The notes beneath the pieces were generated by a model, which saw only the letters and a program-made list of their open reading frames with translations, was not told where the DNA came from and did not search any database. Shown piece by piece: positions 1 to 64,000 of a stretch of DNA of 64,000 nucleotides. This stretch comes from Marsupella aquatica (Eukaryota > Plantae > Marchantiophyta), in assembly GCA_973895155.1 (NCBI GenBank), contig OZ316893.1:18604857-18668856 (forward strand), in the 5' to 3' direction. Each line of letters starts with the position of its first letter. Positions within the stretch are counted from its first letter, which is position 1. A program made the translations under genes and the position numbers.

Positions 1-500
1 CTTACGTCTTCAATTATATCTGAGACTGCGCGATTTCCTTGATTCTGGACTGAACTCCTTATGTTGCTTGGATTAGTCAATCTTTTATTCTTTAATCGGC
101 TTTCTTCCATTTGTCTTCTGCATTCTTTTGCTTTGGTTTGTCGAGTTATCCTTTCTCTTAGCTGGTTGACCTGGTTGTTTAGTGATACTGATACTATTGG
201 CTATTCCCACTAGCTGGAGTTCGTTTTGGTTAGTGTTGTACATACTAGTCTGAGCTTTCATTTTCCTTACCCAGAGAATGGGGCATTCTTTGTTACTTAT
301 CTTAATCATTGCTGCGTTCTTTGCTTGACATGGCGCTACCCTCCCTTCTTTTTTTGTTGTTGGTCCATTCTCCCTTTGTGCAACAATCCCATAAGAACCT
401 GCGCACTTCCTCCCCCTTGCCCTCTAATTCTTCGTGCCTTTGGGTTTCACCATCGTTCTCCTTTTGCTAGCTTCCCCTTCGCCCCTCCATCGGCTGATGG

Positions 501-870
501 GGGGTATTTACGAACGACAGGAAACAGGAAACAATAACAGGAAACAGTTACTGGTAATAGGAAAGTGGGTGGTAACTTTTTTGGATTTTTTTCTTTGGAT
601 TTTTTTTGGAAAATTTTTTTTGGGAGAAAAAAAGTTTTTTTGTTTTGGTTTGTCATCATCATATTGCTAGCGCCCGGAGCTAACAATAGCAGTGCTTGGC
701 GCTCGCCAAAAAATGCCACGATTTTAATTATTTTGAAAAATAAGACTTTTAAATGGTACATTTTTAGATCGTATTTTTTACTGGTAACAGTAAAATTTTC
801 CTGGTAACAAGAAACTTTTTGCTGGTACCAGTAAACTTGTTTACTGTTTGCTGTTACGATGGTGATGCCC
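501..870. mobile_element. Mutator-like MITE (non-autonomous TIR element)
   Basis: Flanked by the 9-bp direct repeat GGCTGATGG (492-500 and 871-879). Degenerate inverted termini: left gggtatttacgaacgacaggaaacaggaaacaa...gttactggtaa versus the reverse complement of the right end, gggcatcaccatcgtaacagcaaacagtaaacaagtttactggta. AT-rich core with no credible ORF. Confidence 0.6.
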
Positions 871-2085
871 GGCTGATGGTTCCTTCTCCACGTCTTCATA
901 GCTTCGCTTCCATCGCTCCTCCGCCTTCGCTCCTCTGCCATCCTGTCCTCTCCTCGGGGACTCTATCAAGATTATGCTTCTTTGTGGCTATCTGCCGTCA
1001 TTTGCCAGTTTCATGTTTGATTTGGCCTAATTACTTGAAATCCTCAATGGTTCTGCGAATGACCTCATTTCGACCCCTGTATTGTTTATCCCTAAATTTT
1101 AATCGGCTTTTATCGTGGCAAAAATGTCTGTGAACCGGGAGCCTAGCTAATATCACTTGGTCCACAATATGTTAGAATCAGTCCCTCTTTCTCTAGTTCC
1201 TTCTCTCTTTGATGTGTCGTTAGCACTGAAAATCAAGAATTCAAGTCATCAAGTAATCCATTGGTTGTGGCTCTTTTTGCAGTAGGATGTACAAATTTAT
1301 GAATAGGAAACGGGTGGTGTTCGGTTTTCTACTAATCGGGAACAAGGCATTTTGTCCACAACAAGAAGCTTCAGCTGTGACGAATATTTCTTTGAATAAT
1401 GATTGTGATGTACAGAATGCTTGTGAGCTCAAGGTGCTTGTCTACGTAACATGGACTTTCAACTTTTGGAACGTTTGTATGCATTCAAGTACGTAAACAT
1501 TGCAAACACCTTACACTGAGCTAAGAGAACACAATGAAACTTCGGGCACAAACATTTGGCAAAACCGGAGACAGTGACATTGCTCCAGCAGAACCCTAGC
1601 AGTCAGTTTGTTGACTCTCGACCAATCTCTTCTCTCTCCATGCCAAAGTAACAAAGGAAGAAAATACTAAGATTGAGACAAATACAGACCTCGACAGATA
1701 TGGCGTTCTTACCTTTGGTGCGGATGATTTTGAGTCCGGCAGAAGGCAGCTCCCAAGTTTCACTTCGCGGGGAGGCACCTATCACTTTAATTTGGTTCTT
1801 GGATCTTGTTCCAGTTGTTTCATTTGCTTTTTTTACTGGTGTGAGTGTTACGTGTATTCTCTGATCTGATCGTCAATTGTTCCTATTTATTTCCTTACCC
1901 TTATTATTGTTCCTGTGATCTGCATACTTCCTTTTTATGCTTGGGGGCGTTGAATGAAATATTGCTTGTGGTTATGCTTGCAATAGTGAGGGTTCAATAA
2001 ATATATACTTCTTGAACTTGCGTGGTTACTTATCTTTACTGGGTTGCTGTCCATTGCCTCATTTGTCGCTGATGGTATCGGAGCG

Positions 2086-2431
2086 CAGATGATCGATGGA
2101 CTCTCTTCCTTGTAACCGTCAATAGCCTGGATCATTCCTTCTTTTTATCTTCCTTCACCTTCTGCGTTTTGGGATCTGCATCCTTGAAATTCACTCTTCT
2201 TGTTCTATTCCCTCTCTCACTTGTGCCGTCATTCTGCCGCCATCTTCATTACTCGTATTCCTCCCTTCATTTGCTGTTCCTTACCCTCCATCGCTCGGGC
2301 CCTCCATCGCCAGCTCCAAACCAGCTTACCACAGATGATGGACTCTCTTCCTTGTAACCGTCAATAGCCTGGATCATTCCTTTTTTTATCTTCTGTCACC
2401 TACTGCGTTTCTGGATCTGCATCCTTGAAAT
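2086..2431. repeat. ~100-bp direct repeat (2086-2190 and 2331-2431)
   Basis: gatggactctcttccttgtaaccgtcaatagcctggatcattcc...ggatctgcatccttgaaat occurs twice. Confidence 0.85.
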
Positions 2432-2699
2432 CCTCCCATGTCTCGATCTAATGCACTTTTGGCAGAGGTACACCAGGCATGTTGGGAGTTCTTGCAAGAG
2501 GATCTGGTAGTGATGATACAGGATTTTTGGTTGACTGGGAACCTGGCAAGAGGAATCAAGGAGGAGACCAAAAAGTACTAAAACAAAGGGAATCAAAGGG
2601 AAGGGGGGCGGGGGATTTCGGGTGGATTGTTGAGCTTTGAAAAGGAAAGAATGATAAGAACAAAGAAAAAAATCATTGTCGATGTGTTATACTTTGGTG

Positions 2700-4029
2700 G
2701 TTGATGTCGCCTCTCTTTTGAGTCATGGTATCTTTTACTCAATGACATCATTTATGCAATGATATCTTTCTAACAAACAAAATCTTTTACTCAAACTATC
2801 TTTTGCAACATGGTAAATTTTCTCAACTACATCTTTAGCACAACCTCATCTATTACGCATTGACATCTTTTGACAAACAATATCTTTTAGTAAATTACAT
2901 GTTTTGCGCAATGATGTCTTTTACTTTATGATTCTTTTGAGTAACCACATATTTTACTTGACAACATCTTTTACTTAATGACATCTTTTCCTTAATAACA
3001 ACATCTTTTACTTAATGACATATTTTGAGCAACCCCATAGTTACTTAACAATGTCTTTTACTTAACAACGTCCCATCTTTTACTTAACAACATCCCGTCT
3101 TTTACTTAACAACGTCCCGTCTTTTACTTAACAACATCCCATCTTTTACTTAACAACATCTTTTACTTAACAATATCTTTTACTTAACAACATCTTTTAC
3201 TTAACAATATCTTTTGCGCAATAACATATTTATTAGTGACATCTTTTGGACAACCACATATTTTACTTAACAACACCTTTTGCATAACATCTTTTACTTA
3301 AGGACATCTTTAATGCAATGACATGTTTACGCAACAACATCTTCTGTGTATGTGACCTCAAGATCTTTTCTCATCTTGACATATTTTCCACACCTTGAGA
3401 TCTTTTCTCACCTTGACATATATTTTATCTTTTTCTCATTTTGCCATCTTTTTCTCACCTTACCATCTTTATCTCACCACAACATCATTCCCTCACCCTC
3501 AACATTTTTTTCTCCTTGACATTTCTTCCTCATCTTGACATTTCTTCCTCATCTTGACATCTTTTTCTCACCTCATCATCTTTTCTCTCCTTGACATCTT
3601 TTTCTCACCTTGGCATGTTTTTATCTCATTGACATCTTTTCCTCATCACGCCATCTTATGTGAAACTTTTGTCTTAACGACATCTTTTTTACTTAACATC
3701 TTGGGCGCCATGATGTCTCTTTTCTTAAGGACATCTTGGGTGCAAAGACATTTTTTTTCTTAATGATATCTTGGCTAACACTATATATTTTTTCTTAATG
3801 ACACCTTGGACGACACGACATCTTTTTTCTTAACAATATCTTGGGCGACATGACATTTTTTTTCTTAAGGACATCTTGGGTGCCACTACATCATTTTTCT
3901 TAGCGATATCTTGGTTTTTCTTCACAACATCTTGGGCAACACCATATTTTTTTCTTAAAAATATCTTGGGCGACACCACATCTTTTTTCTTCATGACATC
4001 TTTTGTGCAACACACGAGTATTGAGCTAG
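2700..4029 (+). mobile_element. Helitron 3' region: ACATCTTTT-based minisatellite arrays ending in a hairpin + CTAG terminus
   Basis: Tandem units of about 18-35 bp (acatcttttacttaaca; ttgacatcttttctcacc; gacatcttggg...). They end in tgtgcaacacacgagtattgagCTAG|T (CTAG 4026-4029), matching the plant Helitron CGTGCAACGCACG hairpin-CTAG 3' end. Confidence 0.65.
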
Positions 4030-5837
4030 TTTACTTTTATAATATGCAATGCCGCCAAAAAATTCTTTCGTCTGCTTACAAATTCAGAAATGGAGGGAAC
4101 AAACCTCAGCCATCAGATTTTTTCAAAGATTTTTTTGTACTCTTGGATTGATTGACCAGGTATGTCAAATTATATACTCATTTTAATAGTAAAATACAAA
4201 GTATAGGAGATTTTACTGATCTGACATCTTATATGAGAAGATATTTATGTGACATCATCTTAAATGAGTTTTTTTAAGTATGAAAGTACACACAAATGGA
4301 AGGAGAATCTTTTGGGCCATGAGAAATTTTTGGATTTTTGCAAAGCCTATGAGACTCTAGAAGGAAGGAAATGGGTTAATTTTATATTTTTTTTCTTCTC
4401 TGTATTTAGTTGTACATTTTCCTGGTTGTTTAATGGTGCCAATGTAAGAAAAAAAAGGGACTAATGGTTTTTCATAGGAGTGTAGAAATAGGAAAAAGGG
4501 GGAGAGAAAAAATTGAAATACTCCCCTCCGAATAGTATCAAAGCACCCGGGGGCCATCATCTCTCTTGCACTCCTCTCACCCTTGCTCTCCCCAACAATA
4601 TAGTTTTCACAACAAAAAAACATTTTCTTCCAAAATTAAAAAAAAATGCAAAAGCAAAAGCAAAGTCAACAATTTTTACATGTTTTGATTACATTTTTTG
4701 TTTTTTGTTTTATGTTTTGTAGAAGAATGGTCCCAAATTTGTTATTCCATCTAAACCTCCAACATTCTCTTTGAAAATCTTTTCAAAAAATGCATCTTTA
4801 ATGAAGGCCAAGAAGATCAAGCTCCCAACATCTTTTCTCCACAAGACATGTATTGCTTGACATGCCCTCATCTCTATTAGTCTCACTTTTGCCCTAATTC
4901 TTTTCCAAGTCGGGAGCCCAGCTCTTTGCCCCCATTTGCATCTTTTGTCCAATTTTTTGTTCCATCTTTTGTATCATTAACAATAAAGATTTCTTGCCCA
5001 ACTCTTTCCCGCGTACTCTCATTACCCATTTGCGCCTTATCCCATATTTTTGTGTTGACTTGAATTACACTATTTTGAACAAGATCTCCGCATTGACAAC
5101 ACTTTTCACATGAAATGGGCAAGAAAGAATTATGGAAAACCCAATATTGTTAGTTTGATCCACCTAAAAACCCCAGCTTTTAATCAACAGTTCTTTACCT
5201 TATCTCAATGTATCTATGCAATGCGTGGGCATCAGGCTTGGCAATTACAACATGGCCGCAAGACCAGCGTAGCCACAACACACTCATGGCCAGAGTGACT
5301 CCATCATCATAATGATGAGATGGTTGCAACAACATATGACATGTCTAAACAACTTTCTTGCCTCGCTTACATTAATTTGCATTATTTACATTTCTTTGGC
5401 TCACTTGCATCTATTTGCATTTCTTTGCCTCAAGTCACCCCAAATCTTTGCCTCTGCAATGTACATTTAAAAATGCCTCAACATTTTTGTCTTCTTTTGC
5501 CTTGACATCTTTGCCTTGCCAAAAAACCTTTTGCTTATCTCAAAATGTTTTTATCTCCTTCACTCACATCGACATCTTTTCTCTCCTCAATTTTTTTCTC
5601 ATCTCAACATCTTTTTCTCTCTTTGACATATTTTCTCACCTCAACATTTTTTGCTCACCTCAACATTTTTTGCTCATCTTGGCATCTTTTGTTCACCTTG
5701 GCATATTTTTCTCTCCTTGAAATCTTTTCTCATCTCAACATCTATTTCTCTCCTCAACATCTTTTGCTTACCTGGACATCTTTTGCTCACCTGGACATCT
5801 TTTCTCTCCTTTACATGTTTTATCACCTTGACATCTT

Positions 5838-6207
5838 TGTTAGGTATTTACTCATGGTCTAGGGTTACGACATGTAACCGTAGTTAGGCTAACCATAGTT
5901 GGAGACGTAGTTAGGCTAACCATAGTCGGAGACGTGGTTAGGTTAACTAGGATGCACACTATATGCCAAGCGGTGTTTGCTTGGATAAGTGGAACTTAGG
6001 CTCATTCTTATGGAGCCACTTGAGAGATGAGGAGAGCTTACACTGTGGAGACTTGGTATGGCCGACGGGCTTAGAGTTCAGTAAAGCTCTCTTGTGTGTT
6101 CCTGTGGACGTAGCCTCGAGGAGGTGAACCACGTATCTCTTGTGTCGACTACTTGCGCGTTGGATATGTCATGTGCTTACCGTTACAAGTGTCGTCTATG
6201 CTCAACA
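5838..6207 (+). mobile_element. Solo LTR of the Copia family also seen at 18503-21591 and 30621-31104
   Basis: TGTTAG...CAACA termini and perfect 5-bp TSD ATCTT (5833-5837 and 6208-6212). The internal sequence is the reverse complement of the LTRs at 18503 and 30621. Confidence 0.9.
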
Positions 6208-6586
6208 ATCTTTTCCTCAACTTGAAACTTTTATCACCTTGACATCTTTTTTTCTCTCTGTGACATCTTTTGTCACCTCGACATCTTTTGTCACCTCAAC
6301 ATCTTTCGTGCAATGCACGGGCATTGGATTCTTGCAGGAAAATATTTATCACCTTGACATCTTTTATCACTTGGACATCTTTTGCTTACCTTGATAGTTT
6401 TCTCTCCTCGACATCTTTTATTCACTTTGACATCATTATTTATCTCATTGACATCTTTTGTCACCTCAACATCATTCATGCAACGCACGGGCATTGAGTT
6501 CTTGCAAGAAAACATCCAGGGACCCTTACATTTATCCCATGGATTTTGTTGACATTTGACAAATCACTTCCTTTTTTATTACATAG

Positions 6587-6818
6587 AGTCCAATTTCCCA
6601 TTCGAGTGGCATATACAATGATCATAAACAAAGCTCAAGGTTAGACTTTAGAACATGTAGGGTTATAGCTTTCAAAGCCTGTATTTAGTCACGAATAGTT
6701 GTATGTAGATTTTTTAAGGGCAACATCTCCTACAACTATCAAGCTTTTACTTTTGGATTTCGAGGAGGATCAAGCAAGGTTGAAAAAAATTACTGTATAT
6801 CATGAGGTTCTTTATTGA
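6587..6818 (+). pseudogene. Helitron RepHel PIF1-like helicase C-terminal remnant
   Basis: Manual translation [44 protein letters not shown] matches the QFPxRxAFAMTINKSQGQTL...PVFSHGQLYVALSR motifs, with in-frame stops. Confidence 0.85.
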
Positions 6819-7152
6819 ACAAGTGAATAAAGATTGTATCACTTTTGTATTAATCTGTTTGACTTTTTGCCTAAATTATATGTTTGCAATGCACAACCTT
6901 GTTTGCCTCGCCTCAAAATCTTACCCTCACCTTCACATCTTGCCCTCACCTCAACATCTTGCCCTCTCCTCAAAATCCCTCTCCTCGACATCTTGCCCTC
7001 ACCTTGACAACTTGCCCTCTCCTCGACATCTTTCTCTCAACTCAACACTTGCCCTCCCCTGGACATCTTGCCCTCGCCTCCAAATCTTACCCTCACCTCG
7101 ACATCTTGCCCTCACTCAAAGTCTTTCGTGCAACACACAGGCATGGGGCTAG

Positions 7153-8870
7153 TGACTATATAATATGGGAGACAATGCACCTATTAGGAATCAATGGGAA
7201 CTTCATTAAACTTGGTGCAAGCACTGTTAAAGCATGCCACATCGAGGGTACACTTGAATGGAATGCTCTCAATGGATATCGGGCTCAAACAGGGGGTAAA
7301 CAACTGAAGGCTGCCCTCTCTCACCCTTGCTCTTTGTGATCTCCACACAACCATTGATGGACTACATGGATACTTGCTGCAGGTAGGTTAGATGGGATAA
7401 AGGTCTCGGAGTCACGGGCAATCTGTTCTATATTCTTTGCGGATGATCTGGGAATGTTTATCCCAGCCACTGAGAGGAGCTTTCAATGGGTAACATTGGT
7501 ACTGAAATGTTATGAAGCTGCTACTGGGGCTCTTCTCAACCTGCAGAAATTGGTTGTGATACCCTTGGCAATGACGAACATGCCTATGTGGCTCAGGGAT
7601 ATTGAGTGTGTGATAAGTGGTAACGAAGAGCTACAGAAATACCTGGGGGCACCAATGGGGGTTGACCTGAAAACTAGAACAGTTGCACAACTACGTTCTA
7701 GATAAAATTGGGCAGAGATTAGCATCTTGGGCAAACAAGATGCTGACATTCACAGGACGATCTTTTTGGCAAGACATGTACTGCAGGAAATTCCGATCTA
7801 TCATAAAATAGTTCTCAAAGTATCAATTGGTCTGGCAAAGAAAATGATAGCAATTATGTGTAGGGACTTTCCGTGGGCCTACAATAAGGAAAGAGGCAGA
7901 CGGGTACCACTGGTTTCTTGGGCCCACATCTCACGCCCTAAGGTGGATGGGGGGCTTGGAAATAAGGATTTTCGAAGCCATTTGGATGCATTACTTGCCA
8001 AATGGTTTACCGGTGCTATGGATGCTCCTGGATCGAAATGGGCCTGTATGTTTGCTAAAAACTTGAATTTGATTGGATGGACTAATTTCAAAGTGGTAAG
8101 AAGAAATAAGTACTCATTTCAAGATAAGATGCTGCTTTGTAGTCCAGGGATCTTGCATGGCTTAGCTTATATTGGTGGGCTTTGGAAAGCCTAGGAACTG
8201 CTCCGACCAAATTTGATCTTTTGCCCAATGGAACGGATACCAGGACGCTGGTCTGTTGGGATTTGCTCAGATGTTTGAGGGGCTTTCAGGCATGGAGTAA
8301 CAAGGATATGGCTCTGTTATGGTGCTATGTGGGAGACTGGGCATTAGGTGTACACAGGGGGAAAGAATGGAATGGAGAAGGATGGGAGCATTTGCAAGGA
8401 TTCTCACCCGAGCACCGGATTCTAGGTAACAAGTTCATTGGCATTGAACTATGTGAGTGGGGATACGAGCCAGACCCTTGCTGCTGGTGCTGGGCGGACA
8501 ACCTTGCCCCACTGAAGTGCTTTAGAATTCCTAATGGTCAAGCATTCAGGAGCTCCGGCCTGTGATAAGTGATGCACCCAGCCTGAACCGGACTTGGGAA
8601 TTGGCAAGGATTTGATGATTGGAGTGCTGGTTGGGCTGGTATCAGGCGCTCAAAACTGTCCATGAGAGCGAAGACTTTCATGTGGAGAATAATTGCATCT
8701 GGTTTATTCACAGGAGTGAGAGCTATTAAGATCAACAAGGGAAATGGAGAGTGCAAGTTGTTTCCTGGGATCCTTGAATCCATCCCCCACCTATTCATTG
8801 ACTGTGCACTTGCGCGGAAACATTTGTGGGTAACGTTGGGGGTTTGATTGAGATGGTTGATGCCACTATA
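7153..8870 (+). mobile_element. L1-clade LINE ORF2 fragment (RT C-terminal half to zf-RVT), decayed
   Basis: DYIIWETM, FADDLG, KYLGAPMG, RPKVDGGLG and KTFMWRI...ESIPHLFIDC motifs, homologous to ORF2 at 59472-63400. Many frameshifts. Begins immediately after the Helitron CTAG. Confidence 0.88.
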
Positions 8871-9053
8871 GAAAGGAACCCAGGTAAGATTGCAATGTTG
8901 TTAGTGCTTTACTAGATTTTGTGGACGCTACAGCTTGGACTAATTTTTCACAGAGAACTACTTTTAAATTTTATTTCATTTATAATACTCTATTTAATCT
9001 TTGTACTCTTATTTATCTATTCAAGTGTGCAACTCTTCATAGCTCCAGCTTAC

Positions 9054-9400
9054 AAAACCAAGGGATACTTAACTAATTTGGTTGTTCATTTCTTTTCTGT
9101 TGTAGCTATTTTGATATTTATCAAGCATCGTCCTCAAATTGATCATGACTGTAGTATTCAAAACTGAGAAAGAAACCAAGGGATACTTAAACTAATTTGG
9201 TTGTTCATTTCTTTTTTTTTGTAGCTATGTTGATTTTTATCAAACATCGTCCTCAAATTGACCACGACAATAATCGTGCATCCACCCGCATGACTAGTAT
9301 TCAAAACTGAGAAAGAACAAGCTCCTGACTGCTAGCTGCTAGCTTGAACAAAGTATTCGAAACTGAGAAAGAACAAGCTCCTGACTGCTAGCTTGAACAC
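9054..9400. repeat. Local tandem duplications (~120 bp and ~55-60 bp units)
   Basis: aaaccaagggatactta...cgtcctcaaattga occurs twice, and aaactgagaaagaacaagctcctgactgctagc occurs twice. Confidence 0.8.
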
Positions 9401-10275
9401 ACGTATATGACACAACTGTTCCACTTTCGTGAGTAAAAACTGCGAGTTGGAAGGTGCACTAGCTCTGGCTGTGGCTCAGCCAGCAGATAGGCAGAGCCAA
9501 TGGAGGTCCCCGAACAGTTTTTGCAGAAGCTTCTATCAGTCATTCTTGATGCTTGATCAGTCATGTTCATGTTCGGGAGTGAAAATCACATCTTGTACTT
9601 TGTAACACTAAACTATTTCCTCCCATGAAACGACCTAAAATTAAACAACTACTTGGTGCTTTGAACCTTGTGATTAGTGCGTGAGATCACTGCCCAGACC
9701 ACTAGTGTGAAATCATCACTGAGCTTTGTCAAACCAAAACTGTCTAAACCTTAGTTTCATTTTTCTTGGGTATGAAGAGGGTAAGGTGAGTTATAAAGAC
9801 CAATGCAAGATCCCGAAACTATCCAGCTCGATGCAACATTTAACTCACGAGAGCCTCAAAAATGAAAGTCATCTGCAAGAAAAAGTGTCTCTTCGGTTGG
9901 ATACTGTGAACTCGGGTCATTTCGTGAAGAATCTAGGATTCTAGACGTAAAAAGGGGACAAGGTCTAAAGTCAACAACTTTTAGAATCAATTTCACTCCA
10001 TCGACGTGAAAGGCCTGGGATCGATTTCACTTCGATGGAGGCCTTCGACAGAAATAGCCTGGGATCGAACTTTTAGAAGCTATTTCTGTGTCGCTACATA
10101 GCTTTGAACTGAATGAAGTTTCTCAAGCTCCCAACACCTGCTGCCGCTAATTATAGGTTGTTCTACTGTTGCTTTCCATGAAGGAATAGAGTGGCTAAAC
10201 TTTTTCCTATACAGCATTGATTTCTAGATAATCTGAAGTAGATGAATGCACATTGTCAAAGACAGTTCCAGAACC

Positions 10276-13200
10276 CTATCCAGCTCTGAGAAACCATCCC
10301 TGAACGTAGCCAAGGGGAGTTTGTAGAAAAGGTGCAAAACGCTGTATTAAAGGATTAACACGAGCCCCAAATTTGGACCACGCCTCTCGATGATATCGAG
10401 AACTCGTTGGAGAATGATACTTCAGCTTCAAGAGCTATTCAAATAACGGAAAAAAACTCATCAAAAATTTCACACACATCCCAGTTTTCACCAAATCGAC
10501 AAATCTCGAAGCACGTACTATCAACGGACAGCTGACTTGACGAGCACGCAAATGATAGGCTAAGATGCCCACCTGCCAATACACCAACGCCTGTACCATA
10601 TTCCGTTGAGGCCTGCAGATACCACCGTTGATACAAACAGATTTCGGTCAAAATTTCAGATCAGATTAAAGACCCTACAAAATAAGAACTTGCTAAACCT
10701 TTAGTTGAGAACGAACAATAACTGCCATCAGCAATTCTTCATGAAGGACAGTAGATTAGCCTCGCGGGATAGGTGCTTCAAGATGCTCTAAAACCACGGA
10801 ATACTGTAACACAGAAAATGAGAAACTGGTGCTAACAAGGGTCAAAGACTGGTCAAAGATAGTAGGCCAGCTTACGTGATCATCAGGACAACGAGAAGAA
10901 AGCCTAACCCAACCTCGGAGTTGGCACTGAGGCCACGAAGGGCTGTCACGTTGGACTCCACAAACAAACAGGGCTTGGCCAAGACCTTTCTGTGGTCCAT
11001 ACATCACCACAGACACCAATCATGAGGGCCTCATAAACTATTGACAAGTGGACGAGACCAACCCACTGAACAAGGAACCTTCTCCAGTCAGAACAATGAT
11101 CTTTAAGAGTTGCAAGGATAAACAATAATCTCTACACTGGCCAAAGAATCCTCGCCAGCGACAGTTGTGATTCCAAATTTTACACCTGGTACTAAACCTC
11201 TCAGCTCTCCAACACGAGTGGACGACTTCGGATGTACCTGTAAAGTTCAGTGCTGCTAAAGTTGCGCTTCAAGTAAGGTGCTACTTGCTCAAGTGACCGA
11301 CAAGCAACAGGCAGCACCGCATCTACATCAGGCAGGTCTTCAGGTAAATCCTAAGATTTGGGGAAAGCACACCTCTGTCAACATAGGAATGTCCATGAAA
11401 TCTGCAGAATTTTTTTTAAGTCCAGTACTATTACGGTGCAAAACATTTGATCGCACTGACACCTAATTGAAAGATTGAGTCAGGAAACGAAAATGTAGCT
11501 CCAAAAGGCTGCGTAAATCTCTCCAAAATCCCTGCAAGAACATGTAAAGCGTCCACCCTAATAAGCTGCCTTAACTTCTGTCTCCCACACTACATTTGAA
11601 GAAGCAGGGCAATAATCAGCTGGAAGTTGAATGCGATCTACTCACATTTGATTGGCACAGAAGCCGATGCAAAAACAATACAGTATAGCATTTGGAGGAA
11701 ATCGCTTCCCATCACAACTAATTGCAGCCATGTCTGTAGTCCATTCAGGTTCCAACTGTGTGGTATCTGGAAGGAAGTCCGTTCACTTGTAAGCAGAAAG
11801 CCTTAAACCTTCAAGACCCTTACCGGCACTTCCTAGAGCTACTACAACAACTTTGTCAAGGTGCTGATGAAACGCCGTTTGAACTTTTAGTGCAAGTAGT
11901 ATGGATCGATTCCTAAGTAGTTACATCCGGTACCGGCCAGTGAATCCATGCCCTTGCTGACTACAACATGAGAGACAGGTTGCACAGGATAACTATGCGT
12001 TTAGGTCGCAACTTGGGATTACACGTTGATGGCATTTACAAGGTCCCGGTTCATATACCTCGGCAAGTGGATAAACATATCACTTTAAGCTGCTGCAGAA
12101 CTTAAACTCATCCTTGACTCAACCCGAATACCAACACGACAGATTATCCCGCTCAGATGAAAACACTTACCACCCCTAAATAACCGTACAGGCAGATGTA
12201 TCTACATCATCTAATTCTGCAGAATGGGTGAAACTCATTCTAAAGATTGCATTTAAAATGTATTACCCCATATTGGCTGTACAGGGAGTGTGCACAGGCC
12301 AGTGCTGTGCCCACCAAAGCAAAGCGGTAAGCACGATCACCAAGTCCTCGGGGTACAAATGGGAACATGGTCAGAATCGTCATAATTAGTACCTGCATGA
12401 ATTCAGAAGGAGTCCCAAAAGCCCGCGTCAGTAATCTACACAACATGTTCAGGCCACTTCACGGATCAATTGGATAGTACAACAATTGTGACAAATGGAG
12501 GGGAGGATATCAACCCTGAGTGGACATGCCAGCTACTTAATGCACAATACAAGCTCTTCGAAGGTTTTTCGACATACCCAAGCATTGGCCAAAAATTGGA
12601 CGGATTGGCGGTCAAGGCTTAGAAGTCCATTTGATACGGGAGTAGCTCGAGGTGGTACTCCTCTGCTTGTTGTCCCTCCACCTTGAGTCTGAGAACTTAA
12701 TTGTGGTGCTGAAATTGGATTTGAAATTCAGTGAGAAAGATATGGGAAAGAATTTAACTCATTCCAAGGTTGCTTCATCCACTACTGGAAGTATTTGTGG
12801 TCACTCTTTGGCAAGAGATGGATGCTTATATCAGAAAAATGGCACTCTTACTTCTAAATGGCAAAAGTTACATTCAAGAGGGACTTTGGTGACCTGGATT
12901 GACTGGTCGACGCCGCTCTGCTGAGGATGAGGATGATGTGCTTGATGGCAGTCTTTTGTTGGAGGTTGAAAGTGGCTCCACTTGAAGTTCAGAGTCCTGA
13001 GTTTAAAGCCAAAGGATGACAATCAGAAAATACCATCAAAGAGACTCAACGCAAATTCTAGTTCAAATGGTATAAGGCGCCATAAGAACAGACGGCCCTA
13101 AATTGACTCTCATGCCTGAAGCCCCAGCTATATGAACTAAAAAAGGGACCAATCCGGACCCGGACTACAGAGATAGCGGAGAAACAAGATAATGAGGGCA

Positions 13201-14658
13201 ATTCAAATTAAACAGAGACCAGTTTGACAGAAACCCTAGAAATGCGGGTTTCATTCATACCGTAATGCTAGGTGGGTACCAACCGCCAGGAGTTTCGTTT
13301 ACAATCAATCTTGTGGCTCTTCTACTATACCGGATATAAACTTGCAGAGAGTACCGGTAAATCTGGCTGCTTTCAAAGAACGTCGTCGCCCTACTAGAAA
13401 GAGAGCCTCAAAGGAAGATCGCATGCGACGTGGCAAAACAGGTAGTACCCTCACACATGTGCCTATACAAATAAGCTCTTGCTGCTCGTTACTTATGATT
13501 TGTATGTGGCATTGATTGCCACAGCTCCCTTGACTCTTTGGGTCGTTTTGGAGTTTCGATTTTCATTTCATTTGATTTTTGACTTATTGTCAGCATGACA
13601 TCCTGTAGAGTCACTACTTCAACTGCCAAACCTATTTACCCATCGCCATTATAAATTTTCAGAGATTCATGTGTTGAATAAAATAAGTCGTCCCTAATCC
13701 CTTCATCTTAGAGAAGCATCTTCACAGATACCCGGCTCGATCATCAATAGAGGGGGTAACATGGGCCTTCTCCTTGAACCATGACATCCTGTAGGTCACT
13801 ACTTCAACTGCCTACAACCCATGGCTATTCTAGATTTCAGAAAATAACTCGAGTCTAACCCTTCTTACGTGGTCAACTAATTGCACTGGAAGTGAATTGC
13901 TTTTAATCCCCCACAAACCTAGCCCCATGGAGTGGACTTCGTCTGCACTGCTTGCATCTCTCATTCGGGTGGTCCACCTTGACTATCATCGACTTTGGGA
14001 TACAAAGCTGTAAGCATTCGGACAATCTTCTCAGGCAAATACGGCGCGTAAGCGCCTATTCTTCCCCTTAAGAGACTGGGTTAAGCAGGGATATCACAAA
14101 ATCAAGCTTCAAACTCATCGAATACGAAAGTGGAGAACGAACAACTACAACTTCCAGAACATCACTGAATAATGCTTCACTTTTTAATATGGTTTATTTG
14201 CCATCCCCTCCGATCCTGACTTAAACTTCTGCTTTCGCAAACCATATCCTCCATCGACCATTTCTCAACCGGAAATGGAACTCTGGATTCTAACCCTCGG
14301 GCAAATAAGAATTCATTGTGCCCCCGGCCAACGAAAGCAGGGGACAGAAACAACGTTTCGATCGCCAGAAGGAAGGCGATGGAGTGAATAAGCAGGACCC
14401 TAGACTCAGGGTCATAGGATTGGCCAACCAACCAGAAAAATCAAAATCAAAATAACAAACGCGGGGTTTGCGTACGATGTATCTCTTGTAGTATTTGAGC
14501 TGGAAATGCTTCTTCACTTCTGGTTGAGAAGTCAGGTGGTCGGGTATCAAGACATTCGACCAGTAGTCGATCCATTTCGCATCGTGGTCGTAATCGTATG
14601 CCGACGCTGCCGCCATCTTCTGTTGCAGGCTCTCGAGCTGTTCGCCTCCTTCCGCCAT
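10276..14658 (-). CDS. TMEM33: TMEM33/Pom33 (UPF0121) family ER/nuclear-envelope membrane protein, 9 coding exons, 353 aa
   Basis: Exons assembled by hand with GT-AG boundaries and consistent phases: 14476-14658, 12894-12996, 12578-12708, 12267-12392, 11646-11766, 11238-11322, 10876-10989, 10573-10612, 10276-10434 (1062 nt). The protein MAEGGEQ..AYDYDHDAKWIDYWSNVLIP..QFLANAWV..AYRFAL..SWNLNGLQ..CRSLEQVA..KPCLFVESN..QRNMVQALVYWQLLKLKY..APFLQTP..WFLRAG* follows plant TMEM33 homologues (recalled, e.g. Arabidopsis At3g02420) along its whole length. Confidence 0.92.
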
Positions 14659-15399
14659 CTCCTTGTCAGTCAATTTGTACACTTCCCGGGTTTCTTCGTC
14701 GGCTGGTGTTTGCGAAAGCCCGAAACTATCTTACACGAGAGAAACGCAACAAAGTAGAAACGGCCATCTAAATTTTTTCTTAGACCATCTCTCGACCACA
14801 CTAGACCCAAACACATGCCCGGATGGACACAAAGGATTTGACAAGGTGCTCGAATAGACTCAAACAGCCCTGCTAGAGACAGACCAAACATTAGTTTACA
14901 CTCCCCATAATGCTATTTATAAGTTTTTGAAACTACTTTGCTCTGGCTCTGGTATCATCATAATGTGAGCAAAACAGGAAAAAATTCTTTTGCACGATGA
15001 GACTTATTTCTAATACAGACTGAGGAAAAAATCCTAAATATCAACCACTTGGCTAGCCAAATTTTGGTTTCAAATGTCTTAAATTGTCCTTTTTTCATAA
15101 ATCATGATTTTGGAATCCTCTTGTGGCTAGCATGTAGAGTGAGTAGTACATATGAAAACCAACACCATACCAGATGTGTTGGGAGCATCTAAACGAGTCA
15201 TAGATAATACTCAAATGTGTGGAGGAAAGCGTTGCCATAGCCAAGTGCTTGCAAAGCTAAAGCTAAGGCTCAAGAATTGAAATGAAATGTGCAATGAGCA
15301 ATCTAAGTATAATGGGTCTCGAGTGCTCCTAACAAAGATTAGTTGCTTCAAGAACAACCAGGGTTTGCTACAAGAACATAGCCCCAAGTGCTACTAAGA

Positions 15400-16490
15400 G
15401 GATAATGTTTTCTTCAAGAACACCAAGCACATCTGCTAGAGCTTGCATATATGGCCTCTAAATGATGAGCCTAAACTACCATAACATTCCTAGCAGAGGT
15501 GCAGAGGGCATGGTGGTGGGTGATGATAACCATGCACTCCCGCACAACATTTTGCCGTGTGCCAATGCCCAAACACTTGGTCTTCTTAAGGTTGACTGTT
15601 GCACCTGTTCATTGGCAAAACTCTTCAAAATCATTAAGATGTCTTTGCAAGGCTTCTTGATCATGAGCAAGTAAGACCACAACATCCTCAAATATGAGAA
15701 ACTGGAGGAGGAACCTACCCAGTTGAGTACCAACTCCACCATGCTCCAAAATATTGTGTAGGTTATCAATGAAGAAGATGCCAGAGAGAGTTGGTGAGAG
15801 AGGACAACCTTTGATCACCCCAAGAGTGCACCAGATTTCTTCAGACGTGTCTTTTGACAGTTCGAATGCATACTTCTTGGTACAGTTTAGAAATGTCATC
15901 CTGATCTCTTCAGGCACTTAGAATTTCACCATCCTATCCCAAAGCTTGGATCTGAATACTCTGTCAAATGCTTAGGAGAAATCCACAAAAAGGCAAAAGA
16001 ATGGCTTTTGTGGACATGTAACCTTTTCACACAACACCCTCAAGCAAAGAAAGCAAAGAAATGAATGCGATCCATAGACAGTGCTGAATTCCCTTCTGAA
16101 ACCTGTTTGTAAAGGTGCCCCTTTCATCTCCAACTTCAACCAGGAGGTTAATCTTGCTTCTAGTAATCCACCAAGAACTCTAGCAAAAATATTGTCTACC
16201 GTGATGGTCATATATGTAGTTGTGCACATCTTCCCTATTACCCTCCTTGTAGATAGGAAACTGGTCATCCAAGCTTTAGGTTAGCCTAAAGCCATTGTTT
16301 GATTCAACTCATGCGCTAATTAAGCTAAAGAGGGTCCTCCCCATTAAAGAAGCTATAAGTCGAGGCCTAGCAAATCTTTAGCTTTTCCTTGTTGCATTTG
16401 AGATAAATGTGCCTTCACTACCTTTTCTGTAAACTCAATGGTGTCCCCGTGAGGCATAGACATGCAAGTTGCATCAGGAAAGAAGTACAA
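15400..16490 (-). mobile_element. RTE-like non-LTR retrotransposon RT fragment, decayed
   Basis: QTGFRREFST, FCLFVDFS*AFDRV, GVIKGCPLSPTL and FEDVVVLLA..ALQRHLN (degenerate YADD) across broken ORFs. Confidence 0.8.
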
Positions 16491-16492
16491 GG

Positions 16493-18372
16493 TGTGATGC
16501 CCCCAACACGGCGAGTAATCAGTAATACGGTCTAATCCATATAAGTTACACCATACGTAAGGGTAGAAGTACGTAGTTATTAGCATAACAACAATAGATT
16601 AGTTAGTAATGATGATTAGACTAGGCTTAGGTGAAGTTAAAGGTTCACGCTTGGGCTGGCGGTGTGGCACCTGACGTACCGCATGATTAGGGGTACATTA
16701 TGGCTCTCAGTCTTGGGTTCATACATATAACTGACCCAGAATCAAATCTTCAGCACGCTTGGACTTGGACCAAAGGAGTGGGCAACAAGCTGTGACCATG
16801 AACGGTCAAGCCAATCATTGTACTTGGGCTGGACGTTTGGGACGCGGTCAGGAGTATAAAAGGGAAATCTCCCTTCAATTCACTATTTCCTTTTGCGTGC
16901 AAGCTTTGAGCTCATTGCTCTTGACTTAGCCAGCTCTTTACTCTATTGATTTGCATACGCACCACACTCCATAGTTCAGCCCACCCTAAGTGACAAGCCA
17001 TATGTTTGTCACGATTATGTCTAGTTTTGCTGCCCATTTCTGGAACAATGTCCTCTAAATAGGTAGCCATCTTGTGGCTTCAATTGCTGCACACAACCCG
17101 CGCAGGTGGGAAGCCGAGAAGCAGTACAAATGGCTTATCCGTTTACATTGCCGCCATCATTGGAACAACAATCTCGGCCTCCCTTTTGAACGGAAATACA
17201 AACTGGCCACAAAGCTCACTGAATTCTTCTTTGATGGAGCTAAGTAGATCGGGTTCAAAGAAGTCTTCTCCCTGGGACCATAGACCTGCAGCAACACCAT
17301 TTTGGCAAGTTACCCACAAATGTGCAGTCGTTTATCAACTGTCGGTTTGACTCTGAACCCTTGGATCGCCAAGGGATACCTCCGCGTGCTCCACCATCGT
17401 TAGACTTGGCAGTAGGGACCTCAACTCCATGCCCCCCCCTTCATGGGCCCCGGTGTCAAACCTCCCCAATGGCAGTCAGCATCAGACGCCACCCCGGTAC
17501 CCTCCCTACCACCAGTCGCACCCATTTGGGTGCAATCAGTGGTGAATGTGATGAACCTGAGTTTGGACAAGGAGTCTCTCTCCCTCTTCCACCAACCTCC
17601 GGCTACAGGGCAAACACTTGCAAGCTCAACCTTGCAGCCCTTACAAGCACAAACCTGGGTAGCAACCCTGGTAGATAATGCGGTAACAGTTGTCGCCCCT
17701 CCGCCAATACCAATGGCGGTAGCTATAAAGCAATGGACAAACAGGGAGGACGGGGAGTTGTTGCCCTTGGCTGATCACCCCAGGAGCCACTCCAGGGGTA
17801 GGAAGAGGAAAGAGCCAGGCTCTACAGCTAACTTACCCATGGCCATGGTCGTAGCGGCCAAACTCATTATGCATTGGATGGGGAAGAACGTCCATCAAAA
17901 CATCCTCCATCCAAAGCACGCGACCTATATCCTGCCCAAGGGTTTGAGCACCTCACAACCCTTCCCTGGAACACTTGCCAAGGCACTTACCGCTACTACA
18001 GGCAAGATATGACGGAATTTGTGAACAACTACAACGTGGCCCATCAAAAAACTTGAGCACAAGGGCAGGTGATGTCCTTGTCCAAAGTACAGCTCAAGCT
18101 CATTTTGGCTTTCTCAAAGGCATGGACAGGGTAGAAGTCCGAGCACCAGGGGGGAAGGGGGCCAAGTACCACTCATCCAATTTTATGCCCGACGGGTCCG
18201 TGGACAATGGCTTTCTCCTAAGGACGTGTATCAGACTGGAGGTAGTAGAGTGGCTCAAATTCCAACGGTATGTGCTCCACATGATGGAGCCTCAAGGAGA
18301 GATATCCACGGCCCAGGTTATTCAGGTGGAATAACACCGGTGTCTGGGGACCGTTTAAGAGGGGTGTGAAAC
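16493..18372 (+). mobile_element. Probable degenerate, non-autonomous Gypsy-like LTR element
   Basis: Starts TGTGA where the RTE fragment breaks, has a TATA-like tataaaaggg near 16856 and a GC-rich broken ORF region, and ends with a Gypsy-type ggggaccgtttaagagggg PPT followed by TGTGA. No catalytic domain recognised. Confidence 0.4.
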
Positions 18373-18502
18373 ATAGGTTTCAGAAAGAATTCTAGGGACT
18401 CCTTAACTCTTCTCAATTCAATTACTTATTATGTCACTTGTAGTTTCCAACATTCTTTCATGCAATACATTTCACTATGCCTTTTCTAAATATGGTTCCT
18501 AT

Positions 18503-21500
18503 TGTTGAGCATTGACGACATTCACAATGGCATGCCCATAACCATCCAACAATCAGGTAGTCAACATAGAGAGATACATGGTTCACCTCCTCATGAGGCT
18601 ACGTCCATGGGAATACACAAGAGCTTTATTGCAATCTAAGCCAACCGGCCATACCAAGCATCCACATCACAAGCTCTCCATATCTCTCAACTGGCTCCAT
18701 AACAATGAACCTGAGTTCCCACTCTCCAAGCAAACACCGCTATAGTGTGTGTGTGCAACATGACTAACTTAAGGTTAGCCCTAACTACAATACAGTCGTA
18801 ACTCTAGAAAATGATTGCATTGGAAGAAGAAAGATTTACCAAATAAGTTACAATATTGATAATTTTTGTCCAAAATTCCCGTGGTAAACCTACTTGGCTC
18901 AACATATTCCGTGACCGTTCCAATAGTGTCTGATTGAGCCTCTCAACAACATCATTTTGCTGCAGAGTATAAATTATGGTGAGATGGTGAGTTATCCCTT
19001 GTTCTAAACAATGCTCTTCAAATTCCACTGAAGTGTACTCCCCGCCATTGTTTGACCTTAGACTCTTCACCCTTGTATCCAAACACTTAACCATGTTTCT
19101 AGTCTGATTCTCCATTTGGGCCTTCCACTTCATAACAATGGACAAGACATCAGATCTATGAGTCATGAAATAAATCCATGTAAATCTTGAATCATCATCA
19201 ATAAAAAATACATAGTACAACTTTCCAAAGTGTGAAGGAGTCGGGATGGCCCCACACATCACTATATATGTACTTAATAACCGCTTTGGAACAATGAGTC
19301 CAACACCAAAAGCATGACAATGCTACTTTCCAAGAAGTCAATGCTCACAAAAATTTAATTTACAAGACTGCAAATCATAAATAAACCATTGATTCTCACT
19401 CATGTGGCCTAGCCGTGAATGCCATAGTTGAGTCATCCTCCCCGTGAGACTTGGTTATATTGGTCACTCCACGTACAGTATTGTCTTGCAACACATACAA
19501 TTTTTTGTGTCTACTCCTTTTCAAAATCATTGTCTCTCCTGACATGACTTGAAGTTCACCATCAATAACGCTTTATTGATGACCATTTGTATCTAACACA
19601 CCGAGTGAATCAAATTCTTACGCATGTCAGATACATACCTGACTTTGGACACTGTGAACACCACACCATCAAACATATAAATCTTCACAAACCCAATATC
19701 CTCAATTTGAGAGTAGTGATCATTTCTCATCAAAATTGAACCGTTTGAAACAGAGTAAGAACTAAAAAATTCACAAATATAGCAAATATGAATAGGGCAA
19801 GCACAATCAAGAATCCACACATCATTTGCTCTTCTAGATGAGGTGCACAAGGCATACCCTTGACTTCACAAAACATACTCATTGAGTAAATCAGCTTCTC
19901 CATCAACCCTAACCACATTGACCAATAAGACTCAGCTACCTTGCCCTTACAGTCTCACTTGAAGTGTCCAACCTTGTTACACTTCAAACATGTCACTTGC
20001 CTTATCTCTGGGGATTTTCCCCTTGACTTAGATCTAGATTTAGATCTAAACTAGGTTCTACACTGTCCAGTTGGTCGCTGCATACTCCTCCCATGATTGA
20101 GGGCACAACTAGTTGACAATGAAGGCTATGATGATAGTTGCATCTTCTATTGAAGATCATCAGTAAGTAGAGAACTGACCACATCATTGTATGAGATAGT
20201 CTCCCTATCATGATGTAACAACACTTGTGATAAGGATTGGTAAGATGAAGGCAAAAAGTTGAGAAGGTGCAGTGCTTTCTTCTCATCACTCAAGTCCTCC
20301 CCAAGGTTTTTCAAATCAATGATCAAGTCGTTGAATCGAGCGTTGAATACATCCACATCATCTTGCAGCTTTGTACCGCTTTCCTTCAACCTGAAACTAG
20401 GATGTGTAGAGCCTGAACGATAGCTCCAGGTGGTGATACTTATTTTGCAAAGCCTCAAATAGTGACATGCAATCTTTATGCATACCCAACTGCTTGATGA
20501 TTGGAGGCTAGAGGTAAAGTGTAGCACAACACACTCCCTACTCTTGCATTGCCTCCCAATCACTCTCCTGAATATCTTCAGTACAAGGCTTCAATAGCTT
20601 GCCCATCCCCAATGCATAGAGCACTCCCTTCACCTGCTTCTCCCAAAGAAGGTAGTCAGAATGCCCATCAAACTTTGTCACTTGATACTTGGGTCCCCCA
20701 AGTTTGAATGTCCTCGTCTTCTTCTTTGCAACTATTGTTAGCTCTGGTAGTAAGACTGGCTTCCTCCACCACACGTAGCATTGGTGTCACGTGCTTTTCC
20801 TCCTGCTCCACCATCTCCACATCAAACCGTTGTGGTAATCCTCATGCTTCAAGTTTCACATCTTTGAATTGCTGCTCCAAATCACTCATATGAGTAAATC
20901 ACAAAAAAATGTCATTTTTGCAACTACTTCAAAAACTCAAAACTAATCACCACCATGTAGCCCACAAAGCTAGCTACCAATACTGAAAATCAAAATTGAA
21001 ACCAAGATCCGACAAAAAACTTTTTCATATTTTGGTCAATGTGAGTAAAACCACGGAAAACTCCCCCATTTTGACCACCTCAAGGAATAACCAAAATGAA
21101 AAGTATCACCCATTGTTAGAAACAAAAATTGATTGGTGCACCGCGTTGCTAACTTCAATGGCTACGACCTTGCCAAAAAGGAACCAAAAAAGTTATCATT
21201 TGGCGCTTGGAATCTTTGTTGGACGGCCAAAAAGTAACTCTTTGTTTTGGGGAGAAATATTCCTGCACAGTTTGACAAATCTCACAGGGTGTCATTCCCC
21301 CTATACAAGCGGTTAAATATATATGGTTCACCTCCGCATGAGACTACGTCCATGGGAACACACAAGAGCTTTACTGCACTCTAGGCCGACCGGCTATACT
21401 AAGCATCCACAACATAAGCTCTCTCTATCTCTCAACTGGCTCCGTAACAATGCCTGATTTTGCACTTTCCAAGCAAACACCGCTTGGGTATAGTGTGTGT

Positions 21501-21591
21501 GCAACATGACTAACCTAACCTAGTCTGTGACTAAGGTAAACCCTAACTACGGTATAGTCATAACTCTAGACCTAAGAGTTAATCCTAAACA
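18503..21591 (-). mobile_element. Internally deleted Ty1/Copia element (gag-PR-GAG_pre-INT; RT/RH lost)
   Basis: TSD CCTAT (18498-18502 and 21592-21596) and partial LTRs at 18503-~18808 and ~21320-21591. Motifs: gag KFDGHSDYLLW and LLNFLPSSY, protease WILDCA, integrase FIDDDSRFTW..LRSNNGGEY..ERLNQTL. The integrase abuts the truncated 3' LTR directly. Confidence 0.9.
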
Positions 21592-22473
21592 CCTATTATT
21601 GGGTTCCATTTGTAAAAAATAACCAATACTTTCATCTCATTATTATTAAGTGAGTCTCTGAAGGTTATACTTATGTAAGAGCAAGACAACCTCAAACCAA
21701 GCTGGAAACTCTTAATTATCTTCATGCTTTCTTTAAAGTTTCAACATCACACAAGCTCCATTTAATTTGACTTTTCATTTTGTATTATTAACATTTGTTT
21801 GCTTTCAGTTCCATGGATCTCTCATCATTCAGACGTGAATTTATTTCAAAAGGCTAAGCATTCCTAATTCACAACAAAATCAACTTATTACGTCCAAACT
21901 TTCAAATACTCTTTTGTGTATATATAACCTCTTTGGGTTTTCGTGTTTACAACATTTTTGGAGTCAACTTAGGCAACTTTTCTATCGTCCTTTCTTCAGC
22001 TAGGGTCTTGGACTCAGCTCAGGTTAGATCTTGATGTCGGGCTTTAGTCGTCTATTGTTTTCCCTTGACAATCGCGACATAATTTTAGTTGTCGCCTTGC
22101 CTCTTTCTTCTCAGCATCCTCTTTCTCCTCCTTAAATGCACCCCATGTTTTCTTTCCTCTTGTCCCTTCACTTTCCTTGGAATGAATTTTTTATAAAATG
22201 TTTTTTCCGGCCGCGAAAAAACCCACGTCCATGGCGAACAGACAGCCAAACAGGCACACATAACCAGACCCCTAATAAGCAGAGATCAGCCCCCAGCCAG
22301 CAACAAGCACGGCCAGGTAGGCCGCAAAAGGGCAAATCATAAGGCCCCCCAAAAAGCCTTAACAAGCACAGAGTCACGCAAGGAAGCCAATGAGTGAAAA
22401 GTGGCAAGAGACAATAAACAGGCACCAGAGGTAGCCCCCTTGACAAACACTTCAAGCGCCAGAGGTGATCCTA

Positions 22474-24590
22474 GTCACGATGTTGGACATATGGCAAGGT
22501 TGTCAAAGGCCATGGGCATGACTCTTGCAAAAACTCGTGCCCTCGTTGAACACACCTTGACCCAAACATTAGGATCATCCAAATCCACAATAGTTGCCAC
22601 ATCACAACGAATAATAGTTAGCAAATCTGGCTCTCTACCATAGAGCAAGAAATAAGGTGAGAAGGATGCAAGTGATGCTTGTTGACTGAAACAATAGCCC
22701 ATAGCTAACCAAGGTAGCTGAAGATCCCAATCTCCCAAATGATCAACCTGCAAGCCATACTTCCGCAATCCTCTCTTCATAGTTTGTACAACTCTCTCTG
22801 CCAATCCATCTACCTCAGGATGATCACGAGACGTAGTACGATGATCAATAAGAGTTTGCTCACACAAACCTTTTAAATTCTCCATGGAATTTTGTGCCCT
22901 GATCAGTCAACACCTCAGCTGGTGCTCCAAAATGACTGAGTACTCGATCCAAAATTGTGATAGTCACTCCTCCACTAGCTTTATCTGGCAATGCCACTAG
23001 TTCAATCCACTTGGAGAAGTGCTCCACCATAACTCCATCGATACCCCAAACCCATGATCGGTAACAAATGCAATTGGGGAGTGGGAGCATTAAATGATAC
23101 TCTCACTCGATCACATACCACACACTTAACTATAAATTGTTGGACATTGGTGCACATACCACGCCACCAATATTGTGTTTGCAACAAGCTATACGTGCAC
23201 TCCACACCAAAGTGACTCAACTCTTGGTGCGCATGTCCCACCAAACGTACTCATTGTGACGGTTTTGGTACAACCAATACTTTGTCATCACGTAGTATCC
23301 TCAAAAGATGGTTTCCTTTCCATTGAAACCTCTTGGCTTGTTGTAGAACCCTATCTTGCTCCTTAGCATCACAATTGCCAACAATGGAGCCACCATGCAA
23401 ATATTCCAACACTCTCTTGTCGTTATGAATATTTTGCTGTCCAAAAATTATCTCATCAACATCCATATCTGAAGACTCAATGTCTACCACATCCAATGAA
23501 GTAGAGTCCACAGATCCACTATATGTTGGAACCCAACAAAGAAAGACAGATGCATGCCATCCTGGCACACTCTCCTTCTGACTCATCATGTCATCGAGCT
23601 CCAGTCTCATCCTCTTGACTGGTACATGGATTATAGCTCAATTTATCCGCATCCAAGTTCACTTTACTAGGCCTATGTACAACCTAGAAATCATACTCTT
23701 GTAACAACAATGCCCATCGTGCAAGCTTCCTTATAAGCTTGTTAGACTCCATTACCACTTGAGGGGCTGATGATCAGTGATCAAGGTGAATGGTTCACCA
23801 AACAAATAGCAACGTAAATGTGCCACAACCCACATTGCTACCAAATACTCTCCCTCATATGAGCTATACTTAGCCTCTACTAAATTGTTTGATCTACTAG
23901 CATACACCACAACAAACTCATTCCCCTCATCATCCTTCTGAGTCAACATATATTGCTCCAAGTCCTACTCCACTCCAATAAGTGTGTAGCTAAAATGGTC
24001 ATCCCAAAATGGGTCTTCTCAAAATAGGTGTTGATGCTAGTCTTTCCTTCAACTCTTGGAAAGCATGCTCTTGGTCGTCAACCCAAATCCACTCCTGATC
24101 CAACTTAGTGAGTATGGTTAAAGCTTAGCAAGGTCGCTAAATCTTTTAACATATCGTCTATAATAGCTCACCAATCCCAAGAATGCACAAACTCTACTCA
24201 CATCAATAGGACAATTAATATTTGTAATGGCCTCCACCTTAGTCACTTGCACACCCAATCCTCTTGGGTAGATAGTGTGGCCCAAATACTCAATTTTGTC
24301 TTGGAAGAACGTACATTTGCCATGATGGAGTTTCAACCCATGTTCTCTCAATCTCTCCAACACAATCTACAAGTGCCTCTGATGTTCTTCCACAGTAGAA
24401 GAATAGACCAAAATATCATCAATGTAACATCTCACAAAATCCAAACCTGCAAGAATTCGATCCATGACTCTTTGGAATTCAAATGGTAAGAACAACCAGT
24501 GATACAAACGATCTTTGCCATAAGAATCAATTCCCCCAAATGTTGTCTTGGATATATCAAAATGCCTAATTGGCAACTGATGGTACCCCA
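22474..24590 (-). mobile_element. Partial second copy (RT-RH-INT) of the DNMT/PHD Gypsy family
   Basis: Near-collinear with 42370-44490: CYIDDILVYS, TQKDDEGNEFVVVYASRSNN, HQEL..HFG..YWW..CVVC, VLTDQGT, GLAERVVQT. Cut at ~24590 by an L1, so no DNMT or PHD is present here. Confidence 0.9.
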
Positions 24591-27587
24591 CCTAGATGGC
24601 TAGGAATAAGTCGGCGGATGGGGTCCTCATAGTTGAGAATCCCCTATTCCAAGATCACAGCCTGAACCTTGTGGAAATGGAACCCACCCATACACATCTA
24701 ACAGTCCAAGAGAGCCCGTAGACAGGAAGAGCTGAGAAGGAGAATGCTTCAATCAAGACTCTTTGCACAGGGTAGAGCTTTTAGGCTTGCGTCAGCTAAT
24801 GCTGACCCACTAACGGTAGCCGCTAAGAGGAGCAAAGGGAACCAACGAGAGATTACGTCTGATGCACTTGGAGGAGTGACTGAATGGGTGACACCTCCAA
24901 CTCCACAAGCACAAGTGCATACTTCAGAGGCCAATTCCCCAAAACAACTACCTTCCAATAACAATGCAAATGATCTATACTCCTTTCATGGGGACACAGA
25001 TGCTGAAATGTTAGAATATGAGGAATATATCACACATAGTCAAATCAAGTCAAGGGCTAGGAAACAAGACTTGAGGTCTCCAACAATAGAGTAGAAGGAG
25101 TGGGAGAAAGCAGAAGGTAAAAAGCAACGTGCTTTGAGTTTCTCACACAATGCAGGGAAGGAGATGGACAAACATGTGGCATAACCGAATGTGGGACTAC
25201 ATTCACCACCCCTCCCATGAACCAGAACTGGCAGCCAGGAAAACTTTCAGGAATTCAGGGGAAGTGGATGGTGATACCTATTGCCTCACCTGGACTTTAT
25301 AGTCACGATGCTCTCAGACACGCGGGAGCTAACCCCTCACCTGGACTTTATAGTCACGATGCTCTCAGACACGCATGAGCTAACCCCTCACCTGGGAGCC
25401 GTCTTTGGATATAATCAGGTAGCAAGGCCACAGGCTTTCAGCTTTACACTAATGGATAGAACATTAAAGATAGCCTTGTGGAATGTGTGTGGGCTCTGCA
25501 AGCCAAACAAGAAATACACAGTTCAAAATTGGGTGAGTTCTTTAACGGATTCACTTGGGATTTACATTACAAGAAGTCAAATCAGATCAATTTAGACTCA
25601 ACATTGCACTCCGGGCAATTCTACCATTATACTAGCATTATTCAGCAAAACCGGATGAAGTACGTGGGGGAACGGCCTTATTGGTTCACCCCTCACTAAG
25701 GATCATAACATCGGGTAAACTAGCACAGGAGAAGCAGTATGGGTAACAATTGAGCTACCCACTTATATCCTGGGTGTTGCAAGCATTTACGCTCCAAACT
25801 CTCCAAGACTAAGACCTTTACTCTAGCATTCATGAATTAAAGTAGGAGCTGCCACAAGCCAACTGGATACTGTGTGGAGATTTCAACATGATGGAATCTT
25901 GTGCTGACTCATCGGGTGGCGCTTCTCTACTTAAAGGCCAAGAAGTGGAGTTTTGGAGATTCCTACAAGTCAGACTGGATTTGATCGATGCAAAAGAGCT
26001 TAGTCAAGGCATAATAGGGTCATGGTATACTTGGAGAAGGCTTCGAAACAATGCTTTGACACAATCAAGACTCGACCGTTTCTACATTAGCAATCAGGGC
26101 TGGTGGCTGGAGGGTATGGTCAAGTTGATTACGCATGAAGGTGGTACTGCCCTATTGGACCTCGACCCTGTTATTGTAACTTTTTGTCTACAACGGGAGC
26201 AAAATGAAGATGAAAGAGGTAGAGTAAAGTTTTTTAAATCAAATCTGTCTATTTTATGATCAAGAGAGAATATTAAGTTGTTAGAGGAAGCGTGGCAGCC
26301 AGGGGGAGCTGGTGAGAGGGACCTGCACCTTCGGGTTTCCAGAGCAAGTAAAAGTATGAGGCAAAAAATATATGGAGATCCAAGCTACTCCCCGACAAGC
26401 AGTTGAAGAGATGAACTTTCTCAGGGAGGAAGTCAGGGCCCTAAAAAACACTATAGCGGAGGAATACTTTGAGGCAAATTAAAGCTCTCAATCTTTTTTG
26501 TTAGAAGACAAGCTACATGCAGCAAAATTTGAGGAAGCATGTATTGCAGGAAAATGGCGAGAGTGAAATGGCTGGGAGAGGGGGAGGAATCTACTAAGTT
26601 CTTTTTTGCAACAGTCAAGGCTAAACAAGAAAAAGAAGCCATGCGGGCCTTAGAAAAGGAGGATGGTACAATTGTGACAGGCGGGTAGGAGATATTGGAT
26701 TGGAAGAAGTAGAAAGGTTCTGCATGGAGCTCTATGCTCCCGACTCCCCTTCCCGGCAAAACAGCTAGTAAATTGAAGAGATAGAGACAAACTTTTGAAG
26801 CATACCAGGCATGCATTCACAAATGGAGAACTCACTCAAATGGAGGCTCTCCCTACTCTGAAGGAAGTAGAGGACGTAATTGGACATCTCCCTTTGGATA
26901 AGTCCCCTGGAATCGATGGATTAACAGCAGAGGTATACAGAGGTTGCTGGCATTTTACGAGGGCGGATTTCATGAGCATGATACATGATTTTTGGTTAGC
27001 AAGGAGGGTGGCGGCGAAGATCAAAGATGGTTTGATCAAATTCATTCCTAAAAAAGTGGATAAGCACTTTCTTAAGGACTGGTGACCCTTACCTATCCTG
27101 AACATGGCTTATAAGATTTTGACAAAGATTGTGGCTTTAAGAATCAAAAAACTTCTACCCCGCTTCATTATTTCTCAACAAACTGGCTTCATCCCAAATA
27201 GAAATATACTTGAAAATATTTTGCTTGCATGGCTGATACAAGAATAGGTGAACAAACGGTAGGTGGAGACTCTTTTTACTCAAACTAGATTTTGAGAAAG
27301 CTTTAATTTGATAGAGTAGACCATAAGTATCTATGGGAAACTATGCGACTCCTGGGGTTCAGTGGCTGGTTCACCAAGCTAGTGCGGGCTCTACTGTCTA
27401 ATGCTTCCTCCCAAGTCTACGTTAATGAGAGATTGAGCTGCGCTATCGAGCTTAGGCGGGGAGTTAGACAAGGATATCCTCTCTCTCTGCTTCTTTTTGT
27501 GATCTCGACCCAGCCACGCATGGATTTCTTGGATGCCAAGCTGGCAAGACATAGGCTTAGCGGTATCAAAATATCTGAGCCAGTGCC
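24591..27587 (+). mobile_element. L1-clade LINE fragment (ORF1 tail + ORF2 EN/RT), decayed
   Basis: The ORF1 tail EMLEYEEYITHSQIK parallels EMSEYEEYISKSQLK at 59033-59482. ORF2 motifs IALWNVCGL, GDFN, SRLDRFY, KSPGIDG, LDFEKA, GVRQGYPLS. Includes a 51-bp tandem duplication at 25284-25394. Confidence 0.9.
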
Positions 27588-27720
27588 TGCAGGCTGAGCT
27601 GGCATTTAGCTAGCAAGAGAAAGAAGAGTTGCAGGAGCAATTGAAGTTGTGCCAACCTGTAGCTGCAACTATGACGGAAACGAAAGAGCTGCAAACCAAG
27701 GTAATAGAAGGACAAGAGTC

Positions 27721-29718
27721 CTTCTATAGTCATCACACCTCTACAGGAGTGTATACCACTCTTTCTTTTGTAGAAGGTACACGTCAGGGTGACCCTTTGG
27801 GTGGGCCTCTTTTTGCCATTGCCCATTTTAGTGCTTTATGGGAAGCCTCCGCGGCCCACCCCCAGTGTATCTTCCCCTCCCTTTCAGATGACACCCACAT
27901 CATTGGTCCACCTGATGCGGTTACTTCTGCCCTTGCCACCCTTTCCACCCATTTGTTGGCCTCGGTTTACGGGTTCAGCCGGTGAAGAGTCATGCATGGA
28001 GTCCAGCTGGGTTACCCTCTGATCTTGCGCTTCCCCTTGGGTTCTTACGTCCAGTCGACGGTCTTCGGGTCCTTGGCTCCCCAGTCGGTACCGCCTCCTT
28101 TTGCTCATCTTTCATTGCTGACGCTCTACGGGCTGCCTTAGCCCCTACTCCTATGCTCCCTAAGTTAGGAGATTCTCAAGCAGCATTTGGGTTGTTATTG
28201 AGATGCATCCACCCTCGCGCATCCTATTTGGCTCGGACACATCCCCCTACCGAGGATCTGTATCTACACCTCCGTGCGTTTGATGTCTCCATTCATGAGA
28301 CTTTGGCCTCTCTTTTGGGGCCAGGTACTTTGCTCTCATCTCCGTGGCTTCATCGACAGCTCAGTCTTCCTATTTCTCACGGTGGTTTTGGGCTTACTTC
28401 CACTGAGCGCCTTGCACCTTAGGTGTTTTTGGGCGCGTGGGCGGCCGCCTTCTCATTGTTGGCAGATCATTTCCTTACTGAGGATCGACCTTTTTTACTT
28501 TCGTCTCTCATGGAGGTAGAGGAGGGTTCCCTCCCATTTCAGGTTCATTTGCGCGCGGCGCGGTCATCATTACCATATCCTGTTTGAGCTACGTTACCTT
28601 CATTTCAGGAGTTTTTATCCTTGGACCCCGTCCGTCTTGAGGCAGACCTTGCTGGGCGTATGCACACTTTCACCCTCTCCAGCATCCTCATCGAGGCACC
28701 TGACACGGACCGAGCTTTGATTCTTTCTTCCAGAGGGAAGGGCGTAGGAGGCTGGCTTCAGGCCAATCCAGTCATTCCTCACCTACGGATGTCTTCAGTG
28801 GAGTTTGCAACAGCCATGCGTCTTTGTATGGGCTTGCCCCACCCACTTCTTGCTGGTTTACCTCCTACTTGCACTTGTGGGAAGCCTTGTGATGCCACAG
28901 GTGTCCATCTTCTTTGGTGCAGTTTGGGCGGTGAAACCATTTTTGTTCACGACGCTGTGAGAGATGCCACTGCTCAGGTTCTTTCTGGCTCTTTGGTCTG
29001 CACACGGCGGGAGGTGGTGCTCGAGTTACCTGGTCCTCCATCACAACGGTTACAGGTAGATCTTACCATGGTCCGTGAGGGTCAACGTACTTTGGCAGAT
29101 GTAGTGGTGGCAAACCCATTGTGCCAAGACATCATTGGGACAATGGCAACAATGGCAGGGGTAGCAACATCACTAGCAGCAACAACAAAGGAGGCCAAAT
29201 ATGCTGCAAGAGCTTCATTTGATAGCTTCCTACCCCTTGCTCTTGAGATATTTGGGCGTCTCCATCATCAGTTTGACGGGCTTCTTCGCCAAGCTGCTCG
29301 GGATGTTCACGGCCGGATGGGTCCCATCGGACCCCCACTATCTGTTTTGACCATGCACTTTTGCCAACGCATTTCAGTCACCTTACAGCGTGCTCAAGCT
29401 CGGGCCATCTATCGTCGGTCTCTGACAGTGGGTGCTAGCGTGACTCCACAGCGGCTAGCCCCCCTAGAGGACATTCCAATCCCACTTGCCGATTTAGTTT
29501 CGACACTTGATGTCGACCATTAGCTTTTTGCCACATTTGCTAGGAATGATGAGGACCTCGGTCCATTTGCGGTAGTTTTAGTTCCTCTTTCTTGGTTTTT
29601 AGGGGTTTCCTTTTGCTCACTTCTTTTGCGTTTGGTTTTGTCCACTTGGGACCTCTCTTGTTTATTCTTTTGTACTCTATTTGGCCCTTTTCTGTAAAAA
29701 GTATGTGTTTTCCAATAA
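27721..29718 (+). mobile_element. CRE-like (RLE-type) non-LTR retrotransposon, 3' part
   Basis: RT motifs GTRQGDPLGGPLF, LSDDTHIIG and LRVLGSPVG, then LPISHGGFGL. C-terminal CTCG..HLLWC..HDAVRD zinc knuckle and RLE motifs VDL..DVVV..KEAKY..FLPLALEIFG. Stop at 29523, followed by a T-rich 3' UTR with AATAAA. Confidence 0.85.
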
Positions 29719-30620
29719 AATCCGTAAAGCATTTTTACACTAGCAGGAGCATTAACATAATCCCTCAACTTCCTCTTGACAGTGCTTTTGTGGACGAAGC
29801 AACCTGTTCTTCTACCTTTGCCTATCGCCCCTCCGTTTTGCGCACTTGATCAAAACTGAGATACATTCAGCGTTTGCCATGTCAGTCCTTTCAAGTTTCC
29901 AATTAATCTTCTAAGTTAATCAATTTGATCTAGCACCGTTCGAGTCCATTAGCATTTAAACTTTCTCTGATAGATTTCTTTGCACTCCACACTTCCCTCT
30001 CCGCAACACTCCATAGCTTGCTTTGTCAGATCCACTTCGATCTTTATTCTCCCTCATCATCTAAAAATTCCCAATCACAACACGTTCTTCTTTCTCTGAA
30101 CTTCTCTAATCCATTCCAACAACTTCCTTCCTAACGACTCTATTCACCACTGCCATTTCTCCGCCACCTAGAAAGCTTTCATTCCCTTTCATTCTTCATC
30201 AGCCAATCCCTTTAGCATGCCCAAAAAATTCAATCTTCCCTCATTTCAAAACAACAACGAACAAACTCCTCCCAAGCCTTGAGCTCCTCAACTTGCTTCC
30301 TCTTCCCACTCTAACCATTCGCACGTTTCAATTCAAAAACTGTCCGTATGAACCGAGTGCTCACAGGATGCCACGTGTTGTTCTCACATAATTTTGCCAT
30401 ATAACCCTTTTAAGCCATACCTTTTTCCTACCTCTTTTATTCCTCTTTTGTCTTATCACTCCTTTCTTCTTCAACTTTAACCCTTTTCAAAAACACAAAC
30501 CACCATCAAGTAACTACAACTCAGAATTATGGTATTCACTTCCTCTTCTCCATTATCCGTCCTAACAACAATGCCTTGCCCCCGATATACAATGCCTTGC
30601 CTACGCCGCTCCATCTCCTC

Positions 30621-31104
30621 TGTTGAGCATAGACGACACTCGCAACGGCAAGCCCATGAACCATCCAACGCACAATAGTTGACACAGAGAGATACGTGGT
30701 TCACCTCCACATGAGGCTACGTCCACGGGAACACACAAGAGCTTTACTGCACTCTAGGCCAACTGGCCATACCAAGCATCCACAGTAGAAGCTCTCCCTA
30801 TCTCTCAACTAGCTCCGTAACAATGAGCCTAACTTCCACCAAGGCTACGTCCATGGGAACACACAAGAGCTTTACTGCACTCTAGGCCGATTGGCCATAC
30901 CAAGCATCCACAGCACAAGCTCTCCCTATCTCTGAACTAGCTCCGTAACAATGAGCCTAAGTTCCACCACGGTCTGGCATCAGCCCTGGCTATATGCACA
31001 ATAGCACTACCGCTAACATTAGCTAAGTCCTAACCCAAGTTAGGCTCTCGGTTAGGCTAACTGTGGTTAGCTCATGAGTCACAAGACTAGAGCAATATCT
31101 AACA
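30621..31104 (-). mobile_element. Solo LTR (same Copia family as 5838-6207) with an internal ~128-bp tandem duplication
   Basis: TGTTG...AACA termini and TSD TCCTC (30616-30620 and 31105-31109). aggctacgtcca..ggaacacacaagagc...ttccacca is repeated at ~30714 and ~30842. Confidence 0.9.
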
Positions 31105-31619
31105 TCCTCGTGGAACTTCTTAGCAAAGAAGGAAACCCACTTCCTTGGCTGGTGTCGTCGGGTTTCCAAAAAACTTGATGAAGAGTTGAATTTTTGTGTG
31201 GTGATGTTGGTGTTGATTGGGAGCTTAACCTGATTCCTAAAGTGGTTTAAGTTGATGAAGAAATAGCAATAAGACAAAACACAAATGAATGAATTTTGAG
31301 TACTTTCCTTGAAAGGGTGTTTTTGTAAAATAATGTAAGCCATGAAAACCTCACGACAGGGGAAGCAAGCAGAAAATGTCCGTGGAAAGGCCCAAAACAA
31401 AGGAAGCAGCGGGACAGGGCACAGTCTTCCTCATCATCACAATTTTCAAAATCCTCATCTATCCTAGCAGCCAGTAATAGCAAGGGCTGCTTGCCCCAAG
31501 ACTCAGTTATGAACTGATACATAGCCACCCCACTACCAACACAAAGAACCTTTGTTCAAGTAGAATCCCCTGATTGTTATTCTAAACCAGGTCCCTAGAT
31601 CTCTGAAAGTGAACAATCC

Positions 31620-32607
31620 TAAAGTCACATCTGTAATTTAATCTCAACTGTTTGGCATTCATCGAGTTCCTTGCTCTTTGTAGTCTTCTAACTTCCTACC
31701 TTGAGGGAACGCCTGCTAACAGCAAACAAGTTTGACATAGTCTCTGAGAGCACCATTTTAAAATCAAAGGCACGCTTGTTCATTTTGTTAAAAACTTGTT
31801 CGTTCCATGATAACCATAAAGCCCACAGAAACTGATATGTGAGGAACAGTCTAGCAGTGTAGGTATGTTCCCGTCCAATAGAGGCCTCCAGTAGTTCTAG
31901 AAGACCGCGTCAAAAACTTAACAAGAAACCCTGACCAACTTCAAGGCCAAAACACCAGCATGTGGATGCAATTGGACACTGAAAAAACAGATGGGGGATT
32001 GTCTCCAGATGTTCCAAGCAAAAAGAGCAGATCCCCGGGTCAGCACTGATGGTAAGAGCCCTAGAGCCCGTGAAAAGACCTCCCACAATTATACTCCAGA
32101 TGAAAGTTTTGGCCCTTGTAGAAGGATCGGATCGCCATAGATTTTGCCCAGCATTTCAACCATAGTGTCTCCGTGTATTCAGATCTCCAGATCCTATTCC
32201 ATCTATGATAGTCAAACCCTTTTGGCCTCAGCATCTGGTAAATGCAATGATTGGGTATTTTAAAATACATTGAAGGCTGCTGATCATCAGCCCATTGGCA
32301 GTTAGTTTGTTCTTGTATCTTTAGGAGAAAAAGCCTGCTATGGTCCATGTAAGCCAAGTCAAACCCACGTAATCTGGTCCACCGTTCTGTTAAAGATCTC
32401 CAGGAGTGGGTTGCCTCATCCAACAGGTCCATAATAGCCTTAATTCCTAGCTTCCCAAGTATCTCAATAGTAATTCCCACATGGTCCTATGGCCAAAACT
32501 GGAAAACCACAGTACAACTTAGAGCATCCCCAATACTCCATCTACCGGGACTCCCAGCAGCACTGGGAACAAAACATAGATGCACCCTCAGAGAGACCCA
32601 GGCCTTT
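31620..32607 (-). mobile_element. L1 ORF2 3' fragment (zf-RVT region)
   Basis: The minus strand reads KAWVSLRVHL...KAKTFIWSIIVGGLFTG..CSFCLEHLETIPHLFFQC..LWALWLSWNEQVFN, homologous to 62400-63300. Confidence 0.85.
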
Positions 32608-32677
32608 GTTGGGTCAAGGGATGTTGGGTTTGCATCTCCTTCAGTTCATTTTGCCCCTCTTGTACCAATTGATGTAG

Positions 32678-32958
32678 CCGGGGCCTCGAGGCCATAAAAA
32701 CAACGGAAAAAGGGGATAAGGGACTAGATGTCTGGATCCGCCGCCCTCAAAGCACATAAAATTGCTGCTCGAGAAACCGTATTGAAAGCATTAGAGACAT
32801 CAACCTGGAGGACAACCCAATCAGGGTGGAGGTCCAAGGTAGTACGAATACCCGCAATAACTGTTTCACAACCGCCAGGAACGCCCACTACAAACTGATG
32901 TGGAGAGAGATGATCCGATAGTGCAGAGCGATATTGCGATGAAAGTGTGCGAGACACT
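32678..32958 (-). mobile_element. CRE-like element RT 5' fragment (partner of 27721-29718)
   Basis: VSRTL..HLSPHQFVVGVPGGCE..VVLQVDVSNAFNTVSR..IPFFRCFYGLEAP. This is the RT segment expected immediately before FYSHH at 27722. Confidence 0.85.
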
Positions 32959-34022
32959 GATAAGAAGAAAGTGAAACGAAGGCTAAGAAACAAAAGGCAT
33001 TGATATTGAAAAGGGAATTCGGACAGAATGGATAGAAAACGCTGGAGGTTCTTGAGAGTTGAAAAAGCTTAATGAGTATATTAGTGGAAGGATCGCGAGT
33101 TTGTTGAGGGGTCGATGGAAGAGATCTGAAAGAATGAAGAATGCAAAGGATGGGGAGGAATTCATATGCTGCGGTGAAGAATGAATGCATGGAAGGAGTT
33201 CAAGAGAAAAAAGAGCAAAAGGTGATGGAATTCAGGACTTTTTTTCTTTTTACTGAATTTAGATAGTACTTCCAAACAAAATAGGTGGAGTTCCTAGCAT
33301 TCACGTTCCTAGTTCCCTAGCTTCCTAGCATTCACGTTCCTCCTCTGCAATTCAGTAAAAATAGTAAAAAGAAAAAAAGAAAAATAGTTGAAGAAGAGTC
33401 GGTGGTTTGAAACTCCATTTTCCTGGATAGAGGACATAAGTTCAATAACAAAGAAAGGCCGAAAGAGCTTAAGAGGTGATTTAAGAAGATTTTAACTTGA
33501 ATTTGAGAAAGATTTTGGAGTTAAACATGGCTGGAAGAAGGTTCTTCGTCCTTTGGGACTGGGAGGACAAGGAGAAGGGGCAAGAGAGAAGGAAATATGG
33601 GGTGCATCCAAGGAGGAGGAAAAGTATGCCAAGAAACAAGAGGCAAGACAACTATTGAAATTATGTAGTGAATGCCTTGGAAAAACAATTGATGACTAGG
33701 TAGGGAAACTTGGATAAATCTGAATGGACTCCTTGGGACCTGAACTGAGCCAAGTCCAAGACCCCCAGCTGAGGAAAAACCGGCAAAAGAGTTGATTAGT
33801 AGACTTCAAGATGTTGTAAACCCTAAAACTCAAAAAGTTTTATCACAAATAAAATGTGTTTTTTGTTATAAGGGACAAAACCCTAACCCTACTTACCCTA
33901 GAACATAGGAGGTTACATAACCGCCATACCATGTACTACATAGGGAGAGATTTCCACTCCCACAATGTAATGAAGGAAGTGAGCTTGCTGGTGTATTGAA
34001 TGTCCATGATTAATCCATATTA

Positions 34023-34037
34023 CGTTATCAGCACGAC
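34023..34037 (+). promoter_or_regulatory. Primer-binding site complementary to the tRNA-Ile anticodon arm (half-tRNA priming)
   Basis: cgttatcagcacgac is the reverse complement of GTCGTGCTGATAACG and lies 5 nt after the 5' LTR. Confidence 0.75.
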
Positions 34038-34371
34038 TCTATCCTTGGAGCACAATTCTTAATTTTTCCTTAAGCAATCGATTTAGTGAACCGATGTGCA
34101 CATTTCGAATTATTGATTGAACCAAGGATCAATTTTTTTTTCTCAAACGACACCTTGAAGGATCAGGAGCGCTGACATCTGAACACCGAATACCCACATT
34201 GAAATTTGCTCTTTGATCAATACGAGGAAGTTTCTTCTTCACCGTTTTCTTTCCATTTGAATTTCTTAGACCTCAATGCCACAACTGATTTAAAGAATTC
34301 AGGCAGAGCATAACTCACAAATTGCTTGATATAACTCGATTTGAGATCCTATCATCATAACTTCCATCACC

Positions 34372-37300
34372 ATGAATTCGATAGAGAAGCTTCAATTTAA
34401 GGCTCTAACTATTGATGGTGCCAATTATTTATCCTGGTCACTTGATGTCGAAGCATATCTTTACTCAAAAGACCTACAGGACACTATTTTAACCGATGCA
34501 GGCCTAACATTACAGCAAAAGGCGAGAGCATTAATCTTCATACGCCACCACCTTGCAGAGCCACTCAAGATTCAATATCTCAATCAATACAACCCCCGAA
34601 TTCTTTGGGAAGATCTCAAATCACGGTTCGATCACATGAGCCTAGTCTCTCTGCCGGCCGCACGCCACGACTGGATAAATTTGCGTGTACAGGACCACAC
34701 TTCTATATCAAACTACAACGGAGAACTTTTTCGCATCACCTCTCAACTCGCAATCTGTGGCCACCCAGTTAATGACGCCGAGCAGATTGAAAGAACCCTA
34801 TCAACGTTCAGTGCCGGAAATCTCATCCTTGCATCCCAATACCAAAACATGGGTTTTACAAAATATTCCGAGCTAATTGCTCATATGCTTCTTGCTGAGA
34901 AGCACCAAATACTCCTACTGGAAAATGCAAAATCTCGCCCACCAGGTATAGCCGCTCCACCACCCAAACCTGAAATCAATTTCAACAGACAAAATGATAA
35001 GATCCGAGGCAGAGGACGTGGCACATTCAGGGGGAGAGGACAACGACCATTTATCAGAGGCAGAAACCAACAAAGGGGCAGAGGCTATGGACAATTCCAT
35101 AATTTGGAATATCAATCTTCTGGACATTTTTATCGAGGAAGAGGACAACGTGGACGAGGTAATGGATACAGAGGCAGAGGCCATAGCGGAGGCCGTGGCC
35201 GAGGACCTAATAGTTGGACCAGAGAGAACGAAAATCTGACTGAATGTTTCAGGTGTGGCACAAAGGGTCACCTACAGAAAAATTGCCGATCTCCTGCCCA
35301 CCTGGTCCAACTTTATAAACAAAGCATGGAATTACCTAGTAATGAAGCCCATGGAAACTATATGGAAACTATAGATGATATTGAGGGATATGCACCAGAA
35401 GTACATACTGCCCAATTAGGAGCTAATCCCTCTATGCTCGACGATCATCACAACTGTATTGTCGATAGCGGCACATCTCATTCCATCCTACGCCATAAAG
35501 ATTATTTCCTACGTATCACTCCATCCCACAGATCCATGACAACCATAACTGGACCTAATCATATAGAGGAAGGTTATGGTCCAACACAAGTCAGATTCCC
35601 CAAGGGTACAATTCTCCACATAGACTCCGCCATTTATGCTCCGCGGGCTACTCGAAACCTGATAAGTTTCAGTGATATACGCGCCAATAAATTCCACATT
35701 CGTACAGAGACATGTGGCAACCGTGAGGTCCTACATATCCTGGAAAATACCACATCAGGGAGATTAGTGCGAGAGATACTCCCCATATATCCCCCAGGAC
35801 TCTACATCACCCGAATCTATTCATATCATGCTACAAGTACTTCATTGACTTTAACACAAATATGGCATAATCGCCTTGGACATCCTGGTACAAGTATGTA
35901 CCACAATATACTTAAGGCTACCGTGGGCATACCTAAAGGCGTTCACCCATCTGCTACCAGCAAACCCTGCCTCGCATGCTCACAAGGAAAAATGGTTACC
36001 CGTCCCTCACCATCCAAGACAATACATCAGATACCACAATTTTTGGAGAGAATACACGCTGATGTCTGTGGCCCCATTGACCCTCCTTCTGGCCCATTCC
36101 GATATTTCCTAGTTATCATTGATGCCTCTACTAAGTGGTCACAGGTCTCCCTGATCTCTACCCGTAACCTGGTCTTCCCACGAATATTATCGCACATATT
36201 GAAATTAAAATACCAATTCCCAAAGAATCCCATCAAAACCATTAGAGTTGATAACGCGGGGGAATTTACCTCCAAAACTTTCGATACCTTCTGTGAAACT
36301 ACAGGTATCAATACAGAATATCCGGTTCCACATGTTCACTTTCAGAATGGTCTTGCAGAATCCATAATCAAACGAATACAGATGGTGGCCAGACCTCTCC
36401 TGATGCAGTCAAATTTACCAGCATCAGCTTGGGGCCATGCGGTCCTGCATGCAGCTGCCCTGATTCGACTGAGACCGTCCTCATTTAATACACAGACCCC
36501 ACATTTTCTAGCATATGGATTACCACCAGACATCACACATCTATGAATTTTTGGCTGCCTGGTACTTGTCCCAATTTTAGGTCCCAAGAGAACTAAAATG
36601 GGACCTCAGAGACAGCGCGGTATCTATGTGGGCTTTGACTCACGCTCTATTATAAGATATTTGGAACCTTCCACAGCAGATGTTTTTAAAGCACGGTTCC
36701 AAGACTGCCATTTCTTTGAAGACGATTTTCCAACCCTTACAGAAGATCCCAAGAGAAATGGCGATGTACCAGTGAAAGACTTACAATGGTTGTCTCCTCG
36801 CCTGCTTACAGAGGACCACCGAACTAAAGAAACAGATCTGGAAGTACAACATGTTCTCCACTTACAACAGATGCTTATGAAACTTCCTGATGCATTCAAC
36901 GATGCAGCCACTGTCACTCGCTCACACATCGAAGCAGCCAACATACCAGCTCGAATTTCTCGGCAGCCTACACCAGCCACTCACGCTGCACCCAAGGCCA
37001 AAAGAGGACGCCCACTGGGATCCAAGGACTCTCATCCAAGACAGTCCCGCACGAGTGTAGCTAGCTCGTCCATGTCCCACCATTACACCAACCATAGAAC
37101 CATCTTCACAAGGACCAGCCGATAATGAGGAGATCACAATTAATTACGTACATACCGGGAAGATAATGCAGTGTGATACAATCCGAATTGATGATATCTT
37201 TGCATTCCAGATTTCCGAGGACATTATCAATACAACTCCTGATCCCCTAACCATTGCTGAGGCCCGAACTCGCCCGGATTGGCCACAATGGGAGCTAGCT

Positions 37301-39055
37301 ATCAATTCAGAACTGGACTCCCTAATCAGACGAAAAGTTTTTGGGCCCATCATTCCTGCACCTGCCGGACTTCATCTTACAGGATACAGATTTATTTTTG
37401 TTAGAAAACGAAATGCGAAAGGAGAAGTTATCAGACATAAAGCACGCCTAGTCACGAAGGGCTATACCCAGATCCCCGGTTGGGACTTTGATCAAACATA
37501 CTCTCCTGTCATGGATTCCATCACATATAGATATCTTATTGCATATGCTCTTATCCACAAACTAGTAATGCATATTTTAGATGTGATTACTGCCTATCTA
37601 TATGGTATCCTTGATACCAAAATTTATATGAAGGCACCCCCCGAACTCATCAAGCGATTGACGTTTCACATTGAGGGGGAGAAAACCGGTAAACTAAGCC
37701 CAGGTCTACAACCTGGAGTACAGCAAACTTGTCCTACAGGCAATTTGACTTCAGTGACGGTTGAGACTGGACCTTTAGTCCCAACCACACAAGATGTGCT
37801 ACACACATCCGCTCAGAGGAAACGAATGTCTTCCTCACAGGTTACCCCTGTTACACAAACAAAGAAAGTTAAAAGAGAACTTGCAGTTCAAGTACTTCGC
37901 TCTCTATATGGTTTAAAACAGAGTGGGCGGACCTGGTATAAACGCTTCAAAGCTGAAATGATTGCACTGAATTTTATTACTGACGATATTGCCCCTTGCC
38001 TATTTCTCAAACAGGACGGAAATGAATTCGTCATTATAGCAATTTATGTTGACGACATCAATATTTTTGGCACAGCAAAAATTACAGCTGACACAATAGA
38101 CATCCTGAAGAAGATATTCGAGATGCGGGACATAGGTAAACCCACCTATTGCTTGGGCTTACAGTTTAATCACTTGCATCATGGCATACTCATTACTCAA
38201 TCTACCTATACTGAGAAAGTATTAAAACAGTTTAACATGGAGACTGCTTACCCTGTTAGCACTCCTATGGATTTGAGATCCTCAGATCCTGCAAAGGATA
38301 CATTCAGGAAATGGACTGCACCAGAAGCCATTCTTGGCCCAGAAAAGCCTTACCTCTCAGCAATCGGGGCTCTCATGTACCTGGCTACACAGTCCCGTCC
38401 TGATATCTCTTTTGCAGTCAATCTTCTTGCACGCCATAGTGCCAAACCCACTATTCGTCACTGGAATGGCGTAAAGCGAGTATTCCGTTACCTGCGAGGA
38501 ACCACAGACCTGGGACTATTCTTTCCCAAGCAGTCAGAAAATCTATTGGTGGGATATGCAGACGCAGGATACCTTTCAGACCCTGACGATGCAAAATCCC
38601 AGACGGGATATGTTTTTCTTCAAGGAGGTACTGCTATCTCCTGGAGAAGCTACAAACAAACATTGACAGCTACTTCGTCCAACCACGCGAAAATCATTGC
38701 CCTCTACGAAGCCACTAGGGAATGCATTTGGTTAAGAAACTTGATGGATCATATTCATACACACACAGGGAACTCTCGTTTGGATAAACCTACGATTATC
38801 TATGAAGATAATCGACCCTGTGTCGATCAGATAGTGCAGGGTTTTATCAAAGGCGATCGTATTAAACATATAGCACCTAAATTCTTTTATACACGTGAGC
38901 AGCACGGCGGACAGGTCAATGTACAGTGGATTCCTAGCAAGGAAAATCGAGCAGATTTATTTACGAAACCACTACCATCATCTCTCCACAGAGAACATAC
39001 ATATGGTATAGGCATGAGAAGCATGACCTCACTGCTGCAGGGCATCGATAGATAA
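34372..39055 (+). pseudogene. Copia gag-pol polyprotein with one premature stop and one frameshift
   Basis: Motifs GANYLSW, CFRCGTKGHLQKNC, CIVDSGT, WHNRLGHPG, IHADVCGP/RVDNAGEF/NGLAE, YVDDIN, YADAGY..IYEDN..ADLFTK. TGA at 36544-36546 (HL*IFGC, expected CGA Arg). Frame change near 37075-37100, before NEEITINY. Confidence 0.93.
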
Positions 39056-40487
39056 ATCGGAACTGCCATTATTGATGCAGCGCATTCATGAATATCTCAA
39101 CATTTCTTACACACAGGCTACAGTTTTGAATATCTATAGATAACCAGCGATATACTCTACTACCATTCTGTCACTCAACATTTGACTTATGCTCATCCGC
39201 AAGCTGAATAACAGAGCCGAGCTCAAGATATATCTACAAATCAAGAATCGAGAGAGATAGACGTCAACTAGCAACCAACTCATTTTTGCACTTAATCACA
39301 CATAAGCGCAACATCTTCTTACCGTCCGAGCTTTATTGATTATGACCGAGTTATTGCACCGAACAAACCAAGCGCAGGACAACGCCAAACTCCAGGACCC
39401 TGGGCGCACAACCGCGAACAACGGAAGTAGCAGTAGTCGACCCCAACAACGACTCAATCGCCACTTCTCGACTCAACTTCTCGACTCAATAGCCATCCAC
39501 ATTCTACCTCAGCACTGCCGCGCAGCAACATCTGATCACAGAGCAATCTTCGATTTCCCGTTCCCATCGATTACCTCGAAGTTCAAGCTTCAGCTCACGA
39601 AGGAGACTATCGAATGCATACCTAGTCTGTAAACTTCTTTTTACACTTAGCCTTACACTCAATAGTCAATAGAACTTAGATTTACTTTTACAGATACAAA
39701 CTACTTATCGTTATAATTCTTTGATATATTTCATTTTTGGCCTTAGACCATGTAATAGTAGTGGCACTCTTCCCATGATTGAAGCATGGTTTTAATGAGA
39801 CCATACTACACTTTGGCCAAATAATAGACATATCATTACAAGGGTTAGTTTTTCCCCATACTTTTATGGTTGTTTGAAATATTTTTCATTCAACCAAGGG
39901 GGAGTGTTATAAGGGACAAAACCCTAACCCTACTTACCCTAGAACATAGGAGGTTACATAACCGCCATACCATGTACTACATAGGGAGAGATTTCCACTC
40001 CCACAATGTAATGAAGGAAGTGAGCTTGCTGGTGTATTGAATGTCCATGATTAATCCATTTTTTTTTTTTTAATGTTTTGAATGTAACAAACATGTTTTG
40101 TGGATAGAATGCATAGTCTTTTGAAAACAAGAAAACTTGTGAATGGTGTGAAATCCTTAAGGATGAGATCAAATAAGCATAAATGTTGTTTAAAAATAAA
40201 AGATAAAGAGAAAAGTTGATAATTTAAATGAGTAGTTGTCATTTTGGAGAAAACTAAAATTTTCTAGTTAAATCATCTGTTATTAGAAAGACACCTTAAC
40301 AAGACTCATTAAGAAGTAAAATAAATGGAAAGGACAATAATGCTAGTTTGAAAACGTTGAACATGAAAGAGAAATTAATGTTAAGTAGAGCCTTTTAATG
40401 AAATTTGAGACAACATTAAGGGAATTGATCATATGAGTTGATGATAAATGTAAACTGAGTTCCTAAGAGTTAAAAAGGCCATCTTTT

Positions 40488-41157
40488 CACCAGCTTATAA
40501 CGGTTCCCCGGACAGCGTACCTAGCCAACCACATCAAGTTTATCTTGGAGTGGCATGCCCATTTTGATCGACAAGCTCTCCCGTGATGTAATGAGCCAAA
40601 GATCATCCAATCCAGGTGGGTCTTCCCGGTGGAGAGGAGACCCCAGCCCAGATCCAGGAGCCTAGTACCCGCAACCTCCACCCCAAGCCCGAGGCCAACC
40701 GACGGAGACTCTTCCTTATTGCTTGACACTACTGTCATTGCGGCACTAGAGGCACAAAACCACGCTAGGGAAACTACCCTGGAAAGCCCTATCGTGATTG
40801 ACCCCATACTTGCGGCCCCTACTATTGAGGAAAGCCCACCATCCATCACCCCACCTTCCCTTGCACAAAACCCAAGGGGCCAATCTTTCCCAATGGCCCC
40901 ACCGCCAACCACCCAGGAGCTCATCAACCCGGCTCCTCTTTTGGACCTACATGTGACCAACCTCAAGGGGCGTGTCAGGACCCCTGCAACCACGGCCCTA
41001 GTAAGTTCAGAGTTCTTTAGCCCCAACACTTTCCTCCACGGGCTACTCTCCAACTTTTCCAGTTGATTGGCCATGATCTGGGGGAACTCATGGCCCGTAA
41101 GGTAGCCTCCTTCTTTGGCCAAGAACTGGTTGTAGCGGTAAATGCAAGTCAGTACCA
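40488..41157 (+). pseudogene. Remnant of a Gypsy accessory (extra) ORF, homologous to 49845-50426
   Basis: AYLANHIKFILEWH / Pro-rich linker / QLIGHDLGELMARKVASFFGQ parallels TYLGSHIAIILAWY / Pro-rich linker / QTLSGELATYIGQQVSAYFQP. Confidence 0.6.
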
Positions 41158-41765
41158 TGTTGTGCGCATAAACATCGCTACACAACATACATTGCTTGTC
41201 ACACATATCTAAGCATAGTCACAATCAACATCACAAACATAAGAGAATGGAGTACAAGTGGAACTCCTATCCACACATGTCCAAAACCCACAATGAATCT
41301 TCAAGAGCAATTAAACAGCAATTGATGCCAATCAAACACAAAATCCTGTCCGACGCGATCACACACTTATGTCAAGCCAAATGCACCTTGCGCCTCAAGG
41401 AATCCACATTATGTACACACAACCTAGACAACCACACCATAGCCGCTAGAGCTTGTGCTCAAAAGGCTCAACATCAAAAGATGAGCCCTTTGAGCCAACA
41501 CAAAGAGATATATAACTATCCCTCACAAACATACACTAACCCTAAAACACTTAGATAACACACATATGAAAGCCTCAAACCTACATAGTTCGATATCCTA
41601 TACTACCACTCATATTGGTGTGACAACTGTTGTGCGCATAAACATTGCTACACAACATACATCGCTTGTCACACATATCCAAGCATAGTCACAATCAACA
41701 TCACAAAAATAAGAGAATGGATTACAAGTGGAACTCCTATCCACACATGATTGTCCAAAACCACA
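41158..41765 (-). repeat. 3' LTR of the DNMT-Gypsy, with a ~135-bp direct repeat at both ends
   Basis: Begins TG on the minus strand at 41765, just after the PPT. Repeats at 41158-41292 and 41628-41765 are each bounded by TG..CA. Confidence 0.7.
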
Positions 41766-41942
41766 ATCGTCCCCCCTAGCTGGGAGTGAGTTCCCCTAAC
41801 TCTAGCTAGTCATAAGTTCTACAAGGTTGATATACACCTTTTTAAGTGTGGAGATCAAGAGATCGGGTGCAAGTGAGCCCCATCGATCACCTTCCTGCAA
41901 TCTATACCTTCCATGAGAACACCAAATGGTAACTAGTCGGCT

Positions 41943-42090
41943 TCACTGACATTGAGGACACAACCATGATTCACTAGGGATCACCTCTAATGGTGGTGTC
42001 AAACACGACATGTGCCATCCTCTAGAACACTTATCACAAATCAACATAGTGGCTGCTCCTTGAGCAGATCCACACAACATACACTTCAAA
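41943..42090 (-). other. PHD finger (C4HC3) at the integrase C-terminus
   Basis: CMLC-x10-CDKC-x4-H-x2-C-LTPPLEVIPSESWL-CPQC*: all eight zinc ligands and the conserved Trp are present. Confidence 0.93.
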
Positions 42091-44938
42091 CCGGCACGAA
42101 CATGAACTAAACTTGGATCTACAATACCATCAATGTTTGAAAGATGCATGACATGGTGCACAATTGCGCACATGATCCTTCCAAACCATATCATCACGTC
42201 CTTCCAAGATTAGGACACTAGAAGATAACACTTCACGCACACGTAAGATTATCTGACCTACAGTCACATCAAGTGTCGTTGGTGCTGTTTGCTGCAAATA
42301 AACAAAATCACCAGGATGAAACCGTCAAATCCTCGCACGATAACCTTCTCCATGAATAGTGGCATACCTCAAAGTATCACAATGGTCATGTTGGGCAATG
42401 GCAAGGTTGTCAAAGGCCATGGGCATGACTCTCTCAAAAACTCGTGCCCTTTCTAAGCACACCTTGACCCAAACATCAGGATCATCCAAATCCACAACAA
42501 TAGTCACATCACGACAAATAGCCGTTGGCAAATCTGGCTCTATATCATAGAGCAAAAAATAAGGTGAGAATAATGCAAGTGATGCTTGTCGACTGAAACG
42601 GTAGCCCATAGCTAACCAAGGTAGTTGGAGATCTCAATCTCCCAAATGACCAACCTGCAAGCCATACTTACGCAATCCTCTCTTCACGGTTTGTACAACT
42701 CTCTATGCCAATCCATGTGCCTCAGGATGATCACGAGAAGTAGTACAATGATCAATAAGAGCTTGCTCACACAAACCCTCAAACTCTTCGCGGAATTCCG
42801 TGCCTTGATCAGTCAACACCTCAGCTGGTGCTCCAAAATGACTCATTACTCGATCAAAAAATGTGATAGCCACTCCTCCACAAGCTTTATCTGGCAATGT
42901 CATTAGTTCAATCCACTTGGAGAAGTGCTCCACCATAACCAAAACATATCAATTATGACGTTGGGTAAGAGGTAATGGACTAGCAAAGTCCAAACTCCAT
43001 CGATATCCCAAACCCATTATCGATAACGGATGCAATTGGGGAGTGGGAGCATTGAACGATACTTGCACTTGATCACATACCACACACTTAGCGATCAATT
43101 GTTGGACATCAGTGCGCATACCACGCCACCAATACTATGTTTGCAACAAGCTATATGTGCGTTTCACACCAAAGTGACCCAACTCTTGGTGCGCATGTTG
43201 CACCAAACGTACTCATTGTGATGGTTTTGGTACAACCAACACCTTGCCATCACGTAGTATCCTCAAAAGATGGTTTCCTTCCCATCAAAACCTTTTGGCT
43301 CGCTGTAGAACCCTATCTCGCTCCTTAGCATCACAATTGCCAACAATGGAGCCACCACACAAATATTCTAACACACTCTTGTCGTTATGAATATCTTGCT
43401 GCCCAAAACTACCTCATCAACATCCAAATCTGAAGATTCAACGTCTACCCCATCCAATGAAGTAAAGTCCATAGATCCACTATGTGTTGAACCCAACAAA
43501 GAAAGGCAGATGCATGCCATCCTGGCACACTCTCCTTATCTGACTCATCATGCCATCGAGCTCTAGTCTCATCCTCTTGACTGGTACATGGATTTTGGCT
43601 CAACCCATCCGCATCCAAGTTCACTTTACCAGGCATACAACCTGGAAATCATATTCTTGTAACAACAATGCCCATTGTGCAAGCTATCCTGTAAGCTTGT
43701 TAGACTCCATTAACCACTTGAGGGGCTGGTGATCAGTGATCAAGGTGAACGGATTACCAAACAAATAGCAACAGAAATGCGCCACAGCCCACACAGCTTC
43801 CAAACACTCTCCCTCATACGAGCTATACTTAGCCTCTGCTGAATTGTTTGATCTACTGGCATACGCCACAACAAACTCATTCCCCTCATCATCCTTCTGA
43901 GTCAGCATTGCTCCAAGTCCTACTCCATTCCAATCAGTGAGCATGCTCTTGGTCGTCACCCCAAATCCACTCCTGGTCCAACTTAGTGAGTATAGTTAAA
44001 GACTTAGCAAGTTGGCTAAATCGTTTAACATACCGTCTATAATAGCTCGTAATCCCAAGAATGCACAAGCTCTACTCACATTAGTAGAACGAGGAATCTG
44101 TGTAATGGCCTCCACCTTAGTCTCTTGCACACCCAATCCTCCTGGGTAGATAGTGTGGCCCAGATACTCAATTTTGTCTTGGAAGAACTTACATTTTCCA
44201 AGATGGAGTTTCAACCCATGTTCTCTCAATCTCTCCAACACAATCTGCAAGTGTCTCTAGTGTTCTTCCACAGTCAAAGAATAGACCAAAATATCATCAA
44301 TGTAACATCTCACAAAATCCAAACTTGCAAGAATTCGATCCATAACTCTTTGGAATTCAACTGGTGCATTCTTCAACCCAAATGGTAAGAACAACCACTG
44401 ATACAAACAATCTTTGCCATAAGAATCAATTCCCCAAAATGTTATCTTGGATCTATCATAATGCCTAATTGGCAACTAATGGTACCCTGCCTTGAGATCC
44501 AACGAACTAAATATTTTTGCATGCCCCACAGCATCAAAGATCTCCTCAGGTGTGGGCATGGCATATCGATCAGATTTTTTTTGACGATTAATAGGTCGAT
44601 AATCACCACACATTTGCCTATCTGTGTAATTGCCATGCACATCCTTCTTGGTTGGCATCACTGTGGCAGATGCATACTCCTCGTATGAGATCTCCACCAA
44701 ACCAACCTCCAACAAATCCTAAGTTCTACTCTGGATCAAAGCCCTCTCCAGGTCACTATACCGATACGGTCGTCGAAAGATTGGTGCATCACTAGCCAAT
44801 TTGATCTGAATACCAGGGCCCTTCAATGTCCCCAAATCCTTCATACTAAACGCAAAACAATTCCAATAACTCTTCAAGAATTGATGCATGCAACATCTCT
44901 CCCTCCCGGTCAACTTAGGACCAATCTGTGGTTCCCAA

Positions 44939-45125
44939 CTCTCCATCAAAGCGGTGACATCTTCCTTTGGAGTTGAAGAGGCTACAAGCCATGGGCTGTG
45001 ACTCTCCATCAAAGCAGTGGTGTCTTCCTTGGGAGTTTAAGAGGCCACAAGCCGTGGGCTGTGACTCTCCATCAAAACTGTGACGTCTTCCTTTGGAGAT
45101 GAAGAGGCCACAAGCCGTGGGTTGT
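44939..45125. repeat. 63-bp x ~3 coding tandem repeat in the DNMT-RT linker
   Basis: ctccatcaaa starts at 44941, 45004 and 45067. Each unit encodes approximately HSPWLVASSTPKEDVTALMES on the minus strand. Confidence 0.9.
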
Positions 45126-45339
45126 GGATGGAAGAGTTAGTTGCTCGTTGATATTTATCAATGGTTTGAGCAACCTCCTTTTGCTCAGCAATTTGTTTTG
45201 CCTTGGCCAATCTTCCATAGGTCCATCAATCGTCTGCTCGCCCCCAACTGTGGCTGCTACTACCTCGGTAGGCCGCAAGCTCACCAATGGACGATCTGTA
45301 AAATTAGAAGTGCACATTTGCAATTGTTCAGCTAATCCC

Positions 45340-46290
45340 AAGCTGATAATCCAAGTCAAGCAATTCAAATCCATGGCTTGACCAAGGACTTGACAACGTG
45401 AATGCTCCAACACCGAGGCCATTGCCGTGGTGCTAGTCAAAAATCCCATAGCCCGCTCTCTCTCATTAGCGGTAGGTTCTACTAGTTGTTGTAGAGTTGT
45501 ATCCCACACAAGTCTAGGGCCACCTGCTCAAAATGCGTATGAAGCGGAATGACTCACAAAAGTGGGTAATGCACAATGCGGACGCCCATCTACATTCACC
45601 ACTGCCAATGGGGGTCGATCAGATTGGGTAATACTTTGTGCACGACGCCCTGGATCCAAAATACCATCCACCACTAAGGTTGTTGAGCAAGGTACACCAT
45701 CAAATGCTCGCTTCAAGACCTCACATGGTAACAAATTAGTCCACCACAATCGTGGATGACGCACACGAGAACCTACATGTGCAACATTCAATAACATAGC
45801 AGGTCCAATCCAAGAACCTGATGAACACTAGCAACAATTTGATGACAATCATCACCCAATAATGGCACATTCTCCAAAATGTATGTAGGAGAATGTGTCT
45901 GATGCATCTGGAGATGGCGCAACACACGTAACATCTCCCAAAATAATGTTGATCTTGGATCATGAAATCCATGTCCAATTCCAACCCAAGATTGACCTTG
46001 ACATGGCCAACCCGCAATCACCAAATCAATGGAGCCAACACGATCCAAATGATCCGCCCCCAATAATGAAATATTAGTAGGCAATGCATGCTGATATCCA
46101 CGAACGGCATCCACTGGCAACAATTGTGGATAACGTTCCACCAACATTGCTACATGACGTGGGATCCTCCGTGTTATTTCATCATTTTCCATGTACAAGT
46201 AACGACGTACAGGAACTCCTGCTTGAAGAACAACAACCAATAAATTTAGTGCTAATCCCACCAAAGAGATCCAACAAAACAAATACCCTC
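45340..46290 (-). pseudogene. DNMT3-like C5-cytosine DNA methyltransferase domain inside Gypsy pol (frameshifted)
   Basis: Motif I LLDLFGGIST (46248-46277), II YLYMEND, IV IDLVIAGWPCQG (PCQ 45998-46006), V DPRSTLFW, VI YILENV (ENV 45866-45874), VIII GSRVRHPRLWWTNL, IX EPTANERERAMGF, X VLGQAMDL, all in canonical order. Confidence 0.92.
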
Positions 46291-48655
46291 CTTTGGATAC
46301 TGCCATGCAATAGGAGTGGTATCCAATGGTGAAAGGGTCACCGGTCCATTTGCAAAAGAATGTTGTGATCCTGACTCCGGTGTGAAAGCATGACGCCATG
46401 CATCATGTATCAATTGGGCCGCATTTTGTTGCAAGGCCTCTCCAGTACCCCATACTGGTGCCACAATAGTATCAACAGGTGATACACGCATCATGTGTTC
46501 CTCACGTGGCTCCTCCATTGTCGGAACATCTCCTGCATGTGCGTTTCTTTCAATCAAATCATCAGATCCAGTAATCAAACTACTGAATGCTGCCAAAGAC
46601 AATGGTGTAGATTTAGGACCTCCCACAAATCCACTAAATTGCATTGGCAATTGGCTCAATCAAGCATCTCCATAGTGCCAATCGGGTCGATATGACACCA
46701 ACTCATCCCAAAAATCAAGAACAAATCCCATAGGATAAAGTATTGTACATCCCACTAACACATCATATGACTCAGTCTTAGTCAAAATAGCTTGAGCCTG
46801 GATCCGTGAGCTATCCTTTGGATGATCCTCTTGAATCCTAAGTTCAAGTGCTTGTCTAGTGATATGCTGTTTGGGTGTAGATCCTCCCAACAAAGTCTAA
46901 ATGGGAAAGGGACACTCCTCCAAATCATTTGGACGCAATCCCAATCCTTGTATTGCAAACTTACCCAACATCAAGGGCTGAGCACCAATATCCAATAACA
47001 CTTGTTCTGGTTGGTATATCACTCCAAAAGGCCCAACTAATCGGAAGATACCACTCCAATTATCTAATGATACTACACTAGGTTTAAACCTAGTTCTCTC
47101 AAAAGCAGGGCATGCTGGTAACTCCATCAACCTCGCCGCTGCTGCTTGCCATGTTTCACCACTAGCAATAGGTGGAATCAACTCCACAACTTCAGATTTA
47201 TGCATTGTCTCTGCACGAGAAGTAACAACTGGAGTGTCTTCACATAATGTGGCCACCAATCTGAACACTTAAGGTGGACTAACTCCCAATGCCAATATAT
47301 CTGTTGCTGAAAATAATGGGGTGCGCACAATATTAGTGGCCGCCCACAAGGTGCTTGCTAGCCCTGTTGCAACATCATCTGATTCTACCAACTTATCAAC
47401 ACTTGGATTTGTCTTAACCGGGTTCATAGAGGTAGTGTGAACCACCTCTAACAACGTAAATGATTGGGGAAGCTTCGTTTGACAACAAGCCTCCCCCCTT
47501 TGAGGATCCAACTCTACCATTGCTCCTCGGGGCTCAAGGGCTTTGGTTGCTCCTTAAGTCAAAGCTGCCAATGCATCAACATGGGCAGTGCCACACATGA
47601 ATCCTATGGTGGCCAAGTCTCTGTCAGCTCCATAAGATGTAGATTGAAGCTCCATCACCAGAAGTAGGTCTAACCTGAGAACTGGCCATGGTAGCTAGTT
47701 GTTGCTCCAATTGAGCAATCTTTGCATCCTTTGGATTTATGGTAGTGGTAGGAGCATCACCTCCTTGTCTCCCTGCATGTGGCATACCTCGGCCGTGACC
47801 ACCACCTCTACCTCCTCTTCCCTGCCCGCTTCCCTGATCATACGTATGCGATCCTCCCCGTCATAGTTCAGGATGGAGTATAAAACACCTATCCTTGGTG
47901 TGACCAGAAACTCCACAATGATCACATAATCGTTGATCGGGCATAGATGCCCTTCGGACCCTCTATTATCCGAGCAATATCTTTGTGCATGATCCCCACC
48001 ACAAGTCCAACATCCTCACTATTGTCCAGCATAGGAGGGCACAGGTCTCTAACTAGTAGATTCCCGTGTTGTAGGCTTCTCCCTCTGGCTCTTCCTTGCA
48101 GTAGTGTGACACGGGTAACGTGTCACTTAACCGAACGCAGGTCATAGATTAGGTCTTATACGGTCATTAGGACCGTAGCCGTAGCGTAGAATAGCACGAA
48201 TAGCTGTCTTTTGCCATTATGAATAGATTAGGAGTAGGTTAGTTGACCAAATGATTATGAATTAAGGAAGAGGATTATTACGCTCGACCGAGGTACGGTG
48301 GTGGCAGCGGAGTAAAAATCTGTTAGAAGAATCACGCTTGGACTGAGATGCCAATTTCAGCTCATTATCAACGACCAAAACGGCCTGGCCCTCTCACGCT
48401 CGAGCTCACCCTGGCACCTCCATAAGAGAGGAGTCGATGGCATTGCGGGCCATTTGCTCATTTCTACCTTTTGGAATTCGCGGACGCTGCCATTTTCTCG
48501 CCTTCTTGCTTGAATCAAGCTGACCTTTACAAGGAAATCATCGAGGGATAAGAGCGGGTTGTGGCGAGATTTAGTCAGGGCGAGGAAGGCCTCCACCAGT
48601 AAGCGGACCGAACAGCGGGAACGCGGACTCAAAAAACCGGACTACAAAGGTTAGT

Positions 48656-50924
48656 ATGACCCTTACAGCCTTGGGATTTTGGACCTTGTTTGGCGAGGTG
48701 GGTGCTAAGTTCTCCGAGACTTACTGGTACTCTTGTCCCCAGAAAGCCGCTTATGAACGAAGATACGCGAAGCTGGTGGCCAAGGTAGCACAGGTTAATT
48801 GCGAGAAGACAACCATCACCAGAGATTCCAGCTACAACGAGCTGCGAGACTACATCACCGAGCTATATCTTAGCGAGGAAGGGCTTAGATCGGTAGCAGA
48901 GGCGATTCTTGAAGTCCTCGCAAAGTTCTTTAGGCTGAAGGGCAGCCAGCGGCTTACTCAAGCGGAGTTCAACAAGATCCCAGGGTACCTAGACCAGCAG
49001 ATTGCATCCAAAAAGCACCAAGAAGACATCAATAGACAACGAGAAGTGATGCGTAATCTTACATTCCTCGGGGAAAGCTCCAACGCCTTCAACTGGGATA
49101 TGGCTACACCAACACCACCGGCGTACCACCAAACCCATCCTAAGTCCATCCCGTGAACAACACCGAGTGTTCTTCGGGTTCCGAGCGAGTTAGTCCGCAT
49201 CTTGAGCAGCGTTCTCATAAGCAGGCAAGAACGACGCCGGCCCCCGAATCGACAACACAAACCAGCGCCGCTCCTGCACCTGCCCCGACAAACCCCCCGG
49301 CCAACCAGACCCGACGGCCCCCGGATAATCCCAAGTCTAACTTATTATAGGTAATCCGCGTTCCCGAGGTAGTCTGGATCGCAATCAAGAAACTTGACCA
49401 CGCGGACTATCTCAAGGAGCATCAGTTGGAGCAGTTCGCTCACTTGCTATGGAGACCGTGCGCGGCCGAGCCAAAGGAGATTTGTGAGTTCATCTCCAAT
49501 TTCGACACCGACGCATCGACCACTAAGGTTTCAGGGCAGACCTTATCACTCACGGAGCATCGGTTAGCACAGATCTTCTGCCTGCTAACCAGGCCGGTGC
49601 CGATTGAACTCCGAATTTGGGATAAGGAGTATACACCTCGGCACTTCAAACCCGAAGGTAAGACGGACAACGGATACAAGCAGGGGTCGTGCACCAACTT
49701 CATACGGACTACCCTACACATGATTGAGCCACGATCCGAGATTCCCTCTACACGATCGTGCAGGTGGAACAGTACAAACGGCAGAACTAGGCCCAATTCT
49801 TTTACCGAAGGTTCTCGGGAGAGCTTAAGCGGGCTCAGGGAGGTATGGCTATCGGGGGGAAGACTTACCTGGGAAGTCATATCGCCATCATCCTCGCCTG
49901 GTACAAGGCACGGCGGGAGGCCAGGGGAAAGAATATGGCCACCTCAGCCCCGACTAATGTCACCCCCGCTACGGAGGAGGCTACCCCGAGCAAGCAGACT
50001 ACCTCACCTCGGGCAAACGCCGAGCCGGAAGCCCCGACTAATACTCCGTCACCTCCCCAGGTTGAAATTCCGCCGCCCCCTTCTGTTGAGCCTCCGCTAC
50101 CCCCAGTACAACCACCTCCAATTCCTCCACCACTTGAAGAAACCTTCCCCTTCCCAGCGCAGACTATGGAGGAGCTCGTTGCCCCGCCTGAGGAACCACC
50201 GGCACCCGAGAGGATGGAGGACTACCAAGTAGCCCCAGGGACCATGGCCTACGACCTGGTCCAGAAGTTTAGTCAGACTCTATCAGGGGAGCTAGCGACG
50301 TACATCGGACAACAAGTCTCGGCGTACTTTCAACCAGCCTTCTTCATGTTAGAGCATCAACCATGGATCATAAGCCGCTTGGAAGAAGAACTCATGGCGA
50401 AGGGGAGTGAGATCGGATGCCTCTAAATGCTGGTAGAACACCTCGAGAAGGAGGACACTACCCGTCGTGAGGAGTTAGTCCGCACCGTTGAACAGCGGGA
50501 CGGACTAACCCAGGAGTGAAGCAGGGTGCAAGCGGATCTCAAGAAGCTGGACAACACCGTGCTTCAGTTGCGATCAGAATCCTCGGCTCGGGTTACCAAC
50601 CTGACCAACCTCAACAACTAATTCCTACAAGCGGCTCAGCAGGTAGCTAGTGTCTTCGCCGAATGGGATAAATTGCTGACGCAGGACCAGACCCATCGCG
50701 ACTCCATTAACCAGCTCAACCTGGAGATAGCACGGCTCCAAACAGAGGCCGATGAAGCTGCAAACGAGGCTGAGGAGGCAGTGCGGGACAACAAGGCCTT
50801 ACAGGACCGCATTACCCTGCTCGTCCTCCAGCGGGGAAGACCTGGGCCCACCTCTGATCAAGGCGGCTTGAGGTCTCGCCCCGACAAAGGGACAAACCCT
50901 GGTCTGACCACGGCTCGCACGTAA
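48656..50924 (+). pseudogene. Accessory ORF(s) upstream of gag: putative plant-transposon-protein-like domain + Pro-rich linker + coiled coil
   Basis: EICEFISNF..TTKVSGQTLSLTEHRLAQIFCL resembles the LVREFYAN..VRG..I..LGL signature of Athila/Ogre-type extra ORFs. A heptad-rich region lies at 50360-50820. Broken by stops. Confidence 0.55.
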
Positions 50925-53900
50925 GGGGTGGTTAGCAAAGGGAGGAAGCAGGCGCCGCGCAAGGCGGTTGAGTCAGCGACATCTTCTAGTTAGGCGTAAC
51001 GATAGAATAACTGTCATTAGGCGCCGATTAGCGGCACAGTAGGAAGAATTAGGACCGGATCAGTTAGGATCAGCCAACGTAGGATAGAGTCCATCAATGG
51101 ACTAGATTTTGGTCAGTAGACTTAGCTGCTGCCATTCCGATCAGCGCCCTTGTCGTCAATAGTCAACCGGTCAGAGGAGTGCGGCCGGCTAGTCAGAGGG
51201 TAGTTAGTCAGTAGGCATTACCCCCGAAAGGTAGTATCTTCCGGTTCCTTTCTGCAACCATAGTATTTAGGCTCTCCCTTCCGTTGTGGGAGGGGGAGAA
51301 GGCATAGTTATCTCAGCGTAAGGAAAGGCGAGGCACGGGGAGTCCCGGCCTGAGTAGGGTCAGAGCGCACCAAGGAGTGAGAGCCAGAGTCGAGCTTGCT
51401 GGGCAAGTGCGGGGCGGGGCCTCGTAGAGACTGGGCATCGACTGCCGTTGGGCCTGCTGACCCCCTTAGAAGTCGAGTCAACTATGTAAACTGATTCTTC
51501 GTTGAGTAAATGTAGTCTTTTCCCTCTAATGTTTTCGCGAGTAACTGGTGTTGTGTGTATGCTTTGTCTGGGCAAAGGCGCCATTTCAAGGAACGTACCG
51601 GGTGCGGACTAATGGTAGGGATTGCCACCCATTGCATGTCATAAGGTTCTGTCGTGTCGATGGCTTGAAAGCCCCAAGCCGGGAGTTAGTCCGAGTCACT
51701 AACTGTGGGAATATTCCAGCGGTGGAAAACAAATATACCTATGACTAGTACGAGTTGCGCTACATGGAGGGGGCACTCATTTTGCCTTACAAGTGGAGCC
51801 GTGTAGTGAGCTATGAACCTTTGATTTTGTCCTTAACGTGTAGGAAGGGGCATGCCCCTTACCCGATCACGTTCTGCGTATTTACAACAACCAAACGGAG
51901 CATCAAGTTTGGCAGGAAATACCGCATCTGGTGGAGCGGGGAGCTCGCCTTCCCGAGCAGGATCGCTTATTGTGATGGGAACCCAAGCACCAACGGTGGG
52001 AGGAACTCCACCGGTTCCACCAGCCCCACAGGTACTAGGTGCGTTGCGACCCCCTGCGGCCAAGAACGTGTCACAATGATCTTGGTTCCACTATCGACCC
52101 TTCAAGGGACGACCCACGGATGACCCCGATGAATGGATAGTTGAGTTTGAGGCCACAGCCAAGGCAAATGGCGAGGAGGCCATTAAGCTAACCATCCTTC
52201 CAGGCGTGCTACGAGGAGAAGCGCGCCCGTGGTTTAACTTGCAACCCCCCGGCTTCACATGGGGCCAGTTCCAGACGGCGTTTTTGCAAGAGTTTAGGCC
52301 CGTGGGGATCAAATCTTGGGCCATGTAAAAGATTGGACGAATGCAGATGGGTAAGCATGACTCACTTCGCAAATTTCTGTAGAGATTCCAGAAGGTTGCC
52401 GCCAAGATTCGGCCTAAGCCCGATGACTCCCTGTTGAGGAAATGGTTCGTCAACACGCTACCCCAGAGAATGGCGTTCTCAGTGCTAGAAAAGAAGACCA
52501 CCACTCTACAACAGGCAATTGATAGTGCCGAATCCTTCAGGGAATCGCACTATGCCTCTCAGCTTAATAGGAGGACCAAGCATAAGAAGAGTAGGAGGAA
52601 TCATACATTCAGCGATTCCGACTCTGAGTACGACGAGAAGAAAAGGAAGAAAAGACGCCGGCATAAGAAGAAGGGCCGGACAAGCTCTTCATCAAACTCT
52701 GATTCAGAGTCTAGTGATTCCCTGTCCAGCAGCCCGACGTCAACTGGCTCATCCTCCAGTGATACCAAGTCAGAATCTTGTAACCACCGAAGGAAGAAGG
52801 GATCACGGTTAGATGCGGGTAAACATAAACCGCGATCCAAGGTCGTCACCACAGACCACAAGGCCGCGGAGGTAGAAAAGCTGAATGAAATCACAGACCG
52901 GCTGAAAGCACTATCGGTGCACTTGGCGGAGAAACCGCCCGACAAAAAGAAACCACCGGAAATCCGAGCGCATGCTTGGTGCTCCAAGTGTTATCAGTCT
53001 GGACACGTGGTGCAAGAATGCCCAAGGTGGAACACTTGCGTGCACCAGATAGAGTTGGAGCCCGGACAGTCCGAGCCAGAGGGAAGCACAATGGAATACT
53101 TCTTCGAGGATCCGGCTGAGGCGGTGTTCCAGATGAGTATGACGGGACCTCGCACCCTAAGCGGCCACAATCCCGGGTTCCATACCCCTTATCCGTATGC
53201 TGTGAATGGGCATGGCCCCCAGATGATCAGCAATCCAAGTATTCCGCCTAAACCCAGAGTTTGGCGGACCCCGGTTTGCTATAATTGCGAGAAACCTGGT
53301 CACTTTGCCCGAGAGTGCATGGAGTAACGGAAGCAAGGGGATGGGAGAGCGATTCCATTGTGCCACGTCTATCAAACCGAAGCACATTCCATGTCAAACT
53401 GCCCCTTGGTGTTAGCCGCGAAGGCCGACGCCGTCCGAGCTACTCTACCTGTGGCCCCACCGACTACGGATGCGGTAGTACAAATGGTAACGTTGGAATG
53501 GCAGGATGATTCCACCGAGTGGATCGATCTCATAGAAGCAGTCGAGCAACCGGGAGCGCACGCGGACAACAAATGTTACCACGTTTCTACCCGATCATCC
53601 TGCAAGAAAGACAAGTATGAAGCACGGGCTCAGAAGAATGACAAGCAAAGAGACGTGGCGGCAGATAACCATAGTCCGATGGAACCGGACGAGCGGGAAG
53701 ACTACCAACAGGATAACCCAAAGTTGTTTTACCCGAGTAGAGGAGCTAGTCAAAAAGCAATTGGAAGCCTACGAGGCCCAAGAGCACAAAAAAGCCATTA
53801 AGAAGGATATTGCCGATGCTAAAGCGGCCGAAAAAGCCGAGGAAGCTAAGACTGCCTTGGAAGCTGAAGTCAAGGGAGCAGAAGCATTAAAATCTGCGAC

Positions 53901-56900
53901 CCCACCGTCTAACCAGTACGACATCAAAAAGGATGTTCAACACTGTGCAGCCACGGCCACTGTCGGACAACTGTTGCAGGATAACCCAAAGTATCGGCAA
54001 CAACTCAAAGAGATGCTGATAGGGAAGAGAAGGAGACGACTACCTCGGGTAAGCACCTTAGCCGACTGTATGATGATTTACCAGGACTTAGGGGTGCCTG
54101 AGGTCTCTATCGAGATAGCAGGCTGTACTGTTCGGTTTGTACCGGTAGATGGCGGGTCCGGAGTAAATATCATGACGGAGGACACTTCCGTGAGGTTGGG
54201 ATATACATCTTATCAACCTACGGCGCGTGCCATTCGGTTAGCAAACGGCACCCGGATCATGCCATTGGGGATGTTGACCAAGATATCCACGTGGATTGGA
54301 GGCCTCGAGTTTTTTCTAAATTACCTGGTGATGCGACCAGTCCGACCCTCGACTTATCCAGTACTGTTGGGCAGACCCTGGTTATACGGTGCCCGAGTCA
54401 TTACCGACTGGGGAAAGAAGGAGTTACGATTCGGTAACCCGACTACGACGGTGTCATGGAAGGAAGAGGACTATCAGGGCGAAACACCCCAGGGACCCAA
54501 AGAATATGACTTGGAGGAGGAAATCTCAGAAGAAGAAGTAAACATGGTAGAGTTAATCTCTCGGCTGGACGAAGAGGAAGTCTTCGGGGTAAGGGCCACT
54601 AGAGAGGCCCATATTCTGAACCAGCCCAGACCAGCAGCCCCAATCAAGACGCCAGGGATGCTAGTAAGAGATGATGCGGCGGAGGGTGAAGAATTCCCCG
54701 TAATAGTGAGCCCTACGAAGGTCGTTGGCCAGGGCACCTTGCCCGGTATACTTGAGGAGCGAGGTACCAAGGCTGCCACTCCTCCCAAAAGAAAGAAAGT
54801 TACATGGAGCCCCGAGGTACCGTCCGTAATAGACGAACCCAAGAAGCTCCCCAAGGAGCAGCCGACAGTCTGGGAACCTGTGGCCTACGATGGCACCAGA
54901 CTCGAGGAATTGTAAGCCCATCTTGACCGGGCCACCAGAGACCAGGTAGATGTAATCCGCAAGGAACACTATAGCAAGTACACCACAAAGAGGGAGAGGA
55001 CATTCAACGTCGGTTATGGCCTACGAGCCCCAGAGGAAAAGGCTATCCAAGAACTTCTATCAGAATATGAGGACGTCTTTGCATGGAGTCATCGAGACTT
55101 AACCGGAATTTCACCGGCCTACGGCGAACACGTCATTGATCTAAACTTGGGTGCTCATGCCGTCCGAGAGAGACAACAAAGACTAAATCCAAGACATTCC
55201 ATCTTGGTAAAGGAGGAGTAAGATCAACTGATCGTGGCGGACATAATCTACCCCGTCTTATCTAGCGAATGGGTGTCCCCCATTGTGGTGGTTCCTAAGA
55301 AGGTAGGGCCCGATGGCAAACCCAAGATTCGAATATGCCAAGACTACCGGAAACTCAACGACGCTACTCGGAAAGACCATTACCCGCTTCCTTACACGGA
55401 TATGGTCCTTGACATGGTAGCCCGAAATGAGGTGTACACCTTCCTGGATGGATATTCGGGTTATAACCAGATTTGGATCAAACTATCGGACCAGCTCAAA
55501 ACCACGTTCATAACGGAGTGGGGAACCTATGCAGAAGGATGCCCTTTGGCTTATGCAATGCTCCGGCTATGTTCCAGCGAATCATTATGAATCTTTTTCA
55601 TGATTTCTTATGAGAATTTTTGGAGGTGTTTATAGACGATTTTGCCATCTTCGGAACAATTGCTCAGCACCCAGAACACCTGAGGCGGACTTTTGAGCGG
55701 TGCCGAGAAGTAGGTGTGAAGTTACACCCGGGTAAATGCTTCTTTGGGGTAGCAAAAGGAGTGTTGCTCGGACACCGAGTATCCAAACGAGGGATCGAGG
55801 TGGACCAAGAAAAGGTAGCCGCGTGGATGAATGTCCCTTACCCGACGGACCAGAAGGCGGTGCGATCCTTCTTAGGCTGTGTAGGGTACTACCGGCGATT
55901 CATTCAGGATTTTGCCAAGATAGCCCTACCCCTCACAGAAATGATGAAGCAAGACGCGGTCATAGAAATGACTCCCCGTCGAATAGCAGCCTTTCACGAA
56001 CTAAAAAAATGGCTAACTATGGCTCCAATCTTGACTACCCCCGATTGGAACAAGGAGTTCCATGTGTATGTCGACGTGTCTGGGTTTTGCATTGGGTCAG
56101 TGCTGAGCCAACTGGACGACAAAAAATGCGACCACCCCATTTACTATGCGAGCCGACAGCTGTTTTCAGCGGAAAAAAACTATTCGCCCACCGATCGGGA
56201 GGTCTTGGGGATCATCTACTCGTGTAAAAAGTTTTGCCACTATCCATTGGGATATAAGGTGATATTCCATACTGACCATGACAGCCTGAAGTACATGGTA
56301 AACAAAACGGACCTGACGGGGAGAATAGCCCGTTGGGTCCTACTGCTCCAAGAATTTGACTATGAAGTCAGGGTACGACCTGGGAAGGCACACGTGAATG
56401 CGGACTTCTTCTCAAGGATTGAAGGGGAATCGGACGACGCACCTGTCGATGATACATTCCCTAATGAAAAATTATTCCGCATGGAAACGGACCAACCAAC
56501 GTGGTACGGGGACCTAATCACCTTCCTCTTAATGGCCCGCATTCCAAGTAACATTAATCAAGAGGCCGCATCAATCTTCCTACGCAAGGCAGCACCCTAC
56601 ATGATGATACGCGGACATCTGGATAAGGAGGGCGTCGATGGGAAGATCCGTAGATGCCTAGATTATAACGAGACGATCATTGTCATGCGAGCTATGCACG
56701 AGGAGGAGGCAGGGGGACACTTCGCCCCGATCACCACGGCTCACAAGATCTTGGATGCAGGTTATTGGTGGCCTATGCTGCATCATGACGTAGCCCATTT
56801 CATCTGAGGTTGCGACTTGTATCAACGCGCGGGCAAACCCAGCAGATCGGGAAGCTAGTTCATAGAAAAAAACCTGAACTGACGAGCTGAAGGAGCGGAG

Positions 56901-57195
56901 AAGAGCGGAGAAGAGCGGTGAGAGCGGTGAGAGCTTGAGCATCTCACATTTGCGTTCTGGGTTTACACAAGTTTAAGATTTTTGGTAAATACGTCGTCGG
57001 TCTCATTGGATCCAGGACCGTCAGAGCTTTTTCTCGACACCTTTTGCGCTGTGATAGATTGCATTCAGACTAACTTTTGAGCATTTGAGGTAGGACGATG
57101 CTGTAGCGGAGTCTCTGGTCTTGGTAGTCTCAACACAGACATTCGTTATGGTCCTTGGATCCTTTGCACTCCCTATTCTGAAGCAACATTGAACT

Positions 57196-59482
57196 ATGGA
57201 TTACAATTGGCGCACTGGAATGGATACTCATGCATATGCCGGTCGAGGGCCTGGTAGACTCGGTGCTACTTCGTCTGGAAGAGGATTTGGCAGGAATCGG
57301 TATGGCACTTCTTGGAGGAATGATGGCTCACCCTTGTCTGAGGGGGGTAATACACGTGATGGAGATGAAATCAGGAGGGGTATAGGAGGAAATGTGCCCA
57401 GCAGATTCTCTATGCAGGATGCGCACGGAGGACCGAAGAATGCACCCTACGACCTTTTTGACAACTCGGCAAAGCATGACCGAAGACCACCAGTTGAACA
57501 GCCTCCAAGGATTTCTCGATTCATTCCTAGAAATGGTCCTTTGTGGGCTGATCAAATGGATGCAGATTTTCAAGAAGCTGCTGTCGTTGAGGAGAGACCT
57601 CTTGCTTCCCCGCCGGGTGCGGATGCTACTCCTCACTTGGGACCTCACCCTGTCTCTGGAGATCGCCAGAACGACCCTGTGCAACTTGAATCTTCACGTG
57701 AGCGCTAGGGTGAACGCAGAGATCCTGATCTTGGAATATCGAGGAATTACAGGGGATTGGAAAACAATGCTGAACCTACTTCCAGCCGTCAACAGGCTCA
57801 CTGGAACACGTTTGCTCCCATCCATGAACACGACGACTTTTCTGGGGAAAATTCAGAAGCATGTTTGGATATTCTGAAGACAATCTCGAACAATTCCAGG
57901 GAAGAGGCCGAATAAAGCTCCACACTATTTTCAAGTGGTCATTCGATGAGGCGGCCCTTTCAGTTTTGGAGCTCTACAATTGCACCATGATGTGCTACTT
58001 CACTGACCGCACTCCTCTGCTTCCAGTCTTTTGTGATTGGGTTGAAGGCATCTTCATCAGCGACATGGGTTGGCCGGTTTCGCAGATTAAATTTGCGGGC
58101 AAGAATTTTTACATGATTTCGTTTGTTCACCCGGAACACAGAGATGCAGCTTTAGAGCTGGCCCCATTTTTCATGGATCGGAAATTTGTCCACACTTTCC
58201 TGTGGGAGCCTTCTTTTGATGTGCAAAGTGAAACTTACACCAAATTACCTGTCTGGATTGAGACCCCTTTCCGTGCTCTGGTTCTTGAAGGTTGTCGGAA
58301 AAGAATCGCGGAATCCCTTGGGAAACTCCTTTATTATATCCAGGGAGACGTTTGAAGCTCTTTTCCTCATGATCATGCATGTATACTTTGGGATACGTGT
58401 CGCGAGATCCCTCAAAGTGTTGGAATCGAGATCACCGATGATATCACTATCTGGCAGCCAGTCACGTTCAAGAACATTCCCTACCACTGTTTTAGATGTA
58501 ATGAACAGGGCCATTTAGCCAGACAGTGCAAAGCCTTTGAAACAAAGGAGATTAAAAACGACGAACCTGAACCAGATAGGACACACAATGAGGTGGATGA
58601 GACGTATGCTTTTGACAGGGTGGTTCCCCGGTCCTTTGACTCTATTCACGTTGAGTCTGGGGGGGTCCCTTTGGGTCCCTCTCCTCGGGCACTGGAAGAG
58701 GTCCTTGCGACAGCTAGTGCTGGCGCGGCTAGGGGATCTTCGGCTGCTAGCCCTCCAGGGGTCAATCCTCTTGATCCTACGGTTGAGAGAAATACCCTTA
58801 ACATTGGTAATATCATTGCCCTTTCTTGAGGGGGTAGTGTTATTAGCCCCAGGTCACCTTTGAATCAAAATCAGACTTCGTCCCCAGCTGCTGTTTTGAT
58901 TGATAAAGTGCGTTCTCCCAATATTGGCACCCCGGTGGGGATTGAAGAATCTCCACTGAAAATTGTCCTCCGCTTCTCAGAGACAATGCTCTCTTTGAAG
59001 ATCATAGTTCACAAGATGTTATCCCTGGCGCAGTGGATTCGCCTGCTATAGAGAGAATATCTGATTCGCAGGCTTTGAGGAAGCATGGAGCAGCAGAAAT
59101 CGACAAGCAGGACTCCCTAGTTGCTGTACCGAGCCCTTCCTCTCTTGCAGTGGAGCCAACTTCAAACACAGATTACATGGATATTCAACCTGCCACTGAT
59201 GTCGAGGAGGCTTCTCTGCGGGGTGGATCTGATATAGAGATGTCAGAATATGAGGAATATATTTCTAAGAGCCAGTTAAAGAAGGAGCGAGCAAGAAAAC
59301 TAGAACTTCGAACTCCACCTACCGACCAGAAGAAGAAGGACAAAAAGGGTGACAACAAGAAGGGACGCTCTCTCCATTACCCTGCTCGGGAACCTCCTGC
59401 TCCGGACTCTTTAATTCGGATGCGCTCAGCTGCTAACTCCAATTCGGTCGTCCCGACTTCCCCGGGGCGCCGTGCCAAATAA
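57196..59482 (+). pseudogene. L1 ORF1 (DUF4283-like + CCHC zinc knuckle), interrupted
   Basis: GKNFYMISF..HRDAALELAPFFMD..WEPSF..LPVWIE and PYHCFRCNEQGHLARQC. Premature stops at 57708 and 58355, plus frameshifts. Confidence 0.85.
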
Positions 59483-59609
59483 GTGCTTCGAGAATCTGTT
59501 TTGGGCTTTCCTCTGGATCTGCTTATCTGCTGATCTGCATTTTCTGTTGGGATGGCCTCTCTCGTTTCCTGATTCTTACGAGAGTTGGAAGAACATTTTG
59601 AAAACTAAA

Positions 59610-62600
59610 ATGGATAATGAATTGTATATAGCTTCATGGAATGTCTATGGTCTGTGCGAATCGAACAGGAAACATGTGGTGAAAAATTGGATTATTTCGC
59701 TCAAGACCACATTGACTGCCTTAGCTTTACAAGAGGTTAAAGTTGATAGTTTTAGACTAGGTCTAGCGCTTCGGTTGATTCTACCTTCCTATCAATATTT
59801 ATCTGTTGAGCCAGATGACGGACGCGGGGGTACTTTGTTACTTATTCACCCCTCTCTTTCTATCACTCAATCTGGAGTAGTAGACAAAGGCCGCGCTGTG
59901 TGGGTGCGTGTTTCTCACCCTTTGGGAAACTTCGGTCTAGTAAGTGTGTATGCACCTAATCTCCCTCGAGACCGTGCTCTACTGTGGCATGAACTCAAAA
60001 TATCCCTTCCTCATGACAACTGGATTATCTGTGGGGATTTCAATATGACTGAAAGCAAAAATGATTCGTCTGGTTCATCGCCACTAATCAGAGGAAGGGA
60101 GGCAGAATTCTGGAGGTTTTTTAAAATGAGACTTGATTTGGAGGATGCTATTGGTGTTACTCGGAGCTTTCGTGGCGCAAACTTCACTTGGCGACGGAAA
60201 ATTAATGGGTCTGTGGTGCAGTCTAGACTTGACCGATTTTACCTTAGTGGAAAAATCTGGTGGACAGATTCATTTGTAGAACTTTGTCACAAAGGAGGAT
60301 CTGCACTTTCGGATCACGATCCTATCGTTCTTCACTTCCGTCTTTCTAATGTGGAGTCGGGAACGACCTCACACAAATCCTCCTATTTCAAGGCCAATGT
60401 GGGGCTGCTCAGAGTTGAAGGCTGTTTGGGAAAACTTTGCGGTGCATGGGAGGTGCAAGAAGATCGGGTGGTGGATCCTCACCTTCGTTTTTATCTGGCT
60501 AGTTTACGGCTGCGGGAAAAATACAAGGAATTACAATCCGCACCACTTGCCCGAGAGGTGGAAATCTCTCTCTTGAGGAATCGTCTGCGAACACTTAAGG
60601 TAGCCCTTATTAGTTCACTATCTGAATCAGACATCGCTGATTTTGCTACTGTGGACGATCAGGTAAGAATAGCTGAACATGAAGAGGCAGAAATGGGCAG
60701 GAGACTCTCACGGATCAAATGGCTGGGGCAGGGAGACGAACCATCTAAGTTCTACTTTGCTACGGTCAAGGCTAAAAGACTCAGAGAAAACATGTCTATG
60801 CTACTTCTTGATAATGGCGACATACTAACTCAAGAGGATAGTATTCTGAAAGAAGTAGAAAAACAATACTGTGCTCTTTACGAGGCACCGGAGGATTTGG
60901 CTTTTAGTACTTCGTTTGAAGTCAGAGAAGCTAGACGCAAACTCTTTGCTAACACTGGTAAGTCGCTTACGGCAGCTGAAATTAGGCAACTGGAATCCCC
61001 CCCATCGATGGAGGAGATTCGTTCTACTCTTTGGTTACTTTCGGTTGACAAAGCACCGGGACCTGATGGTATCACTGCCAAAGTGTACAGATCCTGTTGG
61101 CACTTTATGAAAGAAGACATTTATGAGATGATTCTGGATTTCTGGAGAACAGGAAAAATTTCGGCTAACATGAAGGAAGGTGTGATCAAATTGATCCCGA
61201 AGAAACCCGATAAAAGATGTTTGAAGGACTGGCGCCCTCTTACTATGCTCAATACCATCTACAAGGTTGTGGCTAAGATCTTGGCTTTACGCCTTAAACC
61301 ACTTCTACACAAGCTTATTAGTCCTCAGCAAACCGAATTCATTCCGGGCAGGCACATTTTAGAAAACATCTCGGTTGCCTGGCTGACTGTTGACTGGATA
61401 CGAGTTAACAAGAAAAGCTCTTTTTTTCTTATGTTGGACTTTGAGAAGGCCTTCGACAGAGGTTCCAGGGTTCATTTGAATGGCATGTTCTCAAAGGAAA
61501 TCCAGTTGCTCCGTGGTGTCCATCAAGGTTGCCCGTTATCTCCTCTTTTATTTGCGATTGCTACTCAACCTCTCATGGACTATCTGAATCAGGAGATTCT
61601 GCATGGACGACTGAGAGGTATTCAAATCTCTGAGGCCCTCATGATCTGTTACAGATTATTTGCAGATGATCTTGGATTGTTCATTCCTGCATCTGAAGAA
61701 GATTTCAATAAGGTCACGGAAGCAATTGCTTGTTACGAACTTGCATCTGGTGCTCGGCTCAACTTACGTAAGTCTACTGTCATTCCACTTGCGTTGGAGG
61801 AGATTCCAGAATGGCTGGTTAACACTGGTTGCAAGATCAACGGGAAAGGGGAAATTCAGAGATACCTTGGTGCGCCCATGGGATGGGACCTTTCTTCCTC
61901 GCAACTCCACACCTTCTATCTTGACAAGATTAGTTCTCGACTTTCTGCTTGGGCCACCCGTTTTCTTTCTTTCACAGGATGCACTATTCTTGTTAAGCAT
62001 GTATTGCAAGCTATTCCTATCTATCATATGATGTTCCTCAGAAGCTCCAACTCTTTGGCTAAGACTTTGGTGGCTCTCTGCCGTGACTTCCTTTGGGGAT
62101 ATAATGAGAATGGTGGACGGAAAATTCCCTTGGTAGCGTGGAAGATGATGGCACGGCCTAAGGTGGACGGTGGCCTTGGGTTTAAGGACTTTCGCAGTCA
62201 CTCTGACGCTTTACTCTGTCAATGGTTCACCCGTGCTCTGGATTCGCAAGTCTCTGAATGGGCTAGGCTTTTGGGGGAAAATTTGAGATTGGCAAAATGG
62301 AGGAATGCTAAGCGCATCAGGAGAAATAGATACTCTCTCTTTGATCGACTATTTCTCTGTTACCCTCATTCTTTTGGCTGTCTCTTTTACACGGGTAGTT
62401 TGTGGAAGGCTTGGGAGTCTCTTCGGCTGCACCTTATACTCTCACCGGGCGTTTCTGGCATGGCATGCTGGTGGAGCTTGGAGGATGTTGTGAGATGCCT
62501 GGAAGGTTTTCAGCACCTACAGGATGACATGATTTGCTCCATTATCAAGATGTGCGAGAGGATTGGAGTAAGGACGATGTCGAATTTAAATGGTTCTCAT

Positions 62601-63440
62601 GACTCAGTTGTTCAAACCTTTTCTACTAAAATTGCAAGAATACGTGGTGCTGACGCTGCAACGAGAGAGCTTTGTTTAGCATTCGTGGACAAAATCAAAG
62701 GTACTGTGGATTGCTTTGGAGATCTCCAAGCTCGTGCCGCCCAATGGTGTTGGTCTGACAAACGTGAATGGCTGAAGAGCTTCACCTTGTCCAATGCACG
62801 TATGTATCAGTTGATTTGACCCAAAGGCTCTGATTCTCTCAGGCTCAACGGGATTTGGAGCATTTCTTTTTCTGACCTCAAATGGAACAATTTCTGGAAT
62901 GCTCTATGGTCATCTGATTTACCATTAAAAGGCCGCTTATTCCTTTGGAGATTAGCTGCTCAAGGGTTATTCACTGGAACACGAGCTAGAAAGATTGGTA
63001 AAGGAGATGGAAGCTGCCTACTGTGCACCAATGTTCTTGAAACAATTCCTCATCTTTTCTTCACATGCCCCTTCGCTAAGAGGTGCTGGCAGCTAGCTGG
63101 GTGGATTTTTTCGGGAGCCACTTCTTGGAGACATTTGAATTTATTCTCTGTCTTGGAAGTCATTGGATGCACCAAAATTGAGAGAACCATTTGGGTCTTT
63201 GTGGTTTATCACGTGCTATGGACTCTCTGGCTGGCACGGAATGAGCAGCTTTTTAATCGTGTCAACAATAGAAGGTTTAATCTGAATCTACTCCTTTCAG
63301 ATATGTTAGACTCCTTGCATGGCCTCTGTGAAGCCTCGGGTCCTAGTAGAAAACATACTAGATTACTGCGAGTCAAAGAATTAGTCCGTCAGGAACGTCT
63401 TAGGTGCGTTACTCGTCCAGACGCATGGCTTCCCGTGGGT
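59610..63440 (+). pseudogene. L1 ORF2 (APE endonuclease, RT, zf-RVT)
   Basis: IASWNVYGL, LQEVK, GDFN, SRLDRFY, SDHDP, KAPGPDG, DWRPLTML, LDFEKAFDR, QGCPLSP, LFADD, YLGAP. TGA at 62817-62819 precedes zf-RVT (LFLWR..CLLC..ETIPHLFFTC). There is an in-frame deletion in RT near 61460. Confidence 0.92.
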
Positions 63441-64000
63441 TTTCACGGGTTTCATTTTTATTTCCCAAAAAAAAAAAAAAAAACCCGTAGATCGGGTAAT
63501 CATCCTCTTACCCCGATCTTTCCCCTTGCCCCGTTTGAGAAATGGGGCATCGATTATATCGGACCATTCACCCCGATAACCCGAGGTCGGCGTTGCCGGT
63601 ACATCCTTCTCGCTATCGACTATTCGACTAAATGGGTAGAGGCCCGGGCAATGGTCAAGGATGATGCGGCCACCACCGCCAGGTTCCTATAGGAACAGAT
63701 CTTCACCCATTTTGGACCTCCCTTGGAGTTAGTCAGCGACCGTGGGACGCATTTTTTGAACGAAACGGTGGAAAACCTGACTAACCGTTACCTCGTCAAG
63801 CACAGGAAGACTACCCCTTATCATCCCAAATGCAACGGACTAGCAGAGCGGGCTAATGGCATCGTAGGAAAAATCCTCAACAAAACCGTAGCCGCCCACA
63901 AAACGGACTGGGACGACAAGCTTTTTGCGGCGGTCTATTTGTACAACTTGGCGTTTAAAACTACGACAAACCATAGTCCGTATTTCTTGGTATTCGGACA

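Follow-up and report, generated by a model that had tools for sequence, protein, structure and literature searches.

The 64,000-nucleotide stretch of Marsupella aquatica DNA analysed here (the window) contains a decayed, dead copy of a Ty3/Gypsy retrotransposon that carries a C5-methyltransferase (DNMT) domain. The copy belongs to a high-copy family that likely forms the land-plant branch of KnitGypsy-Dnmt3, and judging from its sequence we consider it, on balance, likely that the DNMT3-type enzyme methylates the element's own new cDNA in the particle, before integration.

The family shows the hallmarks of Ty3/Gypsy: the order protease (PR), reverse transcriptase (RT), RNase H (RH) and integrase (IN), a DDE integrase and a polypurine tract (PPT), as in the window copy (Table 1), and a target duplication. 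The sequence at the break indicated that the copy is cut at about position 48104, with the loss of the 5' repeat A1 and of all but the 3' remnant of gag; its 5' half is absent from the window, and another element begins directly at the break (48105, TG..., plus strand). The protease gave no Pfam match on the window fragments. Since the break of the second, truncated family copy falls inside RT, that copy is uninformative on the presence of the DNMT. A search of the 64-kb window for tRNA genes found none, two host exons in it had no Pfam match, and an IMG/VR scan found nothing.

Table 1. Features of the DNMT-carrying element and of a second family copy in the window
Feature	Position	Strand	Evidence or remark
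3' remnant of gag (zinc-knuckle region)	47852..48084	-	tblastn with Marchantia P0006 aa 276-415; ZF match
Aspartic protease	46636..47010	-	LLDIG at 46984-46998; Asp_protease_2 match in intact relative P0216
DNMT3-type C5-methyltransferase (by sequence)	45340..46284	-	74-78% identical to P0001
DNMT motif I (ICFVG/DLFGG)	46257-46284	-	
DNMT motif II	46181-46204	-	
DNMT motif IV (DLVIAGWPCQ)	45998-46027	-	catalytic Cys kept
DNMT motif VI (ILENV)	45866-45880	-	
DNMT motif VIII (GSRVRHPR-LWWTNL)	45732-45773	-	
DNMT motif IX	45441-45464	-	
DNMT motif X	45366-45386	-	
Family in-frame stop site, ORF1/ORF2 border	45151..45153	-	CAA next
Three tandem 63-bp repeats, linker before RT	44938..45126	-	
Reverse transcriptase, stops inside	44068..44937	-	YIDD 44293-44304; PF00078
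RNase H	43636..43938	-	PF17917, E 4e-25
DDE integrase (H2C2, core, C-terminal part)	42130..43233	-	PF17921 + PF00665
PHD finger, integrase C-terminus	41946..42083	-	PF00628, E 6.5e-12
Polypurine-tract-like run	41767..41777	-	
Repeat B1, CA at end	41628..41767	-	93% identical to B2; then 2-nt spacer (41626-41627)
Repeat A2, TG at start	41295..41625	-	TATA-like box inside
Repeat B2, 3' terminus of element (CA)	41158..41294	-	
Second family copy, truncated (part of RT, RH, IN)	22480..24596	-	88-89% identical

The initial annotation had placed a C5-methyltransferase between protease and RT, and the profile search bears this out, with a PF00145 match at 45788-46402 on the minus strand (E 2.1e-11) flanked by the LLDIG and YIDD motifs. 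Motifs I to X run from 46284 to 45366 in the canonical order that had been described, not in the permuted order of plant host DRM, and the catalytic Cys of WPCQ is kept, again as described. The reported lack of introns agrees with unbroken tblastn cover of the domain in the window and with the continuous polyproteins P0216 and P0317. Comparison of the Calypogeia homolog P0010 with solved structures likewise favoured the proposed DNMT3 type, as DNMT3A/B matched best (E 8e-11), ahead of DRM2 (2e-4) and HhaI (3e-3), and the Atlas structural neighbours are DNMT3 clusters (TM 0.75). An AlphaFold model of P0001, with a mean pLDDT of 45.5, was left out of the analysis. By sequence, the domain is classed as a DNMT3-type, non-permuted C5-methyltransferase. 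The verdict that this copy is dead stands as well: the DNMT reading frame is shifted three times, twice around motif I and once near 45813, and interrupted by a stop near 45530, and the first Arg of motif VIII reads His (RHPR, versus HRPR in relatives).

The ends of the family are formed by split repeats in the layout A...B-A-B, with 4-bp target duplications and a CA-NN-TG junction in which a 2-nt spacer separates B from A. The complete form A1...B1-A2-B2 is present in L038 and L053/L063, the related full copies from which the identity of A1 with A2 is known, and B1-A2-B2 3' ends occur in the window, L062 and L067. Seven of nine distinct insertions have an exact 4-bp duplication directly flanking A1 and B2, and in each of three runs about 20 contigs with unrelated flanks start at the B2 terminus. 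Every end structure was read from metagenome contigs, in which repeats may collapse; in these, B stood ahead of A at 0/18 5' ends, none of which belonged to an A-B-A-internal-B copy, and the 3' ends carried B-A-B in 4/19 cases and B alone in 14/19. Either rearrangement or collapse during assembly does affect the ends, because one and the same insertion appears as B-A-B in L062 and as a single B in L027. A plain 608-bp LTR (41765-41158) was rejected, as B is missing from the 5' ends of full copies.

The sequence just after A1 is likely the self-priming site. A match of at least 10/11 nt to the self-priming 11-mer was found in 11/21 A1 copies (10 at the post-TATA site), where 63 control 11-mers gave 6-8; the 11-mer doubles as one arm of a hairpin within A, and TGG, as in a tRNA primer site, follows A1 in 0/21 copies. 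Because the PPT lies before B and the priming site after A, the LTR corresponds to B+A. Transcription would start in A, about 30 nt past the TATA box, and the first 11 nt of the transcript would fold onto the sequence right after A1 and prime reverse transcription. The resulting linear DNA, with LTRs of the form B+A, may then be joined at its ends into a two-LTR circle, which the DDE integrase would open at the internal CA-NN-TG between B and A, yielding A-internal-B-A-B. The split ends fit integration of such a circle after opening within the LTR. Against this, the circle offers two equivalent att sites but no A-B-A-internal-B copy was seen, most 3' ends carry B alone, and one A2|B2 junction has a 19-nt insert.

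Alternatively, no two-LTR circle may be involved: the split repeats may be passed on through RNA, a route proposed for PAT/Ngaro DIRS elements, or result from rearrangements that follow insertion. The missing 5' A-B-A form, the mostly precise A2|B2 junctions and the double appearance of the L062/L027 insertion all speak for this reading, which we nevertheless regard as somewhat unlikely: the 4-bp duplications directly flank A1 and B2, PPT and priming site define the LTR as B+A, one junction holds filler DNA, and recombinases, including tyrosine recombinase, are absent from 25/25 polyproteins scanned.

Analysis of the reading frames indicated that, in the bryophyte clade, an in-frame stop divides ORF1 (Gag-PR-DNMT) from ORF2 (RT-RH-IN-PHD). 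The stop, followed by CAA, precedes 24/26 RT anchors (TAG 15, TAA 9) and is also present in a diverged subfamily that has no ATG just downstream. At 45151 the window copy reads TAT, and TAG stands there in other copies from the host runs (97-100% of depth, 4/4 runs). The DNMT shares an ORF with RT and RNase H in the relatives P0050, P0216, P0332 and P0340, and P0216 holds PR-DNMT-RT-RH-IN-PHD in one intact ORF. For the bryophyte clade, the placement of the DNMT in one pol with RT needs correction, since the DNMT ends ORF1, and the proposal that it is packaged with Pol is not supported. The initial annotation had missed this ORF1 end with its stop-CAA, along with the split direct repeats, the PHD finger and the chlorophyte relatives. 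Because the conserved stop-CAA precedes RT, the DNMT is probably produced at Gag level: ORF1 would give Gag-PR-DNMT in bulk, RT-IN-PHD would follow from read-through of the UAG-CAA stop, and each particle would therefore contain many DNMT molecules.

The integrase ends in a PHD finger, the closest solved PHDs being those of CHD4, KMT2D, DPF3, ATXR5, PHF21A, KDM5 and UHRF1; a chromodomain, the trait of chromoviruses such as Tcn1 and Chlamyvir, was not found at this end. The finger suggests chromatin engagement and may tether the complex to histone H3 tails, probably K4-unmethylated. New copies would come in already methylated. More tentatively, the family may represent an ancient Viridiplantae lineage, abundant in bryophytes, with a de novo methylation kit of its own (a Gag-level DNMT3 and an H3-tail-reading PHD finger on the integrase), in which the DDE integrase possibly ignores the linear cDNA ends and generates permuted LTRs from the two-LTR circle.

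With the same element, the abundant DNMT might instead work in trans inside the nucleus, its targets being insertion sites, genes of the host or competing transposons rather than its own cDNA. Placement before the stop would yield far more enzyme than one cDNA needs, and the PHD finger would suit such a role. We consider it unlikely, however, as the DNMT itself lacks a reader domain, the PHD finger being part of the integrase, and the K. nitens methylome is described as ordinary for plants despite its Gypsy-DNMT elements (PMC5890265). That the domain is retained for some different function, for instance nucleic-acid binding or shielding in the particle or RNA methylation, appears doubtful. Such a function would accommodate the roughly 18 aa that are inserted, relative to DNMT3A, between motifs II and III and the failure of the K. 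nitens domain to methylate in yeast, a result its authors call inconclusive (PMC5890265), but the related SymbioDIRS-Dnmt3 enzyme methylates CG in yeast (PMC5890265), and the catalytic Cys, EN/EM and RxR are common to chlorophyte and streptophyte members. In a redundant set of near-full domains, the motif IV Cys was kept in at least 207/229 and HRxR in 214/229. Between subfamilies, DNMT pN was 0.24-0.27 and pS 0.67-0.71, with synonymous sites near saturation; in the closest pairs pN was near pS, as in decayed copies, and peat copies gave a dN/dS of 0.63 for DNMT versus 0.46 for RT. These values indicate purifying selection on the DNMT between subfamilies and weak selection among recent decayed copies.

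As the initial annotation had supposed, the lineage occurs in embryophytes and other PR-DNMT-RT copies exist. Forty homologs were found at 35-78% identity, the named ones being from Marchantia, Calypogeia and Sphagnum, where relatives sit on chromosome-scale contigs; more than 10 annotated Marchantia gene models are elements of this kind. Among 77 DNMT-selected loci and the window, RT lies at most 2.5 kb downstream of the DNMT in 55/57 sequences with both domains. In 4/4 runs with the host family, contig depth, which is no copy number, was similar over DNMT and RT bins in a set not chosen by DNMT motif. In this high-copy Ty3/Gypsy family the DNMT is a constant component and no one-off capture. 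That a DNMT3 gene of the host, or a retrocopy, was inserted on a single occasion into the Gypsy copy of the window, to which the DNMT3 likeness alone points, can practically be dismissed given the identical position in dozens of loci from several genera, the single intact ORF of P0216 and the congruent DNMT and RT trees.

This congruence, which had been suggested as a check, is apparent from the distances (Mantel r 0.86; maximum 0.32 in 999 permutations; n=40, a run that kept about half of the chlorophyte-type sequences). With 64 sequences, including some partial RT pieces, 15/28 well-supported DNMT splits recurred in the RT tree and 8 conflicted; the two trees agree, though they are not identical. 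The trees were built without host DNMT3 and without K. nitens RT. In the DNMT tree (90 of about 184 domains, no host DNMT3 outgroup), the K. nitens gene models KFL_005250035 and KFL_005910020, which we take to be KnitGypsy copies, form a clade with Closterium and the bryophytes (support 100), and the window element nests among the bryophyte sequences, in agreement with its land-plant identity. In chlorophytes there is a sister form whose DNMT follows RNase H. Because its DNMT groups with those of Klebsormidium nitens and Closterium, the window family most likely represents the KnitGypsy-Dnmt3 lineage in land plants. Of the two histories offered earlier, persistence in embryophytes fits better than re-entry, since DNMTs from Klebsormidium, Closterium and bryophytes fall into a single clade.

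These results show that land plants, among them the laboratory model Marchantia polymorpha, harbour DNMT-carrying retrotransposons; the Marchantia gene models of this kind bear on DNMT counts and on the interpretation of methylation mutants. Two-LTR circles are usually viewed as dead ends. The circle model, if true, would overturn this view, and the family would represent both an LTR retrotransposon that needs a circular intermediate and a source of de novo methylation not yet counted in Marchantia. Because its ends are split, the family would likely escape LTR-finding tools. Members in M. polymorpha make the role of cargo DNMTs, which de Mendoza et al. 2018 left open, genetically testable.

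PAT/Ngaro/TOC1-type DIRS share the split direct repeats A...B-A-B with the window family. Unlike these elements and SymbioDIRS-Dnmt3, the window family has a DDE integrase, 4-bp duplications and a PPT; the tyrosine recombinase and the lack of target duplication typical of DIRS (PAT/Ngaro) are both absent from it. SymbioDIRS-Dnmt3 shares the DNMT3-type cargo (PMC5890265). KnitGypsy-Dnmt3 of Klebsormidium nitens (de Mendoza et al. 2018, PMC5890265), as far as the accessible parts of that paper go, is similar in its non-permuted, intronless DNMT3-type domain within a Gypsy element, in purifying selection, in K. nitens proteins that fall in the same DNMT clade, and in a DIRS-like repeat layout combined with Gypsy domains (compared by the Fig. 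4c legend); according to its review file, A1 and A2 flank the ORFs while B repeats flank A2, and the portion of text examined holds no mechanism for the split repeats. By contrast, the window family has land-plant hosts and high copy number, its DNMT ends ORF1 before the in-frame stop instead of sharing the RT/RNase H ORF, and it has a PHD finger, whereas 'PHD' is absent from the paper's main text. Two papers later than de Mendoza 2018 say 'streptophytes' in the passages available, which may already cover land plants; in a search that reached few subscription papers, no paper naming the bryophyte or chlorophyte members or the repeat mechanism was found. EpiLTRs (bioRxiv 10.64898/2026.05.21.726589), according to the available sections, are also LTR elements with a cytosine methyltransferase and a chromatin reader, but with a DNMT4-sister domain, DAM and a chromodomain instead of DNMT3-type and PHD domains, and their authors set them apart from Gypsy-DNMT3. 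Whereas canonical Ty3/Gypsy elements carry the same full LTR at both ends, the window family does not. The Tf1/sushi and Tcn1 chromoviruses, in the part of PMC6317226 at hand, share with it self-priming in place of a tRNA primer site and a histone reader at the integrase end; from these the window family is distinguished by its PHD finger in place of a chromodomain and by its split ends.

Analysis of the minus strand revealed a gag remnant, protease, C5-methyltransferase (DNMT), reverse transcriptase (RT), RNase H, integrase, and PHD finger. Each methyltransferase motif named in the initial annotation was found in the window copy, in canonical order, and the proposed likeness to DNMT3 agrees with a Calypogeia homolog, which matches DNMT3A/B best among solved structures and whose predicted fold matches DNMT3 clusters. 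The copy had rightly been called dead, since its DNMT carries three frameshifts and one stop and its RT also contains stops. The 5' part of the element is truncated at ~48104, the point from which a TG-starting sequence runs; the latter appears to be the start of the plus-strand Gypsy element with genes at 52-57 kb.

A 153-aa query piece recovered 40 homologs, many on 1-30 Mb contigs, with named members from Marchantia polymorpha, Calypogeia fissa, and Sphagnum; in two stored proteins (P0013 and P0017), DNMT, RT, and RNase H lie within a single annotated model. Among the window and 77 metagenome loci chosen via a DNMT motif, 57 contain both DNMT and RT, with the RT at most 2.5 kb downstream in 55. 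Contigs aligning along the element numbered 3,543-11,470 in four public runs with the host family, where DNMT and RT bins were much alike in coverage, a depth that is no copy number. An independent insertion of a DNMT into one Gypsy copy was rejected because the DNMT is a family trait across homologs, loci, and runs. Two cluster members on 1-2 kb contigs (P0296 and P0297) bear the labels Daphnia and Amoeboaphelidium, probably through algal contamination.

The 158-bp repeats flanking the neighboring Ty1/Copia element are 99% identical, so its insertion was probably recent. The second Gypsy element is apparently interrupted by an L1-like element (57.8-63.7 kb). The host gene, which we take to resemble a plant TMEM33-like membrane protein, gave no Pfam match in the two exons tested; the decayed ORFs resemble a non-LTR element carrying a C-terminal zinc finger and endonuclease, and the last of them had no Pfam match.

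Features surrounding the DNMT-bearing element
Feature	Coordinates	Strand	Remarks
Degenerate tandem arrays	2700-7150		Units of 17-19 nt and 35 nt
Multi-exon host gene	~10300-14660	-	
Decayed ORFs	27900-29520	+	
Ty1/Copia element, near-intact	34345-39055	+	Flanking repeats 33864-34021 and 39905-40062
Second Gypsy element	48105-57000 and 63500-63900	+	Nested in gag of the DNMT element

Among 104 stored proteins with both domains, the DNMT precedes the RT in 16, whose named members include Closterium, and follows RNase H in 88, whose named members are chlorophytes (Scenedesmus, Chlamydomonas eustigma, Cymbomonas, and Monoraphidium). In chlorophyte Gypsy-PHD elements (P0082, P0233, P0234, P0235, P0240, and metagenome locus L073:1281-5656), the DNMT lies between RNase H and integrase; no description of such elements with a related DNMT was found in the literature searched. 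A PHD finger was present in 15 of 25 long polyproteins scanned. Individual relatives carry a Tudor domain after the PHD (P0060), an extra G-patch domain (P0122), or a DNMT-like domain with type-1 RNase H and without Gypsy domains (P0244). A profile of the before-RT group recovered two Klebsormidium nitens gene models. In a DNMT tree of 90 sequences, rooted on a Scenedesmus element and without host DNMT3, K. nitens, Closterium, and bryophyte DNMTs group in a single clade (support 100, probably an SH-aLRT value), and the window copy falls inside the bryophyte clade (support 100), nearest among named taxa to Calypogeia (95.7). DNMT and RT distances correlate (r 0.86, n=40), also in a larger set (r 0.78, n=64) in which 8 of 28 supported splits conflict. 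Since kinship among sequences inflates this correlation, the sequence comparison shows long co-residence rather than strict co-descent.

An in-frame stop lies 14-17 codons upstream of the RT anchor in 24 of 26 cases, always followed by CAA, and DNMT motif X lies upstream in the same frame in 15 RT anchors. Many stored proteins of ~1,250-1,450 aa run from the zinc knuckle to 70-150 aa beyond motif X and then end, and several relatives have a single continuous ORF. The stop site reads TAT in the window copy, whereas other host copies have TAG. UAG-CAA is a leaky stop context, and its retention as TAG-CAA without a nearby ATG in one diverged subfamily favors putative read-through before the RT. 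With the stop between DNMT and RT, the DNMT would be made at the Gag level and match Gag in abundance.

The DNMT catalytic motifs are conserved family-wide, and selection on the DNMT between subfamilies is purifying. The nearest solved PHDs are of the CHD4, DPF3, PHF21A, KDM5, and UHRF1 types, mostly readers of unmethylated H3K4. The reading that we favor, with an even chance, is that the DNMT methylates the element's own cDNA inside the particle. De Mendoza (PMC5890265) put forward such methylation for DIRS elements, and the K. nitens DNMT domain was inactive in yeast.

In the window, the element's 3' end reads polypurine tract (PPT)-B1-2 nt-A2-B2, where A and B denote the split end repeats. 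Full relatives with A1-internal-B1-A2-B2 are L038 and the same insertion in L053 and L063. Seven of nine distinct insertions with both ends have an exact 4-bp target duplication; one is mismatched and one has none. No B precedes A at any of 18 5' ends, and the 19 3' ends comprise 14 with only B, four with B-A-B, and one truncated by the contig end. Two of these 19 are one insertion site, which L027 and L061/L062 show in two forms: one contig has a B-A-B end, the other a single mosaic B, indicating that recombination or assembly collapse can yield single-B ends. The 11 nt following A1 are complementary to a site 31 nt past the TATA box in A, with at least 10 of 11 positions pairing in 11 of 21 A1 copies (duplicates included) and 6-8 in controls. 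With a PPT before B and a priming site after A, ordinary reverse transcription would give cDNA with an LTR of B+A. The integrated form matches a two-LTR circle cut open internally, between B and A, where staggered cleavage at CA-NN-TG would leave 2-nt overhangs at the 5' ends, as is typical of integrase substrates. The mirror form A-B-A-internal-B was absent among the 18 5' ends, and may be hidden by collapse of the 338-bp repeat in short-read contigs. We hold integration via this circle as a tentative reading, with slightly less than an even chance.

The literature compared comprised the accessible parts of PMC5890265, PMC12344493, bioRxiv 2026.05.21.726589, PMC13468544, bioRxiv 2021.11.30.470311, PMC6317226, and PMC11982613. 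"Marchantia" is absent from the main text and readable supplements of PMC5890265; further supplements of the papers compared may list bryophyte members. The feature is real, and the element very probably belongs with KnitGypsy-Dnmt3, the K. nitens Gypsy element with DNMT3-type cargo, with which it shares the DNMT clade and repeat layout, whereas it differs in host range, ORF layout, and PHD finger.

Follow-up and report, generated by a model that had tools for sequence, protein, structure and literature searches.

Why retrotransposons retain a silencing enzyme is a standing question, and a locus of Marsupella aquatica (Marchantiophyta) puts it in testable form: a cytosine methyltransferase and a PHD finger lie in the same retroelement, the latter directly 3' of the integrase. 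A preliminary description of the DNA took the finger to occupy the chromodomain position of chromoviruses and proposed that it reads histone H3 unmethylated at Lys4 (H3K4me0) while the element supplies its own methyltransferase, in the manner of DNMT3. What may this finger bind, and does it act together with the methyltransferase? These questions are addressed here in the window, that is, the whole stretch of 64,000 nucleotides analysed (contig OZ316893.1, positions 18,604,857 to 18,668,856), and in the relatives of the element.

The minus strand from about 47.9 kb to 41158 holds one dead, decayed Ty3/gypsy element (Pfam and tblastn). Its domains follow the order gag knuckle, protease (PR), C5 methyltransferase, reverse transcriptase (RT), RNase H (RH), integrase (IN) and PHD, which contains the Ty3/gypsy order PR-RT-RH-IN with a DDE integrase. 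The methyltransferase was rightly assigned to the same element as the PHD, a C5-methyltransferase domain being found between the protease and RT (PF00145, tblastn). The coding features of the element and of a second copy are the following.

47867..47926, minus strand: remnant of the gag zinc knuckle (tblastn, E = 1.8e-4)
46633..47481, minus strand: aspartyl protease region (tblastn with ORF1 of the related locus L002, E = 6e-24; Pfam protease in L002 ORF1)
45324..46277, minus strand: DNMT3-like C5 cytosine methyltransferase (DNMT) domain, broken (PF00145, E = 2.1e-11; tblastn)
44938..45126, strand not given: three 63-bp tandem copies within the DNMT-RT linker
43636..44943, minus strand: RT and RNase H, disrupted by stops and frame changes (PF00078, PF17917, tblastn)
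42148..43224, minus strand: integrase with H2C2 finger, DDE core and C-terminal beta domain; six in-frame stops (PF17921, PF00665)
42084..42148, minus strand: integrase-PHD linker, with a frame change at about 42144-42148 in the window copy (tblastn, frames -2 to -3)
41949..42083, minus strand: PHD finger, C4HC3, with 8 of 8 zinc ligands (PF00628, translation, PDB matches)
41943..41945, minus strand: TGA stop closing the PHD frame (translation)
22480..24681, minus strand: second decayed copy of the same DNMT-Gypsy family, from RT to the integrase core, truncated before the PHD (88-89% identity)

The remainder of gag is absent from the window, the gag region running into a different, plus-strand Gypsy. 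The closest named partial matches of the integrase query are from Calypogeia (77% over 49%) and Sphagnum (73% over 36%). The fragment at 22480-24681 is strongly depleted in CpG and CHG (0.32 and 0.42). Depletion in the element itself (0.46 and 0.61, against 0.62-0.83 and 0.97-1.15 in three neighbours) was considered as a sign of self-methylation and dropped, because the element is more decayed than those neighbours.

That the integrase ends in a PHD finger, as first described, holds for this copy in position but not in reading frame. A complete C4HC3 finger (E = 6.5e-12 and 45.7 bits against PF00628, with a cut-off of 24) lies directly 3' of the integrase, yet out of frame with it, and the integrase frame meets a stop at 42130-42132, ahead of the PHD. 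With this stop, the frame change and the six stops within the integrase, the "one polyprotein" of the preliminary description is unreadable from the window copy, and the fusion is found only in relatives. Four letters at 42144 are missing in other copies (8, 5, 3 and 6 contigs in four public runs); such contigs account for about half to two thirds of the local depth, which is not read as copy number.

A search with the integrase only returned 94 longer homologues, 78 of which have PF00628 in the same protein, the named carriers being Klebsormidium, Tetrabaena and Volvox. Of the 16 homologues that have no PHD, seven terminate within the integrase; the Calypogeia and Sphagnum proteins stop short of the PHD position, and the Closterium proteins are without a PHD. 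An out-of-frame PHD in intact copies had been named in advance as one outcome that would overturn the proposal. Among 80 metagenome loci the frames of the integrase end and the PHD are equal in 52 and unequal in 14, with the position uncovered in another 14, which gives a common frame in 52 of 66 covered loci; the junction is free of stops in 16 of these 52. Both the length and the sequence of the linker that joins the integrase beta domain to the finger are conserved. The finger is also under purifying selection, with dN of 0.069 and dS of 1.32 between the two intact loci L002 and L003, and dN is below dS in all ten unsaturated pairs out of 15 (five were saturated, and five of 11 regions in which the motif was not found intact were excluded). 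An AlphaFold model of one relative is modest (pLDDT 62.5, pTM 0.34) and supports the integrase fold only, matching foamy-virus and Ty3 integrases. In this family the PHD forms a conserved module at the integrase C-terminus, as the 78 of 94 homologues and the dN/dS values demonstrate. One family member, P0141, bears the NCBI label "uncultured Synechococcales cyanobacterium", probably a binning artefact in this eukaryotic family.

The sequence of the finger places it among readers of unmodified H3, in agreement with its initial classification as AIRE/CHD4/BAZ-like: its best PDB matches are fingers of CHD4, KMT2C/D, ATXR5, DPF3, PHF21A, UHRF1 and KDM5. The R2-binding Asp/Glu is kept in 77 of 81 family PHDs, and the pocket for H3 A1 retains its Pro in 71, its Gly in 60 and its Trp/Phe in 78; the window copy is without the pocket Gly. 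At the positions that form the aromatic cage of K4me3 readers such as the BPTF and ING fingers, neither the cage Trp nor an aromatic residue before C1 occurs in any of the 81. Residues of this kind make binding of the free H3 end by the family PHDs plausible and binding of K4me3 unlikely. The H3-contact positions were mapped from KDM5A PHD1, for which the available text reports that the R2-binding Asp is essential and that H3 K4 can also be held by main-chain carbonyls (10.1101/715474).

The branch that contains the window copy (13 proteins) has the R2 Asp in 12, the pocket Pro in 11, the Gly in 10 and the Trp in all 13. The acidic K4/R8 contacts have mostly disappeared from it: equivalents of E305, D306 and D315 are found in 0/13 each and of D292 in 2/13, and the window copy has none of the four. 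These contacts are patchy throughout the family and present in part of the other 68 PHDs. The mean net charge of the finger is +2.3 in the window branch (n = 13) versus -2.7 in the other 68, with values of 0 to +4 in 13/13 branch members. With the acidic K4 contacts gone and a net positive charge, the fingers of this branch are doubtful as strict readers of H3K4me0, and for the same reasons their H3 binding could be weak or lost. The H3K4me0 proposal agrees with the A1 pocket, the retained R2 Asp and the missing cage, but not with the K4 acids, most of which are gone from the window branch.

The element's methyltransferase is DNMT3-like by the ranking of its PDB matches: for the intact domain of L002, DNMT3A/B/C entries fill the top 29 places among 43 matches (best E = 8.5e-8), and bacterial enzymes rank behind them (4.5e-5). 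In the survey of PHD and DNMT co-occurrence suggested by the preliminary description, a DNMT lies ahead of RT in 25 of the 28 related loci with at least 2 kb upstream, and DNMT and PHD are both seen in 19, but each also occurs alone. P0048 has the order PR-RT-RH-IN-PHD and no detectable DNMT, and Closterium P0093 combines a DNMT with an integrase that has no PHD at its end. Both are present in P0153 (2811 amino acids), a single ORF with the order PR-DNMT-RT-RH-IN-PHD and with about 1,130 residues between the end of the DNMT and the finger. Across 95 proteins the DNMT is placed before RT in eight and directly before the integrase in 23, while 64 have none within the called ORF, mostly because that ORF begins at RT or later. 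The 23 proteins form one clade, which includes volvocine proteins (FastTree support 91), in an integrase tree whose outgroup is long and gappy and from which neither the root nor the order of DNMT moves is claimed. Members of this chlorophyte-like clade, with the DNMT between RNase H and integrase, include P0036, P0046, P0060, P0070 and P0078, among others. In P0078 the PHD is followed by a PTM/DIR17-like Tudor domain (E = 6e-8), and the C-terminal tails of P0049, P0058, P0080, P0086 and P0090 contain an extra domain with DP.xG.G and SPW[F/Y] motifs. By its motifs, this tail domain of algal members resembles an amino-methyltransferase; the P0058 tail has no match in PDB or Pfam.

The DNMT of the window copy is broken. 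In P0153 the domain lies within the one ORF, and in several other, bryophyte-like families it is followed by an in-frame stop. L002 is intact save for one such stop. Downstream of the DNMT, 22 of the 28 loci examined have a stop with a CAR codon next to it on the 3' side (17 TAG and five TAA). This stop is in the RT frame in 20 of the 22 and shifted by indels in the other two; it occurs in four sequence contexts, and most rows belong to one family and are non-independent. The exact motif TAG-CAR-YYA is present in L002 (5083-5091) and in L018 (about 9005-9013), and a stop plus CAR lies about 186 nt upstream of RT in further loci such as L004, L010 and L012. According to the available text of PMC3159437, UAG-CAR-YYA is the tobamovirus readthrough consensus, a known plant readthrough signal. 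The stop is absent in six of the 28 loci, which include one open-linker family. A conserved linker stop is missing from P0153 and from the bryophyte-like family of L045, L062 and L080, and none was seen in the window's own family. Where present, the stop plus CAR between DNMT and RT is a candidate for programmed readthrough.

Downstream of the PHD the element ends in an arrangement more elaborate than the stop, polypurine tract and LTR first described. The TGA stop and a purine run are both present, but they lie about 165 nt apart and are followed by a B-A-B split repeat, not a plain LTR.

41770-41777, minus strand: polypurine tract-like run AGGGGGGA, directly before B1 (sequence; same position in relatives)
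41628..41767, minus strand: repeat B1, with a CA end, then 2 nt and the TG start of A (blastn, 93% to B2)
41295..41625, minus strand: segment A of the 3' split repeat, with a TG start (position; A-coding-B-A-B layout in L010, L041 and L045)
41158..41294, minus strand: repeat B2, with a CA end, the 3' end of the element (blastn, 93% to B1)

Contig depth drops past about 41143, beyond B2, and the 5' A partner is absent from the window. In the low-depth flank at the element end, overlapping open frames at 40490-41218 (minus) and 40587-41063 (plus) have no Pfam match. B...B pairs are found in 19 of the 55 loci with sufficient 3' DNA, some of them being the same insertion in two samples, and the complete A-coding-B-A-B layout is found in L010, L041 and L045. 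All three copies have TG as their first and CA as their last letters, a 4-bp target duplication is present for two of them, and inspection by eye found no TGG primer site after the 5' A in any of them. In nearly all junctions printed, the CA end of B1, two bases and the TG start of A2 make up a CA-NN-TG junction. The combination of split repeats with a DDE integrase, and without a visible tRNA primer site, raises its own question of how such an element replicates.

The surroundings of the element had been read as a nest of transposable elements that fits targeting to heterochromatin. A young Copia at 33864-40062, with LTR segments 99% alike and pol in three long frames, lies 1.1 kb past the 3' end of the element. 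A plus-strand Gypsy at about 48.3-64 kb interrupts the gag region of the element, and the integrase of this Gypsy is in turn interrupted by a LINE that is nearly intact (DUF4283, EN, RT, zf-RVT). All have far longer open frames than the PHD element; since they are less decayed and one interrupts it, they are likely to have arrived after it. The nest is thus weak evidence that tells little of the element's own target, and it was dropped from the argument. Degenerate tandem arrays of 17-, 19- and 35-bp repeats occupy 2700-7130 of the window, and an NB-ARC/LRR gene lies about 7 kb downstream of another family copy (L054:9320-12211).

We favour, with a probability of about 55%, a reading in which the PHD tethers the integration complex through the unmodified end of H3 and the DNMT3-like domain works separately on the new DNA of the element. 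Cutting of the polyprotein by the element's own protease is established for Ty3/gypsy, and such cutting would leave the PHD with the integrase and the DNMT apart from it. The finger would bind A1 and R2 of H3 by means of the conserved Pro/Gly/Trp pocket and the Asp that follows the third Cys. The window-branch finger, sensing K4 methylation weakly, may disfavour H3K4me3 promoters rather than home to heterochromatin. Where a stop follows the DNMT, this domain would be made at the level of Gag and RT-IN-PHD by readthrough only; a DNMT packaged in excess over RT and IN would suit the methylation of cDNA in the particle. The strong co-occurrence of DNMT and PHD and the clade of 23 proteins with the DNMT directly before the integrase argue against so separate a role of the enzyme.

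The same two observations, together with the DNMT3-like character of the methyltransferase and the more often acidic PHDs of that clade, speak for a coupled module on the pattern of the ADD domain in DNMT3: the PHD would read H3K4me0 and, where the element inserts, recruit or activate its DNMT. The ADD, however, differs in type from this canonical PHD, being a GATA-PHD module that packs against the catalytic domain; the window branch is also missing the K4 acids. DNMT3-style coupling, the central idea of the preliminary description, is unsupported for the window architecture because the two domains are far apart, with RT and RNase H between them, can be separated by a stop and occur singly, and as a general account we regard it as improbable. 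It is possible mainly for the algal layout, where a DNMT directly before the integrase would allow tethering. A somewhat better case can be made, though we think it unlikely, that the finger of the land-plant branch is no reader of histone marks and uses its basic surface to bind the DNA of nucleosomes, a protein of the host or the integrase, with no preference for a chromatin state. The uniformly neutral to basic charge, the absent acidic patch and the conserved linker to the integrase beta domain are all consistent with this, but the R2 Asp, Pro, Gly and Trp persist in the very same branch, and their joint retention has little reason without an H3-like ligand, even if the Trp is also structural. 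Scarcely credible, finally, is the notion that the PHD is a chance passenger from captured host DNA beside a dead element; its displaced frame in the window copy might suggest so, but in relatives among bryophytes, Klebsormidium and volvocine algae it is conserved and shares the integrase frame, it is under purifying selection, and the relatives already refute this reading.

Beyond the tethering reading favoured here, we raise as a rather speculative extension, which the odds are against, an old clade from chlorophytes to bryophytes with a self-contained read-write system, in which the PHD would tether the integrase to unmodified H3 and the DNMT3 would mark the incoming DNA. Algae would retain this system as a single DNMT-IN-PHD protein, and land plants would tune it by stop readthrough. 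Replication would need no tRNA primer and would go through the split repeats, inside which a CA-NN-TG junction duplicates both end signals of the integrase. Natural variants exist in which the DNMT adjoins the integrase, lies far away, stands behind a stop or is absent, and the intact L002 and P0153 supply domains for assays.

Among known fingers, those of the family are most like KDM5A/B PHD1, ATXR5, BAZ2, UHRF1, DPF3, CHD4 and AIRE, which are the best PDB sequence matches and with which they share the A1 pocket and the R2 Asp. They differ in the window branch from KDM5A, AIRE and BHC80, whose PHDs are described with an acidic K4 groove that is largely missing here. With chromoviruses the element shares a chromatin reader at the integrase C-terminus that is thought to direct insertion, but the reader is a chromodomain there and a PHD here, and two LTRs there correspond to split repeats here. 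A GPY/F motif before the reader is a chromovirus feature; a GP[Y/F] motif precedes the PHD in 0/81 family proteins. No chromodomain is listed for any of the 94 integrase homologues, and Pfam finds none in the window segment. The finger thus occupies a position analogous to that of the chromodomain, and the comparison made in the preliminary description is one of place rather than of demonstrated replacement.

The nearest described element is KnitGypsy-Dnmt3 of Klebsormidium, a DNMT3-bearing Gypsy with DIRS-like A-coding-B-A-B repeats (de Mendoza et al. 2018, PMC5890265); for streptophytes the type is named Gypsy-DNMT3 in 10.64898/2026.05.21.726589. Gypsy domains, a DNMT3-related coding domain and A-coding-B-A-B repeats are common to both, B-A-B being present in the window and the full layout in the three relatives. 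Two Klebsormidium proteins are among our homologues, one of which (P0079) carries a PHD; in the integrase tree the proteins of K. nitens, which may or may not be the published DNMT-bearing copies, are placed between other homologues. The main text and three text supplements of PMC5890265 do not mention a PHD, although its Fig. 4c may show one. KnitGypsy-Dnmt3 was reported there from one alga, whereas members of the present family are bryophyte-like or chlorophyte-like, have the DNMT at one or the other of two positions and in part carry a stop of the readthrough type. Its DNMT had no activity in yeast, a result inconclusive according to its authors, who proposed methylation of cDNA as its role (PMC5890265). 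Several reports describe PHDs in elements of Gypsy and other types and propose a function in targeting (10.1101/2022.06.16.496473, PMC6673714, PMC8557442, 10.1101/2021.11.30.470311). In Chlamydomonas, Gypsy-7a_cRei has a PHD in Gag-Pol, for which a targeting role was proposed, and a 2.6-fold excess of intergenic insertions (10.1101/2022.06.16.496473); compared by description only, it differs in that no DNMT is reported in the available text and the figure legend puts the PHD before INT. REM1 is cited as another PHD-bearing Gypsy of Chlamydomonas, and no DNMT is reported for it in the text available. The EpiLTRs, LTR elements with a chromodomain, a DNMT and a DAM (10.64898/2026.05.21.726589), also unite a chromatin reader and a cytosine methyltransferase within one element, but they have a chromodomain, a DNMT sister to DNMT4 and an adenine methylase, and that text states them to be distinct from Gypsy-DNMT3. 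The REXdb paper, in its available part, names no PHD or methyltransferase, Phygy and Selgy included. In the openly readable text searched, we found no published pairing of PHD and DNMT3 in Gypsy and no DNMT-RT stop. DNMT-bearing Gypsy elements, PHD-bearing Gypsy elements and elements with a chromodomain and a DNMT are already in print, and the present element belongs to a large, partly described green-plant lineage of which some details look undescribed. If its finger steers insertion, a lineage abundant in bryophytes would show that plant LTR elements have a second way of choosing their targets, one that relies on a PHD.
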